Source of the DNA: a bacterium
GTDB lineage: Bacteria; Patescibacteriota; Minisyncoccia; Phycocordibacterales; Zambryskibacteraceae
DNA length: 64,000 nucleotides
Direction of reading: 5' to 3'
NCBI GenBank assembly: GCA_030649135.1
Contig: JAUSGI010000002.1
Location: 1-64,000 of the forward strand
Part shown: positions 1 to 64,000 of the stretch, piece after piece
Position numbering within the stretch: the first letter of the stretch is position 1
How the letters are laid out: each line of letters starts with the position of its first letter
The notes under the pieces: model-generated
Databases searched by the model: none
The model's input: the letters and a program-made list of their open reading frames with translations, nothing else
What the model was told of the DNA's origin: nothing
Program-made: the position numbers and the translations under genes

Positions 1-3000
1 GTTTGGTCAATGATAAACGGAGAGGTGTCTGGTGAAGCGGAGTCCTCCACGATGAACGCAGGTGCTCCTGCCGTTCCCGTTTGAGTTACAGAGAGTTTGC
101 CCCACGGTGTCGTCGTTCCGATGCCGACGTTGCCCGAGGAATCAATCGTCATCCTTTGCAAAGCACTCGTCCACAAAGAGAGTGCGCTGAGCGAATTGTT
201 GTACTGCACGAGACCCTGAGCTTCAGAATCCGTGTCGCCAAGCTGGAGTCGCGCAAGACCAGTATTGCCAGAGATGACTGAAATATACGCGGCCGCACCT
301 GCGGTACTGCTTCTATCAAAGAGAGCAACCGTACCCGCGGTCGTTGCCCATGTTTTTCCAGAACCAGTCTTCACGACATCGAGGCTTGTGTCAGGACTCG
401 TGGTGCCGATGCCGACGTTGCCGGATAGGTTAGTCATCGCTCCTTCAAGGCCAAAGAATGTTGCATCGGAGGGACCAGAGGTGTTCCCATCGTTAAAACC
501 CTCTACAAAAACTCCAATACTATAAGTAAGTGTTGCGTGATTATGGTAAATTTGAACAGATGTCCCACTAACTTGAAGCAATGGATGGTTGCTTGTGGTT
601 CCGTTGGCGCTGACCATACGAGCCACCCAAGTACCGACTGCCGTTCTATAAACTATATAGACCGCACCCGTAGGTGTTCCCGTGATTTGCGTAACGAGCT
701 TAATTCTATATTGGTATCCTGCTTGCAAGATACTCACCCCGTCATAAAGATTAATAGTAACTGCCGTTGAGACAGGAACACTATATGTAGCATTATAAAA
801 ATGCGATGCCACTGTAGAGCCGCTTCTGATACTTCCGTTGACATCAAGCTTGAAACTTGGCCCCGCCGTCCCGATGCCGACGTTCCTACTTGAATCCACC
901 ACTAACCCCGTACCCCCTACTGTGAGAAGAGTGGAATAAAGGTCGGTGGAAGAGGCAGTAGTACTGAAGAGATTGGTCGAGGTGGCGGAGGTACCAGTGG
1001 CGTTATTGAAAGTGAAGTTTTGGAGAGTGGAGGAAGCCTTCACCAAGAGATTAGCGAAGGTGGCGGAACCAGAATTGAGGAGCGCTGAATAAAGATTAGT
1101 GGAAGAGGCAGTAGTACTGAAGAGATTGGTCGAGGTGGCATTCTGGAAAGTAGAGGAGGATGTCACCAAAAGATTTTTAATGGTGGCCAGACCGAGAGCA
1201 TCGATGGAGAAGAGGGTGGTGGTGGAGAAGGCCGCGGTGGAAGAAGAAACCAGGAAGAGGTTGGCGTTATATGTATCGAGAGCGCCAGCGTGGAGAGCGA
1301 ACCTGGCATAAGGAGAAGTGGTACCGATGCCGACGTTGCCGACATTGGTCACAATAAAGTTTGTGGCGGTCGAGGAACCGACAACGAAAGAAGGTCCGCT
1401 GATACCGTTCGGATTTACAGAGAGGAGGCCCCACGGTGTAGTCGTCCCGATCCCGACATTCCTCGATGAATCCACCACTAGACCAGTACCCCCTACTGTC
1501 AAAAGTGAGGAGTAGAGATTGGTCGAAGAAGCAGTGGTGGAGAAGAAGTTAGTAGTAGTGGCGTTTGTCGAAGTGGAGTTGAGGAAAGTTAGGTTCTGGA
1601 AAGTGGAAGAAGCATAGGAGAGTATATTTTGAGTAAGTAGGTTGGTGGTGGAAGCGTTAATCGCTTCGAAATTAGTGCTGAAAAGATTGGTCGAGGTGGC
1701 GCTGGTACCGGTAGCGTTGGCGAAGGTGAAGTTCTGGAGAGTAGTGGACCCGCTCGAGAAGATGTCGCCAGCTTGGTTGATGGAGAATTTGGTGGTGGAA
1801 GCTACTTTGAGATCCAAGAGATTGCCAGTAAAGCCCGTGATGGCATCAGCTGCGATAACCGTGCCTGAAGTGCCACCTACCACCGAGAGTTTGGCGTAGG
1901 GAGAAGTGGTGCCGATGCCGACGTTGCCGTTTCCTCTTACCGCCAGAAGTGAATTACCTGAATGGTCCTCAATTGATAGTGGGTAATTAGAACTATGATC
2001 AATAAGACGCAACAGTGCATTTGAAATTGCCGGACTCGAATTATTATTCGGGCGGCGTATTGTTGCTACTGCAACCGAAGGACTTCCATCTTGGTCTTCG
2101 ATATACAGACTCCGTGTATCGCTTGCTGGATTAATTGCAAGAGTAGCACTCGGGCTCGTTGTCCCGATGCCGACGTTACCATTAGTCACTATAAATTGAG
2201 TGGTAGTAGCTACTGCATCAGAAGACGAGGCGATGACAAACGCAGGTAAAGTGGTCGAGAGGTTGTGGGTACCTATGGAAAACTTAGCCCAAGGTGAAGT
2301 GGTGCTGACACCGACTCTTTGGTTGGTAGTGTCGATAGACAGTACCGCAAGCCCGGCGGCATTTTGGAACTGGAAGGTGTCGGTTCGGTCTGAAGCAGGG
2401 ATGAAGATGGCTCTAGGAGTAGTACCGTTGAAGGCAAAGGTGGTAGTGCCCGTAGAACCAACAGAAGAAGTCCACTCGTTTGATGCGTCGTATTGCACCC
2501 TAAACTGCGGCTGTGAAGTGGAGGTGATAGTTTGAGAGCCTGTAGTGATAATACCCCCAGCCAGAAGATTACCGGAATTATCCACTCTAAAAAGAACCTC
2601 GTCCCCCGCCGCATTTGTGTATTCGATGAAGTCGCCCGAAGGTGCAACATCGGTAATCCTTCGAGCGTTGAAGATGTTTACACCATTTGTTGTTTGGATG
2701 ATATTGAAAGTGCTCTCGGGAGTGTTTGTGCCGATACCAAGCCGAGAAGTGGCATCATCCCAAAAGAAATCGGCATTATTTTGAGTCAAGAGACCGCTCG
2801 CGCCGATAAATGGCACGGACCCAAGTGTGAGTGAGGTGAAGAGGTTATCGGAAACCGCTAGATTGGTAGTAGTAGCGTTGGTGATGATGGCATTGGTAGT
2901 CGTCGAGTTGGTGGACGTTGAATTGGTAGCGGTTAAGGCACCGACCGTAATGTCGTCGGCAATGAGAGAAGTGATGGTGGAAAAGAGAGATGTAAAGGTG

Positions 3001-4229
3001 TTGGTAAAGAAATTGGTAGACGTGGCGTTAGAGGTCGTGCTATTGGTAGCGTCAAAGGAAGTGGCAGAGACCCGTGGCGCGCCAACAGAGCTGTTGAAGA
3101 ACGCGTGACCAGCCGCGTTCAGGGTCACGTTTTTAGCATCAATAATAAAGACTTCATCTGGATTTCCTAAAGTAATTTTCCCACCGGCTGAGAAACTGCC
3201 CAATACTCCGAGCGAACCGAACGAACCACTCATGGCTATAACGGCGCTACCGACTTCTAACCCGCCACGTATCGAGACATTTTTTTGTATATCTAGATTG
3301 CCTTTAACAACTAAATCACTTTGGGTAGTAACAATATCTTCAAAGTAAGCCCGACCGATAACTTTCAGGTCTCCGCCGACTTCGAGAGTTGAGAGCAGTT
3401 TGGTTGCTCCCCTTACCAAAAGAGTTTTTCCAACTTCCACATTGCCTTCTAACTTTACATTCTCTCTGGTCATGGAGCCATTGGCAGTCACAAACGCGAG
3501 AGTGAAGTCTGTTGAACTGGCACCCCCTATGAATTCGGCATTCAAATTTTTAACTAAAGTTTTTGAATCTACCACGATGGGCGCAATACCATCTTGAATG
3601 TAAGACCTCAATTGACCCTCGGTCTCGATATGTCCCATAATGGCAACATTGCCTTCGCTATCCAAAAGTAGAATCTCGTTTTGATGAGTACCGGGACGGA
3701 AACCTAAGACAGTATTCGCATCATTTATCGAATCCCTAACAAAGTTAAATGATTTGTCGAAGAATCCAAAAACAATCGGCACCGGTAATAGCGCAAGCAA
3801 GAGCAGAGAAGCGAGCGTCGCCGCGATAAGTAACCTGCTCGATAACACAACTTTAAACGGAGAAAAGCGGGAATGAAATTTTTTATCGATGACTCTCTCA
3901 AGTATCAGCCCGATATCAGGGATAACCGTATTGGAAGAAACTTTTTCAGTTTTATTTTCTACTGAGGATTGCTCTTCGTATTTATTGAAGTCGGTATGAG
4001 GTGACTGGGACGATTCAAGAGACCGGAAATTTCCGTTCTGAACTTGAGCCCGAATCATCTGCTTCTTCATGTAATCATCTAAAACAGGCTTGGTTGTATA
4101 CCAAGCATTTCCAATTTTTTTTGAAGTCAGTTTTTTCTTACGGGCAAGTAGACTCAAATATTCAGCACTGTAAGGAACATGGTGCGCCGCCTCAGACATT
4201 GAAAGCCAGTTTTCAGCTTCGTTTTTCAT
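1..4229 (-). CDS. Giant surface fibre/adhesin-like protein, partial. The C-terminus lies beyond the window start. It has an N-terminal HTH_17-like segment and tail-fibre-like GNVGIGTTSP repeat modules.
   Basis: A minus-strand ATG at 4229 opens a frame (coordinate mod 3 = 2) with no stop down to position 1. The ORF track omits it because its stop is outside the window. The N-terminus reads MKNEAENWLSMSEAAHHVPYSAEYLSLLARKKKLTSKKIGNAWYTTKPVLDDY, which matches the excisionase/MerR-type HTH pattern. The motif G-N-V-G-I-G-T-T (revcomp of gtgccgatgccgacgttgcc) is in frame at about 119, 403, 862, 1321, 1441, 1908, 2158 and 2718. Long Ser/Thr/Asn tracts separate the repeats. Confidence 0.7.
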   Translation of the reverse strand, partial: MKNEAENWLSMSEAAHHVPYSAEYLSLLARKKKLTSKKIGNAWYTTKPVLDDYMKKQMIRAQVQNGNFRSLESSQSPHTDFNKYEEQSSVENKTEKVSSNTVIPDIGLILERVIDKKFHSRFSPFKVVLSSRLLIAATLASLLLLALLPVPIVFGFFDKSFNFVRDSINDANTVLGFRPGTHQNEILLLDSEGNVAIMGHIETEGQLRSYIQDGIAPIVVDSKTLVKNLNAEFIGGASSTDFTLAFVTANGSMTRENVKLEGNVEVGKTLLVRGATKLLSTLEVGGDLKVIGRAYFEDIVTTQSDLVVKGNLDIQKNVSIRGGLEVGSAVIAMSGSFGSLGVLGSFSAGGKITLGNPDEVFIIDAKNVTLNAAGHAFFNSSVGAPRVSATSFDATNSTTSNATSTNFFTNTFTSLFSTITSLIADDITVGALTATNSTSTNSTTTNAIITNATTTNLAVSDNLFTSLTLGSVPFIGASGLLTQNNADFFWDDATSRLGIGTNTPESTFNIIQTTNGVNIFNARRITDVAPSGDFIEYTNAAGDEVLFRVDNSGNLLAGGIITTGSQTITSTSQPQFRVQYDASNEWTSSVGSTGTTTFAFNGTTPRAIFIPASDRTDTFQFQNAAGLAVLSIDTTNQRVGVSTTSPWAKFSIGTHNLSTTLPAFVIASSSDAVATTTQFIVTNGNVGIGTTSPSATLAINPASDTRSLYIEDQDGSPSVAVATIRRPNNNSSPAISNALLRLIDHSSNYPLSIEDHSGNSLLAVRGNGNVGIGTTSPYAKLSVVGGTSGTVIAADAITGFTGNLLDLKVASTTKFSINQAGDIFSSGSTTLQNFTFANATGTSATSTNLFSTNFEAINASTTNLLTQNILSYASSTFQNLTFLNSTSTNATTTNFFSTTASSTNLYSSLLTVGGTGLVVDSSRNVGIGTTTPWGLLSVNPNGISGPSFVVGSSTATNFIVTNVGNVGIGTTSPYARFALHAGALDTYNANLFLVSSSTAAFSTTTLFSIDALGLATIKNLLVTSSSTFQNATSTNLFSTTASSTNLYSALLNSGSATFANLLVKASSTLQNFTFNNATGTSATSTNLFSTTASSTDLYSTLLTVGGTGLVVDSSRNVGIGTAGPSFKLDVNGSIRSGSTVASHFYNATYSVPVSTAVTINLYDGVSILQAGYQYRIKLVTQITGTPTGAVYIVYRTAVGTWVARMVSANGTTSNHPLLQVSGTSVQIYHNHATLTYSIGVFVEGFNDGNTSGPSDATFFGLEGAMTNLSGNVGIGTTSPDTSLDVVKTGSGKTWATTAGTVALFDRSSTAGAAAYISVISGNTGLARLQLGDTDSEAQGLVQYNNSLSALSLWTSALQRMTIDSSGNVGIGTTTPWGKLSVTQTGTAGAPAFIVEDSASPDTSPFIIDQ

Positions 4230-4457
4230 GCCGATATACCGTATCGGTTACAAAATATCATTGTCTTTATTATATATTTTAGAAAGGGTGACTACTACCT
4301 ATTTTGTGATTTTCTGTGGATAGAAACCTAAAAAACTGACGCCTAAATTGTGATGCGTTTATCGAGCTGATGAATCTAAACCAATACTTAAACAACAAAA
4401 TAACTAAATAAACATACAAACATTAATACACCTTAATAATCTCTTGTGATAGAAAGT

Positions 4458-4976
4458 TTATAAACCTATATATTTAAAGCTCTTAAGTCTAAAAATACCG
4501 AAAGCTCTACCTTTTATGTGCCACCTATCTATAAATCCCAGTTCGCGTGAATCTATACTGACATCTCTATTATCTCCAAGTATAAAATACTCCTCCGGAT
4601 CAAGCTTAGATTGGGTTACACCTATAAGCAACTCAAGATCGTCTATAAGATAATCTTCCTCAAGGGTAATGCCTGGATCAAGACGATTAGTCCTTATCAC
4701 TACTTGGTCTTCCTCGATACTGAAACGCTCTCCCGGTAAAACAATTATTCTTTTAATAACTTTGAATGATTCCCCTCTAGGAATAGCGACCACAATATCC
4801 CCGCGTTTTGGGTCTTTGTATAAATAAGCAAGTTTATTTATAAAAACATAATCACCGGAGAGGATGGTGGGCGACATTGAATCTCCGTTAACAATAAACC
4901 CTTCCAATGCAAATAGACGAACCAGAAGTGCCAAAGCAAACGCCACCAGAAATACTGATAAAATTTTCGTTTTCAT
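4458..4976 (-). CDS. lepB: Signal peptidase I (S26 family)
   Basis: N-terminal TM segment; GDSMSPT Ser box; KRIIVLPGE and GDNRDVSIDSR motifs. Confidence 0.9.
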   Translation of the reverse strand: MKTKILSVFLVAFALALLVRLFALEGFIVNGDSMSPTILSGDYVFINKLAYLYKDPKRGDIVVAIPRGESFKVIKRIIVLPGERFSIEEDQVVIRTNRLDPGITLEEDYLIDDLELLIGVTQSKLDPEEYFILGDNRDVSIDSRELGFIDRWHIKGRAFGIFRLKSFKYIGL

Positions 4977-5014
4977 CCTTACTTGTATATTGTAGCATAT
5001 ATGATAAATTATGA

Positions 5015-5257
5015 ATGTTTATGGCAGAAATCTATTTTTCTATTAAAGAGGCGGCCGAGATTCTGGGAGTATCTCCTTTAACTTTACGCAACTGGGATAA
5101 GTCCGGTAAGTTCCCGGCCCAAAGGCATCCGATGAACAACTACCGAGTTTACAGACTTTCAGCTCTGGAAAATATTGTCAATGATATTGAAGGTGGCACA
5201 AACAAAAGTAACGCAGAGAAACGTATTAAAAAACTAATGATTAGGCACGAGGAGTAA
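5015..5257 (+). CDS. Small MerR/excisionase-family (HTH_17) DNA-binding protein
   Basis: FSIKEAAEILGVSPLTLRNWDKSGKFPAQRHPMNNYRVYR is a textbook HTH_17 signature. Confidence 0.75.
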   Translation: MFMAEIYFSIKEAAEILGVSPLTLRNWDKSGKFPAQRHPMNNYRVYRLSALENIVNDIEGGTNKSNAEKRIKKLMIRHEE

Positions 5258-6632
5258 GCAAGTCTTGGAAAATCTCCTTTAGTATGACCGGGTTACCACT
5301 CCCCTTCATCTCTTTCATAGCCTGACCAATAAGAAACTGTAGAGAGGCGGCCTTGCCTTTTTTAAATTCATTTACCACAGTTTCATTTTCGGAAATTATT
5401 TTCTCAACCACAACCTGTAGTTCGACTTTATTGCTTCTTTGAATAAGATTATTTTCCTCTGCAATTGTTCTTGGGTCACCATTTTTTTCCTGAAGAATCT
5501 TTAAAATATCTTTCGCCCCGCGGGAGGAGATAGCGCCACTTACAACCATACGGATAACTTCAGCCAGACTCTTGGCCGGTATAGGAATCTTCAGATCGCT
5601 TGTGATGTAATTGGAAGCTAGTTCAATAAACCTGCTCTCTCTAAGAATCTCCGCAACCTCTTCAAAGAGTCTTCCCCACTCTGGTTCCCGAACATAAATT
5701 TCTATATCCCCCTCTTTCAGCCCGAAATCTCTTTTGTATCTCTCCCTCTTCTGCCAAGGTAATTCCGGTAAAGAGGCCCTCAATACTTCTTCATCGTATT
5801 CTGAAATTGCTTTTATAAAAAGCTTTGGTAAATCTGGGTCCGGGAAGTAACGATAGTCATGGGCCGACTCCTTTAACCTTTGGGTAAAAGTAATTTCCTT
5901 ATTTTCGTCCCATCCTCTTGTTTCTTGCAATACCTTTTCTCCCCTCTCGAGCGCTTCAATCTGACGTGCCATCTCAAACTTGATTGCTTTCTCGACCACT
6001 TTGAACGAATTAAGATTCTTAATCTCAACTTTGGTCCCCTTCTTGTTGTCTTTGCTTACGGAAACATTGGCTTCGACTCGCATTTCTCCTTTCTCCATAT
6101 TGGCCCCGCTTATATTTAAATACTTCAGTAAAAGTTGCAATTCACGGGCAAAATTAGATGCCGCTTCGGCCGTCTTAATCACCGGTTCTGTCACCAGTTC
6201 CATGAGCGGTACCCCCGCCCTATTGAAATCGAGCAAACTGTCCCCCTTATCGTTATGAATTGATTTTGCCGTGTCTTCTTCGAGATGGACACGTGTGATA
6301 GCGACACCGGTAAGCAAACCTCCTCGCACCAACGGATGCTCGTATTGACTAATTTGGTATCCTTTCGGAATATCAGGGTAGAAATAGTTTTTACGGTCAA
6401 ATTCCGTATAATCGGCAATTTCTCCGCCTATCGCCACTCCAAGGCGTAAAACACTTCGCACCGCTTCTTTATTTATCACCGGCAAAGTGCCGGGATATCC
6501 TAGGCAGATTGGGCAGACATTGGTATTGGGGCGTGATTCGTCAGTATTATTTCCAGAGTTACAGAACATCTTAGTCTTAGTCGAGAGCTCCGCATGTATT
6601 TCAAGCCCAATAGTCAAGATATAGTCCTTCAT
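5241..6632 (-). CDS. gatB: Aspartyl/glutamyl-tRNA amidotransferase subunit B
   Basis: IGLEIHAEL, VCPICLGYPGTLPVINKEAV and FDRKNYFYPDIPKGYQISQ are GatB hallmarks. Confidence 0.93.
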   Translation of the reverse strand: MKDYILTIGLEIHAELSTKTKMFCNSGNNTDESRPNTNVCPICLGYPGTLPVINKEAVRSVLRLGVAIGGEIADYTEFDRKNYFYPDIPKGYQISQYEHPLVRGGLLTGVAITRVHLEEDTAKSIHNDKGDSLLDFNRAGVPLMELVTEPVIKTAEAASNFARELQLLLKYLNISGANMEKGEMRVEANVSVSKDNKKGTKVEIKNLNSFKVVEKAIKFEMARQIEALERGEKVLQETRGWDENKEITFTQRLKESAHDYRYFPDPDLPKLFIKAISEYDEEVLRASLPELPWQKRERYKRDFGLKEGDIEIYVREPEWGRLFEEVAEILRESRFIELASNYITSDLKIPIPAKSLAEVIRMVVSGAISSRGAKDILKILQEKNGDPRTIAEENNLIQRSNKVELQVVVEKIISENETVVNEFKKGKAASLQFLIGQAMKEMKGSGNPVILKEIFQDLLTPRA

Positions 6633-6634
6633 GA

Positions 6635-7594
6635 TTAAAAAGTTTTGCTGATGACATTGCCAAATTCTTTGACTAGTTTGTCATCCAGTACGGAAACCGG
6701 ATATACCTTCGAGCTAACTTTTTTTAAGAGCTTGAGCTTTTTGCCCTGTTCTTCTTTTGTTAGAGTGTCAACTTTGGTAAGGACAACAACTTCGGTCTTC
6801 TTCAACATGTTCTTATTATAGAGCCCAAGTTCGTTTCGAACCACTTTATAAGCGTTCAGGGGATCCTCTTCCTCGGCAGAAACACAATGGACGAGAGCCT
6901 TGGTACGTTCGATATGGCGCAAAAACTTATGGCCCAAACCCTTGCCTTTGGCCGCTCCCTCCAAGAGACCGGGAATGTCGGCCAGGATAAGTCCATAAAA
7001 GTCTCCTAAACTTGGTTCAACGGTAGTAAATGGAAAGTTGCCCACTTTGGATTGAGCACTAGTGAGAGCATTCAAGAGACTTGATTTGCCGGCATTGGGC
7101 AAGCCTACAATACCCACATCGACGACCAAGAGAAGCTCAATGTGAAAATCTGCCTCTTCCCCCGAAACACCGGGAGTAGACTGTTTGGGGCGAATATTGG
7201 TTGAACCCTTAAAATGATTGTTTCCCAATCCCCCTCTTCCTCCACGAAGAAGTAACACCTTTTCACCATCTTTCAGAAGTTCCGTGGCATACCCTGTGGT
7301 GAGATTCGTTAGGCGTGAGCCGACAGGTAGTTTTATGACAACATCTTTCCCCACTCCGCCCTGCTTGAGGTCTTTAGCTCCATCCTCTCCACGTCCCGCT
7401 TCAAACTTCCCCACATTGCGATAGGCCGATAGAATACCGATATCCCGTACAGCGAGAGCATGAACATCGCCCCCTTTGCCACCGTTACCACCAGAGGGAC
7501 CGCCATGGTCTTTGCCTTTCTCATGTCGCCAGCGCACTACACCGTCGCCGCCGCGACCAGCTTTAAAGTGAAGTGTTAATTCGTCTATAAACAT
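6635..7594 (-). CDS. obg: GTPase Obg
   Basis: N-terminal Gly-rich Obg fold (GRGGDGVVRWRHEKGKDHGGPSGGNGGKGGDV); G-domain GLPNAGKSSLLNALTSA. Confidence 0.92.
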   Translation of the reverse strand: MFIDELTLHFKAGRGGDGVVRWRHEKGKDHGGPSGGNGGKGGDVHALAVRDIGILSAYRNVGKFEAGRGEDGAKDLKQGGVGKDVVIKLPVGSRLTNLTTGYATELLKDGEKVLLLRGGRGGLGNNHFKGSTNIRPKQSTPGVSGEEADFHIELLLVVDVGIVGLPNAGKSSLLNALTSAQSKVGNFPFTTVEPSLGDFYGLILADIPGLLEGAAKGKGLGHKFLRHIERTKALVHCVSAEEEDPLNAYKVVRNELGLYNKNMLKKTEVVVLTKVDTLTKEEQGKKLKLLKKVSSKVYPVSVLDDKLVKEFGNVISKTF

Positions 7595-7603
7595 TCCCTT
7601 ACC

Positions 7604-8476
7604 TTATGCATTAAGAGCAATTTCCGCAAGTGCTATCGCACCCTCTTTGCTTTGAGCCACTGCCGTAAAGAGTGCCCTATGACAAAACACGGCATCCGGT
7701 ACGCCTGTGATTTGCTGTAACTCTTTGTCTTTTTTACCCGCCCAAGATAGAGGCAGGGGTCGGCGTGACACGAAGCCGGTATCTTGAACTACTCTAAGAC
7801 CCCATCGACTGTCATTACGAGGATAGACTACAAACAACACCTCCGGTTTTTCCGCAAAAACACGCCCCCACGGCAATTCTTCCGGCAAAATAACAATTCG
7901 TTTGTCAGGGCTCGCCTCATAAACTTCTCTGACTTTAGCCTCGCCCGCAATAATATTTTTAGCTTTAGCAATCTCCCTTAGCAAAAGCTCTCTGGCCACA
8001 CCGACCAGTTGCATAAAAATTCTATAAAGTTCCTCCTCACTTTCATGAAGACTCGGTAGAAATGAATAGAGAAAATCGACAATACTGTATGTCCTGACAT
8101 TTTTAAAACGGTAATCGGCAATAGAGACTCCGTTATCGTGAGCATCCAACGGCTGCATAAGATTAATATCTATCAAATCCGTGACCTCTTGACTGCCGGA
8201 TAGCTTCTCTCCGAACTCTTTCCACACTAGTCCACAAGAAGCATAAGGGATGCCGTTTGGTCTCTCTCCCGCACCGCCGGGCTGGTGATGGTCAAAACGA
8301 TGGGTGGCCGGGTCATGGGTCATTCCAACATCGACAACATAGTCGGCCAGGGCAATCTGGTCTGCATCACGAGTGCGGACCACTTTGGACTCGCCAATTG
8401 TCAACATTAAAATGGCCACAGCAAAGATATCATCGGCTTGGAAAGAACCGCTATGAGTGAGGATGGTTTTTGCCAT
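7604..8476 (-). CDS. MYG1/UPF0160-family metal-dependent hydrolase
   Basis: N-terminal THSGSFQADDIFAVA and an internal HHQ motif are characteristic of MYG1-like proteins. Confidence 0.65.
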   Translation of the reverse strand: MAKTILTHSGSFQADDIFAVAILMLTIGESKVVRTRDADQIALADYVVDVGMTHDPATHRFDHHQPGGAGERPNGIPYASCGLVWKEFGEKLSGSQEVTDLIDINLMQPLDAHDNGVSIADYRFKNVRTYSIVDFLYSFLPSLHESEEELYRIFMQLVGVARELLLREIAKAKNIIAGEAKVREVYEASPDKRIVILPEELPWGRVFAEKPEVLFVVYPRNDSRWGLRVVQDTGFVSRRPLPLSWAGKKDKELQQITGVPDAVFCHRALFTAVAQSKEGAIALAEIALNA

Positions 8477-9014
8477 AAATTTTATCGGCCCAAGCGAGAA
8501 GCAAAATGTAGAGCGAGACGGTGAGCGACATCATAGGGATAGTGATATAGCCGAACGCCATAACGTAAATCTTCGAGCAGGCGCCACCTAGCGCGGTGCA
8601 GGGCAGAATTGATGTGCCGCCAAGAGAGATGTATGACTGATAGGCGGCAAGAAGAGCCGAAGCCAGAGCAAAAGGCAAGGCGTAGAGAAAGGCGGACTCG
8701 GCCTTTTTCCACAGAGCCACCCAAAAGATAATGGCCAAAGGATAGAGGAAAACTCTCTGCCACCAACACAACGAACACGGCTCGAAACCCATAATCTCGG
8801 AATAAAAGAGTGAGCCGATAATAGCGACGAGAGCAGTCAAACATGCAAGCAGTATGGCATGTTTCCCTAGTGATACCGAGAGTATCATGCCCCATGAGTT
8901 TCTGAAAATAAGAGCGAAAAACAAAACCACCCAAACGACGTGGGAGAAGAGAACCAGGTACGGCAGCAGTAAATTGATATTCTCAACCATTGCTTTCCGG
9001 TAATTCCACCTCAC
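8451..9014 (-). CDS. Disulfide bond formation protein B-like (DsbB/BdbC) membrane oxidoreductase
   Basis: Polytopic membrane protein with EPCSLCWWQR (CxxC plus WQR) in the first periplasmic loop. Confidence 0.7.
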   Translation of the reverse strand: MRWNYRKAMVENINLLLPYLVLFSHVVWVVLFFALIFRNSWGMILSVSLGKHAILLACLTALVAIIGSLFYSEIMGFEPCSLCWWQRVFLYPLAIIFWVALWKKAESAFLYALPFALASALLAAYQSYISLGGTSILPCTALGGACSKIYVMAFGYITIPMMSLTVSLYILLLAWADKIYGKNHPHS

Positions 9015-9387
9015 TATCTGGCAGAGGGCATCCTGTGGCTTCGCTCAAACGTTTCAAAGGAACTTCTCCACTCTCGCGACTACCATCGGCAAATTCCCAA
9101 GTCGGGTAACCGGTAACCTTTGCTTCTGTACATATCGGCAGTTGATTTCTGCCATCCGGTGTAGAACATTCCACATAAGGAAGAAATTTAGCGGAAGAAC
9201 CAAACAGGGCCTTCTGGTTCTGGCAATGTTGACACCAAAAAGCGCCATAAAAGATAGTCCCGCTGTCCTTGATACAGGACGCGAATGTGTCCAACTTCCC
9301 CGGCTTACTAGGCATTCTGATAATCCAGACCAAACCGGCAACTGCCAATACTAACATCGAAAGCCATATTAACTTATTTTTCGTCAT
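8983..9387 (-). CDS. Membrane-anchored thioredoxin-like thiol-disulfide oxidoreductase (DsbA-like partner of the DsbB-like protein)
   Basis: N-terminal TM anchor, then a Trx-fold with a WCQHCQ CxxC active site. Confidence 0.65.
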   Translation of the reverse strand: MTKNKLIWLSMLVLAVAGLVWIIRMPSKPGKLDTFASCIKDSGTIFYGAFWCQHCQNQKALFGSSAKFLPYVECSTPDGRNQLPICTEAKVTGYPTWEFADGSRESGEVPLKRLSEATGCPLPDSEVELPESNG

Positions 9388-9401
9388 ATTTTTATATTAT
9401 A

Positions 9402-11867
9402 TCAGATGCTAGCTCCGTGGCACTTCTTGTATTTCTTGCCGCTACCGCAAGGGCATGGGTCGTTTCTACCAACTTCGGCTTTGGGAGAAACGGCTGAACG
9501 TGAGGTATCTGAGAGTGTCGTGGCCTCTACTGCTATGGGAGCCATCTTAAAAGAAGTGAGCGCTTCCAGATTGATAGCAATAACAAATTCGGCAATCTGC
9601 CGAGCAATGGACACTTCCATATCTCTGAAAAATCTTAAACCATCTTTCTTGTACTCCACCAGAGGGTCGCGTTGACCATAGGCACGCAAATTCACGCTCC
9701 CGCGCAGATATTCCATCATCTCCAAGTGGTCAACCCAGAACAAGTCTATGGTCTGGAGAATCACCCTCCGCAGAACCTCGACTACTTCTGGAGTGTCAAG
9801 GGACATCTGTGACATTTTATTATTTACCTTATCCGTCATCTCTTGGTCTAAATGCTCCGCTACCTCGACTAAATATCCTTTGATTTCAGCCTGACCACCG
9901 ACCAAAACTTTGCGACGGTGGCCATAAATAATACCCCGTTGAAAATTTAGTACGTCATCGAACTCGAGCACATGTTTCCTAGCATCAAAGTTGAAACCCT
10001 CTATTTTTTCTTGCGCCTTTTCAAGAGAGTTCGTTATAAGCTTGTTTTCTATGGGTTCGTCTTCGGGTATGTTGAAGCGTCCCATCATCTTTTTAATGGC
10101 ATCCACGGCAAAAATACGCATCAAAGAATCCTCCAGAGAAACAAAAAACTGCGTCTCACCCGGGTCTCCTTGCCTACCGGAGCGTCCACGTAACTGATTA
10201 TCTATACGCCGAGCATCATGCCGCTCGGTACCAAGGACAAACAGACCGCCAAGTGTCCTAATGTCTTCATAAGCCCCCCGGGCAGCGGGATTACCGCCAA
10301 GCTTAATATCAATGCCACGACCGGCCATATTGGTGGCAAGCGTTACAGCCCCTCGCTTACCGGCTTGAGCGATAATCTCGCCCTCTCGTTCATGGTTCTT
10401 GGCGTTTAAGATTTCATGTTTGATTCCCTCGTTCTTTAAATAAGTCGAAAGAAGTTCATTGTGTTCTATAGAGACCGTACCGATGAGAACCGGCTGGCCT
10501 ATTTTGCTCAACTCTCCGACTTTTTTAGCCACCGCTTTCATCTTGCCGGCTTGCGTTTGGAAAATCTGATCGCCGTGGTCCGTGCGGGCCACCGGTTTAT
10601 TGGTCGGGATAACAAAAGTTTCTAAGCCATAAACTTTATAAAATTCTTCTTTGGAAGTAACAGCGGTGCCGGTCATGCCGGAGAGCTTCCGGTACATACG
10701 AAAATAATTTTGGAAAGTGATACTGGCGAAAGTGCGGCTCTCTTCCTTAATACCCACGCCCTCCTTGGCCTCTATGGCTTGATGCAAACCTTCCGACCAT
10801 CTCCTGCCGGGTTGCAGACGACCGGTAAAGGCATCCACGATGACCACCTCGTTATCTTTGACTACATATTCTTTGTCTCGCTGATACAGAGACTTGGCCC
10901 TGACAGCTGTCTCAAGATGATGCACATATTTGACGCCGCCTTCGGCGTAAATATTTTCGATTCCCAAGGATTTCTCGGCCTTATTTAACCCATCATCCGT
11001 CAAAGAAATGGCGCGCAGCTTTTCGTCAACTGTAAAATCTGGACCCTCTTCAAGCCCCCGAGCAATCTTGGCAAATTTTTCATATAGTTCTCCGGCAGTA
11101 CCGGTATTGCCGGAAATAATGAGAGGCGTCCGCGCCTCGTCAATCAGAATGGAGTCTATTTCGTCAACAATAGCGTAATGGTAGTCCCGTTGGGAAAGAT
11201 GTTCCTTATTATAAAGCAGGTTATCACGCAGATAATCGAAACCAAATTCATTGTTGGTACCATAGGTAATATCCGCCCGATAAGCCTCTTGCTTGGTGGC
11301 CGGCCTCAAGAACTCATGAACCACGCGGAAAGAACCAAGTTCATCACGTTCTTTATCTTTCTCCATATGAGACTCGTCATAAATAAAAGACTCCGCATGA
11401 TTGAGCACACCCACGGACAGGCCAAGATAAGCATAAATTTCTCCCATCCAGACAGCGTCACGGCGGGAGAGGTGGTCATTAACCGTCACTATATGTACCC
11501 CCTTACTCATAAGAGCGACGAGGTAAGCAGGTAGTGTCGCTACCAAGGTCTTACCTTCTCCCGTTTTCATTTCCGCGATTCCACCTTTGTAGAGAGCAAT
11601 GCCACCAAGAAGCTGGACATCAAAATGTCTTTGCCCGAGGGTACGCTTAGCCGCCTCCCGCACAACGGCAAAAGCTTCCGGCAATATATCGTCCAGAGTT
11701 TCACCTTTAGCGATACGGCTTCTGAATTCGGTAGTTTGGGCCTTCAGCTCTGCAGGCGAGAGATTCTCTAGCGAAGATTCGAGCGCATTCGTGCGCTCGA
11801 CAATCGGTTTCCAAGACTTAAGTAATTTCTCCTCGGGAGTACCGAAAAGGCTCTTAAAAAAGGCCAT
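9402..11867 (-). CDS. secA: Preprotein translocase ATPase SecA
   Basis: Walker A GEGKT in the DEAD motor; full-length SecA architecture; C-terminal zinc-binding [14 protein letters not shown]. Confidence 0.95.
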
Positions 11868-11917
11868 AAGACGCCTATTTTAACACGTTTTAGGCCCCCG
11901 CCCAAGCGGGGTAAAAA

Positions 11918-11948
11918 AGAAAAAACGCCCTTGCGGGGGCGTTTTTTC
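11918..11948 (-). terminator. GC hairpin flanked by an A-run and a T-run. Likely intrinsic terminator upstream of the secA promoter; bidirectional in form.
   Basis: aaaaaacgccc-ttgc-gggggcgtttttt; a second hairpin cccgccc-aa-gcgggg lies at 11896-11911. Confidence 0.5.
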
Positions 11949-11979
11949 TTTGAGCGGTCCGCCGATGGGCAGACTACAC

Positions 11980-12039
11980 TTACCTTCTCTTCTTTGAAGA
12001 CTTTCTCTTCTTGGAAGCAGCTTTTCTTTTCTTTGCCAT
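11980..12039 (-). other. Tiny ORF for a 19-aa, extremely basic peptide (MAKKRKAASKKRKSSKKRR). A terminator follows it directly.
   Basis: ATG at 12039 to TAA at 11980; sits between a structured leader and the 11918-11948 hairpin. Coding status is unverified. Confidence 0.2.
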
Positions 12040-12294
12040 TGTGTTGCCCCAACATGATGTCGGGAAATTATTATTAACGTCTGTCGCAGATAAATATTTT
12101 TAGAAACAATCTGTCTGCGGTTGCATTCATTATGGTACTAAAAGTTAACATATACAATAGGGAAAATAAAAAAATGTGGATAACTTTTTAAAAATTTCCG
12201 TCCGCACGCGGAGAGCGGGGCTAGCTCCAAACGAATATCTTTGTGAGTGCGGCCGCTCTCCACGAACAAAAAGAAACTAATACCATTATAACTA

Positions 12295-12329
12295 TAAAAA
12301 CGTAAATCCCGCCAGAGGCGGGACTTACG
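12295..12329 (-). terminator. Rho-independent terminator of the 12393..14441 gene
   Basis: cgtaaa-tcccgcc-aga-ggcggga-cttacg stem-loop at 12301-12329, followed on the minus strand by ttttta. Confidence 0.65.
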
Positions 12330-12392
12330 CAGACATTCGTTCGTTTGGTGCTAGTTTCGAGCACCCACTCCGCCAGCATAGCATAGTCTGGA

Positions 12393-14441
12393 CTAATTTG
12401 CAACTTTTTCGAGATATTGTCGGTAAATACTCTCCTTGGCAGGGTCCAGCTTGATACGACTCCCGAGTAGGCCCCTCACCCTATCGGTTCGCCCATTGGC
12501 ATAATAGGCATTCAGAATCCGATCGTCGAAAATTACTTCCCTTTCGGTCAGTGTATTCATTATTTTACTTTCGACAATTTTATCACCGGCGTAAATCGCG
12601 CCCACCAGATAAATCACCCTGGCTTCCGTATATTCCGGTGCCAATTCGTATGCTTCTCTGAAAATATCGAGCGCCTTAAGTGGTTCCTTTTTATTTATAT
12701 AAGCTGCACCGATTTCAAAATACACCTGTTGTTTGCCCGGCATCAACGCTCGAGAAACTTCCAAATGAGTTAATGCTTCATCAAGAAGTCCGACAGTAGA
12801 AAGAAACGACCCAGCCAGTAACTCGTAGCGAGCGTCTCCATTCAAATCATCTGTTTGTCCAAGCAGGACATCCTTGGCGAAACTGAAGAATGCGTTCTTC
12901 TCTTCCATAGAAAGACCGCTGGACAGGATGGCAATCGAGTTGGCGGCAATATGCTCCGCCACCTCCGGTCGACCAAGACGTGATGCGTTGTAGGCCTTCT
13001 TAAAGTTTGCCACCGCGACGGGAACTTGCCCAGACGTTTGCAGAGATTGGAGAGCTTTTATGATAAATATGTTAGTAATAATCGGTTTAATATTGGCAAA
13101 ATATAAAGAGAGTATAAGCAAAATAGAAACCACCGGCAAAGCAATTCCCTTCACTTGTATATCGGAAAGTGTTTGCCCCCACAGAGTTCCGCCATTATTC
13201 CTATAATGCACATAGGCAAGGAGAGAGAAGAATAGGGTGTAGCTAATAAGATTGTCGAAGACGAAAAAGTTATGGAAAAAGTACGTGGCTACCAGGCCAG
13301 TGAGAACGGACTTCTCCGTGTGAGACAAATTGGCATATTTCCAAATGGAAAATAGAAGCGCCACGTATAGAGCCAAGTAAGAAACAAGGCCGAGTAACCC
13401 ACCAGCCACCATCCAGTCCAGAAAAATGTTGTGAGCGCGGTCGAACCATGGCTCTAAATTAAACATCTGCGGGTCATAGTACTGATTAAAAACATAATTA
13501 AAATTATCCTGCCCCCAACCCAAGAGCGGTCTTTCTTGGAATCCTTTGACAGCCATCGGCCAGACAAAATATCTTCCCTGTGTCTTTATCGCTTCCGTAG
13601 TGAGAGAAGAGAAACGCGAAAGTATTGGACTATTCTGTATGAAGTTTCTGTCCTTAAACAACATGAAGCCTCCGACCAAGACCACCAATCCCACCAGGAG
13701 AGCCGCACTCGCCCTGCGGACAAGTTTGTCTTCTTTATTGGCAAGGTTAAGAACGGCCATGATGAATATACCGCCAATGAGTCCGAGAATAGCCCCTCGT
13801 GTGGCTGTCTGGTAGAGAATGAAGGCTTGGGAAAGGATGAGCAGTCCGTAGACCCATCTCAAAGCCACATTCTTCCACTCACGCCAGAGAAAAAGCAAAG
13901 CGATAAAAATATGAAAAAGCATGTAGACGGCCAAATAAATAGCGTTGCCTAGGGTACCATCTACCCGTACTCCTCCTTGATTTATCGCTCTTAATCCGAT
14001 GATCTGCAAAATGCAATACAGAACCATCAAGAACGATGCCACAAGCGAGACATTCCACCATCTCTTCCAATCGATTTCTCTAAAAACAGAGGAAGTGACC
14101 ACGAAAAACATTCCCAAGTGTAATAGAGTAATAAACCCTTCCATACGTTCGAAGTTCGACCAGAAACTCTTGACTGGGGCCACACCGAAGAGATCGGCAA
14201 CACCAACAATCACCAAAAAACCTACCACTGCGTACAAGATGACGGATTTTTTCGGGCGAGAATCGACATCGTAGAGGGCAAGCAAGACCCAGACAGCAAA
14301 CACAATTTCTACAATAATTCTCCAAGTAAAAGCCTTAGTAGTGATGAAGGGGAAAAAAAGTGAACTGGACACAAGAAATGGAACGAACGGAACCAAGAAA
14401 AGGCCGACGAGGATAATGTTTCGCGGTATTTGTTTATTCAT
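12393..14441 (-). CDS. O-antigen ligase/polymerase-family (Wzy_C) polytopic membrane protein with a C-terminal TPR domain
   Basis: At least ten TM helices with the YQTATRGAILGLIGG Wzy_C signature. The C-terminal ~230 aa are soluble TPR-like repeats (AYNASRLGRPEVAEH... YFEIGAAYINKKEPLKALDIFREAYELAP). Confidence 0.75.
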   Translation of the reverse strand: MNKQIPRNIILVGLFLVPFVPFLVSSSLFFPFITTKAFTWRIIVEIVFAVWVLLALYDVDSRPKKSVILYAVVGFLVIVGVADLFGVAPVKSFWSNFERMEGFITLLHLGMFFVVTSSVFREIDWKRWWNVSLVASFLMVLYCILQIIGLRAINQGGVRVDGTLGNAIYLAVYMLFHIFIALLFLWREWKNVALRWVYGLLILSQAFILYQTATRGAILGLIGGIFIMAVLNLANKEDKLVRRASAALLVGLVVLVGGFMLFKDRNFIQNSPILSRFSSLTTEAIKTQGRYFVWPMAVKGFQERPLLGWGQDNFNYVFNQYYDPQMFNLEPWFDRAHNIFLDWMVAGGLLGLVSYLALYVALLFSIWKYANLSHTEKSVLTGLVATYFFHNFFVFDNLISYTLFFSLLAYVHYRNNGGTLWGQTLSDIQVKGIALPVVSILLILSLYFANIKPIITNIFIIKALQSLQTSGQVPVAVANFKKAYNASRLGRPEVAEHIAANSIAILSSGLSMEEKNAFFSFAKDVLLGQTDDLNGDARYELLAGSFLSTVGLLDEALTHLEVSRALMPGKQQVYFEIGAAYINKKEPLKALDIFREAYELAPEYTEARVIYLVGAIYAGDKIVESKIMNTLTEREVIFDDRILNAYYANGRTDRVRGLLGSRIKLDPAKESIYRQYLEKVAN

Positions 14442-14469
14442 CGCTACTATCTTATCATGGTACCAATAT

Positions 14470-15741
14470 ATGCCAAATCTGCGTAATGAGAGCTACCGAC
14501 TTCTCCGGTGGAGCGAGAGTTTCTTCAAAACTGACATCAACTACCTGGCTAGAGGGGGGTTTTGGCTCTCCATGAGCCAGGGTGTGGCCATGATTGCGGG
14601 TTTTCTCATTTCTATCGCCTTCGCAAATCTTTTTACAAAAGAGTCATTCGGTACCTACAAATTTATCATTTCAATGGCCGGAATCATAGGAGTATTTTCT
14701 CTGACCGAAATAGGGACATCGGTTACTCAAGCAGTGGCACGAGACTTTGGGGGTTCTCTCCGCCAAGGTTTCCGCGTGAACTTGAAGTGGAGCATTGGAA
14801 TGTTTCTAAGCGGGCTAGCTCTTGGCATCTACTACTATCTCAACGACAATATGCTTTTATCGTTCTCGTTTCTATTGGCGGGAATATTCTCTCCAGTCAC
14901 CGCCAGCGCCAGTCTCTATGCAAACTACATCTTGGGCAAGAAGGACTTCAGAAGAAATTCCTTCTACGCCATGACTCGTAATGCCGCCCCCGCCCTCGCC
15001 CTTATTTTGACACTGGTGCTGACTAGAAGTCTGCCGGCTATTATTGTCGTCTACTTCTTTTCAGGAACGATCGTCACATTATTCCTCTATCATAGAACCC
15101 TTCGTGCTTACGCACATGAGAACAACAAAGAAGACCCTGAACTTAGCTCCTATAGCAAACACTTGAGCGCCATGGAAGTCATTGGTAATGTTTCCGGCTA
15201 CTTGGATAAAATCCTTATTTTCCACTACCTCGGCGCAATACCGCTGGCTGTCTATGCCTTCGCCATTGCTCCAGTTGAACAACTCCAAAGTGGAAAGAAA
15301 ATACTAAGCACCTTGATTCTACCTAAATTGAGTGGGCGCTCTTATGAAGAACTACGAGAGTCTGCCCCACGTAAAGCTATAATTCTCACCTTCTATGCCT
15401 TATTGCTCGCCCTAGTCTGGATACTTCTTTCCCCTTACTTCTACAGATTCCTCTATCCGCAGTATCTTGATGCGGTCTTTTACTCGCAAGTTTATTCCCT
15501 AACCCTCTTGGCCATTTCCGGTACTATATTCGACTATATGCTGGTGGCTCATAAGAAAAAGAAGGAGTTATACTTACATCGCACCATCATCCCAATCCTT
15601 AAGATTGCCCTTTTCGTTATTCTGCTTCCCCTCTTCGGTCTTATGGGTCTCATCGTGGCACACGTCATCACGAGATCTTTCGGTAGTCTCCTGCTTTATT
15701 ATCTTGTCAAGCATCCCTTCAAGAGCCAAATAAATGCTTAG
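14470..15741 (+). CDS. Wzx-like polysaccharide flippase (MOP superfamily)
   Basis: About 12 TM helices typical of polysaccharide biosynthesis/export proteins. Start moved from the track's 14341 to the in-frame ATG at 14470, because the longer version overlaps the 5' end of the divergent ligase gene by 100 nt. Confidence 0.7.
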   Translation: MPNLRNESYRLLRWSESFFKTDINYLARGGFWLSMSQGVAMIAGFLISIAFANLFTKESFGTYKFIISMAGIIGVFSLTEIGTSVTQAVARDFGGSLRQGFRVNLKWSIGMFLSGLALGIYYYLNDNMLLSFSFLLAGIFSPVTASASLYANYILGKKDFRRNSFYAMTRNAAPALALILTLVLTRSLPAIIVVYFFSGTIVTLFLYHRTLRAYAHENNKEDPELSSYSKHLSAMEVIGNVSGYLDKILIFHYLGAIPLAVYAFAIAPVEQLQSGKKILSTLILPKLSGRSYEELRESAPRKAIILTFYALLLALVWILLSPYFYRFLYPQYLDAVFYSQVYSLTLLAISGTIFDYMLVAHKKKKELYLHRTIIPILKIALFVILLPLFGLMGLIVAHVITRSFGSLLLYYLVKHPFKSQINA

Positions 15742-16444
15742 AGTAACAACCAGTTGGGATGACGGCGACATTTTGGACAAACGTCTGGCTGACTTGTTAT
15801 TACGTTACGGAATCAAAGGTACATTTTATATTTCAAAAGACTATCGCCCCGAACATCTATCAGATCAAGAGATTCTGGACTTAGCCAAAGCGTACGAAGT
15901 CGGAGCACATACTCTGACCCACCCAGACCTTCGCACCCTCACACCGGCAGAAAAGAAAAACGAAATAAATGGAAGTAAAAAGTGGCTTGAAGAACTTCTG
16001 GGCGCTGAAATAAAAATGTTTTGCTATCCCAAAGGACTTTATGATGATTCTGTCGTTTCAGCCGTCAAGGAAGCGGGATTTCTTGGAGCTCGTACTACCC
16101 AACTGGGTGCAATAACTTCAAGTGACCCATTTCTGATGCCTACCACCATTCAAATTTATCCGTTCCCTTTTCGTAAAGATCTAGGAAAATTTCTTCAACC
16201 TTACAAACAGAGGGCTCCAGCTTTAAAAACATTAGGTGTAAGTTATTTCTCAATGTATTCTTGGTTCAACATGTCAAAGGCCGTCTTTGACATCGCCCTA
16301 GAGAAAGGCGAAACATTCCATCTGTGGGGCCATTCATGGGAAATTGAAAAATATGGCATGTGGGAAGAGCTGGAAAAAATCTTTCAGTATATTGGGAATA
16401 GGAAAGACTGTGTGTATTTAACGAATAGCGAATCAATAAAATAA
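15734..16444 (+). CDS. Polysaccharide deacetylase (NodB-homology, CE4)
   Basis: TTSWDDGD (TFDDG motif), GAHTLTHPDL (HTxxHP motif), FCYPKG. Confidence 0.8.
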   Translation: MLRVTTSWDDGDILDKRLADLLLRYGIKGTFYISKDYRPEHLSDQEILDLAKAYEVGAHTLTHPDLRTLTPAEKKNEINGSKKWLEELLGAEIKMFCYPKGLYDDSVVSAVKEAGFLGARTTQLGAITSSDPFLMPTTIQIYPFPFRKDLGKFLQPYKQRAPALKTLGVSYFSMYSWFNMSKAVFDIALEKGETFHLWGHSWEIEKYGMWEELEKIFQYIGNRKDCVYLTNSESIK

Positions 16445-16447
16445 CCA

Positions 16448-17080
16448 ATGGACAATTTTAAAAATACTCGCGCTGTCGTTGTGTACCTAAGTAAGTATAT
16501 ATCGGGCAAAACTCTTGACTATGGCGCTGGCTCTGCCAAATATAGAAACCTGATTGCTCCACAGACGAGCGAATACATAACCTTTGATATGGTTCCCGGA
16601 GAATACATTGATGTGGTAGGAGATGCCCTCAAACCCCCTTTTCCTGACAACTCTTTTGATACCGTCATCTCCACTCAAATGCTGGAACATGTAGAAAAGC
16701 CATGGGTAGTGGCAAGCGAAATAAGACGCATCCTGAAGCCAGGTGGTATCTGTATACTCACAGCGCCCTTTTGGGTCCCTTATCACGCTGACCCTCACGA
16801 CTATTTTCGCTACACCAAAGAAGGATTAGAAAGTTTATTTAAAAATGAGGGCTTTGAAATAGAGGTGAGCGGTAATTACGGAAAACCCCCATCTGTCCTG
16901 GGAGAAATGATTCATTTCTCCTTTTTTAGCCCTTATGATGTTGTCTCTCAAAGAAAAGCAAGATGGCGCTCAAGAATAATGCGTTTCATACAATCGTTAA
17001 CCTATAAGCTAGACACTCTCTCTAAAAACAAGGTTGTTTACGCTAACGCTTATGTGGTCGCAAGAAAATCCTCCAGTTGA
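16448..17080 (+). CDS. Class I SAM-dependent methyltransferase
   Basis: LDYGAGS motif I; FDTVISTQMLEHV; LKPGGICILT (Methyltransf_11-like). Confidence 0.8.
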   Translation: MDNFKNTRAVVVYLSKYISGKTLDYGAGSAKYRNLIAPQTSEYITFDMVPGEYIDVVGDALKPPFPDNSFDTVISTQMLEHVEKPWVVASEIRRILKPGGICILTAPFWVPYHADPHDYFRYTKEGLESLFKNEGFEIEVSGNYGKPPSVLGEMIHFSFFSPYDVVSQRKARWRSRIMRFIQSLTYKLDTLSKNKVVYANAYVVARKSSS

Positions 17081-18756
17081 TCCACGACCCATTTACTCCC
17101 ATTCTGATATGGGTCGCCAAAGTATCGTTCTCGCAATTCTTTGATGTTATCCTCTGATATTTGGGGAATATTTTTTATTCTTTTAATAAGCTCACCAGGA
17201 TTCTCAGCAAATAACGGACTCCCTGTCCCATAATCCTTCATGTTAAAGCAATCTCCCCATTTATCTGTCTTAAAGAAAATAGGTATCTTAAACTCTAATA
17301 AGGCCTCCAACACTGCTGTACTATGAGAACCAACAGCGGCATCACATTCTTTGACGGCGTCAGTGATACTACCCCTCAAGATTTTGAGATTTTTGTCTTC
17401 TAATATTTCTGGTTCATTGGCTAAAAGCCACTCTTCAAATCCATCTTTGGTTGGCCTAAACTTTATGCTCAATTCAATTTCACGATTATTTAATAATTCA
17501 TTTAGGTAAGGCAATACCTCATAAGGCGCGGCCAATTGTTCCGAAATAAAAAGTACTTTAACGGGCCCTTGGTTGCTTTGCCCTGGGTTTGTCGAAGGGT
17601 TGGTTTGCTTTTCTAATGGCCTCATCGGACCTGATACGTAGAGCTGTTCCGGAAGATAGGCTCTGCTATTTGTAATATAATATTCCTTCCACCAGTCGCT
17701 CCAGAGACCATATTTATCGGTGGTTAAAATTTTTTCTCCATCAAATCCAGGCATAAAATCATACACATTATAATATTTAGAAGGGGCACCATGCAGAAGG
17801 CCAACAGTCGGAACATTGTTCAATTTACACCCTAGGACAGCATGGAAATTTCGTTCCAAGGCCACCGGGAAAAACGCCGACTTCACGCCAATGACCCGCA
17901 AAATCCATTTCATAATCCGGATAGCCCACATATCATTATAGACATTAAGAAGATGATGGGTGGCCACCAAAATCTTAAACTGTTTTTGTGGATCTCTTTC
18001 TATTTGCTTACTGATCTGATGACGGCTCCCCAAGATGAAGCTTAGGAACTTACCAACGAAAGCCACCGCTTCTGAGTAAATGACTGGACGCCCCCTGGTA
18101 AGAAAATGCTCTAAAATTGTTTTCCCAGACTCTAGACTTCTAATGAATTCAACAAAGGGGAGATTCCGGTCACGCAATTCCCTGTAGACAAATTCCATTC
18201 TAAAATCGTAGTCTTTAGTCTTTTCGAATTTATCGCCGGTAAAAACCAGTATTCGTCGTCTTTGAAATATAAGAAATGGCAGAGACAAGAGGGTCAGAAT
18301 TATTTGAAGAAGAATGCCAAGAGGTAGAATAGCTAGACTTTTAAAACCAGGTTTATTGAGCACGCTCATCTCACATCCATAAGCAGATAGATAGTGGGCA
18401 AAAAGACTTTTATATGGGGGGTTGTAAAAATACACCTGCCGAAAATCCCCTAAATACGAAAGAAGTTTTTTATATTGTGTGTATGGAAGACAAAAGTAGG
18501 TAGAGAGACTATTGTAATGTATCCACCATAATTCATAGCCCTCGTAAATAAAAGATTTGGCGATGCGCGTCCCGTCTGGAAACTTGAGATACGAAAGCTC
18601 TTTGGCAAACTGACTAGCTTCATAAATACTTCCGGGTCCAATAAATTTATTGAGCTCTTCACCAGAAAGCACCATATCGTAGGAACGTAGATCCCCTTTC
18701 GGCATCTCTTCGCCAAAAACTACTAAAATTGATTTATTTTTCATTTCTATAACCAT
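17050..18756 (-). CDS. Large soluble glycosyl/glycerophosphotransferase-like protein. It could be TagF/CDP-glycerol glycerophosphotransferase-like or KpsC/KpsS (Capsule_synth)-like.
   Basis: About 565 aa; C-terminal AVGSHSTAVLEALLEFKIPIFF resembles GT-B nucleotide-sugar-binding domains. The track's start at 18951 runs through a GC-rich hairpin and gives a nonsense N-terminus; a start near 18756/18744 (MVIEMKNK or MKNKSILVV) is likelier. Confidence 0.4.
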   Translation of the reverse strand: MVIEMKNKSILVVFGEEMPKGDLRSYDMVLSGEELNKFIGPGSIYEASQFAKELSYLKFPDGTRIAKSFIYEGYELWWIHYNSLSTYFCLPYTQYKKLLSYLGDFRQVYFYNPPYKSLFAHYLSAYGCEMSVLNKPGFKSLAILPLGILLQIILTLLSLPFLIFQRRRILVFTGDKFEKTKDYDFRMEFVYRELRDRNLPFVEFIRSLESGKTILEHFLTRGRPVIYSEAVAFVGKFLSFILGSRHQISKQIERDPQKQFKILVATHHLLNVYNDMWAIRIMKWILRVIGVKSAFFPVALERNFHAVLGCKLNNVPTVGLLHGAPSKYYNVYDFMPGFDGEKILTTDKYGLWSDWWKEYYITNSRAYLPEQLYVSGPMRPLEKQTNPSTNPGQSNQGPVKVLFISEQLAAPYEVLPYLNELLNNREIELSIKFRPTKDGFEEWLLANEPEILEDKNLKILRGSITDAVKECDAAVGSHSTAVLEALLEFKIPIFFKTDKWGDCFNMKDYGTGSPLFAENPGELIKRIKNIPQISEDNIKELRERYFGDPYQNGSKWVVDQLEDFLATT

Positions 18757-18760
18757 ATCA

Positions 18761-18800
18761 TATAGGAAAAGGGCCGGCCGCGATGTACTGCGGCCGGCCC
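18761..18800 (-). terminator. Strong GC hairpin terminator downstream of the GC-rich gene 18809..19243
   Basis: gggccggccgc-gatgtact-gcggccggccc is a perfect 11-bp stem, followed on the minus strand by ttttcc. Confidence 0.65.
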
Positions 18801-18808
18801 AGGTTAGA

Positions 18809-19243
18809 TCAGGCGTCCGGGTCGATGGCGTTGGGGCGGTATTCGAACCGCCAGATGGTGACGAGGTTGTCGTCACCGAACGGCTTGTTGTAGATGCCCG
18901 CCAGGTGATTCTTGACCTCCTCCTGGCTCGTGATGTCCGGGGACATACCACGGAGGTCCTCCGCCGTCAGCTCGCTGATCTTCTTCACCAGATACTCGGT
19001 GACCTCGACGTTGGTCCCGTCATCTGGGAAGAACTTGGCCGCCACGCCTCGGGCCTGGTCGCCAGGCACCTCGATGTAGCGCACGAGGATATTGGTGAAC
19101 CGCGGGATGCCGGTGGGCTTGGTCGGGTCGGAGCGATCACCGGGTCTCACGACCGAGGTGATCGTCTGATCTTTGAAGCCCTGCATGTGCTCCACTCGGA
19201 CCCAGAGTCCGGGCTGGCCATACTCCACGTTTCGATCCAGCAT
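18809..19243 (-). CDS. Hypothetical protein encoded on a GC-rich (~60%) island
   Basis: Clean 144-aa ORF (MLDRNVEYGQPGLWVRVEHMQGF...). Its composition contrasts sharply with the ~40% GC flanks. No recognisable motifs. Confidence 0.45.
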   Translation of the reverse strand: MLDRNVEYGQPGLWVRVEHMQGFKDQTITSVVRPGDRSDPTKPTGIPRFTNILVRYIEVPGDQARGVAAKFFPDDGTNVEVTEYLVKKISELTAEDLRGMSPDITSQEEVKNHLAGIYNKPFGDDNLVTIWRFEYRPNAIDPDA

Positions 19244-19315
19244 GAAATCCCTCCCCCTTGCTTGATTTGTAACAATTTTACTCCTCGCGTATTATAGCAA
19301 ACTATGTAGAATGTG

Positions 19316-20230
19316 TCAATAGTCTGGAGAATGCTTCATATGCTCATCGTATCCTTCAGGATTAATCCTCTGGTGAGTCTCATTGATTAAATCAAGTAAA
19401 CCTTGTCCGATATCAGTCGATAAATTAGGTATGAGCTTCCTAGCTAGACGAGGTTGGAAGCTGTAACCTGTCATTTGATAGTGCCCGAGATCTCCTTTGT
19501 TTAAAAATTCAATTTCCACTTCATGGTTGAGCATCTCTTTAATCATCATTAGAAGGTCGCGAGACTTGAGTGTCTGGTGACCAGTAATAAGTATGTGTTG
19601 GTTTTCAAATTCTGGTTTGAGTATTTCCACACTTGATCGGGCCGCATCTCTGACGTGAATATGCTCGCGCACTTCTTCCCCTGTTCCGGGATAAGAGATC
19701 TTTTTTTCTTTGATTGCCTGATTGATAAACTTATTGATACTTGAAAGATGATTGGATCGAGCCGGACCATAGAGTGAACCGTAACGCAAAATGGTGAAAG
19801 GCAAGCCATATTGGCGCTGATATGTCTCCGTAATCTTTTCACTGGCTAATTTAGAGTCGCTATAGAAGGCACCGAAACGGCTGTAGGCGTAAACGGAACT
19901 AGCATAGACAAAGCGCTTAGCTCCAGCCTTACGAGCTGCTTCAAGGGCATAGGTATTACCTAAAATATTAACTTTAACGACATCAATTGGATTATTTTTA
20001 GCCACATCAATATCCGCTACGGCAGCAAAGTTGTAAACAATATCGTACCCTTTGACAGCCTTTTCTACCGCCTTCTGGTCAGTGATATCACCTACGATCA
20101 TTTGTTGACCCGGCTTTAAGTATTCCGATTTGGTACGGCCGAATATAACCACGTCGTGCCCTGCTTCAGTCAAAGCATCAGCCACATAACTACCGAGAAA
20201 TCCCCCACCACCAAAGACAATGATTTTCAT
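19316..20230 (-). CDS. NAD-dependent epimerase/dehydratase (extended SDR)
   Basis: N-terminal VFGGGGFLGSYV Rossmann motif; YASSVYAYS and YSDSK (YxxxK) catalytic motif. Confidence 0.8.
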   Translation of the reverse strand: MKIIVFGGGGFLGSYVADALTEAGHDVVIFGRTKSEYLKPGQQMIVGDITDQKAVEKAVKGYDIVYNFAAVADIDVAKNNPIDVVKVNILGNTYALEAARKAGAKRFVYASSVYAYSRFGAFYSDSKLASEKITETYQRQYGLPFTILRYGSLYGPARSNHLSSINKFINQAIKEKKISYPGTGEEVREHIHVRDAARSSVEILKPEFENQHILITGHQTLKSRDLLMMIKEMLNHEVEIEFLNKGDLGHYQMTGYSFQPRLARKLIPNLSTDIGQGLLDLINETHQRINPEGYDEHMKHSPDY

Positions 20231-20234
20231 CTCG

Positions 20235-20984
20235 TTATTGATAGGTTTTAAATAAGGGATCGTTTCTCATAATTTCTCGCACCCTGATCAAGTCAGCCTC
20301 GGTATCGACATTGAAAGTTTCTTGCTCTGTTTCTACTACCTTAACTTTAGCACCATGTTCAAGAAAGCGTAAGAGATCAATCGATTCTATTGTTTCAAGT
20401 GGTGCCATTCCCCAATTGGTAAAGTCCCGGAGGCTTTCTCGTCGTATGGGATAGACACAGACCATTTTGTAGTGAGAAATCGGCTCTTTGGTCTTTGCCT
20501 TGGAGGGAATGGGTTCGCGCGAATAGAACAATGCATCCCCCTTACCATCTCGAACCACCTTAACTCGATTGCGATCTTCAACTTCAGAAAGGTCAGTAAT
20601 TTTTTGCACTAATGTTCCGCATGCATAAGAATCATCTTCAGCCAGTGGCTTGGTAATAGCATCAATCATTTCTGGATAAATCAAGGGCTCATCGCCTTGA
20701 ACATTGACAACGAGATCAGCCAAAATCGTTTCATTAGCTTCAGCCAGACGATCCATGGCCATGGTGTGGTCAGGTCGAGTCATAATGGCTTTACCACCAA
20801 ATTTCTCCACTACATCAAATATTTCTTTGTTGGGAGTGGCTACCCAAACTTCATCTAGGAGTTTAGACATCTTGGTGCGAAGCCAGACGTGTTCAACCAT
20901 CGTCTTGCCTAAAATATCCACCAAGGGCTTACCTGGGAAGCGAGATGACTCCATCCGAGCTGGAATAATGGCTACAATCTTCAT
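20235..20984 (-). CDS. Acylneuraminate/3-deoxy-octulosonate cytidylyltransferase family (CMP-sugar synthetase, KdsB/NeuA-like)
   Basis: IIPARMESSRFPGKPL and NVQGDEPLI are CTP-transferase motifs. Confidence 0.8.
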   Translation of the reverse strand: MKIVAIIPARMESSRFPGKPLVDILGKTMVEHVWLRTKMSKLLDEVWVATPNKEIFDVVEKFGGKAIMTRPDHTMAMDRLAEANETILADLVVNVQGDEPLIYPEMIDAITKPLAEDDSYACGTLVQKITDLSEVEDRNRVKVVRDGKGDALFYSREPIPSKAKTKEPISHYKMVCVYPIRRESLRDFTNWGMAPLETIESIDLLRFLEHGAKVKVVETEQETFNVDTEADLIRVREIMRNDPLFKTYQ

Positions 20985-21007
20985 ATTTCTAGATTAGAAT
21001 ATGTATT

Positions 21008-21751
21008 CTAAAACTGTCCGCCATTTACGTCAACTATGGCACCGGCCATATAACTTGAGGCATCTGAACTAAGGAACAGAATGACTTCAGCCTGTTGCTC
21101 TGGCTTGGCGATATAACCAAGTGGAATTTTCTCATTCAACTGTCTTTCTATATCGTCGTTGATAAGAGAACGCAGCATTGGTGTCATAGTCTGCGAGGGA
21201 GCAAGACAATTTACATTGATACCAAATCTTGCAACTTCCGCACCAAGCTGACGAGTAAATCCGATGATTCCAGATTTGGCGTAAGCATAGTGGAGTCCTG
21301 AAGTCATGCCCCGAAATCGCCCTGCGATTGAGGCGACGTTTACTACTTTACCGTATTTTCTTTTTTTCATTTCAGCGATAACGTATTTACAGCATAGGAA
21401 AGTTGTCAATCCATTGTTGCGATTGATCATCTCCCACTTTTCAACAGTCAGTTCATCAATATTTCCTCCTCCACTGACACCAGCAGAATTAACTAAAATA
21501 TCGACCTGACCGAACTTCTTGACAGTTTCCTCCACCATCGCTTTCACCTGTGCTTCTTCCGCCAAATCTAGTTTAATCGCTAATACACGCTTGCCCGAAG
21601 GATCCAATTCTTCAGCGGTGACATCAACCTTTCCGTCACGGCCGGCAATAACTACAGAAGCACCACGATCGAAAAAAAGTTTGGCTGTGGCCTTGCCGAT
21701 ACCTGACCCTGCTCCGGTGACAATGGCAACTTTATTCTTAAATGTTTGCAT
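21008..21751 (-). CDS. Short-chain dehydrogenase/reductase (FabG-like)
   Basis: VTGAGSGIGKA, NSAG and YAYAKSG (YxxxK). Start set at MQTFKNK; the track's 18-aa extension overlaps the upstream gene. Confidence 0.8.
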   Translation of the reverse strand: MQTFKNKVAIVTGAGSGIGKATAKLFFDRGASVVIAGRDGKVDVTAEELDPSGKRVLAIKLDLAEEAQVKAMVEETVKKFGQVDILVNSAGVSGGGNIDELTVEKWEMINRNNGLTTFLCCKYVIAEMKKRKYGKVVNVASIAGRFRGMTSGLHYAYAKSGIIGFTRQLGAEVARFGINVNCLAPSQTMTPMLRSLINDDIERQLNEKIPLGYIAKPEQQAEVILFLSSDASSYMAGAIVDVNGGQF

Positions 21752-21752
21752 G

Positions 21753-22784
21753 CTAGTTTGGTTTAAGTATAACTTTAAGTGCCTTACGACTAAAGCCCAA
21801 TTCAAACCCTTCTCGCCAGTCTTCGAGTGGTAACACTTTGGAAATCATTTTTTTGGCATTAACCTTTCCACTCGAAATAAGATCGATGCATTCTTTCCAC
21901 ATCTCGTGAGTATGACTGAAGCTTCCTTGCAGGCGAATATTTTTCCTAATCAAAGTGTCAAGTGTGGTGTTGGTCGTCTTCATAAACCAGCCGACTTTGG
22001 TAATCTGTCCACCCGGCCGCACCATCTCAAGTGCTTGATCCATCGTTTTGGACGAACCGCCGACGGTATCTATCACCAGCGGCGCCCCGTTTTGTTTGGT
22101 CAGTTCTAGTACCTTTTCAACAGGATTTTCATTAGCATAAATCAAATAATCAGCTCCCAGATCTTTGCCAATCTTCATTCGATTTACATCTTCTGGCAAT
22201 CCAATGAGTGCCACCTTAGCTCCACGCAGTGTCGCCATCTGTAGGCACAAAAGACCAACAGTCCCAACCCCGATAATTACAACCAGCTCCCCTTCTTTAG
22301 GATTACTATTAATAAGCGTGGCATTGTAAGAAACGCAAGCCGGCTCGACCATTGCCCCCTCTTCGAAACTGACGTTGTCCGGCAAAAGATGAATGTACTC
22401 CAGCGGCACTTTCATAAACGGGGCGTAAGCGCCATTCATCCCACCACCAATATTTTTGCGCTTTTTGCAGAGATTATAATTACCCAAATCACAAACTTCG
22501 CATTCGCCACAGACAAAATCAATCGTCTCAGCAGTCACTCTGTCACCTATTTTGAAATTTTTTGCACCGGGGGGCAATTCAACAATCGTGCCGGAGAATT
22601 CATGGCCGGGAATAAAAGGAACTTTTTTATCGTCAAGCTCTTCGCGAAAGTGTTCAAGATCGCGACCGCAAATGCCTACTGCCTCAACACGCAAAATAGC
22701 ATGCGTCTCATCGACTAGAGGTTTAGGTACCTCCTGAAATTCAAGTGTTTCTGGTTTGGTGCCAAATCTAACAAGTGCTTTCAT
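21753..22784 (-). CDS. Zinc-dependent medium-chain alcohol/polyol dehydrogenase
   Basis: GHEFSG zinc ligands, CGECEVC structural zinc site, GVGTVGL NAD fold. Confidence 0.85.
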   Translation of the reverse strand: MKALVRFGTKPETLEFQEVPKPLVDETHAILRVEAVGICGRDLEHFREELDDKKVPFIPGHEFSGTIVELPPGAKNFKIGDRVTAETIDFVCGECEVCDLGNYNLCKKRKNIGGGMNGAYAPFMKVPLEYIHLLPDNVSFEEGAMVEPACVSYNATLINSNPKEGELVVIIGVGTVGLLCLQMATLRGAKVALIGLPEDVNRMKIGKDLGADYLIYANENPVEKVLELTKQNGAPLVIDTVGGSSKTMDQALEMVRPGGQITKVGWFMKTTNTTLDTLIRKNIRLQGSFSHTHEMWKECIDLISSGKVNAKKMISKVLPLEDWREGFELGFSRKALKVILKPN

Positions 22785-23782
22785 GGTCGTAATGTTAGTA
22801 AATATTTTAGGCTAGTTTCTAGCTCTGTTGCTTCGTAGGAAATAATTTTATCTACTGGCTCCCCAGCTTCCCATGGCGTCTGCCAGGAACCATCCGCTAC
22901 ACGCACAGTCTCATGTTCGAGGAGTTGGAAAAAAGTAACGAGTTCCGAGTGATTACGTGGCTTGATTTCCTCCCAAAAATCTGACCCGAGCCATGAGATG
23001 TTTCTGGCTTCCAATGCACCAAGCTCGATGACCATTTTAGCATTTGGACAGTTTCTAGCAAGAAGTGGTAACACTTTTTTAAAATCAACCGAACCGTCGC
23101 CAATAGAGCATCGCACCAAGCGAAAACCCTCTTCACTTTTAAATATTTTGTATTCTTTCAGATGAATATTAATAATGTGTGGTCCAAGTTTATTAGCAAA
23201 TACTATGGGATCTTCACACGTAGCAAAGGCATTACCAATATCAAAGTTGACTCCAACTACGTCAGCTCCAACTACTTCGATAATTTGTAATAAATCATTT
23301 GAATCAAGATCTTGGTGATTTTCTATTGCAATTCTAAGACCATTCTGACGCAGTAATGGCGTAAGCTCACTTAATACAGAGATGACGTGCCTTACGTGCT
23401 CATTCCATGGTTTACCAAGTTTCTTCCTATCACAGCCTAAAATATTGCTGCTCTTTATCCTGATGATTGGTGAACCAAATTCTTTGGCTAAAGGTATTAA
23501 AGTCCTAATTTGTTCGACATCAAGCGCGACTTCAGAATCCATTATGAAAAACAGGTTGTGATCAGAAAGTTTTTTCTTTAATTCCTTAAGCCGACTGGGC
23601 TCAAGATCAGGCACAAAACGTGAAAGTGGTACTTCAATTCCACCAAAATCATGCCCTATTGCAAAATCAACAAATCCTTCCAATATCCATGGTTTGGGAT
23701 TTTTCTTATCCGTACTCTTACCGATATTACCCATGCTATACCCAAAGGCTGAGCTAGAGAGTCCAATTTCTTTTATATTCAT
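22781..23782 (-). CDS. Sugar phosphate isomerase/epimerase (xylose-isomerase-like TIM barrel)
   Basis: IRIKSS... IAIENH pattern of the AP-endonuclease-2/TIM family. Confidence 0.65.
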   Translation of the reverse strand: MNIKEIGLSSSAFGYSMGNIGKSTDKKNPKPWILEGFVDFAIGHDFGGIEVPLSRFVPDLEPSRLKELKKKLSDHNLFFIMDSEVALDVEQIRTLIPLAKEFGSPIIRIKSSNILGCDRKKLGKPWNEHVRHVISVLSELTPLLRQNGLRIAIENHQDLDSNDLLQIIEVVGADVVGVNFDIGNAFATCEDPIVFANKLGPHIINIHLKEYKIFKSEEGFRLVRCSIGDGSVDFKKVLPLLARNCPNAKMVIELGALEARNISWLGSDFWEEIKPRNHSELVTFFQLLEHETVRVADGSWQTPWEAGEPVDKIISYEATELETSLKYLLTLRP

Positions 23783-23787
23783 ACGGT

Positions 23788-24705
23788 TTATTTCTCTAAC
23801 TTTTCCAGACCTTTGATCAAATTATTGACTGTATTATCGTGAACATAATTTTCTGCTTCTACTGTGTTGTAAGCATTGTGCGGAGTCAGAATGACGTTAT
23901 TCATTTTTCTTAATGGACTATCAATGGGAAGTGGCTCCATTTCAAAGACATCAATTCCTGCTCCAGCAATTTTTTTATGTTGTAAAGCTTGAACCAATGC
24001 CTTCTCATCAATAACCGGACCACGTGCGGTGTTGAAAATATAAGCAGTCGGCTTCATCAGAGAAAATTCTTTTAAACTTATGAGATAGTGACTCGTTGGA
24101 TTCAAATCAACTGTCAGTGCCACGAAATCAGACTGACGGAGGAGATCTTCTTTACTCACATTGGACAATTCTTCTCTGATATCACTGCCTAAAACTATCA
24201 TCTCAAATGCTTTGGCCCGCTTCGCTACTGCTTGGCCCACGTTACCCATACCAATAATTCCAATAGTCTTACCAGCAAGTGCTGTACCTGGCACATGCTT
24301 CCATTCACCATCACGAATAGACTTATCCTGGCCCCTAACATCACGAGCAAAATGTAATAAGTAGGAAAAAATTATGGTAGCACAACTTTCCGAAAATGCC
24401 CCGGGCGAATTGTAGACCGCAATACCTCGACGTTTAGCCGATTCTAAATCAATACTATTGATACCCACGCCCCATTTGGAGATCACCTTCAAATTCTTAG
24501 CCTTTTCCATCACCTGATCGGTAATTTCATCATCACTACAGATAATGGCGTCGTAAGGTTCGACAATGGGAAGCAGGTCTGCTTCTGGTACAAACTGTGG
24601 ACTAGTAATTAGGTCGAAGTCGATATTATGCTTTTCAAGCAACTCTTTATACTGCTCGAGGCGAGACTGCAAATGTATGCTAGATATAAGGACTTTCCAG
24701 CGCAT
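23788..24705 (-). CDS. D-isomer-specific 2-hydroxyacid dehydrogenase family
   Basis: GKTIGIIGMGNVGQAVAKRA NAD fold; catalytic R/E/H context. Confidence 0.85.
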   Translation of the reverse strand: MRWKVLISSIHLQSRLEQYKELLEKHNIDFDLITSPQFVPEADLLPIVEPYDAIICSDDEITDQVMEKAKNLKVISKWGVGINSIDLESAKRRGIAVYNSPGAFSESCATIIFSYLLHFARDVRGQDKSIRDGEWKHVPGTALAGKTIGIIGMGNVGQAVAKRAKAFEMIVLGSDIREELSNVSKEDLLRQSDFVALTVDLNPTSHYLISLKEFSLMKPTAYIFNTARGPVIDEKALVQALQHKKIAGAGIDVFEMEPLPIDSPLRKMNNVILTPHNAYNTVEAENYVHDNTVNNLIKGLEKLEK

Positions 24706-24722
24706 ATATAGGCCATATTAGC

Positions 24723-25406
24723 CTAAGAACTAGCATTTTTCAAGATCTGATCTGTGTAGAGATAGGCTTCAGGAATTTGTTTCATGATTTGGGCAGGCAT
24801 TTGGGAGGGGGGAACGATTTCGTTTTGTAGGCGCGTAATAATTTCTTTCTTAGCCGGGCCGAAAACAAAAGCGTAAGCAACAGGAATTTTAGCCAAAACC
24901 GATAAAGTTAAAGTTATTCTAGTGTAGGGGGAAGCTTCAAAAGAGCGAACCATCTCTCTATCAGAAACTTCCATAGTTTCTGGCAAGATGCCAGCAATGT
25001 GGCCATCTGTCCCAATGCCCAATTGAGCAATCACGAGAGCATCATCGTCAAATATTTTTTCTAATTTCTTTGTATATTCCACTATGGTTTCTTCCAGAGA
25101 CTTATCAATCAGAACTGGGATAGTAGTGATATTTTCAATATTAAACCCAGTATCCATAAGTTGCTGCCAATTAGAATCTCTGTGACCAACAGAACCAAAG
25201 CGTTCATCAGTTAACGCAACTGTAAGATTCCTCAAATCTGCTCCTGCCTCACGAATTTCATTCATGGCCATAACTGAAAACTCTATATTCGACCCACCGC
25301 AGACGAGCCATAGCACTTTCCCATTCTGAAGAGATGCGGTAATCCTTTGTGCCATAACCGACATAGCTCGGGCTGGTTCTTTTTCTTGAATAATTTGCAG
25401 TCCCAT
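24723..25406 (-). CDS. Glucosamine-6-P deaminase/6-phosphogluconolactonase family (NagB/Pgl-like)
   Basis: GIGTDGHIAGILP signature of the NagB/RpiA/CoA-transferase-like fold. Confidence 0.65.
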   Translation of the reverse strand: MGLQIIQEKEPARAMSVMAQRITASLQNGKVLWLVCGGSNIEFSVMAMNEIREAGADLRNLTVALTDERFGSVGHRDSNWQQLMDTGFNIENITTIPVLIDKSLEETIVEYTKKLEKIFDDDALVIAQLGIGTDGHIAGILPETMEVSDREMVRSFEASPYTRITLTLSVLAKIPVAYAFVFGPAKKEIITRLQNEIVPPSQMPAQIMKQIPEAYLYTDQILKNASS

Positions 25407-25419
25407 ACCTAGGAGGTTT

Positions 25420-25965
25420 TTACTTGGTTAACCTAAATACCCCTTCGTCCATAACAAAATCATATCCGTGGGAGCGGGCGGACCTTTTTATTTCCCTTAT
25501 GTCACGCACAGTAAAGTGTCGAGCATCATCGATGAGGACATCGTGTCCTTTAACAGGGTGAGAGAATACTGCATCTAACTCTTGCCGGACAGGCGAATTA
25601 TCAAGATTGAAGGGAGAACCGTGAGCATCTAGCCAAATCAAAGCCGGCTCTTTGACTTCTGCCATTACCTCGTATATTTTCTCCCCGCTATCTCCGTGAT
25701 ACAGATGGATGTTCCTTGCACTGGCAAACATGGCCACTGCCTGATTATAGAGTGTCGGGTCAAGTTCTATTGAATAAATCTCCCTAAAACTATCTTTCAT
25801 GGCAGCAATAGTGTCGCCTCGGTTCGTACCAGTTTCTACAAAGATATTTTTCTTCCCTTTATACGATAGCAATATTTCAACTTTCCGCTCCCCTGTTATT
25901 TTGAGGCCTTTCGCAGGATTTCTAAGACCTACAAATACAAGAATTTTTTTAATATAGTGTTTCAT
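25420..25965 (-). CDS. Class I SAM-dependent methyltransferase (Methyltransf_24/TylF-like)
   Basis: IFVETGTNRGDT glycine-rich loop; IYSIELDP; LIWLDAHG. Start taken at the ATG of MKHYIKK; the track begins at the TTG three codons upstream. Confidence 0.55.
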   Translation of the reverse strand: MKHYIKKILVFVGLRNPAKGLKITGERKVEILLSYKGKKNIFVETGTNRGDTIAAMKDSFREIYSIELDPTLYNQAVAMFASARNIHLYHGDSGEKIYEVMAEVKEPALIWLDAHGSPFNLDNSPVRQELDAVFSHPVKGHDVLIDDARHFTVRDIREIKRSARSHGYDFVMDEGVFRLTK

Positions 25966-25980
25966 ATATAGCAATAATAA

Positions 25981-26850
25981 TTATATTTCTTCAAAATCCA
26001 AGTGTTTTATTTGGCTGAACTGTTCCTCAAGACTACCGAATCTTTTAAGAGTATATGGATTATGATAAAAAGCTTCTTCGGGCGAGACTTCTCTAAACTT
26101 CCCCTGCGCCACATCTCTCCTGACAAAGAAAGCATCAAGGCCATGGCTATCACAGGCTACCAAGTTGTAGCCTTTTTTTATCGCTAATTTTGACAAAGCT
26201 CTCAAAGAAGCGCCGTAATAAAAATCATTCTGATAACGACGGGCCGGATTGTAAGGAATAGTCAAAGAGCGATGGCCCATGGCGGTGTTATATTCCATCA
26301 CTACTACCCTCGGATTAATCACGTTAATCGCTTCCCACACCCAGTAGTCATTACCATCTATATCTATAGAGAGTAGGTCAATTTCACCTCCAATGCCGTT
26401 ATCTTGAAGCAATTGGTTTATATTTTCAGCGGTGACCAAACACGCGGCTACTTTGACCTTATATTCTTGGTAAAAATCCCTGGCCCTTTTTACCCACTCC
26501 TCGTTGGCATCAATCAAGAGTCCATTCCAGCCAAAGTTTCGAGACAAATTCGCGGTATTACATTCTGTGCCGTCTTCTACACCTACTTCCACAAATATAC
26601 AATTAGTCATTCCTATCTTGGAGAAGATGAGAGCCAAGATACCATCGCCACCGTGCTTGGAATAAACTTTAAATTCCGCATTTTTGAAAGCTATTTTTTG
26701 ACTTAAATTGGGGTCGGCTATTCCCTGATAGTAAGTCAAGAACAAGTTGCCCAACCGTTCTTCGAGAATATTAATTTTCTCTGGATAGAAAATGTCCCTA
26801 ATAAAAGCAAGAAGCTGTGGGGGTAGAAACTTTTTAATATAGTGTTTCAT
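25981..26850 (-). CDS. FkbM-like SAM-dependent methyltransferase
   Basis: FVEVGVEDGTECNTANL and IDLLSIDIDGNDYWV resemble the Methyltransf_21/FkbM consensus. Shares an identical MKHYIKK start region with the downstream gene. Confidence 0.5.
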   Translation of the reverse strand: MKHYIKKFLPPQLLAFIRDIFYPEKINILEERLGNLFLTYYQGIADPNLSQKIAFKNAEFKVYSKHGGDGILALIFSKIGMTNCIFVEVGVEDGTECNTANLSRNFGWNGLLIDANEEWVKRARDFYQEYKVKVAACLVTAENINQLLQDNGIGGEIDLLSIDIDGNDYWVWEAINVINPRVVVMEYNTAMGHRSLTIPYNPARRYQNDFYYGASLRALSKLAIKKGYNLVACDSHGLDAFFVRRDVAQGKFREVSPEEAFYHNPYTLKRFGSLEEQFSQIKHLDFEEI

Positions 26851-28063
26851 ATATAGCAATAAGCTTAGCTATTTGAACATTTAAATTGAAGTTTGTTTTG
26901 ATTCTATCTAAACCAGCTTTACCAAATCTTTCTGCTTTTTCAGGATGGTTGATTAAATCAAGCATTTTTTCTGCCACTTCTTTTGTATGGAAAGGATTAA
27001 CCACATATCCAGTGATACCATCCTCAATGATTTCCGGCGCTCCCCCATAGCAAGTGCCCACCACCGGTTTGGCGCAGGCCATCGCCTCAAGCACGATTCT
27101 GGGGAAAGAATCGAAGATAATTGATGGCACCAAGACAAGGTCGGCACAGGCATAAGCAGATTTTATCTCGTCCCTTTCTATCCAACCAGTAAAAATTAGT
27201 CTACCCCCTATTCCCAACTTGTCTGCCGCCTCTTTCATGCTGGCGGCATACCCCTCCATTTTACCCGCAACCAGGAGTACTACATTATCTACTTCCTTCT
27301 CAAGCTCTGCCATCACTTCAAGTGCCTTTCCCCCGCCTTTAGCCTCACTTAACCGCCCACCGAACAATATTACTTTTTTATTTGTTAGATTATACTTTTC
27401 TCTAAATTGGGCTACTTCTTCTCCACTCGTGCGCCACAAATTCACATCAGCTCCGAAATACATCACTTCTACATTTACAATACCATTTTGTTCAAGAGCT
27501 TTTTTTAAGGCACCGCTTACTGCAAAAATTTTGTCCGCGTGTTTGAGATACTTTCTAATGAATAAATTACGAAGGGGATTCCACCTTTTTCTCGCCTGTT
27601 TCAGATGGTCAAACCAAGTTGTATGGGCATCAAAATTTTCCAAATACCGCTTGGTGTGTAGTTTCCCATAATTAAAAGACATGACATCATGAGCAGTCAA
27701 AACCACTACTTTGCTAAACCGCTTCGCAATCACCAGAGTATGGTAAGAGAGGTAGAAGTGAATGTTGTGGGCATGCACTACATCCGGCTTAATGTTCTTA
27801 AGAAGTTTTGCCACTTGGCGTACAACTGGAGGATTGTACAGACCAAGATAGGAACGCCATCTGGTGGAATAATTGCTGGTAATTTTCCAAACTTTTATAC
27901 CATGGTATTCCGATACTCCCGCCTCATCTCTATTTCTACACGTAGTGATCACATAAATCTCGTGACCCATCCTTTTCATGGCGATGGCAAAATCATATGC
28001 GACAATCCCCGCCCCCCCAAAGCTCTGTGGCGGAAAATCGTCTGAAAGAAAGACTATTCTCAT
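26834..28063 (-). CDS. Glycosyltransferase family 4 (GT-B, retaining)
   Basis: MRIVFLSDDFPPQSFGGAGI N-terminus; EGYAASMKEAADKLGI... PRIVLEAMACAKPVVGT (E-x7-E region). Confidence 0.85.
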   Translation of the reverse strand: MRIVFLSDDFPPQSFGGAGIVAYDFAIAMKRMGHEIYVITTCRNRDEAGVSEYHGIKVWKITSNYSTRWRSYLGLYNPPVVRQVAKLLKNIKPDVVHAHNIHFYLSYHTLVIAKRFSKVVVLTAHDVMSFNYGKLHTKRYLENFDAHTTWFDHLKQARKRWNPLRNLFIRKYLKHADKIFAVSGALKKALEQNGIVNVEVMYFGADVNLWRTSGEEVAQFREKYNLTNKKVILFGGRLSEAKGGGKALEVMAELEKEVDNVVLLVAGKMEGYAASMKEAADKLGIGGRLIFTGWIERDEIKSAYACADLVLVPSIIFDSFPRIVLEAMACAKPVVGTCYGGAPEIIEDGITGYVVNPFHTKEVAEKMLDLINHPEKAERFGKAGLDRIKTNFNLNVQIAKLIAIYETLY

Positions 28064-29808
28064 ATTTTACGGTAAATGGCTATATCATCGAATTCGGCCA
28101 CTTTAGTTAGGAATTTGTATTTATCCAAATTCCAGAGAGGGTCACTCTTTTTATCCCAAACAAGATACGCCACTTCGTACTTAGTCCAGAGATTCTTTAA
28201 CCATTCCGCCGCGGGTAGAGAAAGCGTTTTTTTATAGGAAAGAGCAATTTCTCTGATTTTCTCATCGGGAAACGCCTCATGTGAACCAAAAAGCTCCCGA
28301 TAATGAATCCCGTAAGCCTCAAAAGAAACTTTCTCGCGATCCTTGAGAAACGCATCTTCTACTTCTTTACTGTCCACACCAGCAAGCCTATAAAACGAAA
28401 ACATGGTATTAAGCTGACGCGCATAGGTAGCGGATAGGGAGGCAAATGAAGTTGACCGATGGTAAAAAACATTCAGAGGAGTGTAGATAACAGTTATATG
28501 AGAAATCTCGTCATTGGCAAAGACAACAGACTCCTTCTCTGCATTCAGATTGAGCCATTTCATAACCGGCCCATATCTCTGACGCCCAATGAGAACCGTG
28601 CCCCCATCACCCATATCATGAGAATAGGAGTAAGCCTGGACATAAATACCTGTCGTGACACTTGTCACGATAATGAGAACGGCCAAAGCCTTCTTGTAGA
28701 AATCCAGCTTCCAACGAGCAAGCAGGTAGAAAATCACTATGAGCATAAAAATAATAGCCATCGGTTTGTGGAAAAACCAGTGGTAATGCGGCGCTTCAAG
28801 CACTTTGCCCGTGAAAAGCTGTTGATTCAGTGTGACAAAAGGGGTTAAGAGTAAAGCTAAACCAAAAAAATACTTTTCCCTATCCCCTTTCGGGAAACCT
28901 AAGAAAAAAATGATTAGGGCAACAATCACTCCCCAACCAACGAACAAGGGCGCATGGGTTAGAAGTACACCAATATTTGAACTAACTTCATTGTATGCGG
29001 GAAATTGGGTAACTCGGTATAGATTGATAACATAAGGGGTGGCCACCAAAAATGCGCCTAAAAATACGCTGGATATTCTTACCGCCTCTCGCCATTTTTT
29101 CTGGATGAGAAGCAGCAAAACCAAAACGCCGCCAAAAGAATATAGGTACGTCCATGTGTAAAAATAGTTATAAAAATTCAAACCTAAGAGAATGGCGCTA
29201 ATAACACCGTACTGCCACTTCCGTTTGCGATAGAACAACCAAAAGGCGATTAGGAAGGCAAAAAGAAAAAAGTAGATCATAGCGGGATTCACCGGCTTGG
29301 AGAGCCGTAAAAAATTTTCGTAACTAACGCCGTGGAAGAATAACTGAACAAGGCCGGATTTGCTCAAAATAGAATCCGCCAGTAAATTTACTGCCGCACC
29401 GCAAAGGGCGACCAACTTATCTTTAGATAACAAAAAGACAAAGCCGTAAATTAAAAGGAAAACAATAAACGAGAGCACAAACCGAGATAACAAGAAGGTA
29501 TTATTGATATCAAGGGAGAATATTTCCCCCATGTAGGCCACCACCATTGACCCCAGTGGCTGCAGGAGATACGGGTTATCCTTACCATCTTTTTGATAGA
29601 TATTGCCGAAATTGGGGTGTCCATCTTGTACTTCCCGGGCTCGCGCCGACCAGGGAGAATCGGGCAACAACTCTATGCCTTGATAAATACCGTCATTTCT
29701 ATGTTCAAGACGGAAATAAACCTGCGGTGAAGCCGCAATCACGGAGGTAAGTACAGCCAAAGCAATGGCCACCCGATGTTCACGGAGTATTTGTTTAAAC
29801 TGATTCAT
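28060..29808 (-). CDS. GT-C-like polytopic membrane glycosyltransferase candidate; paralog of 40666..42372
   Basis: About 12 TM helices followed by a ~200-aa C-terminal soluble domain. Shares its architecture and the C-terminal motifs FANDEISHITVIYTPL and KYEVAYLVWDKKSDP with the 40666 gene. Confidence 0.5.
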   Translation of the reverse strand: MNQFKQILREHRVAIALAVLTSVIAASPQVYFRLEHRNDGIYQGIELLPDSPWSARAREVQDGHPNFGNIYQKDGKDNPYLLQPLGSMVVAYMGEIFSLDINNTFLLSRFVLSFIVFLLIYGFVFLLSKDKLVALCGAAVNLLADSILSKSGLVQLFFHGVSYENFLRLSKPVNPAMIYFFLFAFLIAFWLFYRKRKWQYGVISAILLGLNFYNYFYTWTYLYSFGGVLVLLLLIQKKWREAVRISSVFLGAFLVATPYVINLYRVTQFPAYNEVSSNIGVLLTHAPLFVGWGVIVALIIFFLGFPKGDREKYFFGLALLLTPFVTLNQQLFTGKVLEAPHYHWFFHKPMAIIFMLIVIFYLLARWKLDFYKKALAVLIIVTSVTTGIYVQAYSYSHDMGDGGTVLIGRQRYGPVMKWLNLNAEKESVVFANDEISHITVIYTPLNVFYHRSTSFASLSATYARQLNTMFSFYRLAGVDSKEVEDAFLKDREKVSFEAYGIHYRELFGSHEAFPDEKIREIALSYKKTLSLPAAEWLKNLWTKYEVAYLVWDKKSDPLWNLDKYKFLTKVAEFDDIAIYRKI

Positions 29809-30415
29809 TTTTAGAGTTTACCATAATAAATGTTGGGGAAAGAAATCCCACCAGCTTTTTAATTTTAAAAAAGAAGAAATTAAGATAGGGAAAGTATCCA
29901 TAAATTTGGTAGCCACTGGCAAGCTTTTTAATACCCCTCAAATCAAAAAACTGTTTGTGGTCAGCATTTTGCAGTTTCTGGGGAGTCCAACCCCATAATT
30001 TAACAACATGATAAAACCAGAAAGCAGAATTGGGGGTAGTGATGATGGCAGTTCCTCCCGTTTTGAGAGTCCGCCCAATCTCTCTAATTAAAAAGTCCGG
30101 TTTGTGCAAATGCTCAATGACGTCGGTACACCAAATTAAGTCGAAATAGTTATTTCCAAAAGGGAGACCATTTTCAAGGTCATGTTTTATAGCTTCTTGG
30201 TATTTGGGCTCAATGTCTAGAGAAATGACCGTATAGCCAAACTCTTTTATTCTCTCCGACCAGTAACCATCTCTGCAACCCATATCGAGAGCGACTAGCC
30301 CCTCCCCAGACTTCGGAATGAGAGACAGAGCAATCATTTTCTCTGCCGCGCCATGTTTATACTCAGCTTGCCCCAGATCGATAGGCAGTTTTTTCAGTAA
30401 AGAGATTAAATTCAT
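29795..30415 (-). CDS. Class I SAM-dependent methyltransferase
   Basis: LVALDMGCRDGYWS motif I; FDLIWCTDVIEHL; LKTGGTAIITTPN. Confidence 0.8.
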   Translation of the reverse strand: MNLISLLKKLPIDLGQAEYKHGAAEKMIALSLIPKSGEGLVALDMGCRDGYWSERIKEFGYTVISLDIEPKYQEAIKHDLENGLPFGNNYFDLIWCTDVIEHLHKPDFLIREIGRTLKTGGTAIITTPNSAFWFYHVVKLWGWTPQKLQNADHKQFFDLRGIKKLASGYQIYGYFPYLNFFFFKIKKLVGFLSPTFIMVNSKNESV

Positions 30416-30426
30416 TTCGGTTTATT

Positions 30427-32106
30427 TTACATCGTTTGATCACTTTTCTCAACGACAAAAATTAGACTCAAACCAAAACCTAGATTAATTTTGTTTTCAA
30501 TATATTTGAACCAAAAATTCAAGACCTTAAAAAAAATGCCCTTTTTATTCTTGCCCCCCCTAATACTTTCAAAATGAGATTCTCTCTTTAAAACTTTATA
30601 CAAAATCCAATAAGGCAGAACTCCAAGCATATTCCAATATCTCACTTTTATTATTTTCAGCCCCAAATCTTCAAGCTCACGCGAAAGCTCTTTTTTGCTA
30701 AAGCGCCTAAAATATCCCATCATCTTATCTCTCGAGCCATATAGCGAAGGGAGTGCCGGAACCACTAAAATCAATCTCCCCTCTTTATTTAGAAGAGAGA
30801 TGGCCTTTATGAGATTTTTTTTGTAGTCTTCAAGGCATTCCAAAACATCAATCATGATAATGTTGTCAAATCTCTTCTGGGAATCATACTGCTCAATAGA
30901 GACTTGATTAATGTCCAATTTACCAAAAAACTTTTCCGATAAATCAACCAATTTTTTATCCGGTTCTATCCCCTTCACCTCTATGTTCTTTTGGAGAGCC
31001 TTGGAAACCAAGAGCCCCAGTCCTGCTCCGATATCAAGAAGATTACCTTTTCTTAAGAAATTTAGAACAAAATCAGCCAGATTATTATTTCTAAAATCCT
31101 CTTCGGGGTTATTAAGATTTGAGTAAAATTCTGTGTGTGTTTTAGCTTGGTAGTCAAAAGTTCTTTTACCAAAAAAATTTCTATACCAAAAAGCCCAAAC
31201 AAAAAACAGGAAAGAAAAAAGGATGATTTGGATATGGAGAATAAAACTCAGGTTGAAAGCATCCTCTATACTGACACTTAAAAGGACGAGTCCACCGGCC
31301 ACCGTTCCCTCAAACGCTCCAAAGTTTCCAATTAGATTGATGGGAATTAAACTGGCTAAAGCCGGGAAGACTCCAATAAACGCCGCCTCTATAAGAGAGA
31401 AATCAAACCCGGCAGAAAGTAATATCACCAAGACAAAGAGTGTGTCTAAAACCCAAACAAAAAGCGAGAGTGTGGCAAGAATAGCTAATCTTTTGAAATT
31501 CTTAATCTGCTCAAGAGCGAGAAAGGTTTCTGCCATAATCCGAGAAAATTTATTTAGGAACGAGTTTTTGAAAGAAAGACCGGAAAAAAATCTACTTAAT
31601 TCATGTCGATAAAAAACAATACCCCAAAGGATGACCACGCCAGATATTAAAATAGACACGATAAAAGTTAATGGGGTTGATGCTAAAAAACTTGGATTCT
31701 GACGAAAAATAAAAAAACCTGATATTAAAAAAAAGGTCAATACTATTAAAAGGTCGAAAACTCTAGCCAGCACGAGCGAAGTTACATTTTCTCCATTCGA
31801 GATATTCTTTTCTTCATTAACCATATAAAGGTACGTTATTTCTCCGGATCTAAAAGGCAATATGTTGTTCCAGAAACTATGTATGGAGACTATACTCAAT
31901 AGTTTTTTTAGGCTAATTTTATTTCTTAGGACAAAACGAAAACGTAAAGTTTTAGCTACCAAATTTAAAATATACAGAAAGAAAGCCAGGACAACTATAA
32001 CGGGATTAATATTTTTAAGAATTTCAAATAAACCACTATCACCACTAAATCGCCATAATAAGTAAGCGACAATAACTGTAGTGGCTGCGGTTGCAATAAT
32101 CTTCAT
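30427..32106 (-). CDS. Fusion protein: N-terminal polytopic membrane domain (UPF0104/flippase-like) plus C-terminal class I SAM methyltransferase
   Basis: Eight or so TM helices in the first ~330 aa; then LLDIGAGLGLLVSKAL, FDNIIMIDVLECLED, LNKEGRLILVVP. Confidence 0.65.
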   Translation of the reverse strand: MKIIATAATTVIVAYLLWRFSGDSGLFEILKNINPVIVVLAFFLYILNLVAKTLRFRFVLRNKISLKKLLSIVSIHSFWNNILPFRSGEITYLYMVNEEKNISNGENVTSLVLARVFDLLIVLTFFLISGFFIFRQNPSFLASTPLTFIVSILISGVVILWGIVFYRHELSRFFSGLSFKNSFLNKFSRIMAETFLALEQIKNFKRLAILATLSLFVWVLDTLFVLVILLSAGFDFSLIEAAFIGVFPALASLIPINLIGNFGAFEGTVAGGLVLLSVSIEDAFNLSFILHIQIILFSFLFFVWAFWYRNFFGKRTFDYQAKTHTEFYSNLNNPEEDFRNNNLADFVLNFLRKGNLLDIGAGLGLLVSKALQKNIEVKGIEPDKKLVDLSEKFFGKLDINQVSIEQYDSQKRFDNIIMIDVLECLEDYKKNLIKAISLLNKEGRLILVVPALPSLYGSRDKMMGYFRRFSKKELSRELEDLGLKIIKVRYWNMLGVLPYWILYKVLKRESHFESIRGGKNKKGIFFKVLNFWFKYIENKINLGFGLSLIFVVEKSDQTM

Positions 32107-33149
32107 AGAGAAATGTGTCTGCCCCGGCTACGCATCGACTCTGAAGCTTTTTCAAGAAGATGGACCACTTGCTCTCCAAAAAATCCATCTGTTACCGGTA
32201 CTTTGTTTGATAAAATTAAATCTATAAAAGCAGCGCAGGCAGATTTAAGAGGTTCGTCATCGTAAGAGACGCCCGGAAGCTCATCACCTTTCCCGCCTAA
32301 AAAATCTTCAATACAAGCATCGAGAGCGCGCGATGGGGAATAACTTTCTTCCGTAGGATAGATTCGAGCCGTTCTTCCGGCAAAACTTCCTTCGTAGATA
32401 ATCGTTTTCTCCTTACCTACAATACTGGCTCGGGCAGCCTTAGGAACATGGAGTCCTCGCACAGTCTGGTCTTTCCAAGCCAATTTAATTTCCGAACGAG
32501 TACCATCCTCAAAATGAACCTCCCCCTCAAGAGCCGACGGCGTTTGTGTATCTGGTATTCGTTCAATAATATTCATATGAAGTGAAACAGGTTTTTTGCC
32601 TATCAAAAAAAGCATAGAAGAAAAGGCATGGGGCCCAGAATCCCATAAAACGTCCGGCCCTTGGGGTTTTGCTCGAGCTCCGAGCCACTCAAAACGAGAA
32701 TGATAAATTTCTCCAAGCTTACCTTCATCAATTAGTTTTCGTTTTTCTATAAACACAGCGTCGTGGCAAAAGGTATGGTCGATAAAAATATTTAAGTGTT
32801 TCTTTTTGGCCAGATTATTAAGAAGGACTGCGCCCTTTTTTGTCACAGTCATTGGCTTTTCTATGTAGACATGCTTTCCTGCTTCAAGCACTTGGCGAGC
32901 AATATCAAGATGGGTGGCCGGTGGAGTAACGACAATCACGGCGTCTACCTGATGCTTGGAGTTATCCAGAAGTTCACTTATTTTTGTTGTACCTTTTATG
33001 CCAGAAACCTTCTCAGCCTCACCTAAAAGACCGGGGTCAAGGTCACAAATAACGGTCACTTTGGCCTGGGGTATGGATTGAAATTTATCAATTAGCTTCG
33101 GCCCCCAATACCCTAAACCAACTATTCCTAGATTTACCGTATTTTTCAT
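32103..33149 (-). CDS. Gfo/Idh/MocA-family NAD(P)-dependent sugar oxidoreductase
   Basis: LGIVGLGYWGPKL Rossmann fold; EKP motif (YIEKPMT). Confidence 0.85.
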   Translation of the reverse strand: MKNTVNLGIVGLGYWGPKLIDKFQSIPQAKVTVICDLDPGLLGEAEKVSGIKGTTKISELLDNSKHQVDAVIVVTPPATHLDIARQVLEAGKHVYIEKPMTVTKKGAVLLNNLAKKKHLNIFIDHTFCHDAVFIEKRKLIDEGKLGEIYHSRFEWLGARAKPQGPDVLWDSGPHAFSSMLFLIGKKPVSLHMNIIERIPDTQTPSALEGEVHFEDGTRSEIKLAWKDQTVRGLHVPKAARASIVGKEKTIIYEGSFAGRTARIYPTEESYSPSRALDACIEDFLGGKGDELPGVSYDDEPLKSACAAFIDLILSNKVPVTDGFFGEQVVHLLEKASESMRSRGRHISL

Positions 33150-33153
33150 ACTT

Positions 33154-34056
33154 CTATCTGAAAGTCTTAATAACGAATTTAGGATTCTCTCTGCAATCTA
33201 TAAATCTTCCCAGATTCCAAATGACGCTTAAAAGAGGCAGTATGATAATGATAAGTATGGATGAAGGCCAAAAGCCACCAGTAAGAACACCGCTTATGAG
33301 TAATAACCCAATAAATATTGTAAAGTAAATAGTTTTTTTTCTAATATTCTCAAGAGACTCCTGGTTCCTTTTTCTGATAAAAGGAACCACGAGGATGTCA
33401 TTCATGATAATAAAGATTCTTTCTAGCCCGTAATGAGACTTGCCGGCCAGTCTGACTCTGTCTGGTACTTGTACTTCTGTAAAATCTTTCGGATCAATAT
33501 CATATATTACAGGAGAGAATCTGTTATTAAAACCTTTCGGTGTGTAATAATTTTTTATCACATCAGAACGATAAGCTTTAAGAGTGCACCCTGTATCGTG
33601 AACGGAAAAACCGGTGACCAGCGAAATAAGCTTGTTGGCAACTACCGATGGTATCACGCGATCAATAAGACCGATGCGTTTTTCTCTCCGACCACTGACA
33701 ACTTTGAAGCCGTCATTTATTTTGTTGACTAAAACTGGTATAAAACGCGGGTCATTCTGAATATCGCCATCAATAGTCACAATCACCTTACCTCGAGCTT
33801 TAGAGACGCCGGCGTAAACGGCCCAATTTTCCCCAACATTAAACTCTAAATCACAATAATGAAAATTATTGTCGTCTCTTCCGCGAATTTGCTCTAAAAC
33901 TTTAAGGGTATCATCGTTTGAAAAATCGTTAACAAAAATTATTTCATAGCCCTTGTTATAAACGTCGAGAGATTCCTTTATCTCTTCATATAGCTGCATG
34001 GCATTACCTTCCTCATCATGCATTGGGACTACTACTGATATTTCAAGGTCATTCAT
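33154..34056 (-). CDS. GT2 polyprenol-phosphate glycosyltransferase (DPM1/ArnC/GtrB-like)
   Basis: ISVVVPMHDEE, VNDFSNDDT, IDGDIQNDP (DXD), C-terminal TM helices. Confidence 0.85.
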   Translation of the reverse strand: MNDLEISVVVPMHDEEGNAMQLYEEIKESLDVYNKGYEIIFVNDFSNDDTLKVLEQIRGRDDNNFHYCDLEFNVGENWAVYAGVSKARGKVIVTIDGDIQNDPRFIPVLVNKINDGFKVVSGRREKRIGLIDRVIPSVVANKLISLVTGFSVHDTGCTLKAYRSDVIKNYYTPKGFNNRFSPVIYDIDPKDFTEVQVPDRVRLAGKSHYGLERIFIIMNDILVVPFIRKRNQESLENIRKKTIYFTIFIGLLLISGVLTGGFWPSSILIIIILPLLSVIWNLGRFIDCRENPKFVIKTFR

Positions 34057-34068
34057 TTACACAATAAA

Positions 34069-35172
34069 TTACTGCTTAAAAAAGTCCTTCACGACCGAGA
34101 TAGTATACTCGATCTCCTCTTCAGTCAACTCAGCGAAGACGGGCAGAGCAATATTATCTTTTGAATATTGCTCCGCTCTGGGGAAAGAGCCAGCCGGAAG
34201 CTTGGCATGACTCCACGCTTCTTGAGTATGTAGAGGATATGGGTAGTAGCTCCCATTGCCTATTTCCTTTTCATCCAAATATTTTTTGAAAGCCTCTCTA
34301 TTATTGGCGTAAAATATTCCTTGATGATAGACGGATTCTCCGTTGATAGATTCCGACATGGGAACGAGTGGCAAGTCTTTAAAAGCTTCTTTGTATCTTT
34401 TATAGATATCGACCCTTCTTTTGTTTCTCTCATCAAGAACTTTCAGCCCAAATAATAACCAAGCGGCTTGAATTTCGTCTAGCCGGCTGTTCCAACCATA
34501 GATGGTATGGAGATACTTGCTCTTCTCACCATGGTGAGCCAGCTGTACGATTTTTGAGTACAAATTGCTATCATCGGTAGTAATAGCCCCGGCATCCCCG
34601 ACTGCTCTAAGATTTTTAACCGGACCAAGACTGAAAACGCCAATCTTACCCAGACTACCAACTTTTTTACCATTGATCGATGCCCCTTGAGCTTGAGAAG
34701 CATCTTCAATGACAGGCACCCCGCTCTCTTCGGAAACCTTGAGGATTTCCTCCATTGCCGATGGGACGCCGAGCAGGTGGACCACTAAAATGGCCTTGGT
34801 CTTTTTGTTGATCGCTTTTTTCAATTGCTCCAAATCAGGTCCGTAATCATTTTCACTTTTATCAACTAGAACGGGAGTGGCTCCAATGGCCATGATCGGT
34901 TCGATATCAGCGATGAAAGCATTGGCGTGAGTGATGACTTCATCGCCATGGCCGATATCAAAGGCTTTCAGGCTCAAAAAAATGGCATCCGTACCTGAGG
35001 CCACACCCAAACAATGTTTAACGCCTAAATATTGGGAAAATTTTTCCTCAAAATCTTTTTTATAAGGACCGTTTAAAAGACGCCCGGACAAAATAATGCC
35101 CCGAACTTGTACCAGCCATTCTTCAGCAATTTCTTTATTAAATCTCGTTAAATCCAGCAGTGGTACTTTCAT
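34069..35172 (-). CDS. DegT/DnrJ/EryC1/StrS-family PLP-dependent sugar aminotransferase
   Basis: GVASGTDAIFLSL; EDASQAQGA; SLGPVKNL (active-site Lys). Confidence 0.85.
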   Translation of the reverse strand: MKVPLLDLTRFNKEIAEEWLVQVRGIILSGRLLNGPYKKDFEEKFSQYLGVKHCLGVASGTDAIFLSLKAFDIGHGDEVITHANAFIADIEPIMAIGATPVLVDKSENDYGPDLEQLKKAINKKTKAILVVHLLGVPSAMEEILKVSEESGVPVIEDASQAQGASINGKKVGSLGKIGVFSLGPVKNLRAVGDAGAITTDDSNLYSKIVQLAHHGEKSKYLHTIYGWNSRLDEIQAAWLLFGLKVLDERNKRRVDIYKRYKEAFKDLPLVPMSESINGESVYHQGIFYANNREAFKKYLDEKEIGNGSYYPYPLHTQEAWSHAKLPAGSFPRAEQYSKDNIALPVFAELTEEEIEYTISVVKDFFKQ

Positions 35173-35184
35173 ATTAATTATAGT

Positions 35185-36138
35185 TTACTGCTTATTTCGC
35201 CAATAAGTAATCGCTTTGTTAAGGCCTTCGTCTAATGAATATCGCGCTTGCCACCCCAAAACTTTTTTAGCCTTAGAAGAATCGAGGGAAAGATAATCTT
35301 CAGCTATTGGACGCGTGGGATAATCTGGCGGGAAACGTTCTGCAATAATTTTCCCCTTAAACCCAAGCATGGATTTAATTTTTTTAGCTAGCTCCATCAT
35401 TGTAATGCCAGAGCCATTGCCAAAGTTAAAAGTCCGATTGACTTCTTTTGATCTAAGCAAGGTTAGATACGCATTGACGTGGTCGTCAACATACATCAAA
35501 TCTCTCACTGCTTTCGGGGTGCCGATATAGACATCTTCCCCTGCCAACATTTTAGTAATGAGATACTCGACGATGAAACCTGCATTATGTTTTCTGCCGT
35601 AGGTATTGCATGGACGGAGAATTATATACGGTAAACCAAAAACTTTGCTAACCATTTCTAGATAGTATTCGCAAGCCGCCTTGGAGACCGCATAAGGGCT
35701 ACCGGGATGCAATAAAATATTTTCTTTAAAAGGTCTCTTCTCCTTCTGGAAACCATATGTCTCCATGGTCGAGGCAAAAATAAATTTCTTTAATCTCGGA
35801 AGGTTAAGAGCAGCATGTATTAGATTAATAGTGCCAAGGTAATTTGCCTCATTAAATTCATGTGGCATCTCAAAAGAGTCGCGTACGGCAGTTTGGGCGC
35901 CGATATGCAAGATATAATCTGGCGCAAATTTTTTAACTACATTTTGTAGGGCATAATAATCAGTAAGGTTGGCCCTTAAAAGCGTTACCTTGTGAGCAAT
36001 ATCGGCAATTGGATCAAGGTCGTTCTTATTCGATGAAATACGGACTAAACCAGCAACTCGATACTTGCTGTCTTTGACTAGCTTACGAGCTAGTTCGCTG
36101 CCAATAAAACCGGTAATGCCAGTAATAAGTATCTTCAT
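35185..36138 (-). CDS. NAD-dependent sugar epimerase/dehydratase (CDP/NDP-hexose branch)
   Basis: ITGITGFIGSEL; YAVSKAACE (YxxxK). Confidence 0.8.
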   Translation of the reverse strand: MKILITGITGFIGSELARKLVKDSKYRVAGLVRISSNKNDLDPIADIAHKVTLLRANLTDYYALQNVVKKFAPDYILHIGAQTAVRDSFEMPHEFNEANYLGTINLIHAALNLPRLKKFIFASTMETYGFQKEKRPFKENILLHPGSPYAVSKAACEYYLEMVSKVFGLPYIILRPCNTYGRKHNAGFIVEYLITKMLAGEDVYIGTPKAVRDLMYVDDHVNAYLTLLRSKEVNRTFNFGNGSGITMMELAKKIKSMLGFKGKIIAERFPPDYPTRPIAEDYLSLDSSKAKKVLGWQARYSLDEGLNKAITYWRNKQ

Positions 36139-36139
36139 A

Positions 36140-36844
36140 CTAAGTTTGTCTATGGTTCTTTAGTATCTTTTCAGCCTCTTTTAAATCTTTTTGGTCGTTA
36201 ACGGTGGTGAATAAGCCCTTATGCACATAAGACCTAAGTTTGCCCATCTTAGCCAGCTTCTTAAAAGTAGTTCTTTCAATTGACCCGTGCTTTGGTAAAT
36301 ATTTTAAAATTTCTTTATCAAACATATAGATACCAGTGTTCATTAAAACGTCTTCTAAGATTGGTTTCTCGAGAAAATCCTCAATCGAGTGGTCATGACC
36401 GAGTTTAACCACGCCATACGGATGGCGAGTAGGGCAAGTTACAATCGTAGCCACGGGCCTATATTTTTTATGATGTAGCTCTAAATCTCTTAAAGACAGG
36501 TCGGTAAATTGGTCAGAATTCATAGCAAAAAAATATTTTGGCAGATGGATATTCTCCAAAACACTACGGAAGGCATCGCCGGTTTCTTTAGCTCCACTGT
36601 GGTCATTATAAATAATACGAATACCGAAATTCTTGCCATTTCCCAAATGCTTCATCAGAACCTCTTTCTTGTAATCCACGCTTAAGACTAAGCGTTTTAT
36701 TTTATTTTTCCTAAGCCAGATAAGAATCCACTCTATCATGGGCTTATCCAAGACCATCACCATAGTCTTGGGTTTATCTAGTGTGAAGGGAAGCATTCTA
36801 AATCCCTTGCCTCCTGCTAAAATAATGGCGGTTTCTACTTTCAT
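36140..36844 (-). CDS. Sugar-1-phosphate nucleotidyltransferase, most like glucose-1-phosphate cytidylyltransferase (RfbF/DdhA)
   Basis: ILAGGKGFRMLPFT (GGxGTRL variant); NSDQFTD. Confidence 0.7.
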   Translation of the reverse strand: MKVETAIILAGGKGFRMLPFTLDKPKTMVMVLDKPMIEWILIWLRKNKIKRLVLSVDYKKEVLMKHLGNGKNFGIRIIYNDHSGAKETGDAFRSVLENIHLPKYFFAMNSDQFTDLSLRDLELHHKKYRPVATIVTCPTRHPYGVVKLGHDHSIEDFLEKPILEDVLMNTGIYMFDKEILKYLPKHGSIERTTFKKLAKMGKLRSYVHKGLFTTVNDQKDLKEAEKILKNHRQT

Positions 36845-36903
36845 ATTATCTTTAAATGGCCAATTTCTTGCTTAGTATATACTAGTGTACTAATATGTAA
36901 ATT

Positions 36904-38124
36904 ATGAGTAATAGTCAACCTAAAATGAGAGTGCCCTACGGTCTTTCTGTGCATGGTCAAGAAGAGATCGATGCTGTAGTGAAAGTTTTGAGGGGCAATA
37001 CTGCCTTGGGCGACCGTACGAGAGAATTTGAAAAAAAAATAGCAAAAATGTTTGGTAAGAAATACGGGGTCATGGTCAATTCTGGATCATCGGCTAATTT
37101 ACTGGCGTTTGAACTCTTACGTCTACCCAAGGGTAGCGAAGTTATAACTCCCATTCTAACGTGGGCTACTACTGTCGCTCCAATTGTCCAAAAGGGTCTT
37201 GTCCCAGTCTTTGTAGATGTGGACCCGTACACCTTTGTCGCCAATATAAAACAGGTAGAAAAAGCGATTACCAAAAAGACCAGAGCTCTCATGATTCCGT
37301 CTCTCATGGGTAATATTCCTGATATGGAAAAACTGGCCAAACTAGCGAAGAAGTATAGACTTTATTTTATTGAAGACTCGTGCGATACGCTCGGAGGAAA
37401 ATACAAAAGGAGGCCAACGGGAAGTTACTCCCATATCACTACCACTAGTTTCTATGGCTCCCACATTATTAATGGCGCCGGTGGGGGTGGCATGATTTGC
37501 GTAAGCAACCCAGAATGGATGAGGCGCCTTACAGTTCTGCGCCTTTTTGGTAGGCAGTCTTCCCTCTTTGGTGAAAAAGAGAATTCCGAAGCCCTGGAAA
37601 ATCGTTTCAGACAGAAGCTTGGTGGCATACCATACGATAGTAAATATCTCTTTAGTGAACTCGGCTACAACATGATGCCCCTGGAAATCTCTTCCGCCTT
37701 CGCTCTAGAGCAACTAAAGAAACTGCCCAAATTCGCCAAGATGAGAAGTAAAAATTTTGACAATTTATATAAATTTTTTAAGAACTATAAAAAATACTTT
37801 TCCCTTGCTGTTCAGACGTCTCAAACTGAAACCATCTGGCTAGCCTTTCCTCTCGTCATTAATAATGGAGCACCTTTTACGCGTATGGAGCTGGTCACCT
37901 TTCTAGAGACAAACAATATACAAACAAGACCTATATTTACCGGGAATATTTTAAGACAACCAGGATTTAAAAATATCTCTCATCGCCTAGCGCAAAAAAG
38001 CTATCCTAATACGGAACACGTCATGCGTAATGGCTTAGTCATAGGTAGTCATCATGGTTTGAGTCCACGGCAAATTGCCTATTTAAAAGAAAAATTTGTG
38101 GAATTTTTGTCTGATTACAAATAA
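36904..38124 (+). CDS. CDP-6-deoxy-D-xylo-4-hexulose-3-dehydrase-like (RfbH/DdhC, E1), a DegT-family dehydrase
   Basis: NSGSSANLLAF replaces the aminotransferase lysine region, as in RfbH. It sits beside a cytidylyltransferase and an SDR. Confidence 0.6.
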   Translation: MSNSQPKMRVPYGLSVHGQEEIDAVVKVLRGNTALGDRTREFEKKIAKMFGKKYGVMVNSGSSANLLAFELLRLPKGSEVITPILTWATTVAPIVQKGLVPVFVDVDPYTFVANIKQVEKAITKKTRALMIPSLMGNIPDMEKLAKLAKKYRLYFIEDSCDTLGGKYKRRPTGSYSHITTTSFYGSHIINGAGGGGMICVSNPEWMRRLTVLRLFGRQSSLFGEKENSEALENRFRQKLGGIPYDSKYLFSELGYNMMPLEISSAFALEQLKKLPKFAKMRSKNFDNLYKFFKNYKKYFSLAVQTSQTETIWLAFPLVINNGAPFTRMELVTFLETNNIQTRPIFTGNILRQPGFKNISHRLAQKSYPNTEHVMRNGLVIGSHHGLSPRQIAYLKEKFVEFLSDYK

Positions 38125-38143
38125 GCCCTATGGATTAAAGGGG

Positions 38144-38839
38144 TTATTTCCCAAACCTTAATTTAATCAAAGTAAATATATAAGTCAGCATAAAGATAAA
38201 CAGATTTCTTTTAGTCTTTCCAAACATCCTTTGGTTGAAAGTGAATGGTATTTCTTTTATTTTCAGGTTTTTATTATTTTTCTTCAACTTGAAGAGAATC
38301 TCTTCTACGATATCGAAATTATTGCAATATAAGTTAAGCCTTTTGAGGTCTCCTGCCTGATATAATTTAAAACTATTGGAGACATCCTTGCAGTTTAAAC
38401 CCAGAACCAAAGAATATACTAGGTTAACCACGAGACTCATGAAGATTAACACTTTGCTATTTTTTGTAGCACCTCCCGCCACATAACGAGAAGCGATAAC
38501 TACATCAAAATTATTTCTATATTTGTAAAGCTGACTTATAAATTCCGGATCATGAGAACCATCTGCGTCCATGAAGATAACGTACTCCCCCATGGCCCTG
38601 GCGATGCCAGTGCGCACGGCATTACCGAAGTCGTTTCCTTTTTCGCGATTTACATACTTAATATGAGAGTCAAGACCAGAACAATAATCTTTAGTTCCGT
38701 CCATTGGCTCCATGGTATCAACAATAATAATTTCGTATGACGGCTCAGTTTGGTCCAATGTGGAACACAACCGAGGTAAAATGACTTTCAAATTATCCTC
38801 TTCTTTATAAGATGGGATTATAACGCTTAAAGTTATCAT
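38144..38839 (-). CDS. GT2 glycosyltransferase (dolichyl-phosphate mannosyltransferase-like)
   Basis: LSVIIPSYKEEDN; IIIVDTMEPMDGT; FMDADGSHDP. Confidence 0.85.
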   Translation of the reverse strand: MITLSVIIPSYKEEDNLKVILPRLCSTLDQTEPSYEIIIVDTMEPMDGTKDYCSGLDSHIKYVNREKGNDFGNAVRTGIARAMGEYVIFMDADGSHDPEFISQLYKYRNNFDVVIASRYVAGGATKNSKVLIFMSLVVNLVYSLVLGLNCKDVSNSFKLYQAGDLKRLNLYCNNFDIVEEILFKLKKNNKNLKIKEIPFTFNQRMFGKTKRNLFIFMLTYIFTLIKLRFGK

Positions 38840-39729
38840 TGCATTTTATTTTTATACCGAAGGTAATAATCTAATGTTTTTTGAAGCCCTGCATCTAAAC
38901 TAGTCTTTGGTTTTATCAAATTATTAAACTTGTCTAGTTTCGTAGGCTTATCCTTGTTATTTAAATCTACATGGATTTTTAACCGCTTGCCAATTAATCT
39001 CATAATTTTTGAAACGAGTTTCTTTACCTCAATAGTCTCGTCATTGCCAATGACGAAAAAGTTTTTGGGGCTGTTTCTTATCGCTATCAAATTAGCGACA
39101 AAATCATCAATATAAACAAACTGAAGTCTACGCTTGCCATTCGAACGTAGGACCACGCCATCTTTGCTTTCAGCCGTTTTCATTATAAAAAACGGGATTA
39201 CTTGAGCAACCTCTGGGTTAAAGTCATTGCCTGGACCGTAAACTGCCGGTGGACGAACTATTTTAACATTTATCTTGGTCTGGGCCTCAAATGATTTAAG
39301 GATTAGCTCATTCATGTATTTACCAATGACATAACCGTCAATTTGTATATCTTGAGATAATGCGTATTCAACAAGAACTGAACTAACATAGATGATTGTC
39401 TTAATTTTGCTAGTCTTGGCCGCTTCTAAAAAAGTTAGCAGGGGCAAGGTATTATTAAAAATAGCATCAAATGGCCATCCAGTGTGAACAGCCACATTTT
39501 TCTTAAAGGCCGCTAGATAATAGACAGCATCAATATTTTTAACAATTTTTTGGCAAAATTTCTTATTCCTCAAATCTCCATAAAAGACTTTTGCTCCAGA
39601 ACATTTGAATTTTTCATCCCGCGAAACTAGAAATAAGTTGCTATTACCAACTAATTTTTTGGTCAAAGCGTGACCAACGAAACCATTTGCTCCCGTGACC
39701 AAGATATTTTGTTTTTTCTGTCTAGTCAT
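38836..39729 (-). CDS. NAD-dependent epimerase/dehydratase (SDR)
   Basis: VTGANGFVGHAL; YVSS; GKY. Confidence 0.75.
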   Translation of the reverse strand: MTRQKKQNILVTGANGFVGHALTKKLVGNSNLFLVSRDEKFKCSGAKVFYGDLRNKKFCQKIVKNIDAVYYLAAFKKNVAVHTGWPFDAIFNNTLPLLTFLEAAKTSKIKTIIYVSSVLVEYALSQDIQIDGYVIGKYMNELILKSFEAQTKINVKIVRPPAVYGPGNDFNPEVAQVIPFFIMKTAESKDGVVLRSNGKRRLQFVYIDDFVANLIAIRNSPKNFFVIGNDETIEVKKLVSKIMRLIGKRLKIHVDLNNKDKPTKLDKFNNLIKPKTSLDAGLQKTLDYYLRYKNKMQ

Positions 39730-39776
39730 CCGAATATTTTGCTAAGTCTAACAAATCATAGACTTATTAAAAACCG

Positions 39777-39805
39777 TTGACTTTAAATATGTAATATGTT
39801 ATTAT
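39777..39805 (+). promoter_or_regulatory. Sigma70-like promoter: TTGACT, 17 nt, TATTAT
   Basis: TTGACT at 39777-39782 and TATTAT at 39800-39805, about 40 nt upstream of the 39845 start codon. Confidence 0.45.
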
Positions 39806-39844
39806 AGTAAAAGAGTGTAAATCAAGTTTGGGAAAGGACTTCTC

Positions 39845-40603
39845 ATGGGTGGAGTAGTGGTCGTCACAACTACGTTATACAACAGCATCGAGGAATTACG
39901 GTTTCGCCTGGCCTGCGATATGGTCAGGGTGGCCGTAGCCGATGGGTACAAAGTTGTCATCGGTGACGACTCGTCTATTATTCCCGAAGTGGCGGGAACT
40001 TTCCGTAGTCTCGGCGCGAATGTCTATCCCCGGCACCACAAGGGCGTGGGGTCAGGACGACGGGAAGCATTCTTCCACGCCTGGGAAGTGTCGGTGCGGG
40101 AGAACTGCTCCGCCATCGTCTGGACCGAACCTGAGAAGGTCGACCTGATCCGATGGGTCGGGAAAATTATCAGGCCCCTCGAGAATGGAGAGGCTGACAT
40201 CGTCATTCCCGCACGCACGGAAAGGAGCTGGCAGACCTGGCCAGCATTCCAGCGGGAAAGCGAGACGCGGGCCAACGGTGTCTACAACGAGGTTTTGGGT
40301 ACGAGAGGCTTCGACCCGATGTTTGGGCCGGTGGCTTTCACTCTCGACTTCGTGCCAGAATTTGCTTTCTGTAACCCGAAGGCGCTCGGAGTGCCGGACA
40401 CCTACGTCCAGCATTACGCACCGATCATCGCCCGACATCATGGCGCCCGGGTCGTGTCGGTTGAGGTCGACATGACCTATCCGCCCGAGCAGCGAGCCGA
40501 GGAAGAAGGAGCGGCGAAAGAGACCATGCTCGAGAAACGCAAGTGGCAGCTCGGGAGCCTCTCTGAGGCCTACCGAACCTTAGCGAAAATTTCTCCCCGA
40601 TGA
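39845..40603 (+). CDS. Hypothetical GT-A-like protein on a GC-rich (~60%) island
   Basis: VVIGDDSS and ADIVIPAR segments weakly resemble a nucleotide-sugar transferase fold. Composition is strongly atypical for the locus. Confidence 0.35.
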   Translation: MGGVVVVTTTLYNSIEELRFRLACDMVRVAVADGYKVVIGDDSSIIPEVAGTFRSLGANVYPRHHKGVGSGRREAFFHAWEVSVRENCSAIVWTEPEKVDLIRWVGKIIRPLENGEADIVIPARTERSWQTWPAFQRESETRANGVYNEVLGTRGFDPMFGPVAFTLDFVPEFAFCNPKALGVPDTYVQHYAPIIARHHGARVVSVEVDMTYPPEQRAEEEGAAKETMLEKRKWQLGSLSEAYRTLAKISPR

Positions 40604-40626
40604 AACGTGTCCAGTAGTGCATCACA

Positions 40627-40667
40627 ATGGCGACCGCAGTAATACACGCGGTCGCCATTTTCACTTT
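40627..40667 (+). terminator. Rho-independent terminator of the GC-rich gene 39845..40603
   Basis: atggcgaccgc-agtaatacac-gcggtcgccat is an 11-bp stem, followed by ttttcacttt. Confidence 0.7.
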
Positions 40668-42372
40668 AGAGAGGCAGGGACAAAATCACAAATCTCCCGT
40701 CATCATACAGGGCCTTGTTTAAAGAGATGCGCTCAAGATTATCGTGAGCACGATCGAGGATGAGATATTTAACGTTAAATTGTTGGAGGAGGGTGGCTTG
40801 ATCTTTTTTGACGGTCTTAAAACGCTCTACCAGCGTTTTGAAATATTCTTCCCCGCGGAGAGTAATCGAATCGGTACGTGGCGGACATTGGCGAGGACCA
40901 GCAAAACGCACCCAAACATCGCAGAGCCAGGCGCGCCGGTTTTGAGCTAGAGGCTCTAGTTCTGACGGCCCGGCGCCAGCGTAAAGCCCTAGACCACTCT
41001 TTATGTCTTCGATCGTCAAAACATCCATGCTATGCGAGACGAGATATCTATCCTCAAGTTCGGGCCCAGAAATATTATGAAGTACCGTACCTTCTGTAAA
41101 GAGTGGGTAGTGCCGAGTCATAATCGGTATATATTCCGAAATTGAATCGTTCGCCCAAATCACAGATTGTTCTGGCACATTTTTATCTAGCCATTTTAGC
41201 GGGCCAGCATAGGTCTGTAGATCGGCGGTATAATCACTACCACGTTCACCAAAAAACTTGAAAAAATCTAGCCCATGAGGAAGGTTTCTCACCACTCCTA
41301 CCGAGAGTATTGAGAGAAGAATCGCTACTACTATGTATTTGGTTCTGTGGGTTTTTAAAGTTTCTGAGAAATACCATTCATACAAACCGACTCCTAAAAT
41401 TATCACCATCCATAAAATGACAAAACGTCCGACATGCACGCCAAGAGTCAGTTCGACGCCAGTAATGATATTTAAACACAAGCTAACGAAGAGTGCCGCA
41501 CCTGTCGAGAACCAAAATACTTTTTGTTTTAAAGGCACCAGCCATGTCAAAAGCATTCCGACTGCCAACCAACGACCATAGAAAAAAACTTCTATCGATG
41601 GAACGCGAGTGTAAACAAGACCAATGCGACTAAGGGTTTCAAAGTAATAAGGGCCCTGCATCTGCATCAAGGTATAGAAACCGAAAGGGATAAGGAGGAG
41701 TGCGGTAAAAATACCGCAGGTCAGAAGCGAGCGTAACTCTTGGAAACGTCTGGTAAACAAAAACCAGAAAAAAATAAAGGCAAAACTTAACAAGACAATA
41801 TAAGAAAGATACGAGTAGACATAAAAGGCAGAAGCCGCAGCGAGCGAAAGCCAAACTATCCTCTTTCTCTCATGCGGCTCGTACAAGAACTTCAGAAGGG
41901 CAATGAGAAACATGAGAAAGAAAGGATAAACTATCTGCATAATGGTCGGCCGAAGCATGAGTGAATATAAACTGATATAGAGAAACACCGACCACAGGAA
42001 TGCCCACCCTCTCGGCAAACGCAAGAGCCGGAGCAGGGTAAAGGACAGAGCTAAAAATACAAAACTCCACGCGAACATATTAATCATAACGGCGAGATTA
42101 AACGGCACCCCAAGAAGCATTGGAATCGCTGAGACAATATCCGGCAAGAAAAACGCTGGAGCCAAATCCTTGCGGTATTCATAGACATACGGATTGCCGA
42201 GGAGCGGGTATCCATCCACCACTTCATGCATGCGCGCATAGTAATACAAACTGTCGGTAGAACCTCTGGGTAAGACGCCCTGCCAGTTTCGCCATCCCCC
42301 AACTTCGTATATGACAAAAATTGCTGGAATTAGTGTGGCCACCAAAGCGACGGCTAGGAACAATTTCTTCAT
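40666..42372 (-). CDS. GT-C-like polytopic membrane glycosyltransferase candidate; paralog of 28060..29808
   Basis: About 12 TM helices plus a C-terminal soluble domain with WANDSISEYIPIMTRHYPLF and QFNVKYLILDRAHD, which match motifs in the 28060 gene. Confidence 0.5.
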   Translation of the reverse strand: MKKLFLAVALVATLIPAIFVIYEVGGWRNWQGVLPRGSTDSLYYYARMHEVVDGYPLLGNPYVYEYRKDLAPAFFLPDIVSAIPMLLGVPFNLAVMINMFAWSFVFLALSFTLLRLLRLPRGWAFLWSVFLYISLYSLMLRPTIMQIVYPFFLMFLIALLKFLYEPHERKRIVWLSLAAASAFYVYSYLSYIVLLSFAFIFFWFLFTRRFQELRSLLTCGIFTALLLIPFGFYTLMQMQGPYYFETLSRIGLVYTRVPSIEVFFYGRWLAVGMLLTWLVPLKQKVFWFSTGAALFVSLCLNIITGVELTLGVHVGRFVILWMVIILGVGLYEWYFSETLKTHRTKYIVVAILLSILSVGVVRNLPHGLDFFKFFGERGSDYTADLQTYAGPLKWLDKNVPEQSVIWANDSISEYIPIMTRHYPLFTEGTVLHNISGPELEDRYLVSHSMDVLTIEDIKSGLGLYAGAGPSELEPLAQNRRAWLCDVWVRFAGPRQCPPRTDSITLRGEEYFKTLVERFKTVKKDQATLLQQFNVKYLILDRAHDNLERISLNKALYDDGRFVILSLPL

Positions 42373-42785
42373 GAGTTTTCATTATGGATGCTATCGGGAG
42401 AAAAAACCAGGTATTTAAACACAAAAAAACTATAGACGGCGACCAGACCGAGAACAAAAAATTGAGAGATTAGGTAATGAATATGAAGCATATCCACACT
42501 TATGTATAGGAGTAAAGCATTAACGCCTAGATTTAAAATCTGAATTCCTAGATAAACGAGAGACTGCTGTCTGATTTTCTCTTTTGTATAGTCGTTGAAA
42601 GTGAAAAACTTCTGCATCATGAAACTCACGGCAACCGCCACGATGAAGGCTACGACGGAAGCCAGCAAATACCACATATAAAAAAAGTGTACCAAGATAA
42701 AAAGCATGGTTAGATTTATAACTGCGGCAGAACCACCGGAGATAAGATAGCGAATGGCGCGATGATTAAGGATGATTTTTATCAT
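42369..42785 (-). CDS. GtrA-family protein (polyprenol-P-sugar translocation accessory)
   Basis: Four-TM ~130-aa protein; RYLISGGSAAVINLTMLFIL GtrA signature. Confidence 0.8.
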   Translation of the reverse strand: MIKIILNHRAIRYLISGGSAAVINLTMLFILVHFFYMWYLLASVVAFIVAVAVSFMMQKFFTFNDYTKEKIRQQSLVYLGIQILNLGVNALLLYISVDMLHIHYLISQFFVLGLVAVYSFFVFKYLVFSPDSIHNENS

Positions 42786-42825
42786 TTGGGTATCTGTAAG
42801 GCGCTATGATAGTATAAACGCTAAG

Positions 42826-43383
42826 ATGATAAAAGAATACCTAGAAAAATCCTTGGCGGTAAAAAATGCCGCGCTGACCGATCAAAGCTTCCTTGAAAAT
42901 GCGGAGAAAGCGGGACGGCAAATTTATGACTCGCTGATGGCCGGTAAACATATTTATATCGCCGGTGTTGGCGGAGCAGCCGCAGAGTCGCAACATTTCT
43001 CCGCAGAACTCTTGGGTAAATACTCTGCGATGAGGAGAGCTTTTCCGGCAGTAGCCTTAACTACCGACTCCTCAATGCTTACTGCTTGGGCAAATGATAC
43101 CAGCTTTGACTTTATATTTTCGCGCCAACTTGAAGGCCTTGGAAAAGAAGGGGATATATTTGTCGCTCTCTCCGCGGGAGGAAACTCACCTTGTATCGTA
43201 GAAGCTCTTAAGACGGCAAACTCTATCGGAATGATCTCCATTGGTCTTTTGGGTAAAAGTGGCGGAAAAGCCAAAGAAATGTGCACCATTCCCATCGTCG
43301 TCCCTTCAGATGTTACTTCTCACATTCAAGAAACCCATCTCATGCTTGTTCACTTTTTCTGCGAATATTTAGAACCGCAGTAA
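42826..43383 (+). CDS. gmhA: D-sedoheptulose-7-phosphate isomerase (SIS domain)
   Basis: GVGGAAAESQHFSAELLGKY, ALTTDSS, FSRQLEGLGKEGDIFVALSAGGNS and VPSDVTSHIQETH align with the GmhA consensus. Start moved to the ATG at 42826 to avoid overlapping GtrA. Confidence 0.85.
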   Translation: MIKEYLEKSLAVKNAALTDQSFLENAEKAGRQIYDSLMAGKHIYIAGVGGAAAESQHFSAELLGKYSAMRRAFPAVALTTDSSMLTAWANDTSFDFIFSRQLEGLGKEGDIFVALSAGGNSPCIVEALKTANSIGMISIGLLGKSGGKAKEMCTIPIVVPSDVTSHIQETHLMLVHFFCEYLEPQ

Positions 43384-43463
43384 ACAAATACTTGACATTT
43401 GCATAGTATACAGATATAATCGGGAAAGAACTCATTCCCCTACACTACAAAAGGAGGGCACAC

Positions 43464-44141
43464 ATGCCCACGATTCTCAAGGCCATTCTTTGTGATGTCG
43501 ACGGAGTGCTCGTCGACACAGAGGGTCTGCATTTTCAGGCGTGGGATTGGATTTGTCGTGATATCGGAGGACAACCCCTCACTCAGGAAGAACACGCTAC
43601 TCTCGTTGGGAAAGACGGGCCAGTCATCATGAGGGAACTTTCCCAGATGAAGGGGTTCGGCGGCGATCTGACCAAACTCAATGACCGTTGCCGAGAGAAG
43701 TACATCGAGTTACGGCAGACTGGGAACATCCCAGTCATCATGGAGAACGTTATGCTTCTTCGTGAGTTTGCCGAGCTGTACTCGGGCTTAAGGTTCGCGG
43801 CTGTTTCTTCCGATACTCACGACCATATTCAGCAGAACCTTCGGGTAGCTGGGCTTGAAAATTTCTTCGAACTGGCAGTTTCCGCCCATTCAGACGGTTT
43901 GAAGAAGAAGCCCGCCCCCGACGTGTGGTTGGTGGCGATGAAGAGACTCGGAGTCGCTCCAGAAGAATGCCTAGCTTTCGAAGATTCACCAGCCGGAGTC
44001 GAATCTGTCACCAGCGCCGGGGTCAGGGTAGTGGCGCTACCCAGCCCCTCAACTGTATCCTGTAGCTTCCCGACCGCTCACACGGTCATCAAACCAGGAG
44101 AAAGGAAAAACGCCAGAGAAATCCTTGCGCGCGTGATGTAG
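43464..44141 (+). CDS. HAD-superfamily phosphatase (subfamily IA, beta-PGM-like) on a GC-rich island; candidate heptose-bisphosphate phosphatase
   Basis: ILCDVDGVLVDTE motif I; S/T motif II; K...AFEDSPAGVES motifs III/IV. Confidence 0.7.
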   Translation: MPTILKAILCDVDGVLVDTEGLHFQAWDWICRDIGGQPLTQEEHATLVGKDGPVIMRELSQMKGFGGDLTKLNDRCREKYIELRQTGNIPVIMENVMLLREFAELYSGLRFAAVSSDTHDHIQQNLRVAGLENFFELAVSAHSDGLKKKPAPDVWLVAMKRLGVAPEECLAFEDSPAGVESVTSAGVRVVALPSPSTVSCSFPTAHTVIKPGERKNAREILARVM

Positions 44142-44151
44142 TGTGCTCACC

Positions 44152-44180
44152 AAGAGCCGGGTCCTGACCCGGCTCTTTTC
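44152..44180 (+). terminator. Rho-independent terminator after the HAD gene
   Basis: aagagccggg-tcctga-cccggctctt is a 10-bp stem, followed by tttc. Confidence 0.7.
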
Positions 44181-44182
44181 AA

Positions 44183-44674
44183 TTACGATTTTTCTTTATA
44201 AATTTTAAGAATCTTTTCTATAATATTTGTCGTCGACTGAACACGGCCAGGAATAATTACCACCTTATCTACATTCTCGCGCACAAAGTCTGCTTGAATA
44301 TTTTGTTCCACAGTATAATCTCCACCTTTAGTATAAATGTCAGGGTGGACTGCTTTCAAAAAAGTGCCCGGGTCTTTTTCATCAAAAATATGAACGTAGT
44401 CGACGCAAGCCAGAGCTGCCACCACTTCCGCGCGTTCACGTTCAGGAATGATTGGACGAAGTTTTGATTTGTATTGTCTTACCGAAGCATCTGAATTTAT
44501 ACCCACTACTAGAATATCACCAAGCAATTTACTTTCTTCTAGAAGTATTTTCTGGCCGATGTGGAATACATCAAAAGCACCGTTGGTAGCTACAATTTTT
44601 TTACCATGCTTTTTGAGTTCCTCGACTCTTGCTTCAAGCTCGGAGAGAGAAACAATTTTGTGAGCTGTTTTCAT
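44183..44674 (-). CDS. D-glycero-beta-D-manno-heptose-1-phosphate adenylyltransferase (RfaE/HldE domain II, cytidylyltransferase fold)
   Basis: IVATNGAFDVFHIGQ (the GxFDxxHxGH motif), INSDASV and YTKGGDY match HldE C-domains. The track's N-terminal extension (start 44845) is implausible; start set at MKTAHKI. Confidence 0.8.
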   Translation of the reverse strand: MKTAHKIVSLSELEARVEELKKHGKKIVATNGAFDVFHIGQKILLEESKLLGDILVVGINSDASVRQYKSKLRPIIPERERAEVVAALACVDYVHIFDEKDPGTFLKAVHPDIYTKGGDYTVEQNIQADFVRENVDKVVIIPGRVQSTTNIIEKILKIYKEKS

Positions 44675-44769
44675 ATCAGACAGTATACAGCTGAAAAAAT
44701 ACTTGACAAGTAGGCTAAATCTATTATAATCAGAAGCAGACACAATCAATATAAACGCGAGGAGAACGT

Positions 44770-45504
44770 ATGAACTTCGCTGAGTTCTGCTCAAAACAAA
44801 GCAGTATCTACGACGACATGCGGAAGCAGGAATGCGAGGAATCACGGATCACAGGGATGATGGAAGATCCCGGGCTCGTCACTAGGAGAGGCGGGTTTTT
44901 TCTCTCCCTCATTCACCCGCCTGAGTTTGCTCAGAAAGTAGCGGATTTCTCCGCCAAGGTTGGCGCCCTGATGCCAGCAATGGTTTACAGCAACAAGGAG
45001 ATACACACGACCGTCGGGTCAATTTCCACTTCGGTCATCCCACACTTCTATTTCGACGGAAACCGTGAGGACCATGCGCACCAGCTTTCCGTCATCGAAC
45101 GCGTGGCGGAGGAGACAGCAAAGAGAGTGAAAGCGGGGGTATGCAAAATTGGTTTTATTACGCCCTGCATCCTTCTGCCGAATCTCATCATCGCGCCGGG
45201 CGAAGCGAATCAGAGCGTCTTCGAAGTGACGACCGCGCTGACCGAATTCGGTACACAGATGGGGTTAGCAATGGCCCCATGCAAAAACGGCCATGTGACA
45301 GTCAACCGCTTCACCGAAGCGAAGAGTGTAGGGGAAATATCCGATATTCTTAGGTTGATGGAGAAGGAGCCACCCTTTGGTGTCAGTCATCCGATCGGGA
45401 TCGCAGCGGGTTACACACTGCGTCACGAATCCGAACGAAATGTTACTGACCTTCGCGAAACACCCGGGCACTTCCACGGCACCAAGTTCTTCCGGTTCCA
45501 ATAA
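44770..45504 (+). CDS. Hypothetical protein on a GC-rich island
   Basis: 244-aa ORF with typical coding periodicity and its own terminator. No motifs recognised. Confidence 0.4.
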   Translation: MNFAEFCSKQSSIYDDMRKQECEESRITGMMEDPGLVTRRGGFFLSLIHPPEFAQKVADFSAKVGALMPAMVYSNKEIHTTVGSISTSVIPHFYFDGNREDHAHQLSVIERVAEETAKRVKAGVCKIGFITPCILLPNLIIAPGEANQSVFEVTTALTEFGTQMGLAMAPCKNGHVTVNRFTEAKSVGEISDILRLMEKEPPFGVSHPIGIAAGYTLRHESERNVTDLRETPGHFHGTKFFRFQ

Positions 45505-45508
45505 AGAC

Positions 45509-45540
45509 GGCCACCTCGAAGTTTGAGGTGGCCTTTTATC
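45509..45540 (+). terminator. Bidirectional intrinsic terminator between convergent genes
   Basis: ggccacctc-gaagttt-gaggtggcc followed by tttt. Confidence 0.65.
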
Positions 45541-45541
45541 C

Positions 45542-46264
45542 TTAATACGCGCTGATGCCATAGCCCGCAGCCTTGGCATCATCGTAGAACATTCGTACTG
45601 TTTCGAGCGAGTAGACGTCGTGGTCCTTGCCGACGAGCGACAACTTCTTGAGGATGTCGTTGGTTGCCGTGATGATGTGACAACCGACGGAGTCGGCCTG
45701 GAAGACATTGAGAAGCTCGCGTGGGCTGGCCCAGATGAGCTCAGCCTTCGGCCTCGCTCTCATGATCTCGACTGCCTGTTGCATTAACGGCATCGGATCA
45801 ACCCCGGTGTCAGCGATACGCCCTGCAAATACCGAGATGATGGCCGGTGTCCCTGGTGAGAGATGCTCGGTCACGGCCTTCACTTGTTCCAGAGTGAGTA
45901 ACGCCGTGACGTTGAGCTTCACGCCAGCGTGCGACAGCCGCTCGATAAGCGGGCCACTCGACTCCCCTGTCGTGTTGGTGACTGGAATCTTGACGTAGAC
46001 GTTATCGCCCCACGAGGCGATGACGCGCGCTTGCGCCTCCATCTCATCGAAGTCGTCAGCGAAAACTTCGAACGACACCGGGCGATCCGAGATAGTGGCG
46101 AGCACTTCCTTGGCAAACGCCTTGTAGTCAGTGACACCCGCCTTCCTCATCAGCGTAGGGTTGGTCGTGAACCCTTTAATGAGGGGGTTCGCGTACATCT
46201 CCTTCATGCCGGTGAGGTCCGCGCCGTCTGCGAATAACTTGATTTTGAGTTCTTGGATGTTCAT
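45542..46264 (-). CDS. Transaldolase/fructose-6-phosphate aldolase family (short Tal type) on a GC-rich island
   Basis: FADGADL, TTNPTL, VKIP (Schiff-base Lys), NVTALLT, SVFAGRIAD. Confidence 0.8.
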   Translation of the reverse strand: MNIQELKIKLFADGADLTGMKEMYANPLIKGFTTNPTLMRKAGVTDYKAFAKEVLATISDRPVSFEVFADDFDEMEAQARVIASWGDNVYVKIPVTNTTGESSGPLIERLSHAGVKLNVTALLTLEQVKAVTEHLSPGTPAIISVFAGRIADTGVDPMPLMQQAVEIMRARPKAELIWASPRELLNVFQADSVGCHIITATNDILKKLSLVGKDHDVYSLETVRMFYDDAKAAGYGISAY

Positions 46265-47226
46265 GAGTTTTTCTCCTTTAAGATTTTCACTAAATCTTTC
46301 CTTCTGGGTGGCATAGTACCATGAATTTTAGTTGAAAGTGCTCCCCAGATATTGGCTATCCTAAGAGATTCTTCAGGTCGGTTTCTATCTCCAAGACTAA
46401 AAGCCGCCAAAAAAGCATCGCCTGCCCCGCAAACATCGACCGCTTTTACTTTATATGGCCGGCTTTTTATATACTGGTCACTAAATATAGCTATGGAGCC
46501 TAGACCACCCAGTTTAACCACAACATTTTTTAGCTTTAACTTTTTCATTATTACCAAAAGAGACTGCTCAGGCTTTTGGAGATTAAACTTAGGGTACACA
46601 CTCTTAGCTTCTTTTTGGTTTAAAAACATCGTGTCTACCCCTTTATATAAATGGTGATTCGAAGGACGGTGAAAAACTTGCACATCGACATGCAAAGGTT
46701 TTTTATATTTCTTACTCATAGCAACAATATTTTTAATCAACTTTTTTGAGAGCATTCCATGCTGGGGGTCCATAATAACAACAACGTCTACATGTGGGGC
46801 ATTAGCTTCCACTAATTTAATTATTTTTTTCTCCAGATCGGAATTAATGTAGTGATTATCAACTTTGTTAACTTGTAGGAGTTTCAGATTTTTGTCATAC
46901 CATCTTCTCTTAACAGTCGTTTTCCGGGTCGGATCTATTAAAAAAATCTTTTTTAATTTTGGATGTGTCCACGAATCATAATATTTCGCATCTTCATCGT
47001 CACCCAAGATGGTAACAAAAGTTACCCTCCCCCCGAGATTTAAAATATGACTGGCAATCAGTCCATTACCACCGAAAAATATTGATGACTTTCTCTCTTC
47101 CATTTCTGGCGCAGGAGCATCAGGAGACAGACCGATAGTATTGCCATAAATATAAATATCCAGTATAGTGTCGCCCACTAGCAACACCTTTTTATCTTTA
47201 AATGACCTTATAATATCTGGCTTCAT
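46261..47226 (-). CDS. D-glycero-beta-D-manno-heptose-7-phosphate kinase (RfaE/HldE domain I, PfkB family)
   Basis: VLLVGDTILDIYIYGNTIGLSPDAPAPE parallels the HldE N-terminus; DVCGAGDAF PfkB signature. Confidence 0.8.
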   Translation of the reverse strand: MKPDIIRSFKDKKVLLVGDTILDIYIYGNTIGLSPDAPAPEMEERKSSIFFGGNGLIASHILNLGGRVTFVTILGDDEDAKYYDSWTHPKLKKIFLIDPTRKTTVKRRWYDKNLKLLQVNKVDNHYINSDLEKKIIKLVEANAPHVDVVVIMDPQHGMLSKKLIKNIVAMSKKYKKPLHVDVQVFHRPSNHHLYKGVDTMFLNQKEAKSVYPKFNLQKPEQSLLVIMKKLKLKNVVVKLGGLGSIAIFSDQYIKSRPYKVKAVDVCGAGDAFLAAFSLGDRNRPEESLRIANIWGALSTKIHGTMPPRRKDLVKILKEKNS

Positions 47227-47250
47227 CCATGGTATAATACACTTTTTGCT

Positions 47251-48027
47251 ATGAAATATAAATCTATTCTTCTAGATGTCGACGGGACACTTGTCGCTGT
47301 CGGACCCAATACAATTCCATCTGAAAGAGTGCGAGAAGTCCTAAGCCATGCCAAATATGTGGCACATGTTTCTCTTGTTTCTGGACGTTGTCTTGATTGG
47401 CTCAAAGAAATCTTTCGAGTCCTTGATTTGACAGCTCCTTCTATTATCAACGGTGGTTCACAAATCATTAATCCAAAAACGGGAGAGATTCTTTGGGAGC
47501 GGCCAATCACGCAAGAAGATGTGGGAAAAGTGCTAAGAATAGTTACAAGAGACGGGATTCCTTTTGTGGTCAGTGACAACGGTATTGAGTATGAGAATCC
47601 ACCCCAGTCCGAATTTACTAATCCCCTTGCTATAAAACTTTCGTATTTTGATTCTAAAGAGAAATCTGACCAGTGTCTAAAGATTCTAGAATCGATACAG
47701 GGTATTTCGGCCCATAAAACTTTTTCCTGGAATAAAGAAAGAAACTACATAATGGATATATACATCACTCATAGAGAAGCCACCAAACATCACGCTGCCG
47801 AAGAATTAGCAAAAATTTTAGGAATTGAAACTCATGAAATGATAGGGGTTGGTGATGCTCGAAACGACGTTCCCCTGCTCAATGTGTGTGGACTAAAGGT
47901 GGCTATGGGTAACGCCGACGACAAACTGAAGAAAATTGCTCATTACATTGCCCCTAGTGTAGACGAGGACGGTGTGGCTCACGTGGTGGAGAAGTTTATT
48001 CTTTCTCAATTGGTCTGTTCTGGCTAG
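47251..48027 (+). CDS. HAD-IIB (Cof-type) sugar phosphatase
   Basis: ILLDVDGTL; SGR; GDARNDVPLL. Confidence 0.8.
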   Translation: MKYKSILLDVDGTLVAVGPNTIPSERVREVLSHAKYVAHVSLVSGRCLDWLKEIFRVLDLTAPSIINGGSQIINPKTGEILWERPITQEDVGKVLRIVTRDGIPFVVSDNGIEYENPPQSEFTNPLAIKLSYFDSKEKSDQCLKILESIQGISAHKTFSWNKERNYIMDIYITHREATKHHAAEELAKILGIETHEMIGVGDARNDVPLLNVCGLKVAMGNADDKLKKIAHYIAPSVDEDGVAHVVEKFILSQLVCSG

Positions 48028-49153
48028 CTTCTTTGAGAGCTTCTACTGCCGCAGTTATAACATCTTCAAGACGGGTGGACTCCGCTATGCGCTCCGCTTC
48101 TTTAACATCGTGATTCCGCGTGTTCATAATACAAAGTAATGGTTTGGGTCCTCCGGGGGGAAAGACCATCTTGTGAATTTTGCCTTGCGGCGGCTGGTCC
48201 CATGGATTAACTGGGCCGAGGATATCGACCGTTGGGATATTAAAGGCTTCAGCAATGTATAGAGGGCCAGTATTGACACTCACAAAAACATCCAGCTTCG
48301 ATATGATCGCCTTTAATTCGTCTATTGATACAGAAGTGGTATCAGTCACCATTGATTTATCCTCGATCGCCAACATCATTTCATTAGACTCGCGTAGGTC
48401 GTTCCTACCGCCAATAACAAAAATATGGACGCTAAACTTTTCGATAAGATGATTCGCTACTTTGGCAAAATTTTTTGGACTCCATTGCTTTTCTTTATTA
48501 CCAGAACCGGCTGCAATACCAACGATATATTTGTATGGTTCACATATTTGAGAAATTATCTCCGCAGCCCTTTTTTCAGCAGTTTCGGAAAAGCCAAGGT
48601 GTTTGGTGGTATCGTCTGTAAAAATACCGAGTGATTCGAGAGCTTTCAATCTTTCTCTGGGAGCATATCCATCCAACTGATGCGGAAAGGTCTTAATAAG
48701 CCTCTGAAGAATTTTATAGGGCCTGGTCACATCATGGGCTACACCTCCCACGGCAGCCGGAGCTATCACTAAGGGAATCCCGGCAAGGTAAAGTAGAGAG
48801 GTGTGTTTAAATGATGGGCCAGTCACTATCGCTACTTCAGGATGATATTTTTTAATACGTTCTGTAGCCCCTTCATCCTCCAGATCAACATATTCATTAA
48901 CCAATCTACTGTCCGACAAAAGTGGACGATGCAATTTAGAATTACCCGCTACGATAATACGCGCTTTCGGTAAGTGCGCTCGAATGGCACGCAAGACTGG
49001 TGTAGCACAGACCACATCGCCCAGTTTACCAGTTGGCACCACCACAATATCGGAAATGCTTTTGGGAATCTTAGTGGCAGTTCCGTGGAAAAGTGCCCTT
49101 ATTAGACATTGGACAAGAAGTAGCATTCTATTGGCTCTATTTAAAAAATCCAT
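47996..49153 (-). CDS. ADP-heptose:acceptor heptosyltransferase (GT9)
   Basis: PTGKLGDVVCATPVLRAIRAHLP N-terminus; IGIAAGSG... VNTGPLYIAEAFNIPTVDILGP C-terminal GT9 pattern. Confidence 0.8.
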   Translation of the reverse strand: MDFLNRANRMLLLVQCLIRALFHGTATKIPKSISDIVVVPTGKLGDVVCATPVLRAIRAHLPKARIIVAGNSKLHRPLLSDSRLVNEYVDLEDEGATERIKKYHPEVAIVTGPSFKHTSLLYLAGIPLVIAPAAVGGVAHDVTRPYKILQRLIKTFPHQLDGYAPRERLKALESLGIFTDDTTKHLGFSETAEKRAAEIISQICEPYKYIVGIAAGSGNKEKQWSPKNFAKVANHLIEKFSVHIFVIGGRNDLRESNEMMLAIEDKSMVTDTTSVSIDELKAIISKLDVFVSVNTGPLYIAEAFNIPTVDILGPVNPWDQPPQGKIHKMVFPPGGPKPLLCIMNTRNHDVKEAERIAESTRLEDVITAAVEALKEASQNRPIEKE

Positions 49154-49216
49154 GTCGTTTTTTATAATTATAATACAAAGTGGGGCGGAGAGCTTGTGAC
49201 TCCCCGCCCCGGTTTC

Positions 49217-50743
49217 TCAAGTAGTTTTTCCGCCCTCCCATCGCGTCCCGATTTCTATCTGGAGACGCTTTCTGCGGTACTCCTCCGAGTTGACGCCAAA
49301 CTCCGCCCATTGTTGCAGTTCCTCGATTCTTTCCGGAGGTACTGTCGTGTTCTTCATGACAGCATTCCTCCAGTTAAAAATATCGGGGTCGAAGTCTTGC
49401 ACCAAGTACCCGTCACGCAGAGCCAAATCATGTAGGTTACTGCCGGGCAGAGGAACAGGGATCTTGAAAGAACAGTAATCTGCCCCCGCACCCACCAGCC
49501 GCCGGCCGAGCTCGATCGAGGACATCATCTCTGCCTCGGTCTCGTCCGGGAAACCGATCATCATGTTGATGGGGCACGTGATACCGATATTCCTCGCAAC
49601 CCTCACCAGCTCGACTACATCGAGTCGTTCATGGTTGAGCTTCCTCGTCGCATGCTGGTCAAGAATGCGCTGGGAAGCTGACTCCACCGGGAAAACGATC
49701 TGTGTGAGACCGCAGTCATAGAGGAGTTGCAGGAACTCTACATCGATGACCGGCTTGCCTCCGACGCTTCCCTTGAGAAAGTGCACCAGATTCACTCCGT
49801 TCACGTCAGCGAGCTTGAGCCCCAGGCCTCGGACTTTCCCGAGAATCTTACGCATCCGCGGCTTGTTGGCCAGGAGCGTATCATCCTCGAGGTAGACTTT
49901 TGTGACACCAAGGCTCTTGAGTATTGAGAGCTCTTCGAACACCCGCGCTTCGGACTTGAAGCGCAACTTGGCGATCCCGCCACTCTCCTCTTCATTTTCA
50001 CTTTCTTTAGAGATGTGGCAGTACGAGCACTTGAAAATACATCCGCGGGATGTTTGCATGTTCCCGGAACGCTCTGGGTCTTTGAGAAAGGCCCTTCCGC
50101 CAGCTGCTTCGGCACGATCGTAATGCATCCAGGGAAGCTTGTGCCATGCCGGGATGGGCAGAGCATCAAGATTAGTGAGCGTATCCCCCACTTGAGGAAA
50201 ACGTCTCACGATTCTCCCATTCTGCATGGTGACTGTTCCAGAGACGGCGAGACTTTCCCCCGCTTCCCAGGCTTGGATGACCTCGACGACCACCCGCTCA
50301 CCTTCGGTATTGCAAATGGCATCTACGCCGGCCGCGAGGAACCGTTTGTGAAGAGCTCGGGCGTTAACGCCACCGGCAATGACCAGGATTTCCGGAGATA
50401 CTGCCTTGGCCGCCTTGACGACTTCAAGTGCCATCCTGTGCTGCGGAGTGAAAATGGAGCTAAGACCGACAACGTTGTAGCCACCACGAGCGATGACCTC
50501 ACTCATCCGATCGGTCGTCATGCCGATACGGGTGAGGCCGTTTTCCTGCATGACAAGCTTGTCGAAGGTGTCTTCAAGCTTGTCATCCGGCGTGCCGACA
50601 TTGGCGTCGAGCAACTCCGACTCAATACCGGCTCGTTCGAGCGAGGCATCGAGATACAAGAGACCGAGCGAACCATCGACACGACGGGCTTCTCTCTTCG
50701 CCAACTGGGTAGGATGGTAAATGAGCAGAGCTTTTGCCTTCAC
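49217..50743 (-). CDS. B12-binding-domain radical SAM enzyme (class B; probable C-methyltransferase or rearrangement enzyme) on a GC-rich island
   Basis: N-terminal cobalamin-binding Rossmann region (VVGLSSIFT... VIAGGV); radical SAM cluster motif RGCIFKCSYCH (CX3CX2C). Confidence 0.8.
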   Translation of the reverse strand: MKAKALLIYHPTQLAKREARRVDGSLGLLYLDASLERAGIESELLDANVGTPDDKLEDTFDKLVMQENGLTRIGMTTDRMSEVIARGGYNVVGLSSIFTPQHRMALEVVKAAKAVSPEILVIAGGVNARALHKRFLAAGVDAICNTEGERVVVEVIQAWEAGESLAVSGTVTMQNGRIVRRFPQVGDTLTNLDALPIPAWHKLPWMHYDRAEAAGGRAFLKDPERSGNMQTSRGCIFKCSYCHISKESENEEESGGIAKLRFKSEARVFEELSILKSLGVTKVYLEDDTLLANKPRMRKILGKVRGLGLKLADVNGVNLVHFLKGSVGGKPVIDVEFLQLLYDCGLTQIVFPVESASQRILDQHATRKLNHERLDVVELVRVARNIGITCPINMMIGFPDETEAEMMSSIELGRRLVGAGADYCSFKIPVPLPGSNLHDLALRDGYLVQDFDPDIFNWRNAVMKNTTVPPERIEELQQWAEFGVNSEEYRRKRLQIEIGTRWEGGKTT

Positions 50744-50801
50744 GGTGTGTTCCCCCCTTGATTTTGGAACGTTTCTTGAAACAGATTAACAGAAATATCA
50801 A

Positions 50802-51977
50802 TTAAGTCAAGGTCTTTTTTATAAATTCGGCGATAGCGATGCCGCGTTTTTCCCAAGTGTATTTATCTTTAGTAATCCAGGCTTGGTTCGACAAACTTTG
50901 GGCCAGTTCTCGGTCATTATAGATTTTTAGGATAGCCTTCGCCCACCCTTTCGGAGTATTCGTCTCTATAATCAGGGCATCGGCTCCGTCGGTAAGCACC
51001 TCTTCGATACATGCTGTATGACCACCAACAATCGGCCGGCGACTAGCAAGTGCCGGAAACATTTTGGCAGGAGAATCCCCTATTAAATCTTTCTTTCGTT
51101 TTGGGATAAGAATGATATCGAATGCCTGTAGATATTTCGGTATCTCGCTCCTTTCCTGCCACGGCACAATAATTACCCGCCCTTGGACACCACTTTCTTG
51201 CGCAATTTCTCGTAACCATCCCGCATTCTCGTTCAGTTCACCCACAATCACAGCCACGATATTTGTCGGTAGAGATGCAAGGCTCTTCACGATATCGTCC
51301 ACTTCATAGTAGTCATTATTCGGATTGGCTCCGACCACACCGGTGTATCCTATAAGAAATAAATCGTTGGGAAGCTCTAATTCTTTCCGAAATGTGTATC
51401 TGTCTTGCGAATAGTCAAACCATGAATCCTCGGCCGCGCTACACAGAGAGAGCAGAATACTGTGATTGGATTTTTGATAATACCGTTTAAGTCCAGAACT
51501 GATGGCAATTACGCCGTCCGCCCATCTTACTGAAACCGTATTCAAAAATTGCCTAGGCTTGCTTTCCAGCACCGAATGTATCTCGAAAAACACTTTTTTC
51601 TGCAAAATCATCTTCGCCGCCAAGACTGCGGGGAAAAGCGACTCGTCTCGAAAATAAACCGCGTCGAATTCTCCCGTATGCATGAGGAAAAACCAGGTGA
51701 GACGAAGATTGGCAACAAAAAACATAAATAGTTCATACCAACTCTTACCGCCATACCTGGAGACGGTATTTGTCGCTTGTAGGCAGACAATATCAAATGG
51801 CTGATGGATACCCATCTTGCTGAAGAAGACGTGCCTGTCTCTATCTTGGTCCGTTGTCATAAACCTGACTTGAATATCTTTGTCGGTATTTACGGCTTCA
51901 CATGTTTTAGCCAGATTATAAACATTGGTCCTTCCGGCCAAAAGATTTACCCTAGAGATAAAGAGTATGCGTATCAT
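50802..51977 (-). CDS. Glycosyltransferase family 4
   Basis: GT-B C-terminal domain GGHTACIEEVLTDGADALII. Confidence 0.8.
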   Translation of the reverse strand: MIRILFISRVNLLAGRTNVYNLAKTCEAVNTDKDIQVRFMTTDQDRDRHVFFSKMGIHQPFDIVCLQATNTVSRYGGKSWYELFMFFVANLRLTWFFLMHTGEFDAVYFRDESLFPAVLAAKMILQKKVFFEIHSVLESKPRQFLNTVSVRWADGVIAISSGLKRYYQKSNHSILLSLCSAAEDSWFDYSQDRYTFRKELELPNDLFLIGYTGVVGANPNNDYYEVDDIVKSLASLPTNIVAVIVGELNENAGWLREIAQESGVQGRVIIVPWQERSEIPKYLQAFDIILIPKRKKDLIGDSPAKMFPALASRRPIVGGHTACIEEVLTDGADALIIETNTPKGWAKAILKIYNDRELAQSLSNQAWITKDKYTWEKRGIAIAEFIKKTLT

Positions 51978-52723
51978 AGTCTTACATCTTTACGCTTGAC
52001 TTCTTCTTGATGATAAAGTGGAAGAAGAGCCTCGTAAGAACCGACTTCGGCCCCAATACTTTCAAAGTAACGCGGGAAATATTTCCCGCAATTTAACCGC
52101 AAGGTTTCGGAACTAAGTTTTATTTTGGATAGAAAGTTAAAAAGGTCAAATCCAGCGAGGGTAGAAACACCGGCATAATCGTAGTCGATAAGGTAAATAT
52201 CTTTTTCCGAGACAAGGACATTATCCGGTGTCATGTCTCCATGTTGGGTAATCACGGGCAATCTAATATTATCGGGAAGTGTCTGAAATTCCTTGGTATT
52301 TTGTGCCAAATGAGACTGCCAAGCAATATAGTTTTCCATCACCAGCTCCACGTCTTGAGTTGAAGCCGAAAATCTCACCCCTGGGCAAACGGATTCAATA
52401 CAAAATACTATTTTCCCATCATCATAGAGATAAAGTGGAAGAGCAAAGAGGCTGGAATGAACACTTCCCTTCACCTCTTCTTGAAGCTTCTGAAGATTAT
52501 GATGATTCTCCCTGATACTCTCTCCCGCCGCGTAAGTACGAGTAGTTTTAACACAAAGGGTTGGCCATTTTTCCTCTTCTTCAAAGACAAAGATGAGAAC
52601 CTTGCCTTGGTCGACTTTAGTCCCAGAAGCCGGAGTACTGGTCTTCATAAACGACAGTTTGCTCTCTCTGGCATGAAGCCATTCTGGATGCTCTTTTATA
52701 AGCTTGGTTAGAATAGCAATCAT
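51974..52723 (-). CDS. Protein-kinase-like phosphotransferase (APH/ChoK/WaaP-type); candidate sugar (heptose) kinase
   Basis: HGDMTPDNVLV catalytic loop; IDYDYAG (DFG-equivalent). Confidence 0.65.
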   Translation of the reverse strand: MIAILTKLIKEHPEWLHARESKLSFMKTSTPASGTKVDQGKVLIFVFEEEEKWPTLCVKTTRTYAAGESIRENHHNLQKLQEEVKGSVHSSLFALPLYLYDDGKIVFCIESVCPGVRFSASTQDVELVMENYIAWQSHLAQNTKEFQTLPDNIRLPVITQHGDMTPDNVLVSEKDIYLIDYDYAGVSTLAGFDLFNFLSKIKLSSETLRLNCGKYFPRYFESIGAEVGSYEALLPLYHQEEVKRKDVRL

Positions 52724-53622
52724 TTCTGTACTACTATGCCAAAACTAAAGAAAAAATAGCGATAGAGCCACAACAAGATTGATGAGTGCACAATGGAGTG
52801 CAGGGCATACGAGAGCGCATTTAGATTGTCATATGGAATCATCATTCGTGGCAAATTATATCCCGGGTATGTAAGGTAAAATTCTATATTATTGAAGCCG
52901 GCTTCGCGGAGAAGTTTCTCATAGCCACTTTTGGTATAAGTGTAGGTATCGTAACTTCTCCCTCTCCTCAACTTCATGTAGATATTAGCTACAAAACGTG
53001 GCATGTAGCTCGTAAAGTAAAGTCCGCTGTGGTCCCGGCCTCGTAGATAGGCCAAGGCGAAGCGATTCTCGATGCCAATATAGAGATGCCCGCCTTTTTT
53101 TAATAAATCTTTGGCGATTTTTAAACTGGCGATTTGCGCCTCTCGGGGGTCGTGAAAGCGCTCTGTAGCACCGACCCATTCCAGAAGTCCATTCATGACA
53201 ATTAAGTCAAAGCTCTCTTTTCCAAAAGGTTTGTCCAAAATATCTCCCACATAGACCTCGATATTTTTGAGACCCTCTTTTTCGGCTCTTAATTTCAGAA
53301 ACTTCATCCGCAAATATGAACCATCAAGAGCCACAACACTTGACGCAACCCTGGCCAGCGGAATACTAATCCGCCCCATACCGGCCCCAACGTCCAAGAC
53401 TCTAAAGTCCTCGGCCAGAGGAATAACGAAGCGCCAATCAGCCCTGTTTTCCTCAAAAGTTTGGTCAAATTTATTGCTGAAACGACTTCTAAACTCATCC
53501 CATCCCTCCTTTTCTATCACTTCAACGGCTCTCTCCAGCTCTTCTTTGGGCGCTTTTCCCCAATAACGATCTTCGGAGAAAAAGGGTATGCCTTCAACTA
53601 TTTTCTTATAATTTGCGTTCAT
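52720..53622 (-). CDS. Class I SAM-dependent methyltransferase
   Basis: VLDVGAGMGRISIPLA; FDLIVMNGLLEW; LKKGGHLYI. Confidence 0.8.
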   Translation of the reverse strand: MNANYKKIVEGIPFFSEDRYWGKAPKEELERAVEVIEKEGWDEFRSRFSNKFDQTFEENRADWRFVIPLAEDFRVLDVGAGMGRISIPLARVASSVVALDGSYLRMKFLKLRAEKEGLKNIEVYVGDILDKPFGKESFDLIVMNGLLEWVGATERFHDPREAQIASLKIAKDLLKKGGHLYIGIENRFALAYLRGRDHSGLYFTSYMPRFVANIYMKLRRGRSYDTYTYTKSGYEKLLREAGFNNIEFYLTYPGYNLPRMMIPYDNLNALSYALHSIVHSSILLWLYRYFFFSFGIVVQK

Positions 53623-54233
53623 TTTGTTACCTCTAAATTCAGAGAATTATCACGATTTGATTTGTCATGAAATTCATGATGTTCGGCACTTTCGACATCC
53701 CATGGTCTCAACTGACCGGAAAAACCCGCTTCTTTAAGAATCTTTTTTGCATAATTAAAATTCCAGATAGTGCAATGCCTATCAAAGTCCTGATCTTGGC
53801 CAAGAAGCTGATTAATAATGCTATCCGTTTCTTTCCCGGACGCGTTATAAAAATCTATGAGCTTGTCGAAATCAGGAACTCCAAATCTTAGGATACCTCC
53901 CGGCTTAAGTACTCGCCGCCATTCTGCCAAAGTCCCAAGGAGATTGCTTCTGGGAATATGCTCGAGAACGTGACTGGCGTACACCATGTCAACCGACTCA
54001 TTGGGAAAGACCGAAAGGTCTCGGATATCCAAAACCAAATGGGTCTTGCGAAACGGAAAAGCATCAATATTTATAAATTCCGATGAGGTATTTACCCCGC
54101 TGCCCAAATTCAGATAAATCTTTCCATCTTTATTCTTTGGAATCCTCTCCCTAAAAATTAAAAACTTTATACGCCACAAGAGACGATAAAGCCATAATCT
54201 CGATGGTAGAGTCCATGCTTTGAATTTATCCAT
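53619..54233 (-). CDS. Class I SAM-dependent methyltransferase
   Basis: LNLGSGV; VDMVYASHVLEHI; LKPGGILRF. Confidence 0.8.
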   Translation of the reverse strand: MDKFKAWTLPSRLWLYRLLWRIKFLIFRERIPKNKDGKIYLNLGSGVNTSSEFINIDAFPFRKTHLVLDIRDLSVFPNESVDMVYASHVLEHIPRSNLLGTLAEWRRVLKPGGILRFGVPDFDKLIDFYNASGKETDSIINQLLGQDQDFDRHCTIWNFNYAKKILKEAGFSGQLRPWDVESAEHHEFHDKSNRDNSLNLEVTK

Positions 54234-54241
54234 AGAAAAAC

Positions 54242-55207
54242 CTATTTCTGCTGGTTTTGCTTATCTATCCAACGGTAAGTTTCAGCCAGTCCGATTTGAA
54301 GTTTCTGACTGGGGGCCCAACTTAATTTTTCTTTTATCAATTTATTATCGGAGTTACGGCCTCGCACACCAAGCGGACCTTCAATATGTTTGATACTTAG
54401 CTTTTTACCGGCAATCTCCATGACCATTTCTGCCAATCCGTTGATAGTCACCATCTCATCCGAACCAATATTAACTGGCCCAGTAAAGTCAGAATCCATA
54501 AGCCGTCTGACACCGTCTAGGCACTCATCAATATATAGAAACGAGCGTGTTTGCTTACCGTCACCCCAGATTTCAATTGTGCCCCCTTCCGATGCTTCGG
54601 CGACCTTCCTACACATGGCGGCTGGGGCTTTTTCCTTCCCACCGCGCCAAGTACCTTCCGGCCCGAAGATATTATGAAACCGCGCAATGCGAACATCCAG
54701 ACCATAGTTTCGGTAGTAGGAAAGATACATCCGTTCACTAAAAAGTTTTTCCCAACCATATTCGCTGTCGGGCGCGGCGGGGTAAGCCGATTCTTCCGAA
54801 CACTTGGGATTATCTGGGTCAAGTTGGTTATACTCGGGATAAATACAGGCAGAAGAAGAGTAGAAGATTTTTTTTATGCCAGCTTTTTGTCCAAAGGAAA
54901 CAACATTTAAGTTGATGCTGGCAGAATTGTGCATCACGTCGGCATCATGTTCCCCGCTAAAGATGTAACCGGCACCACCCATATCGGCAGCCAATTGATA
55001 AACCTCGTCAAACGGCTGGTCCAGTACATTTTTAACCACACTCTGGTCTCGTAGGTCGCCAATAACAAATTCATCAGCCACAGTTGGGGAAAATTCTGGC
55101 TGCTTCAAGTCTACGCCTCGGACCCAGGCACCCTCGCCCTTTAACTTCTTAACCAAATGGCCACCAATAAACCCGCCAGCACCACAGACTAGTATTTTTT
55201 TTGCCAT
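54242..55207 (-). CDS. NAD-dependent nucleotide-sugar epimerase/dehydratase
   Basis: VCGAGGFIGGHL; SSSACIYP; YGWEK (YxxxK). Confidence 0.8.
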   Translation of the reverse strand: MAKKILVCGAGGFIGGHLVKKLKGEGAWVRGVDLKQPEFSPTVADEFVIGDLRDQSVVKNVLDQPFDEVYQLAADMGGAGYIFSGEHDADVMHNSASINLNVVSFGQKAGIKKIFYSSSACIYPEYNQLDPDNPKCSEESAYPAAPDSEYGWEKLFSERMYLSYYRNYGLDVRIARFHNIFGPEGTWRGGKEKAPAAMCRKVAEASEGGTIEIWGDGKQTRSFLYIDECLDGVRRLMDSDFTGPVNIGSDEMVTINGLAEMVMEIAGKKLSIKHIEGPLGVRGRNSDNKLIKEKLSWAPSQKLQIGLAETYRWIDKQNQQK

Positions 55208-55220
55208 AAGTGGGTGTATT

Positions 55221-56246
55221 CTACCTCGTTAAGAATTGAGGCGCAATTTCATTAATAACCTTGCGGGCTAAGATTTTAGGAGTAAATTCTTGCTGGTATA
55301 GCTGGTAAGCATGTTCCGCAACTTGTTCAAGTTCTTTCGGGTGACCCCTTAACTCAACAATCTTACGAGCCAACTCACGATAACCCCCCGGTGGCACGGT
55401 AAAGCAGGTTTGGTTATCGGCGAGAAACTCCATCACACCTTTATTTTCTCCAGTAAGATACGGGAGTTTCATCGCCATGCTTTCAAAAACTTTATGTGGA
55501 ATCGTGGTGTGAACCCGCGGATGATTAGCTAATTGTCCAAGCGACAGGTGACATTCCGTCATTTTTTGTCGCAATTCATCTATGGGAAGTCTCGTAGTAA
55601 CAAGTTCGAGATTCTTGGGTTTAAGCTCATCTATCAATTTTTCAATTTCTTTTAACAGTAAACCACGACCAATAATTCGGATTTTAATATCTTCTTGCTC
55701 TAACTCTTTGGCCGCCCGAACGACAACTTCTGCCCCAGCTTCTGGCAGAAACATGCCACGGAAAACAACAGTAAATTGTTTTAATTTGGCAATGGCGGGG
55801 TCAAAGTAAAATTGTTTATCGTCCGTCCCAACGAAGTGGACCGAGATTTTGTCCGGATTAATTCGGAAAATTTTGACCACTAAATCTTTTTGAGACTGAC
55901 ACTCAAGAAATACCTTATCGGCCAAACTGAAAGCCAGGAAATCTATTAGCCAATATCGCACCAGATTCGCGCCCCGGGATATCACCATGCTGTCATAAAA
56001 AGTGGCCAGAGCATTGTATATAATTCTTTTTCTGGTAAAAAATCTAAGAAAGATAATTAAGATACTTGAGGCGTAGCCTATCATTACTAAATCACTCTCT
56101 GGTTCCAGATTACGAAAGTCTTTCAAAAGCTTGCAATATCCATTAAAGCCGAGCTCTTTGACTTCTACTCCATTTTCTTTTAAACCCATGACGGTAATCC
56201 GGTCTCGCGGATTATCGAGTTTGAAGCTCACGTAGCAGATTTTCAT
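55221..56246 (-). CDS. Glycosyltransferase (GT-B, GT4-like)
   Basis: C-terminal nucleotide-binding domain FRGMF... IIGRG... KVFESMAMKLPYLTG. Confidence 0.65.
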   Translation of the reverse strand: MKICYVSFKLDNPRDRITVMGLKENGVEVKELGFNGYCKLLKDFRNLEPESDLVMIGYASSILIIFLRFFTRKRIIYNALATFYDSMVISRGANLVRYWLIDFLAFSLADKVFLECQSQKDLVVKIFRINPDKISVHFVGTDDKQFYFDPAIAKLKQFTVVFRGMFLPEAGAEVVVRAAKELEQEDIKIRIIGRGLLLKEIEKLIDELKPKNLELVTTRLPIDELRQKMTECHLSLGQLANHPRVHTTIPHKVFESMAMKLPYLTGENKGVMEFLADNQTCFTVPPGGYRELARKIVELRGHPKELEQVAEHAYQLYQQEFTPKILARKVINEIAPQFLTR

Positions 56247-57184
56247 AATTCTCGCGCCAACTTATCCATGAGTAGATTAAGGCTGTGGTCTTCTACCTTG
56301 AAGTTTTTTAGGTCCGGGTTCCTAACTTCGAGCTTCATCCCGCAAGCGGCAGCTTCAATTATTGTTTTATCCATACTTCCGGCAGGAGTGAAGTTGGCGT
56401 AAGTTTCGTGTGTTTGGTAAAGCTTGAGAGCCTCGACTTGATTTACCGGTCCGATGAATTTGATTTTATCGTTAAGATTTTGCTTTACACGTTCTCCATA
56501 TTCCTTATCATCCGGCAAAATAGGCCCGGCAATAGTTGCAGTATATTCGGTACCCCCGACCCAATCAATGAACTCTAAAACCTTCTTTACCGGAGAAATG
56601 CGGCCTAGGAAAAGAACGGAATTAGGTATTCTCTTTACACTTGGGTCAGGTTTGAAAAAATCAGTATCTATACCAGCGGGCATCAATTTAGTCTTTTTGA
56701 ATCTGGCAGTATAAGAACTCGGCGAAGTGCAGAAAACTTTATCTGAAAGTAATACGGCCATACGAGTCCATAAATTCCCCTTCGCATGATTCCTCCACAA
56801 ACATACTTTCTTGCCCATTAGCCACCACGATTTCCAACCGAGGATGACATACTCTTGATTCATGTGCACAAACACAGAATTATAATTTCTCCTCTCCCGC
56901 CAAATATATTCATAAAATCTGAAAATGTATTTGAATCTAGACCGACCACCCTCTTTGCCAAGAGATAGTACCTTAACATTTGCCGGTAAATGATAGCTCC
57001 CCCGTGAAATAATTTTTCCTCCAGAAAAATTATCGCCTTGCGATATTTCACGGGGTGAACCCCTCTCAAGACAGATTACTGTCACAAACTCAAATCGCTT
57101 AGCAAACTCCCGTACCCAGCGTACAAAGAAACCAAGCACAGGATTATTCTCGTCTAGTGATTGTGTAATTATTAGTAATTTCAT
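56243..57184 (-). CDS. Glycosyltransferase (GT-B, GT4-like)
   Basis: FLGRISPVKK... EAAACGMKL. Confidence 0.6.
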   Translation of the reverse strand: MKLLIITQSLDENNPVLGFFVRWVREFAKRFEFVTVICLERGSPREISQGDNFSGGKIISRGSYHLPANVKVLSLGKEGGRSRFKYIFRFYEYIWRERRNYNSVFVHMNQEYVILGWKSWWLMGKKVCLWRNHAKGNLWTRMAVLLSDKVFCTSPSSYTARFKKTKLMPAGIDTDFFKPDPSVKRIPNSVLFLGRISPVKKVLEFIDWVGGTEYTATIAGPILPDDKEYGERVKQNLNDKIKFIGPVNQVEALKLYQTHETYANFTPAGSMDKTIIEAAACGMKLEVRNPDLKNFKVEDHSLNLLMDKLAREL

Positions 57185-57529
57185 GTGGAGGGCCTTGTGA
57201 AATACGATTTGAGCCTGTTTTTTGTCGATTCTACAGCCCCCTTCAAGTGTTGCTCAAATCGTAATTCAATATCATTAGTATACCCGACATAAAAATTTCC
57301 ATCTTTTTGACTCTGTAGAACATAGACGTAGAATTTTTCATCAAATACAGACATGATATTGAATTATTTCACTGGGCAAGTCCAACGATGGAAAAAACCC
57401 AAAATAGGGTCACTTTTATCGACTTTCTGGGTGATCACCAGCAGTTTCATTGGATTTCCTCGCTCCTATTTTCTTATATGCGGAAGGTTAAACCTTGCGT
57501 ATTGGTCTTACTTCCATCATAATTCTAGT

Positions 57530-58195
57530 ATGACACGCCCAATTATATTATCAATCGGAGAATTTTATCACATTTATAATCGTGGCACTGAAAAAAGAAA
57601 GATTTTTTTATCCAAACATGACTACGAACGTTTTATAGCTCTTCTCTATCTTTGTAACTCCACTATCTCCGTCCGTATAGACATGCGACGCAAATCTTTA
57701 GATGAAACCCTCGATACTGACCGTGATAAGAATCTGGTAGATATTGGTAGCTACTGTTTAATGCCCAACCACTTTCATATTCTACTTAAAGAAAGAGTTG
57801 AAAATGGTATTAGCCTATTTATGCAAAAATTAACTACGGCTTATACTATGTATTTCAATAAAAAATACGAACGTAACGGATCTCTTTTCCAAGGAACTTT
57901 TAAGGCAGAGCATGCGGATAAAGACAGTTACTTGAAATATCTATTCGCATATATTCACTTAAATCCAGTCAAACTGATTGAACCCGAATGGAAGAAGGTG
58001 GGTATCAAAAACCGCACAAATGCTAAGCAGTTTCTGAGAAATTACCCTTATTCTAGTTATTTTGAATATACCGGAATCGACAGAAAATGGAAGACTATTC
58101 TAACGCCTAAGGCGTTTCCAGACTATTTTGATACTACCGATGGCTTTCAGAAAATGATTGATTACTGGCTTGAGTTTAGTTCTGAACAATCCTAG
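57530..58195 (+). mobile_element. IS200-like/REP-associated tyrosine transposase (Y1 HUH) gene, copy 1
   Basis: YHIYNRG, the HUH motif CLMPNHFHILLK, GSLFQGTFK and the catalytic-Tyr region YLFAYIHLNP. Flanked by AAGGTT-A/T-AACCTT palindromes (57485-57499; 58206-58220) and a 33-bp direct repeat (57408-57440; 58228-58260). The track's longer N-terminus (57353) reads as junk. Confidence 0.75.
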
Positions 58196-58266
58196 TGTAG
58201 TGCGTAAGGTTTAACCTTGTTCAAAAAGGTCATTTTTATCGACTTTCTGGGTAACTACCAATAATC

Positions 58267-59550
58267 TCATTGAGTTGGTGTGTCTGGGGTCTTTTCCGCA
58301 TTTTCAGTTTGCTCTTCTTTTTTCATAAGTTCAAATGCTTGGCCGAGATATCTCAATACATGGTGCCCGACAAGATAATGGAATAGGAGGCCAACCAGTC
58401 CGGCAAGAATGACGAGCAAGAGGAGATAAACGAGATTGTCTTTGATAAATTTGCTAATAAGCGATGACGACGAGACTGCCGCTGTGACATCTCTGATATT
58501 GCCGGCCTTATCGAAGACTCGCACCATAACGTTTAAGTCGCCGCGAGCGAGCGGTATCTGAAAAGGACTCTCCGTTTGGACAAAAACGGGGGAGACGGTA
58601 ACTGGTTGGCTTTTATCAATTATTCCGACCTCATAATAATCCACTCCCGACAGATTATCCGTAGTAAAGAAAGAGATTATCGACCGTTCGACCAAATTCA
58701 CCGCTGCCAACAAATAACTAACTTCCGGTTTGAAGTCTGCCGGCGGGACAGTGTCAATTCTTATCAGAAAATGCCCAGTCGTCCCCCAGACTCCATTTTT
58801 ATTGGCTTTAATATGAAAATACCATAAGCCATCGGCCAAACTTTCAAACGCTTCTGAAGTCTCGTTGGCAGTAATGGAGTTCTCTGGGATTGTGGATGGT
58901 TTATCATCCAAAATATAACTAAATCCCGAAACGCCGGCATCCCGATCCCATGAGATTACCGGACTGTCATTGTTGTACCACTCACCCTGGAACGGATGGG
59001 TCTCCGAGAAGACCTTCACCCCTTCCGGAGCCTTCGGCACAATCGCATATTCCGCCCTGCCCAACTCTACTTCGGCTTCCGTACCTTGGCCATCATTCAA
59101 GAGTACTTTTGAATTAGCGCCAAAAGAGACCGTTGCCCAGCCAGTCCTCTTGGCTTTAAAAGTGATTGTCCCCACTAAACCGGAGTTCGTAGTAATACCG
59201 TCCGGTATGACACCGACATAACTGGCCGTACCGCGAGTGTTATCGTAACTTGGCGGTTCCACCCAGACACCGATAATAGAGAGGCCGCTCGACGGTTTTA
59301 TGATTTCCAGCTTATCTTTGTCGAAGTTAACCCTGATTTCAATACCATTGATTTCGGCGCCGTCTGTATCGACTAGAATCGGGATATTGAAGGTTGAGTT
59401 CTCGACAAAGCTGGCGGCACGGGGAGAGAATGAAAGTTCGATTTTCGGAATTAATTGCGAGACATCCAGAGAGACTGTCTCGGCGTATGTATGAGACCAG
59501 ATGAGAGCCGTGAGAACAAACAGTAGAAGTATTCTTGAAATACGTGCCAT
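58267..59550 (-). CDS. Cohesin-domain surface protein with signal peptide and C-terminal TM anchor
   Basis: Signal peptide MARISRILLLFVLTALIWSHTYA. The N-terminal ~140-aa beta domain parallels the next gene (SVGDTFSV... LSF... LQV pattern). A second beta module resembles the 60489 gene. C-terminal TM helix LVYLLLLVILAGLVGLLF followed by a charged tail. Confidence 0.6.
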   Translation of the reverse strand: MARISRILLLFVLTALIWSHTYAETVSLDVSQLIPKIELSFSPRAASFVENSTFNIPILVDTDGAEINGIEIRVNFDKDKLEIIKPSSGLSIIGVWVEPPSYDNTRGTASYVGVIPDGITTNSGLVGTITFKAKRTGWATVSFGANSKVLLNDGQGTEAEVELGRAEYAIVPKAPEGVKVFSETHPFQGEWYNNDSPVISWDRDAGVSGFSYILDDKPSTIPENSITANETSEAFESLADGLWYFHIKANKNGVWGTTGHFLIRIDTVPPADFKPEVSYLLAAVNLVERSIISFFTTDNLSGVDYYEVGIIDKSQPVTVSPVFVQTESPFQIPLARGDLNVMVRVFDKAGNIRDVTAAVSSSSLISKFIKDNLVYLLLLVILAGLVGLLFHYLVGHHVLRYLGQAFELMKKEEQTENAEKTPDTPTQ

Positions 59551-59559
59551 TATTATTAT

Positions 59560-60537
59560 CTAATCCCCGAGATCCTTCTCAGCGTGGACAACTTCCTGAT
59601 GGATGATTTTTTCAGCATCTGCCAAGTTCTGCTTTAGGCGATGCGTGATTGTCTCTTCTTCCGCGGTTAGCTTCCGTTTATCGCGGGTCCGCTCCAAAAT
59701 ATGGAGGCTATCACCGACATCCTCTTTCAGAAGTTCAAAAGATTTTCCCGTCAATCGGTCTATATTATGCAGGTCTTTCCTCATATCCTTCCGCAATCTC
59801 GATACATTGCCCGCCCCCTTCGCGGCAGTATGAGTGAGAAGGAATATAAGCGCGACAATGAGAGCGAGCAGGAAGAATAACGCCAGAAGCCAGCTTATGG
59901 CAGTTTTAAGCGACGGGGTGCCAAATGGAAGAGTGTCCGCTTCTTCCTCCTTATCAAGCGTTCCAAGATCAATGGCGGGTGCTAAATTGTCTTCTCCATC
60001 TGTACCATTAGTCTCGAGCACTGCTGGCGGAGTGACGGGAAGTTGCTGCTTTTGCTCCAGCGCAAACGAGGCAGTGCCGAGGGTCTTAAGAATATTGGTG
60101 CCATAGCCATCGTTGGCAAGAAGTGAACCCGATGTCAAGCGAATGAGGGCGTTACCCGTACCGACTACCTTAAAATTGACACCCAAAACCCTGCCGTTAG
60201 ATTCGCTAAAGCCGGGGTTAGGCACCACGCCCTCGAAAGTCACCGTGCCGCGAGAGTTGGAAAATGACGGTTCCTGGATCCAGAGCGATAGCACCGACCC
60301 AATCTTCGATATGGAAGTCACCTGCAGACTGTCCGCCGGGAATGACAGCACGCCGGAAACGGCATTGATGGACTGCTGGGGACTTGAGACCATGATGCGC
60401 ACCGAGAACGTATCCCCGACGGAGTACGTCCCAGTTAAGGGAGAGAGAAAAATAGTATCGGCAAAAACGCTCTTCGGTGATACGAGGACTAAAAGAATCG
60501 TGAGCGTAAAGAGCGCCTTAAGAGTAAAAGAACGCAT
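59560..60537 (-). CDS. Cohesin-domain surface protein with signal peptide, TM anchor and cytoplasmic tail
   Basis: TIFLSPLTGTYSVGDTFSVRIMVSSPQQSINAVSGVLSFPADSLQVTSI is the cohesin-like signature seen in many small-genome bacteria; TM helix ISWLLALFFLLALIVALIFLL. Confidence 0.6.
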   Translation of the reverse strand: MRSFTLKALFTLTILLVLVSPKSVFADTIFLSPLTGTYSVGDTFSVRIMVSSPQQSINAVSGVLSFPADSLQVTSISKIGSVLSLWIQEPSFSNSRGTVTFEGVVPNPGFSESNGRVLGVNFKVVGTGNALIRLTSGSLLANDGYGTNILKTLGTASFALEQKQQLPVTPPAVLETNGTDGEDNLAPAIDLGTLDKEEEADTLPFGTPSLKTAISWLLALFFLLALIVALIFLLTHTAAKGAGNVSRLRKDMRKDLHNIDRLTGKSFELLKEDVGDSLHILERTRDKRKLTAEEETITHRLKQNLADAEKIIHQEVVHAEKDLGD

Positions 60538-61238
60538 AACAATATTATAATACTAATCAAAACACTTGCATAATGGTATGGACCAGCTGTGGATGCATCT
60601 CTATGATTACCTGCCTTATCCACCGCGCGAATGTGTATCTTCTGGAAAGTCTCTAGGTGCGATAAAACTAAGGGTGATTCTGTTTCTATCCAATTTTCAT
60701 CTCTAGGACTAAGAAACCAAGTGGAAGCCGCCTCGTAGCGCTCGACGCCCGTGCCCTTGTCTTGAGCGGTAAACGAAATGAAATGTCTGCCGCCAAAAAT
60801 ATCCGGCGATGTTGATATTATAGGCTCAAAAGGTTCCGGTGGTACCGTATCTTCGGCTATTTCCGTTTGTCGTAAAGAGAGCCTGACCGAAACGCTTTCT
60901 CCGGAACCGTCATTTTTATATGCTTTTATGTTGTTGAAAGAGAAGCCGGCAATATTTGAAGCGTCAAAAGCAAAAAGCCGATATTTCCCCCTAAATCCGC
61001 CCGGTGTTATACCGGCAAACGGGATGGTATTTCCAAGCAGCTCCGGCGAGGTAACCCAGATAAGAACGGCTGAATTGCCGGTATAGATATTTTCCACGCT
61101 TACATTTGTTGGCAAAACTAAAGTTCCCTCAATGGCATTGATTGTTTCTGTACCCGTATCAACTTCAATCACGGCAGTAACTGCTCCAGCAAAGAGTGGT
61201 AGAGAAAAGAGAATGATTATGATAAGAATTTTTCTCAT
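60489..61238 (-). CDS. Secreted membrane-anchored module protein related to the C-terminal half of 58267..59550
   Basis: Signal peptide; ISFTAQDKGTGVERYEAA, TESPLVLS and IRAVDKAGNHRD parallel ISFFTTDNLSGVDYYEVG, TESPFQIP and VRVFDKAGNIRD; C-terminal TM helix. Confidence 0.55.
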   Translation of the reverse strand: MRKILIIIILFSLPLFAGAVTAVIEVDTGTETINAIEGTLVLPTNVSVENIYTGNSAVLIWVTSPELLGNTIPFAGITPGGFRGKYRLFAFDASNIAGFSFNNIKAYKNDGSGESVSVRLSLRQTEIAEDTVPPEPFEPIISTSPDIFGGRHFISFTAQDKGTGVERYEAASTWFLSPRDENWIETESPLVLSHLETFQKIHIRAVDKAGNHRDASTAGPYHYASVLISIIILLCVLLLLRRSLRSRFF

Positions 61239-61239
61239 A

Positions 61240-62580
61240 CTAGCCAGTCCAATTAAACGCCATTATAGAGAAGTCTACGAGATTGACCTTGCCATCGCCA
61301 TTGATATCAGCACTCTTGGGCGGAGCTGGCCTATTATACCAATAGGCAACAATGGAAAAGTCCACGAGGTTGACACGGCAATCGGCGTTCGCATCTCCTC
61401 GTTTATCGCACTTTTGGGGAGTTTTGGCAAAAAGAATACTGATGTTGCCGACAACGAAAGGCACTGCCAGGCTGTACGGGCTTATCTCATTTGCTTTAGC
61501 AGCTTTCGACTTGGTGCTATGGTCGCCATACTCGAGTGGTGTAGTATCAAAGTTGTAGAGATATATCCCGTTCACATCTGCCGGAGTTTTGGCGAAGAAC
61601 TGCTGGTCGGAATTTATTTGTATTGTTACTTCGCTTTGGTGAGCTACCTGACCGAATATGGTAATGTCATCCCCTTTTCTCACTTGCGATTTATCCACAG
61701 CCACAGTCGGCGCTATGAATATGCCGGTAATATCGGTGGTCACTCCTGCGGTTACGCTCACCGGGAATGTCAATAAAGATGACCTATTACCTTGATTGTC
61801 CTCGCTATATATGGAAAAGAAATAATTGCCGGCAGTCAGATTGGTAAGTGATGCCTGGAAATTGGACGTGGCGTCAGCAATTGTTGTGGCAGACACTTGG
61901 GCATCTTTAAGGATAGTGATGGGTCTTCTCGGATATGCTCGGCCGGAGAAATTGACCCCGCCTGTAGCATAGGTCGTCACGCCTCCTCCACCACCACCAC
62001 CACCCCCACCACCTCCGCCTCCTCCGCCATCATCATCGTCGTCAACCGGTGCGGTGGGGGTAGCGGAAACCTCGGTAGAAGTGGCAATGGTATTATCCAG
62101 AGCATCCAAAACCCTGACAACGAAGTAATATGTGGTGCCGGCAGTAAGCCCCGTGCGCGTGGAAGCAAGTACGTCACCAACATCTGTATAAGTATATGCA
62201 CCGCCGGCAGTAGTGGACTGACCCACCGAATATCCTCCTACCGCCCAGCCAGTCGAGGCATCCGCGGTCGTCCAAGTGAGTGACACTTGCTCGGCACCGG
62301 CGGTGGCCGTCACGGCAGGAGTGGAAACAAACGGAAAATAAAGAAAGCCACCAAAAAGTTGATAGAGACTGTTGGTGGTTGAAGTGCCAATCGCCATTTG
62401 GGAAATGACTGCGTTTAGTCTGAAACTAGTGGAAGTAGAGTATCCGCCGGAAAATAACACGGGGTTAGAGACCGTATAAGTATCGGAAGAAAAATCCTGC
62501 GCATAGGCGGCGTTGACGGTGAGAAAAAATAGAAAACATAAACTTAGAAGCGTTAGAAATCGTACTTGTGGAAAAAACAT
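61240..62580 (-). CDS. Secreted dockerin-containing protein with FN3/Ig-like domains and an Asp5-Gly16 linker
   Basis: Signal peptide. The C-terminus carries two Ca-binding dockerin repeats, DANADCRVNLVDFSIVA and DINGDGKVNLVDFSIMA. An in-frame (GGN)16 tract at 61985-62040 encodes the flexible linker. Confidence 0.65.
   Translation of the reverse strand: MFFPQVRFLTLLSLCFLFFLTVNAAYAQDFSSDTYTVSNPVLFSGGYSTSTSFRLNAVISQMAIGTSTTNSLYQLFGGFLYFPFVSTPAVTATAGAEQVSLTWTTADASTGWAVGGYSVGQSTTAGGAYTYTDVGDVLASTRTGLTAGTTYYFVVRVLDALDNTIATSTEVSATPTAPVDDDDDGGGGGGGGGGGGGGGGVTTYATGGVNFSGRAYPRRPITILKDAQVSATTIADATSNFQASLTNLTAGNYFFSIYSEDNQGNRSSLLTFPVSVTAGVTTDITGIFIAPTVAVDKSQVRKGDDITIFGQVAHQSEVTIQINSDQQFFAKTPADVNGIYLYNFDTTPLEYGDHSTKSKAAKANEISPYSLAVPFVVGNISILFAKTPQKCDKRGDANADCRVNLVDFSIVAYWYNRPAPPKSADINGDGKVNLVDFSIMAFNWTG
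61985..62040 (-). repeat. In-frame trinucleotide (GGN)n/(GAY)n simple-sequence tract encoding D5G16
   Basis: cctccaccaccaccaccacccccaccacctccgcctcctccgccatcatcatcgtcgtc on the plus strand. Confidence 0.8.
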
Positions 62581-62691
62581 ACTAAGTAATTATACAACAT
62601 AGTAACTGTGCAGAATATATAGTACCGAGTACTGAAAGCCGAGAGCTTTAGACTCTCACTAATACTGTATACTTATAGATATCTCCCAAAC

Positions 62692-63360
62692 ATGAGAAAG
62701 GAACCTATCATAACAAACCATTATTATCACATTTATAATCGAGGAGTGGATAAGCGTGACATATTTAGCGATATAAAAGACCTTAAACGTTTTAAAGAAA
62801 GTGTAAAACAGTTCAATCAAGTCGATGGCATAGGTAGCCTGGAACTATATCGCAAATCCGTGAGAGCTTTAGGCTCTCACTTTGAATTGAAATCGAAACC
62901 GATTGTGGATATTGTCGCCTTCTGCATAAATCCTAATCATTTTCATTTTATCTTAAAACAACTGGAGGACGGCGGAATAGCAAAATTCATGCAGAAATTA
63001 CTCGGTGGATACACATATTACTTTAATCAGAGACATGCACGTTCTGGTTCATTATTTCAAGGAACATTCAAGTCTAAACTAATCAACCACGATGACTATT
63101 TTAGAAAAATATTTGCGTATGTAAACCAAAATTATTCTGTTCATAACATACCAAAAAATAAATCAATTTTTATTTTTGCAAGCAATACAGAATACGAGAG
63201 TGGGCATTTTGATTTTGTTTCTAAAATCGAAGGACAGGAAATGTTAAAAATTTTTGGTGGAAAAAATAATCTTAAAAAACACTGCGAAGAAATTATATCT
63301 ATTATTCGAAAAGAACGTGGCAAAACTTCTCTAGAAGAACCAGACGAACTGCCTATGTGA
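62692..63360 (+). mobile_element. IS200-like/REP-associated tyrosine transposase (Y1 HUH) gene, copy 2
   Basis: YHIYNRG, HUH motif INPNHFHFILK, GSLFQGTFK, FAYVNQNY. Flanked by hairpins GAGAGCTTTAGACTCTCAC (62640-62658) and GTGAGAGCCTAAAGCTCTCAC (63360-63380). The latter is the exact reverse complement of an internal copy at 62867-62887. Confidence 0.75.
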
Positions 63361-63394
63361 GTGAGAGCCTAAAGCTCTCACTAAACAAACGATC

Positions 63395-63925
63395 TTATAG
63401 GAAGAGCCAGGTTTTTATTATAGGAGAAAGCCAGGATTCTTGCTCACGAAGAGCGGTCACTTCATAGAGAAATCCCTTATGGACAAACCAGACTTCCCAA
63501 GTCTCACCGAGCTTAACACTCTTGCTATAGAAAGACGTGGCGAGCACGCCATCAAGATAAAAAGTGGAGGGATTCTGTTTGATGCCGGACGGCACGTCCA
63601 GCAAGAAACGCTTATCACTTATCTTTTCCTCGCCATAGGGAACCACAAAAATCTGGAAACCCATTTTTTCGTCTTTATTTTCAAAAATAAAAGTCTTTGC
63701 CCCATCACCCTCATCGAACTCTCTTGCAATTGTGCCTGCCGGATAGAGCAGGGAGAAAATGTATCGTTCGCTTCGATATTCGTGCCACCCATCGGGCACG
63801 TCTCGCACGGCACCCGCTGTCCTGTTCTCGTCGTCTCCACCACGCTTTTCCGGTAAATAAAAAAATGCTCCGACAATAAGCCCGAGGGTTATAACAATAC
63901 CGACCACAATGCTTGTGTATTTCAT
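63395..63925 (-). CDS. Hypothetical membrane-anchored protein
   Basis: N-terminal TM helix (YTSIVVGIVITLGLIVGAFFYL) followed by a ~150-aa soluble domain. No motif recognised. Confidence 0.45.
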   Translation of the reverse strand: MKYTSIVVGIVITLGLIVGAFFYLPEKRGGDDENRTAGAVRDVPDGWHEYRSERYIFSLLYPAGTIAREFDEGDGAKTFIFENKDEKMGFQIFVVPYGEEKISDKRFLLDVPSGIKQNPSTFYLDGVLATSFYSKSVKLGETWEVWFVHKGFLYEVTALREQESWLSPIIKTWLFL

Positions 63926-64000
63926 ACTTTTACACATATAATTATATCACCGCACACCTTGGCACGAAACGGTGATATACTTTAAGAGAGTGGGTGGGTG

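Follow-up and report, generated by a model that had tools for sequence, protein, structure and literature searches.

The gene designated rSAM lies on the minus strand at positions 49217..50743 of the window, i.e. the whole 64-kb stretch of DNA that was analysed. It starts with GTG and encodes a protein of 508 aa, and an identical protein has been predicted independently on a public contig (P0001). The protein is composed of an N-terminal Rossmann domain of the B12-binding type (residues 1-200; 50144..50743, minus strand) and a radical SAM TIM-barrel core (residues 230-412; 49508..50056, minus strand), the latter also covered by profile alignments to the AprD4, OxsB and MgmA cores. The initial annotation had read these two domains from the sequence and proposed HMM assignment as a check; both indeed score above GA in Pfam, B12-binding (PF02310) with 57.0 bits (GA 32.1, residues 26-155) and Radical_SAM (PF04055) with 49.6 bits (GA 29.5, residues 230-412). 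The CX3CX2C motif of the [4Fe-4S] cluster is represented by C235-IFK-C239-SY-C242 at nt 50018-50041 (1-based numbering; 234/238/241 in the alignment tool). Each of the three Cys is kept in 159-160 of the 160 aligned family members, and E286-D287-D288, N315-G316-x-N318 and E354 are invariant in the core. At the sequence level, a class-B-type architecture that combines a B12-binding domain with a radical SAM core is supported. The AlphaFold model has a pLDDT of 88.9 and a pTM of 0.88. About 1000 homologs were found, the best 120 being full length and 50-85% identical, and the nearest are unnamed CPR proteins from glycan loci.

Upstream of rSAM, seven co-directional genes (50802..57184, minus strand) follow each other with 4-bp overlaps or gaps of at most 58 bp. 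They code for a weak GT1 (56243-57184), a GT4 (55221-56246), an SDR epimerase/reductase (54242-55207), two SAM methyltransferases recognised by Pfam (53619-54233 and 52720-53622), a choline/APH-type kinase (51974-52723) and, directly upstream of rSAM, a GT4 with the Pfam domain Glycos_transf_1 (50802-51977). Directly 3' of the rSAM stop codon there is a terminator-like structure, a GC-rich 12-bp hairpin with a U-rich tail (49182..49210, minus strand; fold dG -26.8 kcal/mol, z -5.6), and an equivalent hairpin with a U-tract occupies the matching place in the orthologous loci L098 and L008. Because of this hairpin, the tight gene spacing and the identical order of the seven genes in L098, they probably form, together with rSAM, a transcription unit that ends with rSAM. 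L098 also retains the APH-type kinase, which occurs in L005 as well. A 575-aa B12-rSAM protein beside GT9 in L005 was considered as a paralog and rejected, being unrelated to the rSAM family beyond the Cys motif.

Genes on the other side of the hairpin belong to families of heptose metabolism. The closest one encodes a GT9 glycosyltransferase of the heptosyltransferase family (47996..49153, minus strand; PF01075, 51.8 bits, above the Pfam GA), for which heptosyltransferase I is the top NCBIfam model (62 bits, below its cutoff), and which is found in the same position in loci L008, L009, L011 and L098. A Cof-type HAD-IIB sugar phosphatase (47251..48027, plus strand; PF08282, 129.6 bits), with its position kept in L009 and L098, is a candidate heptose bisphosphate phosphatase in the window variant. 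It is followed by an HldA-like PfkB-family kinase of the heptose-7-phosphate kinase type (46261..47226, minus strand; PF00294; top NCBIfam model rfaE_dom_I, 160.8 bits, cutoff 345), a transaldolase (45542..46264, minus strand; PF00923, 153 bits) that passes TIGR02134 (373.8 bits, cutoff 281.95), and an HldC-like protein with the cytidylyltransferase fold, of the heptose-1-phosphate adenylyltransferase type (44183..44845, minus strand; PF01467; top NCBIfam model rfaE_dom_II, 151.6 bits, cutoff 181.5). Next are a GC-rich HAD-IA phosphatase, beta-phosphoglucomutase-like in domain searches (43464..44141, plus strand), and a GmhA-like sedoheptulose-7-phosphate isomerase of the SIS type (42772..43383, plus strand; PF13580, 70 bits), whose four best NCBIfam matches are phosphoheptose isomerases (123-172 bits, all below cutoffs; 171.6 vs 276 for the best). 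All families of the heptose module are thus present and heptose models rank first, with GmhA, HldA and HldC scoring below equivalog cutoffs; the identity of the phosphatase of this module is uncertain.

The module is adjoined by genes for a GtrA-like small membrane protein (42369-42785, minus strand), the L098 ortholog of which matches PF04138 (GtrA_DPMS_TM), and for a 568-aa polytopic membrane protein (40666-42372, minus strand), for which a TM scan gave about nine segments with a soluble domain at the C-terminus and a Pfam search no match. Orthologs of both in L098 are 73-81% identical, and the two may be a pair involved in lipid-linked sugar transfer. Equating the 568-aa protein with the ~ 559-aa protein of the canonical module was rejected, since the two are alike in architecture alone and BLASTP detected no homology (E 0.57). 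Elsewhere in the window, Pfam clearly recognised SAM methyltransferases at 16448-17080, 29795-30415 and 30427-32106 (a fusion). With the two upstream of rSAM there are five clear ones and one marginal FkbM-type (25981-26859), fewer than the seven counted in the initial annotation. No cobalamin uptake or salvage genes were found among the annotated genes of the window. Its ORF-free, GC-rich first 4 kb were inspected for rRNA or structured RNA, and this idea was abandoned: Rfam gave no match, and the segment turned out to be an ORF of more than 1415 codons that runs off the window edge.

To describe the rSAM neighbourhood more broadly, 38 orthologous loci from CPR bacteria, DPANN archaea, SAR11 and others were compared within 10 kb around rSAM. 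Some carriers of the module are IMG/VR contigs. A heptose-type kinase accompanies rSAM in 34 of the loci, a transaldolase in 33, a nucleotidyltransferase, usually adjacent, in 31-32, and the GmhA isomerase (SIS gene) in 31, while the same genes around 13 distant rSAM paralogs have counts of 0-1. Of the 38 loci, 12 have a GT4 of the window type and none has the APH-type kinase. Most relatives carry a GHMP kinase/NTP-transferase/GT2 activation branch of the GDP-heptose type. The window locus is a minority variant in which this branch is replaced by PfkB/HldC/GT9 of the ADP-heptose type. Genes for rSAM, transaldolase and GmhA are retained in both variants, and their association persists through the swap and across domains of life. 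We are confident that rSAM is linked to the heptose pathway. The glycan-assembly context suggested in the initial annotation stands, with glycosyltransferase genes flanking rSAM, GT9 downstream and GT4 upstream, and it is now narrowed: the conserved partner is the pathway from sedoheptulose-7-P to nucleotide-heptose, rather than glycan genes in general or the O-methyltransferases nearby. Because heptose genes are nearly always found beside rSAM in these ultra-small bacteria and archaea, the modified compound is probably a heptose bound for the cell surface.

The GC content of rSAM is 0.552 and its GC3 0.640, compared to gene means of 0.431 and 0.429, respectively. Four GC-rich genes are interleaved with GC-poor ones, forming a mosaic and not a contiguous island. 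Furthermore, rSAM is GC-richer than its flanks in 36 of the 38 orthologous loci, and the collinear relative L098 shows the same mosaic, with an identity to the window of 84.6% in rSAM, 84.7% in GT9 and 84.4% in TAL. Since the GC excess is family-wide and mosaic, and rSAM has diverged from L098 to the same degree as its neighbours, recent import of a foreign rSAM gene is not supported, and the proposal of horizontal acquisition on a GC island was discarded.

Judged by model scores, rSAM belongs to no curated NCBIfam family of class B enzymes, all scores being far below cutoffs. The top model is the Sden_1168 "P-methyltransferase" (NF038361), aligned almost end-to-end (rSAM residues 4-478 to model positions 64-509). 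At 116 bits, where 575 are required, rSAM is no member of this family; a large sister group, scoring 226-325 bits, bridges the two. Lower scores were obtained with HpnJ (65.9 bits, cutoff 578), BchE (65.8, cutoff 481), the KedN5 C-methyltransferase (36.5, cutoff 700) and HpnR (35.2, cutoff 650). The initial annotation had considered that the nearest homologs could be class B enzymes unrelated to glycans; these scores and the homologs from glycan loci indicate otherwise.

Solved class B enzymes have a base-off cobalamin site without the His of the DxHxxG motif. The corresponding loop of rSAM after beta1, R21-x-D23-G-S25-L-G27, likewise lacks this His. The loop after beta3 reads S96-x-F98-T99-P100-Q101 and that after beta4 G124-G125-V-N127-A128, with GG present in all 160 sequences; 26 residues separate S96-x-F98 from G124-G125, motifs of the SxL and GG types. 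Features expected of a cobalamin-binding domain, of which the initial annotation had contemplated the lack, are therefore present in the SxL-type motif, GG and the His-less loop, and rSAM may use cobalamin. Residue 97, occupied by Ile in the window and aligned with Asn186 of OxsB, was tried as a marker to separate methylases from non-methylases. It was dropped because the OxsB and TokK alignments differ by three positions and Ile/Leu occurs there sporadically (14/160), without tracking the pathway variant. According to a review, no sequence signature separates these two kinds of class B enzymes (PMC12931638).

The same review notes that AprD4 binds no cobalamin, and that in light of AprD4 and ArsL a Rossmann-like domain alone is no proof of cobalamin binding (PMC12931638). 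AprD4 (PDB 6FD2) is a radical SAM 1,2-diol dehydratase of apramycin biosynthesis, and the rSAM fold is equally close to this cobalamin-independent sugar diol-dehydratase and to true methylases. If rSAM were an enzyme of this kind, its Rossmann domain would be structural only, and H abstraction from a vicinal diol of the heptose (e.g. exocyclic C6-C7), loss of water and reduction of the carbonyl by a nearby NAD(P)H reductase (SDR- or GFO-type) would yield a deoxy-heptose. We consider this unlikely. The NCBIfam AprD4 model (NF033070) reaches 43 bits (cutoff 500) and aligns with residues 153-474, skipping the N-terminal domain, just as the PDB profile alignment to AprD4 is limited to the core (residues 228-468). 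With the N-terminal domain alone as a profile, only OxsB, TokK and TsrM were recovered from PDB, and AprD4 was missed even at E<=10. Near-invariant corrin-face loops and the GG motif are, in addition, hard to reconcile with a purely structural domain, and the window variant lacks GFO/DAO genes. Non-methylating members are also known among class B radical SAM enzymes, and rSAM could resemble OxsB, HpnJ or BchE: a heptose would be rearranged in its carbon skeleton, ring-contracted or oxidised, and cobalamin would serve to mediate radicals or electrons. OxsB (PDB 5UL2-4), a cobalamin-dependent ring-contraction enzyme, is the best PDB match across both domains (E 1.1e-9) and for the N-terminal domain alone (E 1.1e-7), and it also leads in Foldseek (TMq 0.70). 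In the family consensus, S-S-N-F aligns with the lower-axial motif S-V-N186-F of OxsB. The NCBIfam models that come next in score for the rSAM family and for the sister group include HpnJ and BchE. OxsB differs in its length of 744 aa, its extra N-terminal and helix-bundle domains and its nucleotide substrate, on which it acts with OxsA, and identity is ~ 14-16%. Cobalamin-dependent, non-methylating chemistry of this kind is regarded as quite unlikely.

A target other than heptose is likewise distinctly improbable. Here the heptose genes would be merely co-resident in surface-glycan islands, and rSAM would act on another glycan sugar, a lipid carrier, a protein or a phospho-substituent, the last by P-methylation of the sort proposed for SD_1168/PhpK, given the adjacent choline/APH-type kinase. 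Sden_1168/SD_1168 is placed in the class B "main cluster" with Fom3, MoeK5, HpnJ and GenK. The top rank of its model and the scores of the sister group are in accordance with such a role, as are probable co-transcription of rSAM with the upstream genes (GT4, methyltransferases, SDR, kinase), the conserved terminator that precedes the GT9 and heptose genes, and the kinase in L098 and L005. The distribution of genes among the 38 loci nevertheless favours the heptose genes over GT4 and the kinase, and rSAM stays with them where the activation branch has been exchanged and in different domains of life. In addition, SD_1168, of which the physiological substrate is not established, is described as a C- or P-methylating enzyme (PMC9204698), the score of rSAM is far below the cutoff of this family, and the window showed neither PEP-mutase nor phosphonate genes.

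Our tentative preference is for rSAM as a cobalamin-type tailoring enzyme of the nucleotide-heptose pathway, serving a cell-surface glycan in CPR/Patescibacteria. As deduced from the gene set, transaldolase would supply sedoheptulose-7-P, and GmhA would convert it into glycero-manno-heptose-7-P. Kinase, phosphatase and nucleotidyltransferase would then activate the heptose, by the HldA/HldC ADP-heptose type in the window and by the GHMP-kinase/NTP-transferase, GDP-heptose type in most relatives, and transfer would be accomplished by GT9 or by a membrane-anchored GT2, respectively. At the [4Fe-4S] cluster held by C235, C239 and C242, SAM would be reductively cleaved, and the resulting 5'-deoxyadenosyl radical would take H from an unactivated heptose carbon, whether the sugar is still free or has been attached before. 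Most likely, methylcobalamin bound by the N-terminal domain would then donate its methyl group, and a C-methylated heptose would result from this chemistry of the GenK/Fom3 type. This outcome is our best guess, put forward with reserve.

An N-terminal B12-binding Rossmann domain and a CX3CX2C radical SAM barrel are also found in GenK, GenD1/GntE, Fms7 and MoeK5, which act on unactivated carbohydrate carbons and are encoded near glycosyltransferase and sugar-nucleotide genes. The likeness, to which the initial annotation had pointed with GenK, is drawn at class level: GenK-type enzymes tailor secondary metabolites of actinomycetes (aminoglycosides, moenomycin), whereas the rSAM family resides beside heptose genes in primary surface-glycan loci of CPR, DPANN and SAR11. 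Gene families of both the ADP-heptose (GmhA-HldA/HldE-GmhB-HldC) and the GDP-heptose route (GmhA-HddA-GmhB-HddC) flank rSAM, in different neighbourhoods. Unlike rSAM, described tailoring enzymes of heptoses, e.g. the SDR-type in Campylobacter jejuni capsules, are dehydratases, epimerases, reductases and O-methyltransferases. Our literature search found no report of a radical SAM/B12-type enzyme in the glycero-manno-heptose pathway; AbmJ, the C3 epimerase of albomycin heptofuranose, was the sole radical SAM heptose enzyme found. Literature on radical SAM and heptose, on CPR and heptose or B12, and on radical SAM in SAR11 hypervariable regions does not describe the rSAM family.

Class B radical SAM enzymes count in the tens of thousands, with reactions established for a few dozen, and we know of none yet assigned to the glycero-manno-heptose pathway. 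The rSAM family offers a testable hypothesis on the substrate, namely heptose phosphates, ADP- or GDP-heptose, or a heptosylated acceptor. Should all this prove wrong, rSAM would simply add to the uncharacterised class B enzymes of glycan islands. Carriers are mainly CPR and DPANN, whose surface glycans are chemically unexplored and probably mediate attachment to the host. It is conceivable, albeit doubtful, that this cross-domain module of CPR, DPANN, SAR11 and some IMG/VR contigs makes an undescribed radical-modified surface heptose with scavenged cobalamin. Such a heptose would either carry a C-methyl group, which in effect makes it an 8-deoxy-octose or a branched heptose, or have a rearranged skeleton, and primary heptose metabolism would thereby have its first B12-type radical SAM step. 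Cobalamin, not synthesised by these ultra-small and often host-dependent microbes, would have to be scavenged. Its true use would expose a vitamin dependency of the reduced CPR and DPANN genomes, a new one in lineages that are believed to do mostly without B12.

The gene at 49217-50743 (-), here called rSAM, begins with GTG and encodes a product of 508 aa, as established by ORF calling and translation. A separately called 508-aa protein on a public Logan contig (P0001) is identical to it. The B12-binding domain (PF02310, residues 26-155, 57.0 bits, GA 32.1) and the Radical_SAM domain (PF04055, residues 230-412, 49.6 bits, GA 29.5) both score above the Pfam GA, in agreement with the architecture that the initial annotation had proposed, and Pfam assignments of the neighbours confirm its position between a GT9 gene (47996-49153) and a GT4 gene (50802-51977). 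The seven SAM methyltransferases claimed in the vicinity are reduced by Pfam to five clear cases in the window and one marginal FkbM-type. The cluster motif is C235-IFK-C239-SY-C242 (residue numbering is 1-based; the invariant-column list of the alignment tool is one lower).

The N-terminal domain carries sequence features expected for putative cobalamin binding. In addition to the Pfam match, an SxL-like S96-x-F98 and G124-G125 are found at canonical spacing, with GG invariant in 160 sequences, and the loops after beta1, beta3 and beta4 are its most conserved parts in the same set. The beta1 loop (R21-x-D23-G-S25-L-G27) is devoid of His, which fits the base-off/His-off cobalamin of all solved class B enzymes. 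Lower-axial residues OxsB N186 and TokK W76 both align within the beta3 loop (S96-N97-F98-T99-P100-Q101). A PDB-wide search using the profile of the N-terminal 200 residues retrieved only OxsB (1.1e-7), TokK (8.8e-6), and TsrM (0.009). AprD4 did not match this profile even at E<=10, and its alignment is limited to the radical SAM core, both with the full-length profile and with the NCBIfam AprD4 model.

About 1000 homologs were found, and the best 120, full-length and 50-85% identical, are, where named, nearly all from Patescibacteria/CPR (Parcubacteria, Niyogibacteria, Taylorbacteria, Lloydbacteria). Scanning one genome per species disclosed orthologs of at least 45% identity in many CPR classes and, outside CPR, in DPANN archaea (Pacearchaeota, Woesearchaeota), Pelagibacteraceae, one Nitrospirae MAG, and one Elusimicrobiota MAG, together with a paralog set in other phyla, 23-29% identical. 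According to an exhaustive profile search, the tight family comprises ~25 clusters at 50% identity (>300 bits), beneath which full-length relatives form a wide plateau (about 205-260 bits; 4,007 clusters at E<=1e-30). The window protein misses every curated NCBIfam cutoff: Sden_1168 (116 bits, cutoff 575), HpnJ (65.9, 577.6), BchE (65.8, 481), PhpK (57.8, 600), and AprD4 (43, 500). In each of ten proteins from the sister-group plateau the best NCBIfam match is Sden_1168 (226-325 bits, cutoff 575), followed by HpnJ and BchE, so the family is, judging by these profile scores, a divergent branch of the large class B “main cluster”. Neither BchE nor HpnP is among the nearest relatives, which are unnamed proteins encoded in glycan loci.

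Several variations on the family were also observed. Two copies are located within 10 kb of each other in three DPANN loci (L035, L040, L061), notably of Pacearchaeota, and in L030 and L049, which suggests that the tailoring step has been duplicated and diversified. Four proteins of 1,900-2,300 aa (P0150, P0151, P0164, P0239), each with 3-5 matches to the family profile in the representative search, are predicted giant multi-domain proteins with repeated B12-radical SAM modules. Full-length relatives, 34-42% identical, occur on 12 IMG/VR contigs classed as viral (L085-L096). Heptose genes are present in only one of them, L085 (transaldolase, SIS, epimerase, and GHMP kinase), while the rest share a common, different co-directional gene context. 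In locus L005 (2130-4742), the gene next after a GT9 encodes a different B12-binding radical SAM protein, of 575 aa. This protein was rejected as a family relative because it shows no likeness past the Cys motif (BLASTP E 5e-4, 66 residues), and the pairing of GT9 with such enzymes may thus have arisen more than once.

Of the first three relatives inspected, one is a Niyogibacteria chromosome and two are large contigs, of which one belongs to a MAG deposited as Deltaproteobacteria. In all three, genes for GHMP kinase, small HAD phosphatase, NTP-transferase, SIS isomerase, and TAL/FSA aldolase lie beside rSAM. The ORFs of the retrieved loci were then searched with these module proteins, and neighbours within 10 kb of rSAM were counted for 38 orthologous loci, all non-redundant and 15 kb or longer. 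GHMP kinase was detected in 34 loci, transaldolase (TAL) in 33, NTP-transferase in 31-32 (at a median distance of about 130 bp from rSAM, and no more than 3 kb away in 24 loci), SIS/GmhA in 31, GmhB-like HAD in 28, and DAO- and GFO-type oxidoreductases in 21 and 15, respectively. Next to 13 distant paralogs, each of these genes occurs only 0-1 times. The glycan-assembly context of the initial annotation is confirmed, and the partner of rSAM is narrowed to heptose genes (31-34/38 loci, versus 12/38 for the window-type GT4); the APH-type kinase was found in 0/38. The commonest order is NTP-transferase, rSAM, GT2 (about 307 aa, two C-terminal TM segments), fused GFO+DAO oxidoreductase, HAD, GHMP kinase, SIS, TAL, methyltransferase, polytopic membrane protein (about 560-610 aa), and GT4. 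It is repeated in different CPR classes and rearranged in DPANN and SAR11. We take this canonical set to be the GDP-glycero-manno-heptose pathway (GmhA, HddA, GmhB, HddC) with its own sedoheptulose-7-phosphate supply; family assignments of module genes were tested here, and the pathway reading comes from established knowledge of these families.

The window represents a variant in which GHMP kinase, GmhB-like small HAD, and DAO were not found. Directly downstream of rSAM lies GT9, accompanied by a Cof-type HAD (47251-48027), a PfkB kinase (46261-47226; best model HldE kinase domain), TAL (45542-46264, above the equivalog cutoff), a cytidylyltransferase-fold protein (44183-44845; best model HldE adenylyltransferase domain), a HAD-IA phosphatase (43464-44141), a GmhA-like SIS protein (42772-43383), and a GtrA-like protein with a 568-aa, 9-TM membrane protein (40666-42785). 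The same arrangement characterizes the closest relatives (L008, L009, L011, and L098); GmhA is found in the window and L008, whereas L011 and L098 gave no match for it. Within this sub-clade the GDP-heptose-type branch and GT2 have given way to an ADP-heptose-type branch and GT9, while rSAM and TAL are kept. Such non-orthologous displacement speaks most strongly for a role of rSAM that would be tied to heptose itself, rather than to one nucleotide carrier or to glycan genes in general. A published survey of freshwater CPR likewise records ADP-heptose biosynthesis in Paceibacteria only (PMC9166423).

A second sugar-nucleotide block, 13-17 kb from rSAM (28060-36844 (-)), is similar to the half of the canonical module that is unrelated to heptose. 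It contains an NTP-transferase, 4,6-dehydratase, DegT aminotransferase, GT2, and GFO oxidoreductase, and also an LPG_synthase_TM-methyltransferase fusion, a methyltransferase, and an 8-TM 582-aa protein. Its GT2 is the best match in the window to the canonical GT2 (105.8 bits).

Upstream of rSAM, seven same-strand genes follow one another with 4-bp overlaps or short gaps, in the order weak GT1, GT4, SDR, two methyltransferases, choline/APH-type kinase, and GT4. Directly 3' of the rSAM stop is a GC-rich 12-bp hairpin that runs into a U-rich stretch (49210-49182 (-); dG -26.8 kcal/mol, z -5.6), and a matching hairpin and U-tract occupy the same site in L098 (about 11549-11576) and L008 (about 11541-11560). 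This hairpin, between rSAM and the GT9/heptose genes, is likely an intrinsic terminator or attenuator. In the window variant, rSAM is probably the last gene of its transcription unit, the following unit being made up of GT9 and the heptose genes. The choline/ethanolamine-kinase or APH-type kinase of the rSAM unit (51974-52723 (-)) is kept in L098 (8084-8797) and hints that the glycan may bear a phospho-substituent; another APH-type gene is located in L005 (20784-21530).

Horizontal acquisition on a GC island, as formerly suggested, is not supported, although the GC excess is real (rSAM GC 0.552 and GC3 0.640, gene means 0.431 and 0.429). The pattern is a mosaic and not an island, since five GC-rich genes, rSAM included, alternate with GC-poor ones; TAL (0.567), HAD-IA (0.540), a 244-aa ORF (44770-45504, 0.532), and a 252-aa ORF (39845-40603, 0.585) are also high, and HldC (0.391), HldA (0.372), and GT9 (0.439) are low. 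rSAM is GC-richer than its flanks in 36 of the 38 orthologous loci (mean +0.059), in genomes of about 21% to 57% GC. No other gene class has a GC3 offset as large as that of rSAM (+0.065, positive in 84% of loci); SIS and TAL come next. Locus L098 originates from a different sample; it is collinear with >20 kb of the window and has the same mosaic (rSAM 0.558/0.637; TAL, HAD-IA, and the 244-aa ORF also high). Protein identities between the two (rSAM 84.6%, GT9 84.7%, TAL 84.4%; block range 60-90%) indicate that rSAM and its neighbours diverged together. These three tests argue against recent import, while orthologs at least 45% identical in archaea, SAR11, and other phyla imply, at the family level, an ancient movement of the module between lineages.

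A better candidate for recent insertion is the 252-aa ORF (39845-40603 (+)), whose GC content (0.585; GC3 0.688) exceeds that of every other gene in the window. It has no Pfam or NCBIfam match, and no ortholog of it was found in the 21.5 kb of L098 examined for collinearity. Two IS200/Y1-transposase-like genes (PF01797; 57353-58195 (+), GC 0.36, and 62692-63360 (+), GC 0.33) bracket a block beside the glycan operon that encodes cohesin-domain and dockerin/Big_6-domain proteins (58267-59550 (-) and 61240-62580 (-)). This block is kept in L098 (1-3665), including a Dockerin_1 match, and possibly specifies cell-surface scaffold proteins. The 5' end of the window appears ORF-free and GC-rich because an ORF of >1415 codons (1 to about 4250 (-)) continues past its start. 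Rfam gave no match anywhere in the window.

Since each characterised group of class B includes C-methyltransferases (PMC12931638), rSAM would by default be expected to methylate heptose at an unactivated carbon. We consider this chemistry plausible, and would put it at somewhat less than an even chance. SDR and GFO/DAO genes, often close to rSAM, would also suit an AprD4-like dehydration followed by reduction to a deoxy-heptose. A rearrangement of the OxsB/HpnJ type is a further candidate; 146 of 160 family sequences have Asn at the position aligned to the OxsB lower-axial Asn, although the window protein has Ile there and the alignment at this position is ambiguous.

rSAM could alternatively act on a substrate other than heptose, for example in a P-methylation of the kind considered for SD_1168, an enzyme with no established physiological role (PMC9204698). 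The hairpin-bounded transcription unit is mild evidence in this direction, with rSAM serving the GT4, methyltransferase, and kinase part of the pathway. Literature searches returned no paper describing the rSAM family, and none that connects glycero-manno-heptose biosynthesis with a radical SAM or B12-type enzyme. The association with heptose genes is previously unreported, and it strongly links an uncharacterised subfamily of class-B-type radical SAM enzymes to nucleotide-heptose biosynthesis in surface-glycan loci of CPR, DPANN, and SAR11.

Follow-up and report, generated by a model that had tools for sequence, protein, structure and literature searches.

The four cohesin-dockerin genes in the window (the whole 64,000-nucleotide, or 64-kb, stretch of DNA that was analyzed) and the two Y1/HUH transposase-like genes on either side of them are best read as a core operon with two unrelated single-gene Y1 units, one per boundary, which arrived in separate events. 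We put the probability of this reading, in which there is no mobile cassette, at roughly 80%. Taken as a whole, the operon and the two Y1 genes, tnp1 and tnp2, are mostly ordinary, the exception being a family-level palindrome that lies within the open reading frame (ORF).

The operon occupies the minus strand. The gene dock446 (61240 to 62580; 446 aa) encodes a secreted protein that carries fn3/Ig-like domains and a Gly/Asp linker and has a dockerin at its C terminus (Pfam Dockerin_1, 32 bits versus a threshold of 22.9). It is followed by p249 (60489 to 61238; 249 aa), with a signal peptide, a weak cohesin-like N terminus, an OmpL47-type domain, and a C-terminal membrane helix; by p325 (59560 to 60537; 325 aa), with a signal peptide, a cohesin-like domain, a membrane helix, and a charged tail; and by coh427 (58267 to 59550; 427 aa), with a signal peptide, a cohesin domain (Pfam Cohesin, 27.3 bits versus 24.1), an Ig-like/OmpL47-type domain, and a C-terminal membrane helix. 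The ORFs of the first-pass annotation, made from the sequence alone, were recovered at their coordinates, and its Y1_Tnp, Cohesin, and Dockerin_1 calls all score above the Pfam thresholds. Its two cohesin proteins and related module protein also held up, through Pfam for coh427 and through homology to coh427 for the other two: p325 had no match in the Pfam search and is homologous over residues 31 to 189 to the coh427 cohesin region (E = 8e-20), and p249 carries the second domain of coh427 (E = 8e-9). Homologues of coh427 number in the hundreds (57 to 74% identity). A survey matched 179 genome stretches, from which 80 species-level Paceibacteria genomes were fetched and compared; 54 of the 80 keep the colinear order dockerin, p249, p325, cohesin. 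coh427 is a core gene of Paceibacteria, and the four-gene set is best explained as a vertically inherited core operon. From their domains, the dockerin protein and the three membrane-anchored cohesin-like proteins presumably form a docked surface complex. The operon resembles the cohesin-dockerin pairs of Firmicutes cellulosomes in that adjacent genes encode secreted or membrane-anchored proteins bearing Pfam Cohesin and Dockerin_1 domains. It differs in lacking carbohydrate-active enzyme domains, in having a single dockerin protein for three putative cohesin-like partners anchored in the membrane, and in being a core operon of small-genome Paceibacteria.

Does this operon travel with flanking Y1 genes? 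An HMM scan of 1.156 Mb around the operon in relatives revealed four Y1 genes, none of them bracketing it. Among the 80 species, the first kilobase past the cohesin gene holds a Y1 gene at 1 of 72 loci; ahead of the dockerin gene, 0 of 35 loci do. On the cohesin side, the neighbor is p313 (56243 to 57184, minus strand), an intact gene whose relatives have a weak glycosyltransferase family match; in relatives it directly follows the cohesin gene and overlaps it, and the two overlap or abut with no insert in L003, L004, L005, L197, L199, and the P0133 contig. On the other side, the neighbor is p180 (63395 to 63937, minus strand), which in L004 directly abuts the dockerin gene. In L197, the nearest relative, these two genes are separated by a Y1 unit of a third, different type in the same antisense orientation, with the other side empty; in the distant species L079, a Y1 unit comes immediately after the cohesin gene. 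Y1 units on both sides of the operon were found in this genome only; in related genomes, the cassette is kept in order and position without flanking Y1 elements.

The two Y1 genes, both on the plus strand, frame the four minus-strand genes as first described. tnp1 (57530 to 58195) and tnp2 (62692 to 63360) encode Y1/HUH tyrosine transposase-like proteins of 221 and 222 aa that belong to different subfamilies (Pfam Y1_Tnp, 41 and 35.3 bits; gathering threshold, 23). Their description as paralogs with common catalytic motifs and about 40% identity was borne out, with 42% identity across 146 aa. In the family alignment, the HUH motif (H81, H83) and Y141-x3-N145 are invariant. The Y1 fold was predicted with a pLDDT of 86.5, and its best PDB match was Escherichia coli TnpA-REP (RayT/YafM; 4er8; TM 0.66), followed by IS608 and ISDra2. 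Both families are very large in Patescibacteria (at least 7,980 and at least 3,609 protein clusters), and the window holds no further Y1 genes. The Y1 units are AT-rich, with a GC content of 0.33 to 0.36 versus 0.44 to 0.54 in the operon.

Each gene has its own flanking palindromes, as had been proposed. The tnp1 upstream palindrome (57478 to 57502; core AAGGTTaAACCTT at 57484 to 57496; −6.4 kcal/mol, z = −4.0) provides from its 3' flank a −35-like TTGCGT (57495 to 57500), with CATAAT at 57518 to 57523, 6 nt upstream of the ATG. The downstream copy (58206 to 58218; AAGGTTtAACCTT; −2.6 kcal/mol, z = −1.5) has a short stem and a flipped center base. The core of the upstream palindrome also flanks homologues in L084, L091, L101, and others. 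At tnp2, GAGAGC-loop-GCTCTC occurs at 62641 to 62657 (one mismatch), 62862 to 62878, and 63363 to 63379; the window contains six strand-matches to this pattern versus 0.17 expected. The upstream palindrome (62639 to 62659; CCGAGAGCTTTAGACTCTCAC) has an eroded outer stem and does not form the cognate hairpin fold, whereas its equivalents in L185 and L191 are intact. The downstream palindrome (63361 to 63381; −10.6 kcal/mol, z = −7.0) begins at the first base past the stop codon. The middle copy (62860 to 62880; −9.5 kcal/mol), whose position within the ORF was absent from the first-pass annotation, matches the downstream one exactly over 21 nt in inverted orientation, occupying nt 169 to 189 of the gene and encoding VRALGSH. 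A third cognate copy within the ORF at nt 157 to 172 is family-wide and assigned to the tnp2 type; we found no description of an in-ORF cognate palindrome in the literature. All these palindromes are on the plus strand. Across 75 family members, perfect stems had a median length of 10 bp on the upstream side and 9 bp on the downstream side versus 4 to 5 bp in controls; matching pairs were present in 44 of the 75 genes, with covarying outer stems. A TATAAT-like −10 element lies 6 to 8 nt upstream of the ATG in 27 of 43 genes (5 of 43 in controls).

Insertions are nested at the cohesin-p313 junction of the window, where a Y1 unit is accompanied by the remnant of a GIY-YIG gene and two relic p313 starts. 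Relic A (58219 to 58270, minus strand) consists of p313 codons 1 to ∼17 joined to the cohesin stop through an ATGA overlap and cut by the tnp1 unit; it is 84 to 91% identical to the p313 starts of relatives. Relic B (57364 to 57483, minus strand) is a dead copy of the cohesin 3' end/p313 start junction in which p313 codons 1 to 24 run into a frameshift and then a stop. It matches the p313 start of L197 at 93% identity and that of the window's own p313 at 59%. The window's p313 is unusually divergent in codons 1 to 26 (its first 69 nt are 65% identical to the L197 DNA) and encodes a native-like protein from codon 27 on. A direct repeat, GGTCAyTTTTATCGACTTTCTGGGT (0 expected), is present at 57408 in relic B and at 58228 in relic A. 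The reported 33-bp direct repeat is real at these positions and consists of two relic p313 starts. We rejected a transposase-made target duplication as its origin. The two dead junction copies suggest that recombination events, in duplicating or replacing the p313 start, brought in the tnp1 unit and the GIY-YIG gene next to it; candidate routes would be integration of a circular intermediate by a single crossover or illegitimate recombination, facilitated by homology, with DNA of a diverged relative. That nuclease gene (57181 to 57354, minus strand; Pfam GIY-YIG, 39.7 bits) resembles free-standing GIY-YIG homing endonuclease genes in its small size and position between conserved genes, in recurring at the same operon in other species, and in its association with a replaced end of the adjacent gene. 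It differs in being truncated to 57 aa (full-length relatives, for example in L004, L065, and L078, have ∼87 aa) and in lacking a DNA-binding domain.

Could the two Y1 genes jointly move or invert the cohesin-dockerin cassette as a composite mobile or rearranging unit, as first proposed? Two same-orientation transposase genes that bracket a gene block exactly are what composite transposons look like. However, the block here is a conserved, colinear chromosomal operon seen with no flanking Y1 genes in 54 of 80 species, one or both junctions are empty in close relatives, and L197 carries a different unit on one side only. Nor are the flanking elements copies of one insertion sequence: they are 42% identical with different, unrelated ends, so that neither enzyme could use the other unit's end, and since the palindromes differ and several hairpins are eroded, the two units cannot cooperate. 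The proposal is already contradicted, and we regard it as highly improbable. Equally hard to credit is a chimeric joining of strains in the metagenome that created the repeated p313 starts and flanking Y1 genes. The source is indeed a metagenome-assembled contig, and the repeats derive from a single junction and have diverged, but the identical arrangement is present in a Logan contig (37,440 bases) and in an NCBI MAG record whose longest listed contig has 70,293 bases, the copies are too diverged (59 to 81% identity among themselves) to mislead an assembler, and the intact genes keep all reading frames. A possibility that we hold tentatively, at somewhat less than even odds, is that operon boundaries, and especially the p180-dockerin spacer, are preferred by Y1 units and GIY-YIG genes, through either targeting or the scarcity of insertion-tolerant sites in compact genomes; this is compatible with two separate insertions. 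The third unit type of L197 at the identical junction and in identical orientation gives limited support, as do the L079 unit, the nested insertions at the window's cohesin-p313 junction, and the GIY-YIG genes that L004, L065, and L078 carry immediately behind their dockerin genes. The low occupancy of the boundary sites (1/72 and 0/35), a Y1 density near the operon that is not raised (4 per 1.16 Mb), and the lack of an identified common target motif argue against it. The earlier fallback of a hotspot has some support, its proposed REP/RAYT driver has none, and to call these unrelated chance insertions may understate site preference in view of L197.

It is unlikely that tnp1 and tnp2 are two genuine REPtrons whose domesticated enzymes spread their palindromes genome-wide as REPs or REPINs, with the cassette merely between them. 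The predicted fold is nearest TnpA-REP, and the genes share with its REPtron a single-copy gene between cognate palindromes (inverted in both window units) and a long stay at one site. The earlier statement that RAYT systems are single copy was only half right, as several distinct RAYTs or REPtrons in one genome are on record (PMC5581495; PMC8266576). However, sequence similarity is marginal: the 4er8 profile match has an E value of only 0.35, and NCBIfam REP_Tyr_transpos scores of 41.8 and 31 bits fall below the cutoff of 80. The window proteins have a ∼70-aa helical C-terminal extension, and their hairpins are perfect stems in which no GTAG/bulge signature was seen, including a conserved GTAG 5' of the hairpins on inspection by eye; a cognate palindrome within the ORF is a further difference. 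The window has no tnp1 palindrome beyond AAGGTTaAACCTT and AAGGTTtAACCTT and no tnp2 palindrome beyond the three at that gene, only 3 stray copies occur in 391 kb of flanks around 44 relatives, and the 20-kb loci of L185 and L186 contain none outside the Y1 unit. Within the window and the relatives' flanks, the palindromes are thus not dispersed as REPs or BIMEs and are not REPs. The term REP-like fits their shape and position but not repetition elsewhere in the window, and the tnp1 right and tnp2 upstream hairpins are weak or eroded; a REP/RAYT-driven process is unsupported.

Two separate single-gene insertions also fit how the units behave in relatives. Five identical Y1 proteins each occur on 5 to 24 contigs with constant neighbors throughout, P0003 and P0007 (68% identical) have left-flank synteny in common, and tnp2-type units with an identical palindrome occupy three unrelated contexts. 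The units resemble IS200/IS608-type transposons (IS200/IS605 family) in their one small Y1 gene, ∼0.7-kb size, subterminal hairpins, presence/absence polymorphism among related genomes, and lack of a transposase-made target duplication, and IS200 in low activity. In contrast to these, multiple identical copies in one genome were not found in the data examined, the end hairpins are often mutually inverted rather than on one strand, the ORF is ∼70 aa longer, and there is no tnpB partner. With one copy per variant, long-term fixed sites, and rare relocation, the units act as RAYT-type residents and not as active insertion sequences would.

By analogy to the solved IS608 and TnpA-REP structures, a dimeric Y1 protein would bind its own palindromes extruded as hairpins on single-stranded DNA and would cut and rejoin them by using Tyr141 and an HUH-bound metal. 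Each unit spans ∼740 bp, running from a cognate palindrome through a sigma70-like promoter with a near-leaderless start and the 221/222-aa ORF to a second cognate palindrome at the stop codon. Its upstream palindrome touches or extends into the −35 region, so that binding there would also repress the Y1 gene. Across the family, the loop orientation of upstream versus downstream palindromes is mixed (24 inverted and 17 same), which one would not predict from the IS200/IS605 scheme or from that of REPtrons.

The gene layout claimed by the first-pass annotation agreed with the ORF map of the window: a minus-strand operon at 58267-62580 encodes a dockerin protein (dock446, 446 aa), p249 (249 aa), p325 (325 aa), and a cohesin protein (coh427, 427 aa), and it lies between two plus-strand Y1/HUH genes, tnp1 (57530-58195) and tnp2 (62692-63360). 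The domain calls for the operon were confirmed by HMM searches, in which coh427 matched Pfam Cohesin at 27.3 bits (threshold, 24.1) and dock446 matched Dockerin_1 at 32 bits (threshold, 22.9). Residues 31 to 189 of p325, a protein with no Pfam match, were homologous to the cohesin region of coh427 (E=8e-20), and p249 and coh427 have the second domain of coh427 in common (E=8e-9). Signal-peptide-like N termini and membrane helices were visible in the operon translations. Homologues of coh427 number in the hundreds at 57-74% identity and are found in Zambryskibacteria, Wolfebacteria, Nomurabacteria, and other Paceibacteria. When one genome per species was scanned, 179 encoding stretches were obtained, 80 of which were taken with 10-kb flanks; the order dockerin, p249, p325, cohesin was colinear in 54 of these 80 species-level Paceibacteria loci. 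Paceibacteria carry the cohesin-dockerin operon as core equipment, which is useful to know for studies of episymbiont attachment. Extra tandem cohesin paralogues were seen in three loci (L032, L041, and L048). In three others, a small GIY-YIG gene (∼87 aa) lies inside the operon directly after the dockerin gene (L004, 4884-4994; L065, 7754-7873; L078, 7346-7465), which is a recurrent insertion site in three species and distinct from the one in the window.

Do the two transposase genes and the operon form a composite mobile or rearranging unit, as had been proposed from their arrangement? In the 1.156 Mb of the 80 operon loci, a Y1-family profile HMM detected only four Y1 genes, none of which brackets the operon. 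Of 72 loci, one (L079) has a Y1 gene within 1 kb past the cohesin gene, and of 35 loci, none has one before the dockerin gene. The cohesin gene instead abuts or overlaps a homologue of p313 (56243-57184, minus strand, the neighbor beyond the cohesin end) in L003, L004, L005, L197, L199, and the P0133 contig, and in L004 a homologue of p180 (63395-63937, minus strand, beyond the dockerin end) adjoins the dockerin gene. The block is therefore not present or absent as a unit: the operon is kept, colinear in 54 of 80 loci, without its flanking Y1 genes, the very outcome that the annotation had named as decisive against its own proposal, and the composite reading is refuted. A composite transposon in the strict sense was also rejected, as the flanks are not copies of one insertion sequence (42% identity) and their palindromes are unrelated. 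The idea of an adhesion module travelling as a transposon is thereby removed; beyond this and the core status of the operon, the arrangement as originally posed is of little consequence.

Of broader interest is the Y1 family, which is present in thousands of Patescibacteria genomes and annotated simply as "transposase." Both plus-strand proteins matched Pfam PF01797 (Y1_Tnp) at 41 bits (tnp1) and 35.3 bits (tnp2) against a gathering threshold of 23. They are the only Y1 genes within the 64-kb window and, as had been noticed, divergent paralogs, with 42% identity over 146 residues. The HUH histidines H81 and H83 and the motif Y141-x3-N145 were invariant in 19 aligned sequences that included both window proteins, and Y141/N145 corresponds to the Y1/HUH pattern of a catalytic tyrosine in a C-terminal helix, followed four residues later by a polar ligand. 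Sequence-profile searches of the PDB returned marginal matches alone (E of 0.09-0.35), so a fold search was required. The AlphaFold (AF2) model (pLDDT, 86.5) has an HUH alpha/beta fold with a helical C-terminal extension, and its best PDB match was 4er8, E. coli TnpA-REP with a bound REP hairpin (TM, 0.66), followed by 2vic, 2a6m, 2f4f, and 2xma; the IS608, IS200, and ISDra2 transposases came after TnpA-REP. The NCBIfam RAYT equivalog model NF047646 was not reached (41.8 and 31 bits versus a cutoff of 80). Judged by sequence, the family is remote from TnpA-REP, IS608, IS200, and ISDra2 alike. Clusters at 90% identity number at least 7,980 for relatives of tnp1 and at least 3,609 for those of tnp2; their named members are Patescibacteria and carry the labels "transposase" or "RayT." Within this very large and little-studied clade of Patescibacteria, the window genes are ordinary members. 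A DnaA-type domain for DNA binding was considered for the Y1 C terminus, as an explanation of the DnaA boxes near some units, and was dropped, there being no Pfam hit. Rfam and tRNA scans of the window gave no matches.

Each Y1 gene in the window forms, with its cognate palindromes, a unit of ∼740 bp. The palindromes of the window are of AAGGTTnAACCTT-type (the tnp1 core) and GTGAGAGYYTWRRRCTCTCAC-type. The two families described for these genes proved to be confined to them: the tnp1 palindrome AAGGTTWAACCTT occurs in the window at 57484 and 58206 only, and GAGAGC-loop-GCTCTC at 62641, 62862, and 63363 only (six strand-matches versus 0.17 expected). The middle of the three tnp2 palindromes falls within the coding sequence of tnp2 and repeats the downstream palindrome exactly, in inverted form, over 21 nt. 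As single-stranded DNA, stable hairpins were obtained for the tnp1 left (-6.4 kcal/mol), tnp2 internal (-9.5 kcal/mol), and tnp2 downstream (-10.6 kcal/mol) copies, with z values of -4 to -7; the tnp1 right hairpin was weak (-2.6 kcal/mol), and the tnp2 upstream copy has lost the cognate hairpin fold. The hairpins of the P0244 unit are intact. Both units are AT-rich (57250-58250 and 62500-63500; GC of 0.33-0.36 versus 0.44-0.54 in the operon and 0.44 in the window).

This architecture recurred in a family sample of 80 metagenome loci plus loci obtained by exact protein look-up. For the longest perfect stem, the median was 10 bp within the 80 nt preceding the start codon and 9 bp around the stop codon, compared to 4-5 bp in controls (n=75), and the upstream and downstream palindromes had the same inner arm in 44 of 75 genes. 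The usual design is an inner (A/T)AGG-N5-7-CCT(T/A) core inside a variable, covarying outer stem; the tnp1 core was found again in ∼12 loci, including L084 (68% protein identity; 11- and 15-bp stems). Between the end of the upstream palindrome and the ATG are 11-36 nt. In 27 of 43 genes (versus 5 of 43 controls), a TATAAT-like hexamer precedes the ATG by 6-8 nt, which indicates a promoter between palindrome and start, as in the TTGCGT-17 nt-CATAAT-6 nt-ATG of tnp1. From the position of this predicted promoter, the Y1 mRNA is probably leaderless. One tendency did not hold across the family: a rule that the genes run antisense to their neighbors, considered because both window units and several of the first examples do so, was dropped when 85 genes gave 86 neighbors on the same strand and 45 on the opposite strand.

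The cognate 13-nt core occurs a third time within the Y1 ORF, at nt 157-172; this copy is perfect in 13 of 70 genes and has at most two mismatches in 19 of 70. About a quarter of the family members carry an ORF-embedded cognate palindrome. The best core match in the rest of the Y1 ORFs has at least three mismatches. The internal core, at codons 53-57 in a variable surface region, has at least nine different sequences, each covarying with the flanking copies of its own gene. Carriers are tnp2 (62860-62880), L101, L104-L106, L109, L110, L114, L130, L151, L161, L169, L170, L185, and L191; the copy is absent from tnp1 and its closest relatives. The three-site design appears to be undescribed in the literature searched. 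Neither the Y1 family nor the operon was described in the Patescibacteria/CPR literature on RAYT, IS200, and cohesin, coverage of which was incomplete, making this absence weak evidence. Just outside the palindromes of a subset of loci, DnaA-box 9-mers TT[AT]TCCACA were enriched ∼14-fold (28 in 26 kb versus 46 in 618 kb), often on both flanks of a unit and 12-74 nt outside the Y1 genes (L104/L105, L106, L111, L116, L117, L124, L130, L134, L142, L154, L174, and others); the window units carry none. A fourth tnp2-type palindrome was observed one gene upstream in L191-L194 (2400-2420) and L196 (911-931), where two palindromes enclose a small ORF (164 aa in L191-L194; called at 113 aa in L196), possibly a passenger gene carried by the unit.

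The units were compared with insertion sequences of the IS200/IS605 type and with REP/RAYT systems. Presence/absence polymorphism, as expected of an insertion sequence, was observed, since the site is empty in L003, L004, L005, L197 (cohesin side), and L199. An identical second Y1 copy was not found on any contig examined, and a second, divergent Y1 gene was present in 3 of 82 loci. Identical Y1 proteins keep the same neighbors on every contig (P0011, 17; P0102, 15; P0253, 17; P0244, 5), and P0319 likewise has one context in the 24 of 78 blocks examined. The closest relatives of tnp1, P0003 and P0007 (68% identical), have a common left flank of MurJ, a TPR protein, and an ∼205-aa protein, and synteny at this identity implies long vertical persistence. 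These fixed contexts and this synteny point to one copy per type with vertical inheritance, as in RAYTs, and the flanking cognate palindromes of both window units are inverted, again as in RAYTs; across the family, the loop of the upstream copy was inverted relative to the downstream copy in 24 cases and the same in 17. The GTAG 5' of the hairpin and the bulged stem of RAYT groups 2/3 were not seen by eye in 45 centered hairpins, the stems of which were perfect. In the loci and flanks examined, the palindromes also lack the high-copy extragenic dispersal of REP sequences: extra copies numbered 0 in the 64-kb window and 3 in 391 kb of flanks around relatives, and in the 20-kb loci L185/L186 every copy belonged to the unit. 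The premise that RAYTs are normally single-copy holds here as one copy per type; it does not extend to one RAYT per genome, as several distinct RAYTs per genome are documented (PMC5581495; PMC8266576), so two divergent copies are not unusual in themselves. On longer timescales, the units do relocate. Units of the tnp2 type with 78-79% protein identity, which carry the palindrome GTGAGAG..CTCTCAC at three matching positions, lie in unrelated surroundings in the window, in L185 (between a 111-aa gene and dihydroorotate dehydrogenase), and in L191 (between PolA plus the 164-aa gene and a PEMT gene).

Together, these loci show a Y1 family that is single-copy, hairpin-bounded, and site-stable, with palindromes that do not spread. 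A bolder reading, to which we assign a probability of only about 0.3, is that the window genes may belong to a Patescibacteria-wide single-copy Y1 class, neither IS200-like nor REP/RAYT-like, in which three covarying palindromes (next to the promoter -35 region, at ORF nt 157-172, and at the stop codon), joined in some subgroups by outlying DnaA boxes, would point to the unit being a self-regulating or self-rearranging resident that settles repeatedly at the same operon boundaries. Should the three-site design be regulatory or catalytic, it would represent a new mode of coexistence between an HUH enzyme and its DNA sites, and it would offer a testable handle on "domesticated" Y1 transposases in reduced genomes.

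In L197 (ENA ERZ27247831 k141_244049), the nearest syntenic relative, gene order follows that of the window between p180 and the end of the glycosyltransferase cluster, with protein identities of 64-90%. L197 carries a Y1 unit (4100-4960) exactly at the p180|dockerin junction and antisense as in the window. Its 225-aa Y1 protein is of a third type, 35% identical to tnp2 and 43% to tnp1. The unit has the palindrome TTAGGACAT-CGG-ATGTCCTAA, the downstream copy of which extends into both stop codons of the convergent gene pair. The cohesin|p313 junction of L197 is intact, and both operon sides are empty in L199 and L004. Since the window and L197 harbor different units, the p180|dockerin junction was colonized at least twice, which modestly favors either a preference for this site or a scarcity of sites that tolerate insertion. 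Of the alternative suggestion of a REP/RAYT-driven hotspot, the hotspot is thus weakly favored by the third-type unit, and the REP/RAYT drive finds no support in the palindromes, which were undispersed in the stretches examined. A further candidate for the same junction, n202 (a neighbor of P0003), was dropped because its p180 match was only 28% and the Y1 gene lay on the other side.

At the cohesin end, the reported direct repeat is real, with a 25-nt sequence at 57408 and 58228. The cohesin stop and the p313 start overlap in relatives (..CCAATGAAATTACTG..ACCCAGAAAGTTGATAAAAATGACCCTATTTTGGG..), and both window copies of the repeat are versions of this junction; the flanking repeat of tnp1 is thus a relic of the neighboring gene and not a target duplication. 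Relic A (58219-58270) remains joined to the cohesin stop and is truncated by the tnp1 unit. Across that unit, relic B (57364-57483) extends to about p313 codon 24 before it breaks off; beyond it come a truncated GIY-YIG gene (57181-57354) and, finally, the working p313. The p313 start is therefore present three times in succession, as two relics and one working copy separated by the tnp1 unit and the truncated GIY-YIG gene. Identity to the p313 start of L197 was 93% for relic B, 84% for relic A, and 65% for the working start of the window, and the two relics were 84-93% identical to the p313 starts of relatives. The working p313 protein is native-like from codon 27; a breakpoint at about this codon was visible only against the closer relative L197, and no mosaic breakpoint was visible against L003, L004, or L005. 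The relic copies and the divergent working start imply that the junction was duplicated or replaced at least twice. Because Y1 transposition makes no duplication, we infer that recombination with diverged DNA would have produced the repeated junction, with a single crossover of a circle or homology-facilitated illegitimate recombination as candidate routes. Around the GIY-YIG insertions of L004, L065, and L078, no duplicated gene starts were found. Flanking direct repeats were dropped as a general property of the units, as the best upstream/downstream matches elsewhere were the palindromes themselves; a long extra repeat occurred at L162 only, and the window repeat is therefore locus specific.

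Just beyond the other end of the window, the Logan contig L001 terminates in a perfect palindrome, ATACCACGTTTAAACGTGGTAT (16700-16743; window-equivalent ∼64230-64272), preceded by a small Thr/Pro-rich secreted ORF, and this palindrome may be another hairpin site or merely an assembly break.

Follow-up and report, generated by a model that had tools for sequence, protein, structure and literature searches.

A direct repeat that brackets a Y1/HUH transposase-like gene is probably the start of a neighboring host glycosyltransferase (GT) gene, copied when a hairpin-bounded cassette carrying the transposase gene entered the overlap between a cohesin gene and the GT gene; the hairpins are the cassette's own. 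The locus lies in a window of 64,000 nucleotides, by which we mean the whole stretch of DNA that was analyzed. The original prediction had treated the repeat and the palindromes beside it as one structure. The two appear instead to be independent, as the palindromes travel with the gene and the repeat belongs to the host. The prediction was right that this repeat is not the usual short target duplication of a transposon and that host sequence is duplicated around the inserted gene. The empty site that it proposed to look for also exists: in three related Patescibacteria lineages, represented by six contigs (L012/L013, L014/L015, and L016/L017), the cohesin and GT genes overlap and no transposase gene is present. 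The features of the locus, in window coordinates, are as follows.

56243..57184, minus strand: working glycosyltransferase gene, 313 aa, with 72% protein identity to the L012 GT and conserved synteny
57181..57354, minus strand: truncated GIY-YIG gene, 57 aa (Pfam GIY-YIG, E 6e-10)
57379..57452, minus strand: left repeat copy (fragment 2), matching the L012 GT start
57453..58227, plus strand: putative inserted cassette, ~775 bp, the interval between the repeat copies; the junction is empty in L012, L014, and L016
57479..57499: left flanking hairpin, TGCGGAAGGTTAAACCTTGCG, folding at -6.4 kcal/mol (z -4.8)
57518..57523, plus strand: -10-like box CATAAT, 6 nt upstream of the ATG
57530..58195, plus strand: Y1/HUH transposase-like gene (RAYT copy 1, hereafter copy 1), 221 aa (Pfam PF01797 Y1_Tnp)
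58201..58221: right flanking hairpin, TGCGTAAGGTTTAACCTTGTT, folding at -2.6 kcal/mol (z -1.0)
58223..58272, minus strand: right repeat copy (fragment 1), putative ancestral cohesin/GT junction
58267..59550, minus strand: cohesin-domain surface protein gene, 427 aa (Pfam Cohesin), with homologues 70–74% identical

The direct repeat and the cohesin/GT junction

As predicted, a 33-mer is present as a direct repeat on the plus strand at 57408–57440 and 58228–58260. These are its only two copies in the 64-kb window, and 0/100 shuffles produced a match. The copies differ at four positions, an identity of 29/33 and not 28/33 as first given. The repeat extends to ~50 nt (57403–57452 versus 58223–58272) with 80% identity, 10/50 positions being different, and it contains an exact 19-nt core, TTTTATCGACTTTCTGGGT. 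The host duplication that flanks the cassette measures 45–50 bp. When the 200 nt to the left of the left hairpin are locally aligned with the 200 nt to the right of the right one, the score is 50, compared with 16.6 ± 2.5 for shuffled flanks.

Alignment with relatives indicates that the direct repeat corresponds to the first 14–16 codons of the downstream host GT gene and is not part of the cassette. Read on the minus strand from 58270 to 58228, fragment 1 (ATGAGATTATTGGTAGTTACCCAGAAAGTCGATAAAAATGACC) translates to MRLLVVTQKVDKND, which equals GT codons 1–14. In another frame it reads LNEIIGSYPESR followed by a stop, a match to the cohesin C-terminus of L012 (LNETSSNHPESR and a stop), and this peptide would be the ancestral cohesin C-terminus. 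Fragment 2 carries GT codons 1–24 (57450 to 57379, MKLLVITQKVDKSDPILGFFHRWT), then CPVK and a stop; the 33-mer lies within its first ~45 nt. Among the GT starts of the three relatives used for alignment, that of L014 agrees with fragment 1 at 39/43 nt, and that of L012 with fragment 2 at 66/72 nt and 24/24 aa (L012 peptide MKLLVITQKVDKNDPILGFFHRWT). Over 43 nt, fragment 2 and L012 share 39/43 positions, and the two fragments share 35/43 with each other. Synonymous bias between the repeat copies was considered as a sign of separate coding histories and set aside, as the eight differences are spread 3/2/3, counts that are too small.

In all six contigs of the three lineages, the GT ATG lies 32–41 nt inside the cohesin ORF with nothing between, and neither a Y1 nor a GIY-YIG gene was found at this junction. 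The lineages keep the gene order dockerin, a 26x-aa gene, a 27x-aa gene, cohesin, GT, and a downstream glycosyltransferase/methyltransferase cluster, and the order in L012 is that of the window, gene for gene. The nearest relatives have ~70–75% protein identity, and the empty site is defined by synteny and a conserved junction sequence rather than by a near-identical cassette-free strain. The ancestral state would be a cohesin gene that ends 32–41 nt inside the GT gene.

The original prediction saw in the 33-mer either a unit of a genomic repeat or a site used for the insertion of the transposase gene. That the repeat directly flanks the inserted unit and that its 19-nt core is exact would suit this reading. 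The repeat is, however, a GT coding start whose role is conserved in relatives, and neither idea is borne out by a search for other copies. There is no third copy of the 33-mer in the 64-kb window; the 19-mer core has only two matches among 185,579 species-representative genomes, in Methanoperedens and Bacteroidota, which are unrelated phyla and not true matches (~4 are expected by chance on our estimate, in a collection that does not contain the source genome); and a 25-mer of the repeat has 0 matches in JGI metagenomes. Five homologous cassettes occupy other, unrelated contexts without a flanking repeat. For example, no flanking direct repeat was found at L004, L007, L018, and L023, where scores of 16–17 compare with shuffled means of 16–18. 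At the protein level, no duplicated N-terminus of a neighboring gene was found at L004, L007, L035, the second Y1 copy of the window, or the L012 Y1 gene, and no other fetched homologous locus contains a repeat-like sequence. A repeat unit or attachment site is therefore very improbable, and the direct repeat appears to be a local insertion scar of host sequence, not a member of a dispersed repeat family.

Barely credible is the notion that the element itself ends in these direct repeats, or that the layout is an assembly artefact. It draws on the symmetric-looking layout, of which the predicted order repeat-palindrome-gene-palindrome-repeat holds and the symmetry of spacing does not (26 nt on the left versus 3–8 nt on the right). 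The repeat is absent from five homologous cassettes, and its sequence matches a host gene in cassette-free relatives. An artefact is unlikely because the copies differ at 10/50 positions, and an independent Logan assembly (L001) reproduces the same repeat and cassette structure. Scans of the window for tRNA and Rfam families detected no tRNA or known RNA gene at the locus, so the repeat is not the duplicated end of such a gene. A role as promoter or terminator was also rejected, as the terminator-like stem at 57411–57396, in fragment 2, is GT coding sequence common to all relatives.

The Y1 cassette and its hairpins

The limits of the cassette, placed at the ends of the host duplication, are accurate to about 5–10 nt on each side. 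From left to right it comprises a 26-nt spacer, the left hairpin, a promoter-like region, the Y1 transposase-like ORF, and the right hairpin. The hairpins are 722 nt apart, compared with 709–749 nt in hairpin-gene-hairpin units elsewhere. With promoter, ORF, and both hairpins, the family's unit measures roughly 750–775 bp.

The gene begins at the ATG at 57530, not with the 280-aa ORF that starts at 57353, and the gene call on the Logan contig agrees. Its product matches Pfam PF01797 Y1_Tnp (E 2.4e-10, 41 bits, cut-off 23). Against the NCBIfam RAYT equivalog NF047646 it scores 41.8 bits where the cut-off is 80 (copy 2 scores 31 bits), so that the label RAYT is only loosely justified, with membership of the wider Y1_Tnp family upheld. 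An HUH motif, PNHFH (H81, H83), and YIHLNP (Y141) are invariant in 22 aligned homologues, which points to a Y1/HUH enzyme with Y141 as the predicted catalytic residue. There are ~8000 homologues, and those with a source name belong to Patescibacteria or to unclassified bacterial MAGs. The copy 1 protein by itself had no match in the PDB; the family profile gave marginal matches, the best to ISDra2 TnpA (E 0.05) and another to E. coli TnpA-REP (E 0.34).

A TATAAT or CATAAT box precedes the ATG by 6–7 nt in 5/5 cassettes (window, L004, L007, L018, and L023). In the window, the 3' half of the left hairpin, TTGCGT (57495–57500), lies 17 nt upstream of this box. A simple promoter scan made no call at CATAAT because the -35 element is weak. 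The transcript of copy 1 may be leaderless or nearly so.

The window contains a second Y1 paralogue, copy 2, less than 5 kb away and 42% identical to copy 1, which is flanked by its own, different palindrome. Copy 2 and the Y1 gene of L012 occupy the same syntenic spot and were considered as orthologues, an idea rejected because they are only 35% identical. A rule that the cassette is always antisense to its neighbors was likewise dropped, as it is true at five loci and fails in L018 and L023.

Both predicted palindromes exist, at coordinates 1–3 nt from those first given. Their cores are AAGGTTAAACCTT at 57484–57496 and AAGGTTTAACCTT at 58206–58218, with no other match in the 64 kb at up to one mismatch, and the extended palindromes are TGCGGAAGGTTAAACCTTGCG (57479–57499) and TGCGTAAGGTTTAACCTTG (58201–58219). 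Both are degenerate copies of a 23-nt family hairpin, TGCGCAAGGTTAAACCTTGCGCA, a consensus built from L004, L007, L018, L023, L035, and L037. This hairpin stands on both sides of the homologue in the first five of these and was seen on one side only in L037; hairpin and homologue thus occur together in at least six unrelated genomic contexts, and homologues with this hairpin family are 64–75% identical to copy 1. In the hairpin alignment 92% of cells pair, compensatory changes affect 4/10 pairs, and the covariation score was reached by 0/500 shuffles. The hairpins may be direct or inverted relative to each other (L004 versus L023). Solitary copies occur at 11/17 metagenome loci, 3–4 of them inside ORFs; these loci are unassigned to genomes. 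No further copy was found in the 64-kb window at up to four substitutions, and the palindrome had no match among viral contigs. The motif GT[AG]G is not conserved 5' of the hairpin: 16 aligned 5' flanks share only a T, and GTAG precedes only the right hairpin of the window.

Outside the hairpins the cassettes share no conserved sequence. These comparisons indicate that the hairpins are part of the cassette and cognate to a Patescibacteria-wide family of Y1/HUH (IS200/RAYT-type) genes. The hairpin-bounded cassette behaves as a mobile unit: it turns up in unrelated contexts, and relatives lack it at the syntenic site. The window copy itself is probably old or immobile, because its hairpins are decayed. 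The right one is the more degenerate, with a stem of only 5–6 bp and a loop that is the reverse complement of the left loop; for comparison, the L007 hairpins fold at -12.2 and -17.6.

Nested insertions and the duplicated gene start

The cassette separates fragment 1 from fragment 2, and neither fragment is the start of the working GT gene. The repeated segment is present a third time, in diverged form, as codons 1–24 of that gene (MKLLIITQSLDENNPVLGFFVRWV), beyond the truncated GIY-YIG gene, whose stop codon overlaps the working GT start codon (ATGA). The GIY-YIG product has 57 aa in the window versus 86–87 aa in relatives (compared with L004, L007, and L014). The gene appears to be a second insertion, at GT codon 24/25, and fragment 2 is severed by it from the rest of the GT gene. 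The 5' 72 nt of the working gene match fragment 2 at 41/72 and L012 at 46/72 positions, and the remainder of the gene is ~78% identical to L012; identity shifts at the point where fragment 2 ends. On the other side, the cohesin stop codon overlaps the ATG of fragment 1, and comparison of C-termini shows the 3' end of the cohesin gene to be frameshifted relative to relatives. For annotators, the 280-aa, 28-aa, and 57-aa GIY-YIG ORFs at this locus are best read as products of nested insertions.

The preferred explanation is as follows. The ancestral overlap segment would have begun a few nucleotides upstream of the GT ATG and ended shortly after the ancestral cohesin stop. The cassette now occupies the cohesin/GT junction with this segment on either side of it: the copy beside the cohesin gene kept the cohesin 3' end and stop, and the other kept the GT start and gained AGGAG/GAGG-rich sequence upstream. 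From this one locus we infer that only an insertion that duplicates the overlap could spare both genes, which would explain how long the repeat is and where it ends. At a later time or independently, for the order of the two insertions is our reconstruction, the GIY-YIG gene would have landed at GT codon 24/25, again with a fresh copy of the GT 5' end, so that the GT start is now present three times. If the Y1 protein acts like IS200/IS605 TnpA and TnpA-REP, it would bind and cut the hairpins on single-stranded DNA. IS200/IS605-type Y1/HUH transposases are not known to leave target duplications, and the duplication is therefore not simply attributable to the enzyme. Candidate routes are fill-in of a staggered break, an earlier tandem duplication, recombination between insertions that lie close together, and integration of a circle carrying a GT 5' segment.

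Simple duplication in situ followed by neutral decay is hard to reconcile with the observation that the non-working fragments are better conserved against relatives (91–92% identity) than is the working GT start (64%). It could instead be that the cassette was imported from a diverged donor already joined to a GT 5' segment, so that one repeat copy is native and one foreign. Import could have gone through a recombination intermediate, either circular or linear, that used homology within the GT start to integrate, by a Campbell-type event or by homology-facilitated illegitimate recombination. The GIY-YIG gene and the diverged GT 5' end inserted with it would then reflect a second such event. 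An origin of this type would explain why the repeat copies are only 80% identical, why each fragment is nearer to a relative (39/43 for fragment 1 with L014 and for fragment 2 with L012) than to the other fragment (35/43), and why GT codons 1–24 are 64% identical to L012 versus ~78% for the rest, with the shift at the end of fragment 2. These comparisons involve small numbers, 43–72 nt; a donor with such an arrangement was not found; the Y1 protein and the truncated GIY-YIG are the only candidates at the locus for an integrase or recombinase; and the same pattern could result if a non-coding copy decayed faster and the constraint of dual coding was lifted. Import is unlikely, and copying of the GT start upon entry of the cassette into the overlap remains our preferred reading.

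A broader proposal, which we regard as quite doubtful, is that, in the tightly packed and overlap-rich genomes of Patescibacteria, small selfish cassettes of several kinds (Y1 hairpin, GIY-YIG, and bare hairpin) insert at gene junctions in a manner that systematically copies or replaces the junction sequence and so spares both genes. The window would then record two nested junction-duplicating events and three copies of one gene start. Two more such events would be seen in L014, where an 11-nt duplication comprising the 3' end and stop of a gene surrounds a hairpin element, and a GIY-YIG gene is flanked by a duplicated ATGAAT start. This would amount to a "target-restoring" mode of insertion, undescribed for HUH or GIY-YIG elements; a literature search on overlap-restoring insertions returned nothing relevant.

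Comparison with known systems

The REPtron, reportedly described by Nunvar in 2010 and Ton-Hoang in 2012, is a RAYT or TnpA-REP gene with its cognate REP palindromes on either side (PMC6006769; PMC5581495). According to PMC6006769, REPtrons do not transpose as a whole. The window locus resembles a REPtron in that its protein has the HUH and Y..NP motifs of Y1/HUH enzymes, a single specific palindrome stands on either side of its gene, the palindrome differs between paralogues (that of copy 2 is its own), solitary palindrome copies occur elsewhere (11/17 metagenome loci), and the two hairpin loops are in inverted orientation. It differs in that the protein scores 41.8 bits against a RAYT cut-off of 80, and the family profile matches TnpA-REP at only E 0.34; in that the family lacks a conserved GT[AG]G 5' of the hairpin; in that the other 63 kb of the window hold no dispersed palindrome copies; in that the unit turns up in unrelated contexts, with relatives lacking it at the syntenic site; and in that two diverged copies lie within 5 kb. 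RAYT genes are characterized as single-copy, vertically inherited, and immobile, whereas the window has two paralogues, and copy 1 is absent at the syntenic site in three lineages. A literature search on RAYT genes in Patescibacteria returned nothing relevant.

Similarities to IS200, the tnpA-only form of IS200/IS605, are a unit of ~0.7–0.8 kb with a single Y1/HUH gene, subterminal hairpins near both ends with no terminal inverted repeats, and ISDra2 TnpA as the best solved-structure match of the family profile (E 0.05). The distance from hairpin to presumed end is asymmetric in the same sense as in IS608, 26 nt on the left and 0–8 nt on the right; in IS608 these distances are about 19 and 10 nt. 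Unlike IS200 transposases of about 130–150 aa, the window protein has ~220 aa with a long conserved C-terminal extension. The same hairpin stands at both ends, in direct or inverted orientation, and the 64-kb window has no near-identical copies, the only other copy being 42% identical. IS200/IS605 elements are not known to duplicate their target; a 45–50 bp host duplication surrounds the window copy, and four other cassettes have none. Elements of this family insert 3' of a fixed tetra- or pentanucleotide that pairs with a guide beside the hairpin; for the present cassettes one empty site, defined by synteny, was obtained.

Integrative elements in gene ends, such as phages and islands in the ends of tRNA or protein genes, are also flanked by a repeat of that end and leave reading frames intact. 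In contrast to these, the locus lacks a tyrosine or serine integrase, the repeats are 80% identical rather than an identical core, the repeated segment coincides with a two-gene overlap, and this site is not used by other cassettes of the family.

Most of the observation is accounted for, and the repeat appears to be neither a new repeat family nor a new attachment site. Classical RAYT genes are regarded as fixed and domesticated. The locus, with its empty site in three relatives, provides a clean, dated example of the mobile behavior of Y1 genes bounded by hairpins in Patescibacteria. It also suggests that insertion into a two-gene overlap can be tolerated through duplication of the overlap, which bears on how gene starts and short "orphan" ORFs are read in streamlined genomes.

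The direct repeat and palindromes around the Y1/HUH gene

The window contains exactly two copies of the 33-mer that frames the Y1/HUH gene (57408-57440 and 58228-58260), and matches to it appear in 0/100 shuffled sequences. Both copies of the 33-bp repeat in the original prediction are thus present, with an identity of 29/33 rather than 28/33. The similarity reaches about 50 nt (57403-57452 versus 58223-58272, 80% identical) and includes an exact 19-nt core. Local alignment of one flank against the other scores 50, compared with 16.6 +/- 2.5 for shuffled flanks. Two small palindromes (57484-57496 and 58206-58218), which extend to TGCGGAAGGTTAAACCTTGCG and TGCGTAAGGTTTAACCTTG, are the only ones in the 64 kb. 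The arrangement of repeat and palindromes around the gene, as first noticed, holds in the window and is identical in the Logan assembly of SRR13727527. Scans of the window for tRNAs and Rfam families were negative.

Features of the locus and of copy 2, in window coordinates
56243-57184: working glycosyltransferase (GT) gene, starting MKLLIITQSLDENNPVLGFFVRWV; its first 24 codons repeat the GT start for a third time
57181-57354: truncated GIY-YIG gene, 57 aa versus 86-87 aa in relatives
57450->57379, minus strand: fragment 2 (left repeat copy), encoding MKLLVITQKVDKSDPILGFFHRWT
57530-58195: Y1/HUH transposase-like gene (copy 1), 221 aa, between the two palindromes
58270->58228, minus strand: fragment 1 (right repeat copy), ATGAGATTATTGGTAGTTACCCAGAAAGTCGATAAAAATGACC, encoding MRLLVVTQKVDKND
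62641-62660, 62860-62881, 63360-63381: palindromes of copy 2, on its flanks and, once, inside its ORF

A hairpin cassette carrying a Y1/HUH gene

The 221-aa protein scores 41 bits against Pfam Y1_Tnp (cut-off 23) and 41.8 bits against the NCBI RAYT model, below the cut-off of 80. Its relatives number about 8000, those with a named source being Patescibacteria or unclassified bacterial MAGs, and the top non-self match is 75% identical. The HUH and Tyr motifs are both invariant in the family, whose profile matches ISDra2 TnpA (E 0.05) and TnpA-REP (E 0.34) marginally. Homologous loci of 64-74% identity (L004/L005, L006-L011, L018, L023, L035 and L037) occupy neighbourhoods unrelated to one another. 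The neighbours are a TPR/202-aa gene with an adjacent Laminin_G gene, the toxin-antitoxin genes HicB and PemK, a TPR gene with AbiEii next to it, or, downstream, a gene with an N-terminus that appears tgt-like in our reading.

These loci share a palindrome, either TGCGCAAGG-NNN-AACCTTGCGCA or a version with compensatory changes, e.g. GTGCGAGG...CCTCGCAC. It is found about 25-50 nt ahead of the start codon and again 10-35 nt past the stop codon (at L037 the downstream copy alone was seen). The hairpin-to-hairpin distance is 709-749 nt, and 722 in the window; no sequence outside the hairpins is conserved between the loci compared. Among 16 aligned hairpins, 92% of hairpin cells are paired, 4/10 stem pairs have changed on both sides, and the observed covariation score is reached by 0/500 shuffles. 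Judged by sequence comparison, the palindromes belong to the Y1 gene and not to the host.

A TATAAT or CATAAT box lies 6-7 nt before the ATG in 5/5 cassettes. Its distance from the 3' half of the hairpin upstream is 17 nt in the window, 17 nt in L004 and 15 nt in L007. The position of the box suggests a leaderless transcript with a promoter overlapping the hairpin; a simple promoter scan did not call this promoter. The window's two hairpins are decayed, folding at -6.4 and -2.6 kcal/mol versus -12.2 and -17.6 for those of L007. When metagenomes were scanned for the hairpin's 20 specified bases, 17 loci matched. In 6 of them the hairpin adjoins a Y1 homologue, and in the other 11 it is solitary, mostly intergenic, with 3-4 within ORFs. 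Therefore REP-like dispersal exists somewhere; the window's other 63 kb hold no dispersed copies.

Copy 2 (62692-63360) is 42% identical to copy 1 and is flanked on both sides by a palindrome unlike that of copy 1, of the GTGAGAGCTTTAGGCTCTCAC type. Its third palindrome, inside the ORF, encodes VRALGSH in a variable region of the protein. The distinct palindrome fits the TnpA-REP rule of one palindrome type per paralogue (PMC6006769). Copy 2 and a Y1 gene of L012 (1148-1825) occupy the same intergenic spot, between a 173-180-aa gene and the dockerin gene, and their proteins share only 35% identity. A Y1 gene is absent from this spot in L014, and the L016 contig ends at it. The two genes seem to have inserted independently at one hot spot.

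Y1 cassettes also nest in one another. At L024 438-1432 and L033 12423-13417, a cassette with different palindromes (CCGCAAGGACCGTCCTTGCGG) lies next to or in a remnant of a copy-1-type cassette, of which the C-terminal 47 aa and two GCGCAAGGCGAAACCTTGCGC hairpins are left. Upstream of the Y1 gene of L004 (3821-3980), a 64-nt unit in tandem duplicate holds both the family palindrome and a second hairpin type, GCAAGAACGGTTCTTGC; the latter recurs near a solitary family palindrome in L020. In front of several hairpins, part of the 5' arm is repeated in tandem, e.g. CGCAAGGT + GCGCAAGGTTAAACCTTGCGC, and tandem-arm or doublet features are found at L025 ~10137-10170, L026 ~1417-1525 and L007 4686-4726. 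The L026 pair, 74 nt apart with a third, different hairpin between, looks like a doublet.

The repeat as the start of the glycosyltransferase gene

The sequence places the direct repeat with the host. No flanking repeat occurs at the other cassettes compared, and nothing like it in the homologous loci examined. The right-hand neighbour is a cohesin-domain protein (best homologues 70-74% identical), and the gene order around it is kept in three lineages (L012/L013; L014/L015, Candidatus Zambryskibacteria; L016/L017): dockerin protein, two ~260-aa genes, cohesin protein, GT, then a glycosyltransferase and methyltransferase cluster. L012 matches the window gene for gene, including the second glycosyltransferase, epimerase and methyltransferases. 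The GT gene of all three lineages starts 32-41 nt within the cohesin ORF, with no Y1 or GIY-YIG gene between the two; this is an empty site, as the original prediction proposed to look for. In the window the cohesin-to-GT distance is 1082 bp.

On the minus strand, each repeat copy reads as the GT start. Fragment 1 matches that of L014 at 39/43 nt, and fragment 2 that of L012 at 66/72 nt. Fragment 1 is located at the ancestral cohesin/GT junction and, in another frame, still encodes LNEIIGSYPESR*, the C-terminus of the relatives' cohesin (L012: LNETSSNHPESR*). The 3' end of the window's cohesin gene (58267-58345) is frameshifted versus the three relatives, and now terminates at a TGA that shares bases with the ATG of fragment 1. 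The repeat thus covers the ancestral overlap almost exactly: it begins a few nt ahead of the GT ATG and ends just beyond the old cohesin stop. The view that host sequence was duplicated around an insertion is borne out by these matches. A genomic repeat unit, also proposed, is contradicted by the scans, which gave two matches only in species-representative genomes (unrelated phyla, no more than chance expectation) and none in JGI metagenomes. A site-specific attachment site is likewise largely ruled out, since the other cassettes compared lack the flanking repeat and the repeat is the GT start.

In fragment 2 the GT sequence ends after codon 24 and gives way to CPVK and a stop; the truncated GIY-YIG gene comes next. 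The stop codon of the GIY-YIG gene overlaps the ATG of the working GT gene. Over its first 24 codons, the working gene matches only 41/72 nt of fragment 2 and 46/72 nt of L012; beyond them its identity to L012 is ~78%. The locus thus records a nested pair of insertions in the 5' end of a single gene, both accompanied by a fresh copy of that end. The dead fragments are 91-92% identical to the relatives' GT starts, versus 64% for the working start over the same codons; the GIY-YIG gene may have brought the working 5' end with it. There is some support for integration of DNA that already had a GT 5' segment of another lineage: the non-working fragments are closer to the relatives than the working start is, and the identity drop of the latter ends at codon 24, but the compared stretches are too short to decide.

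The working GT gene carries an in-frame 60-nt insertion (57000-57064; 20 aa, RGSPREISQGDNFSGGKIIS), absent from the three relatives, which forms a strong branched hairpin (-19.4 kcal/mol, z -7.3) with perfect 12-bp arms, CCCCGTGAAATA/TATTTCACGGGG. These match the arms of an inverted repeat around the truncated GIY-YIG ORF (57181-57377), with CCCAGTGAAATAATT upstream of the ATG and TATTTCACAAGG in the 3' end. The GIY-YIG genes of L004 and L007 are similarly bracketed (GGCCGTTAGAGACA / TGTCTCTAACGGCC, 3' arm within the ORF), which suggests that GIY-YIG genes and mini-hairpins form autonomous/miniature pairs.

Proposed mechanism and comparison with known systems

By analogy with its family (PMC6006769), and with IS608/ISDra2 and E. 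coli TnpA-REP, the Y1 protein would recognise its cognate hairpins on single-stranded DNA and would cut and rejoin at them via its HUH/Tyr centre. The cassette is inferred to end 26 nt beyond the left hairpin and 0-8 nt beyond the right one, distances compatible with IS200/IS605 geometry. IS200/IS605 chemistry is not known to make target duplications; therefore the 45-50 bp duplication needs another cause. In the most economical reading, insertion into the overlap would be viable solely with the overlap duplicated, and selection would therefore explain the limits of the repeat. The duplication could have come about by filling in of a staggered break, from a tandem duplication already in place, by recombination between two insertions close together, or by integration of DNA already bearing a GT 5' segment from another lineage.

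At L014 2943-3040, an 11-nt direct repeat (TGGACAGGGTA) duplicates the 3' end of the dockerin gene beside its stop and encloses a ~73-nt hairpin element with 25-nt arms. In the 3290-3305 region of L014, the next gene's start, ATGAATAAG, stands ahead of a GIY-YIG gene, in whose 3' end the working start ATGAATCAAAATAAA lies. These duplications are similar to that of the window on a smaller scale, and they keep alive a general 'junction-duplicating' mode of insertion in compact genomes, to which we assign a low probability.

The finding is mostly ordinary. What remains odd is a long host duplication around a type of element expected to make none, seen again in the second nested insertion.

The cassette resembles REPtrons in having cognate palindromes on both sides of its gene, paralogue-specific palindrome types, and solitary palindrome copies elsewhere. 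It differs from RAYTs in that its protein stays below the NCBIfam model cut-off, no GT[AG]G guide lies 5' of the hairpin, and the gene is neither single-copy nor present at the syntenic site in relatives. Its size, lone Y1 gene and subterminal hairpins recall IS200, whereas the 220-aa protein, the identical hairpins in either orientation (direct in L004, inverted in L023) and the lack of near-identical copies do not. The unit is filed as a Y1/HUH hairpin cassette, of a kind between IS200 and REPtrons, and not as a certified RAYT.
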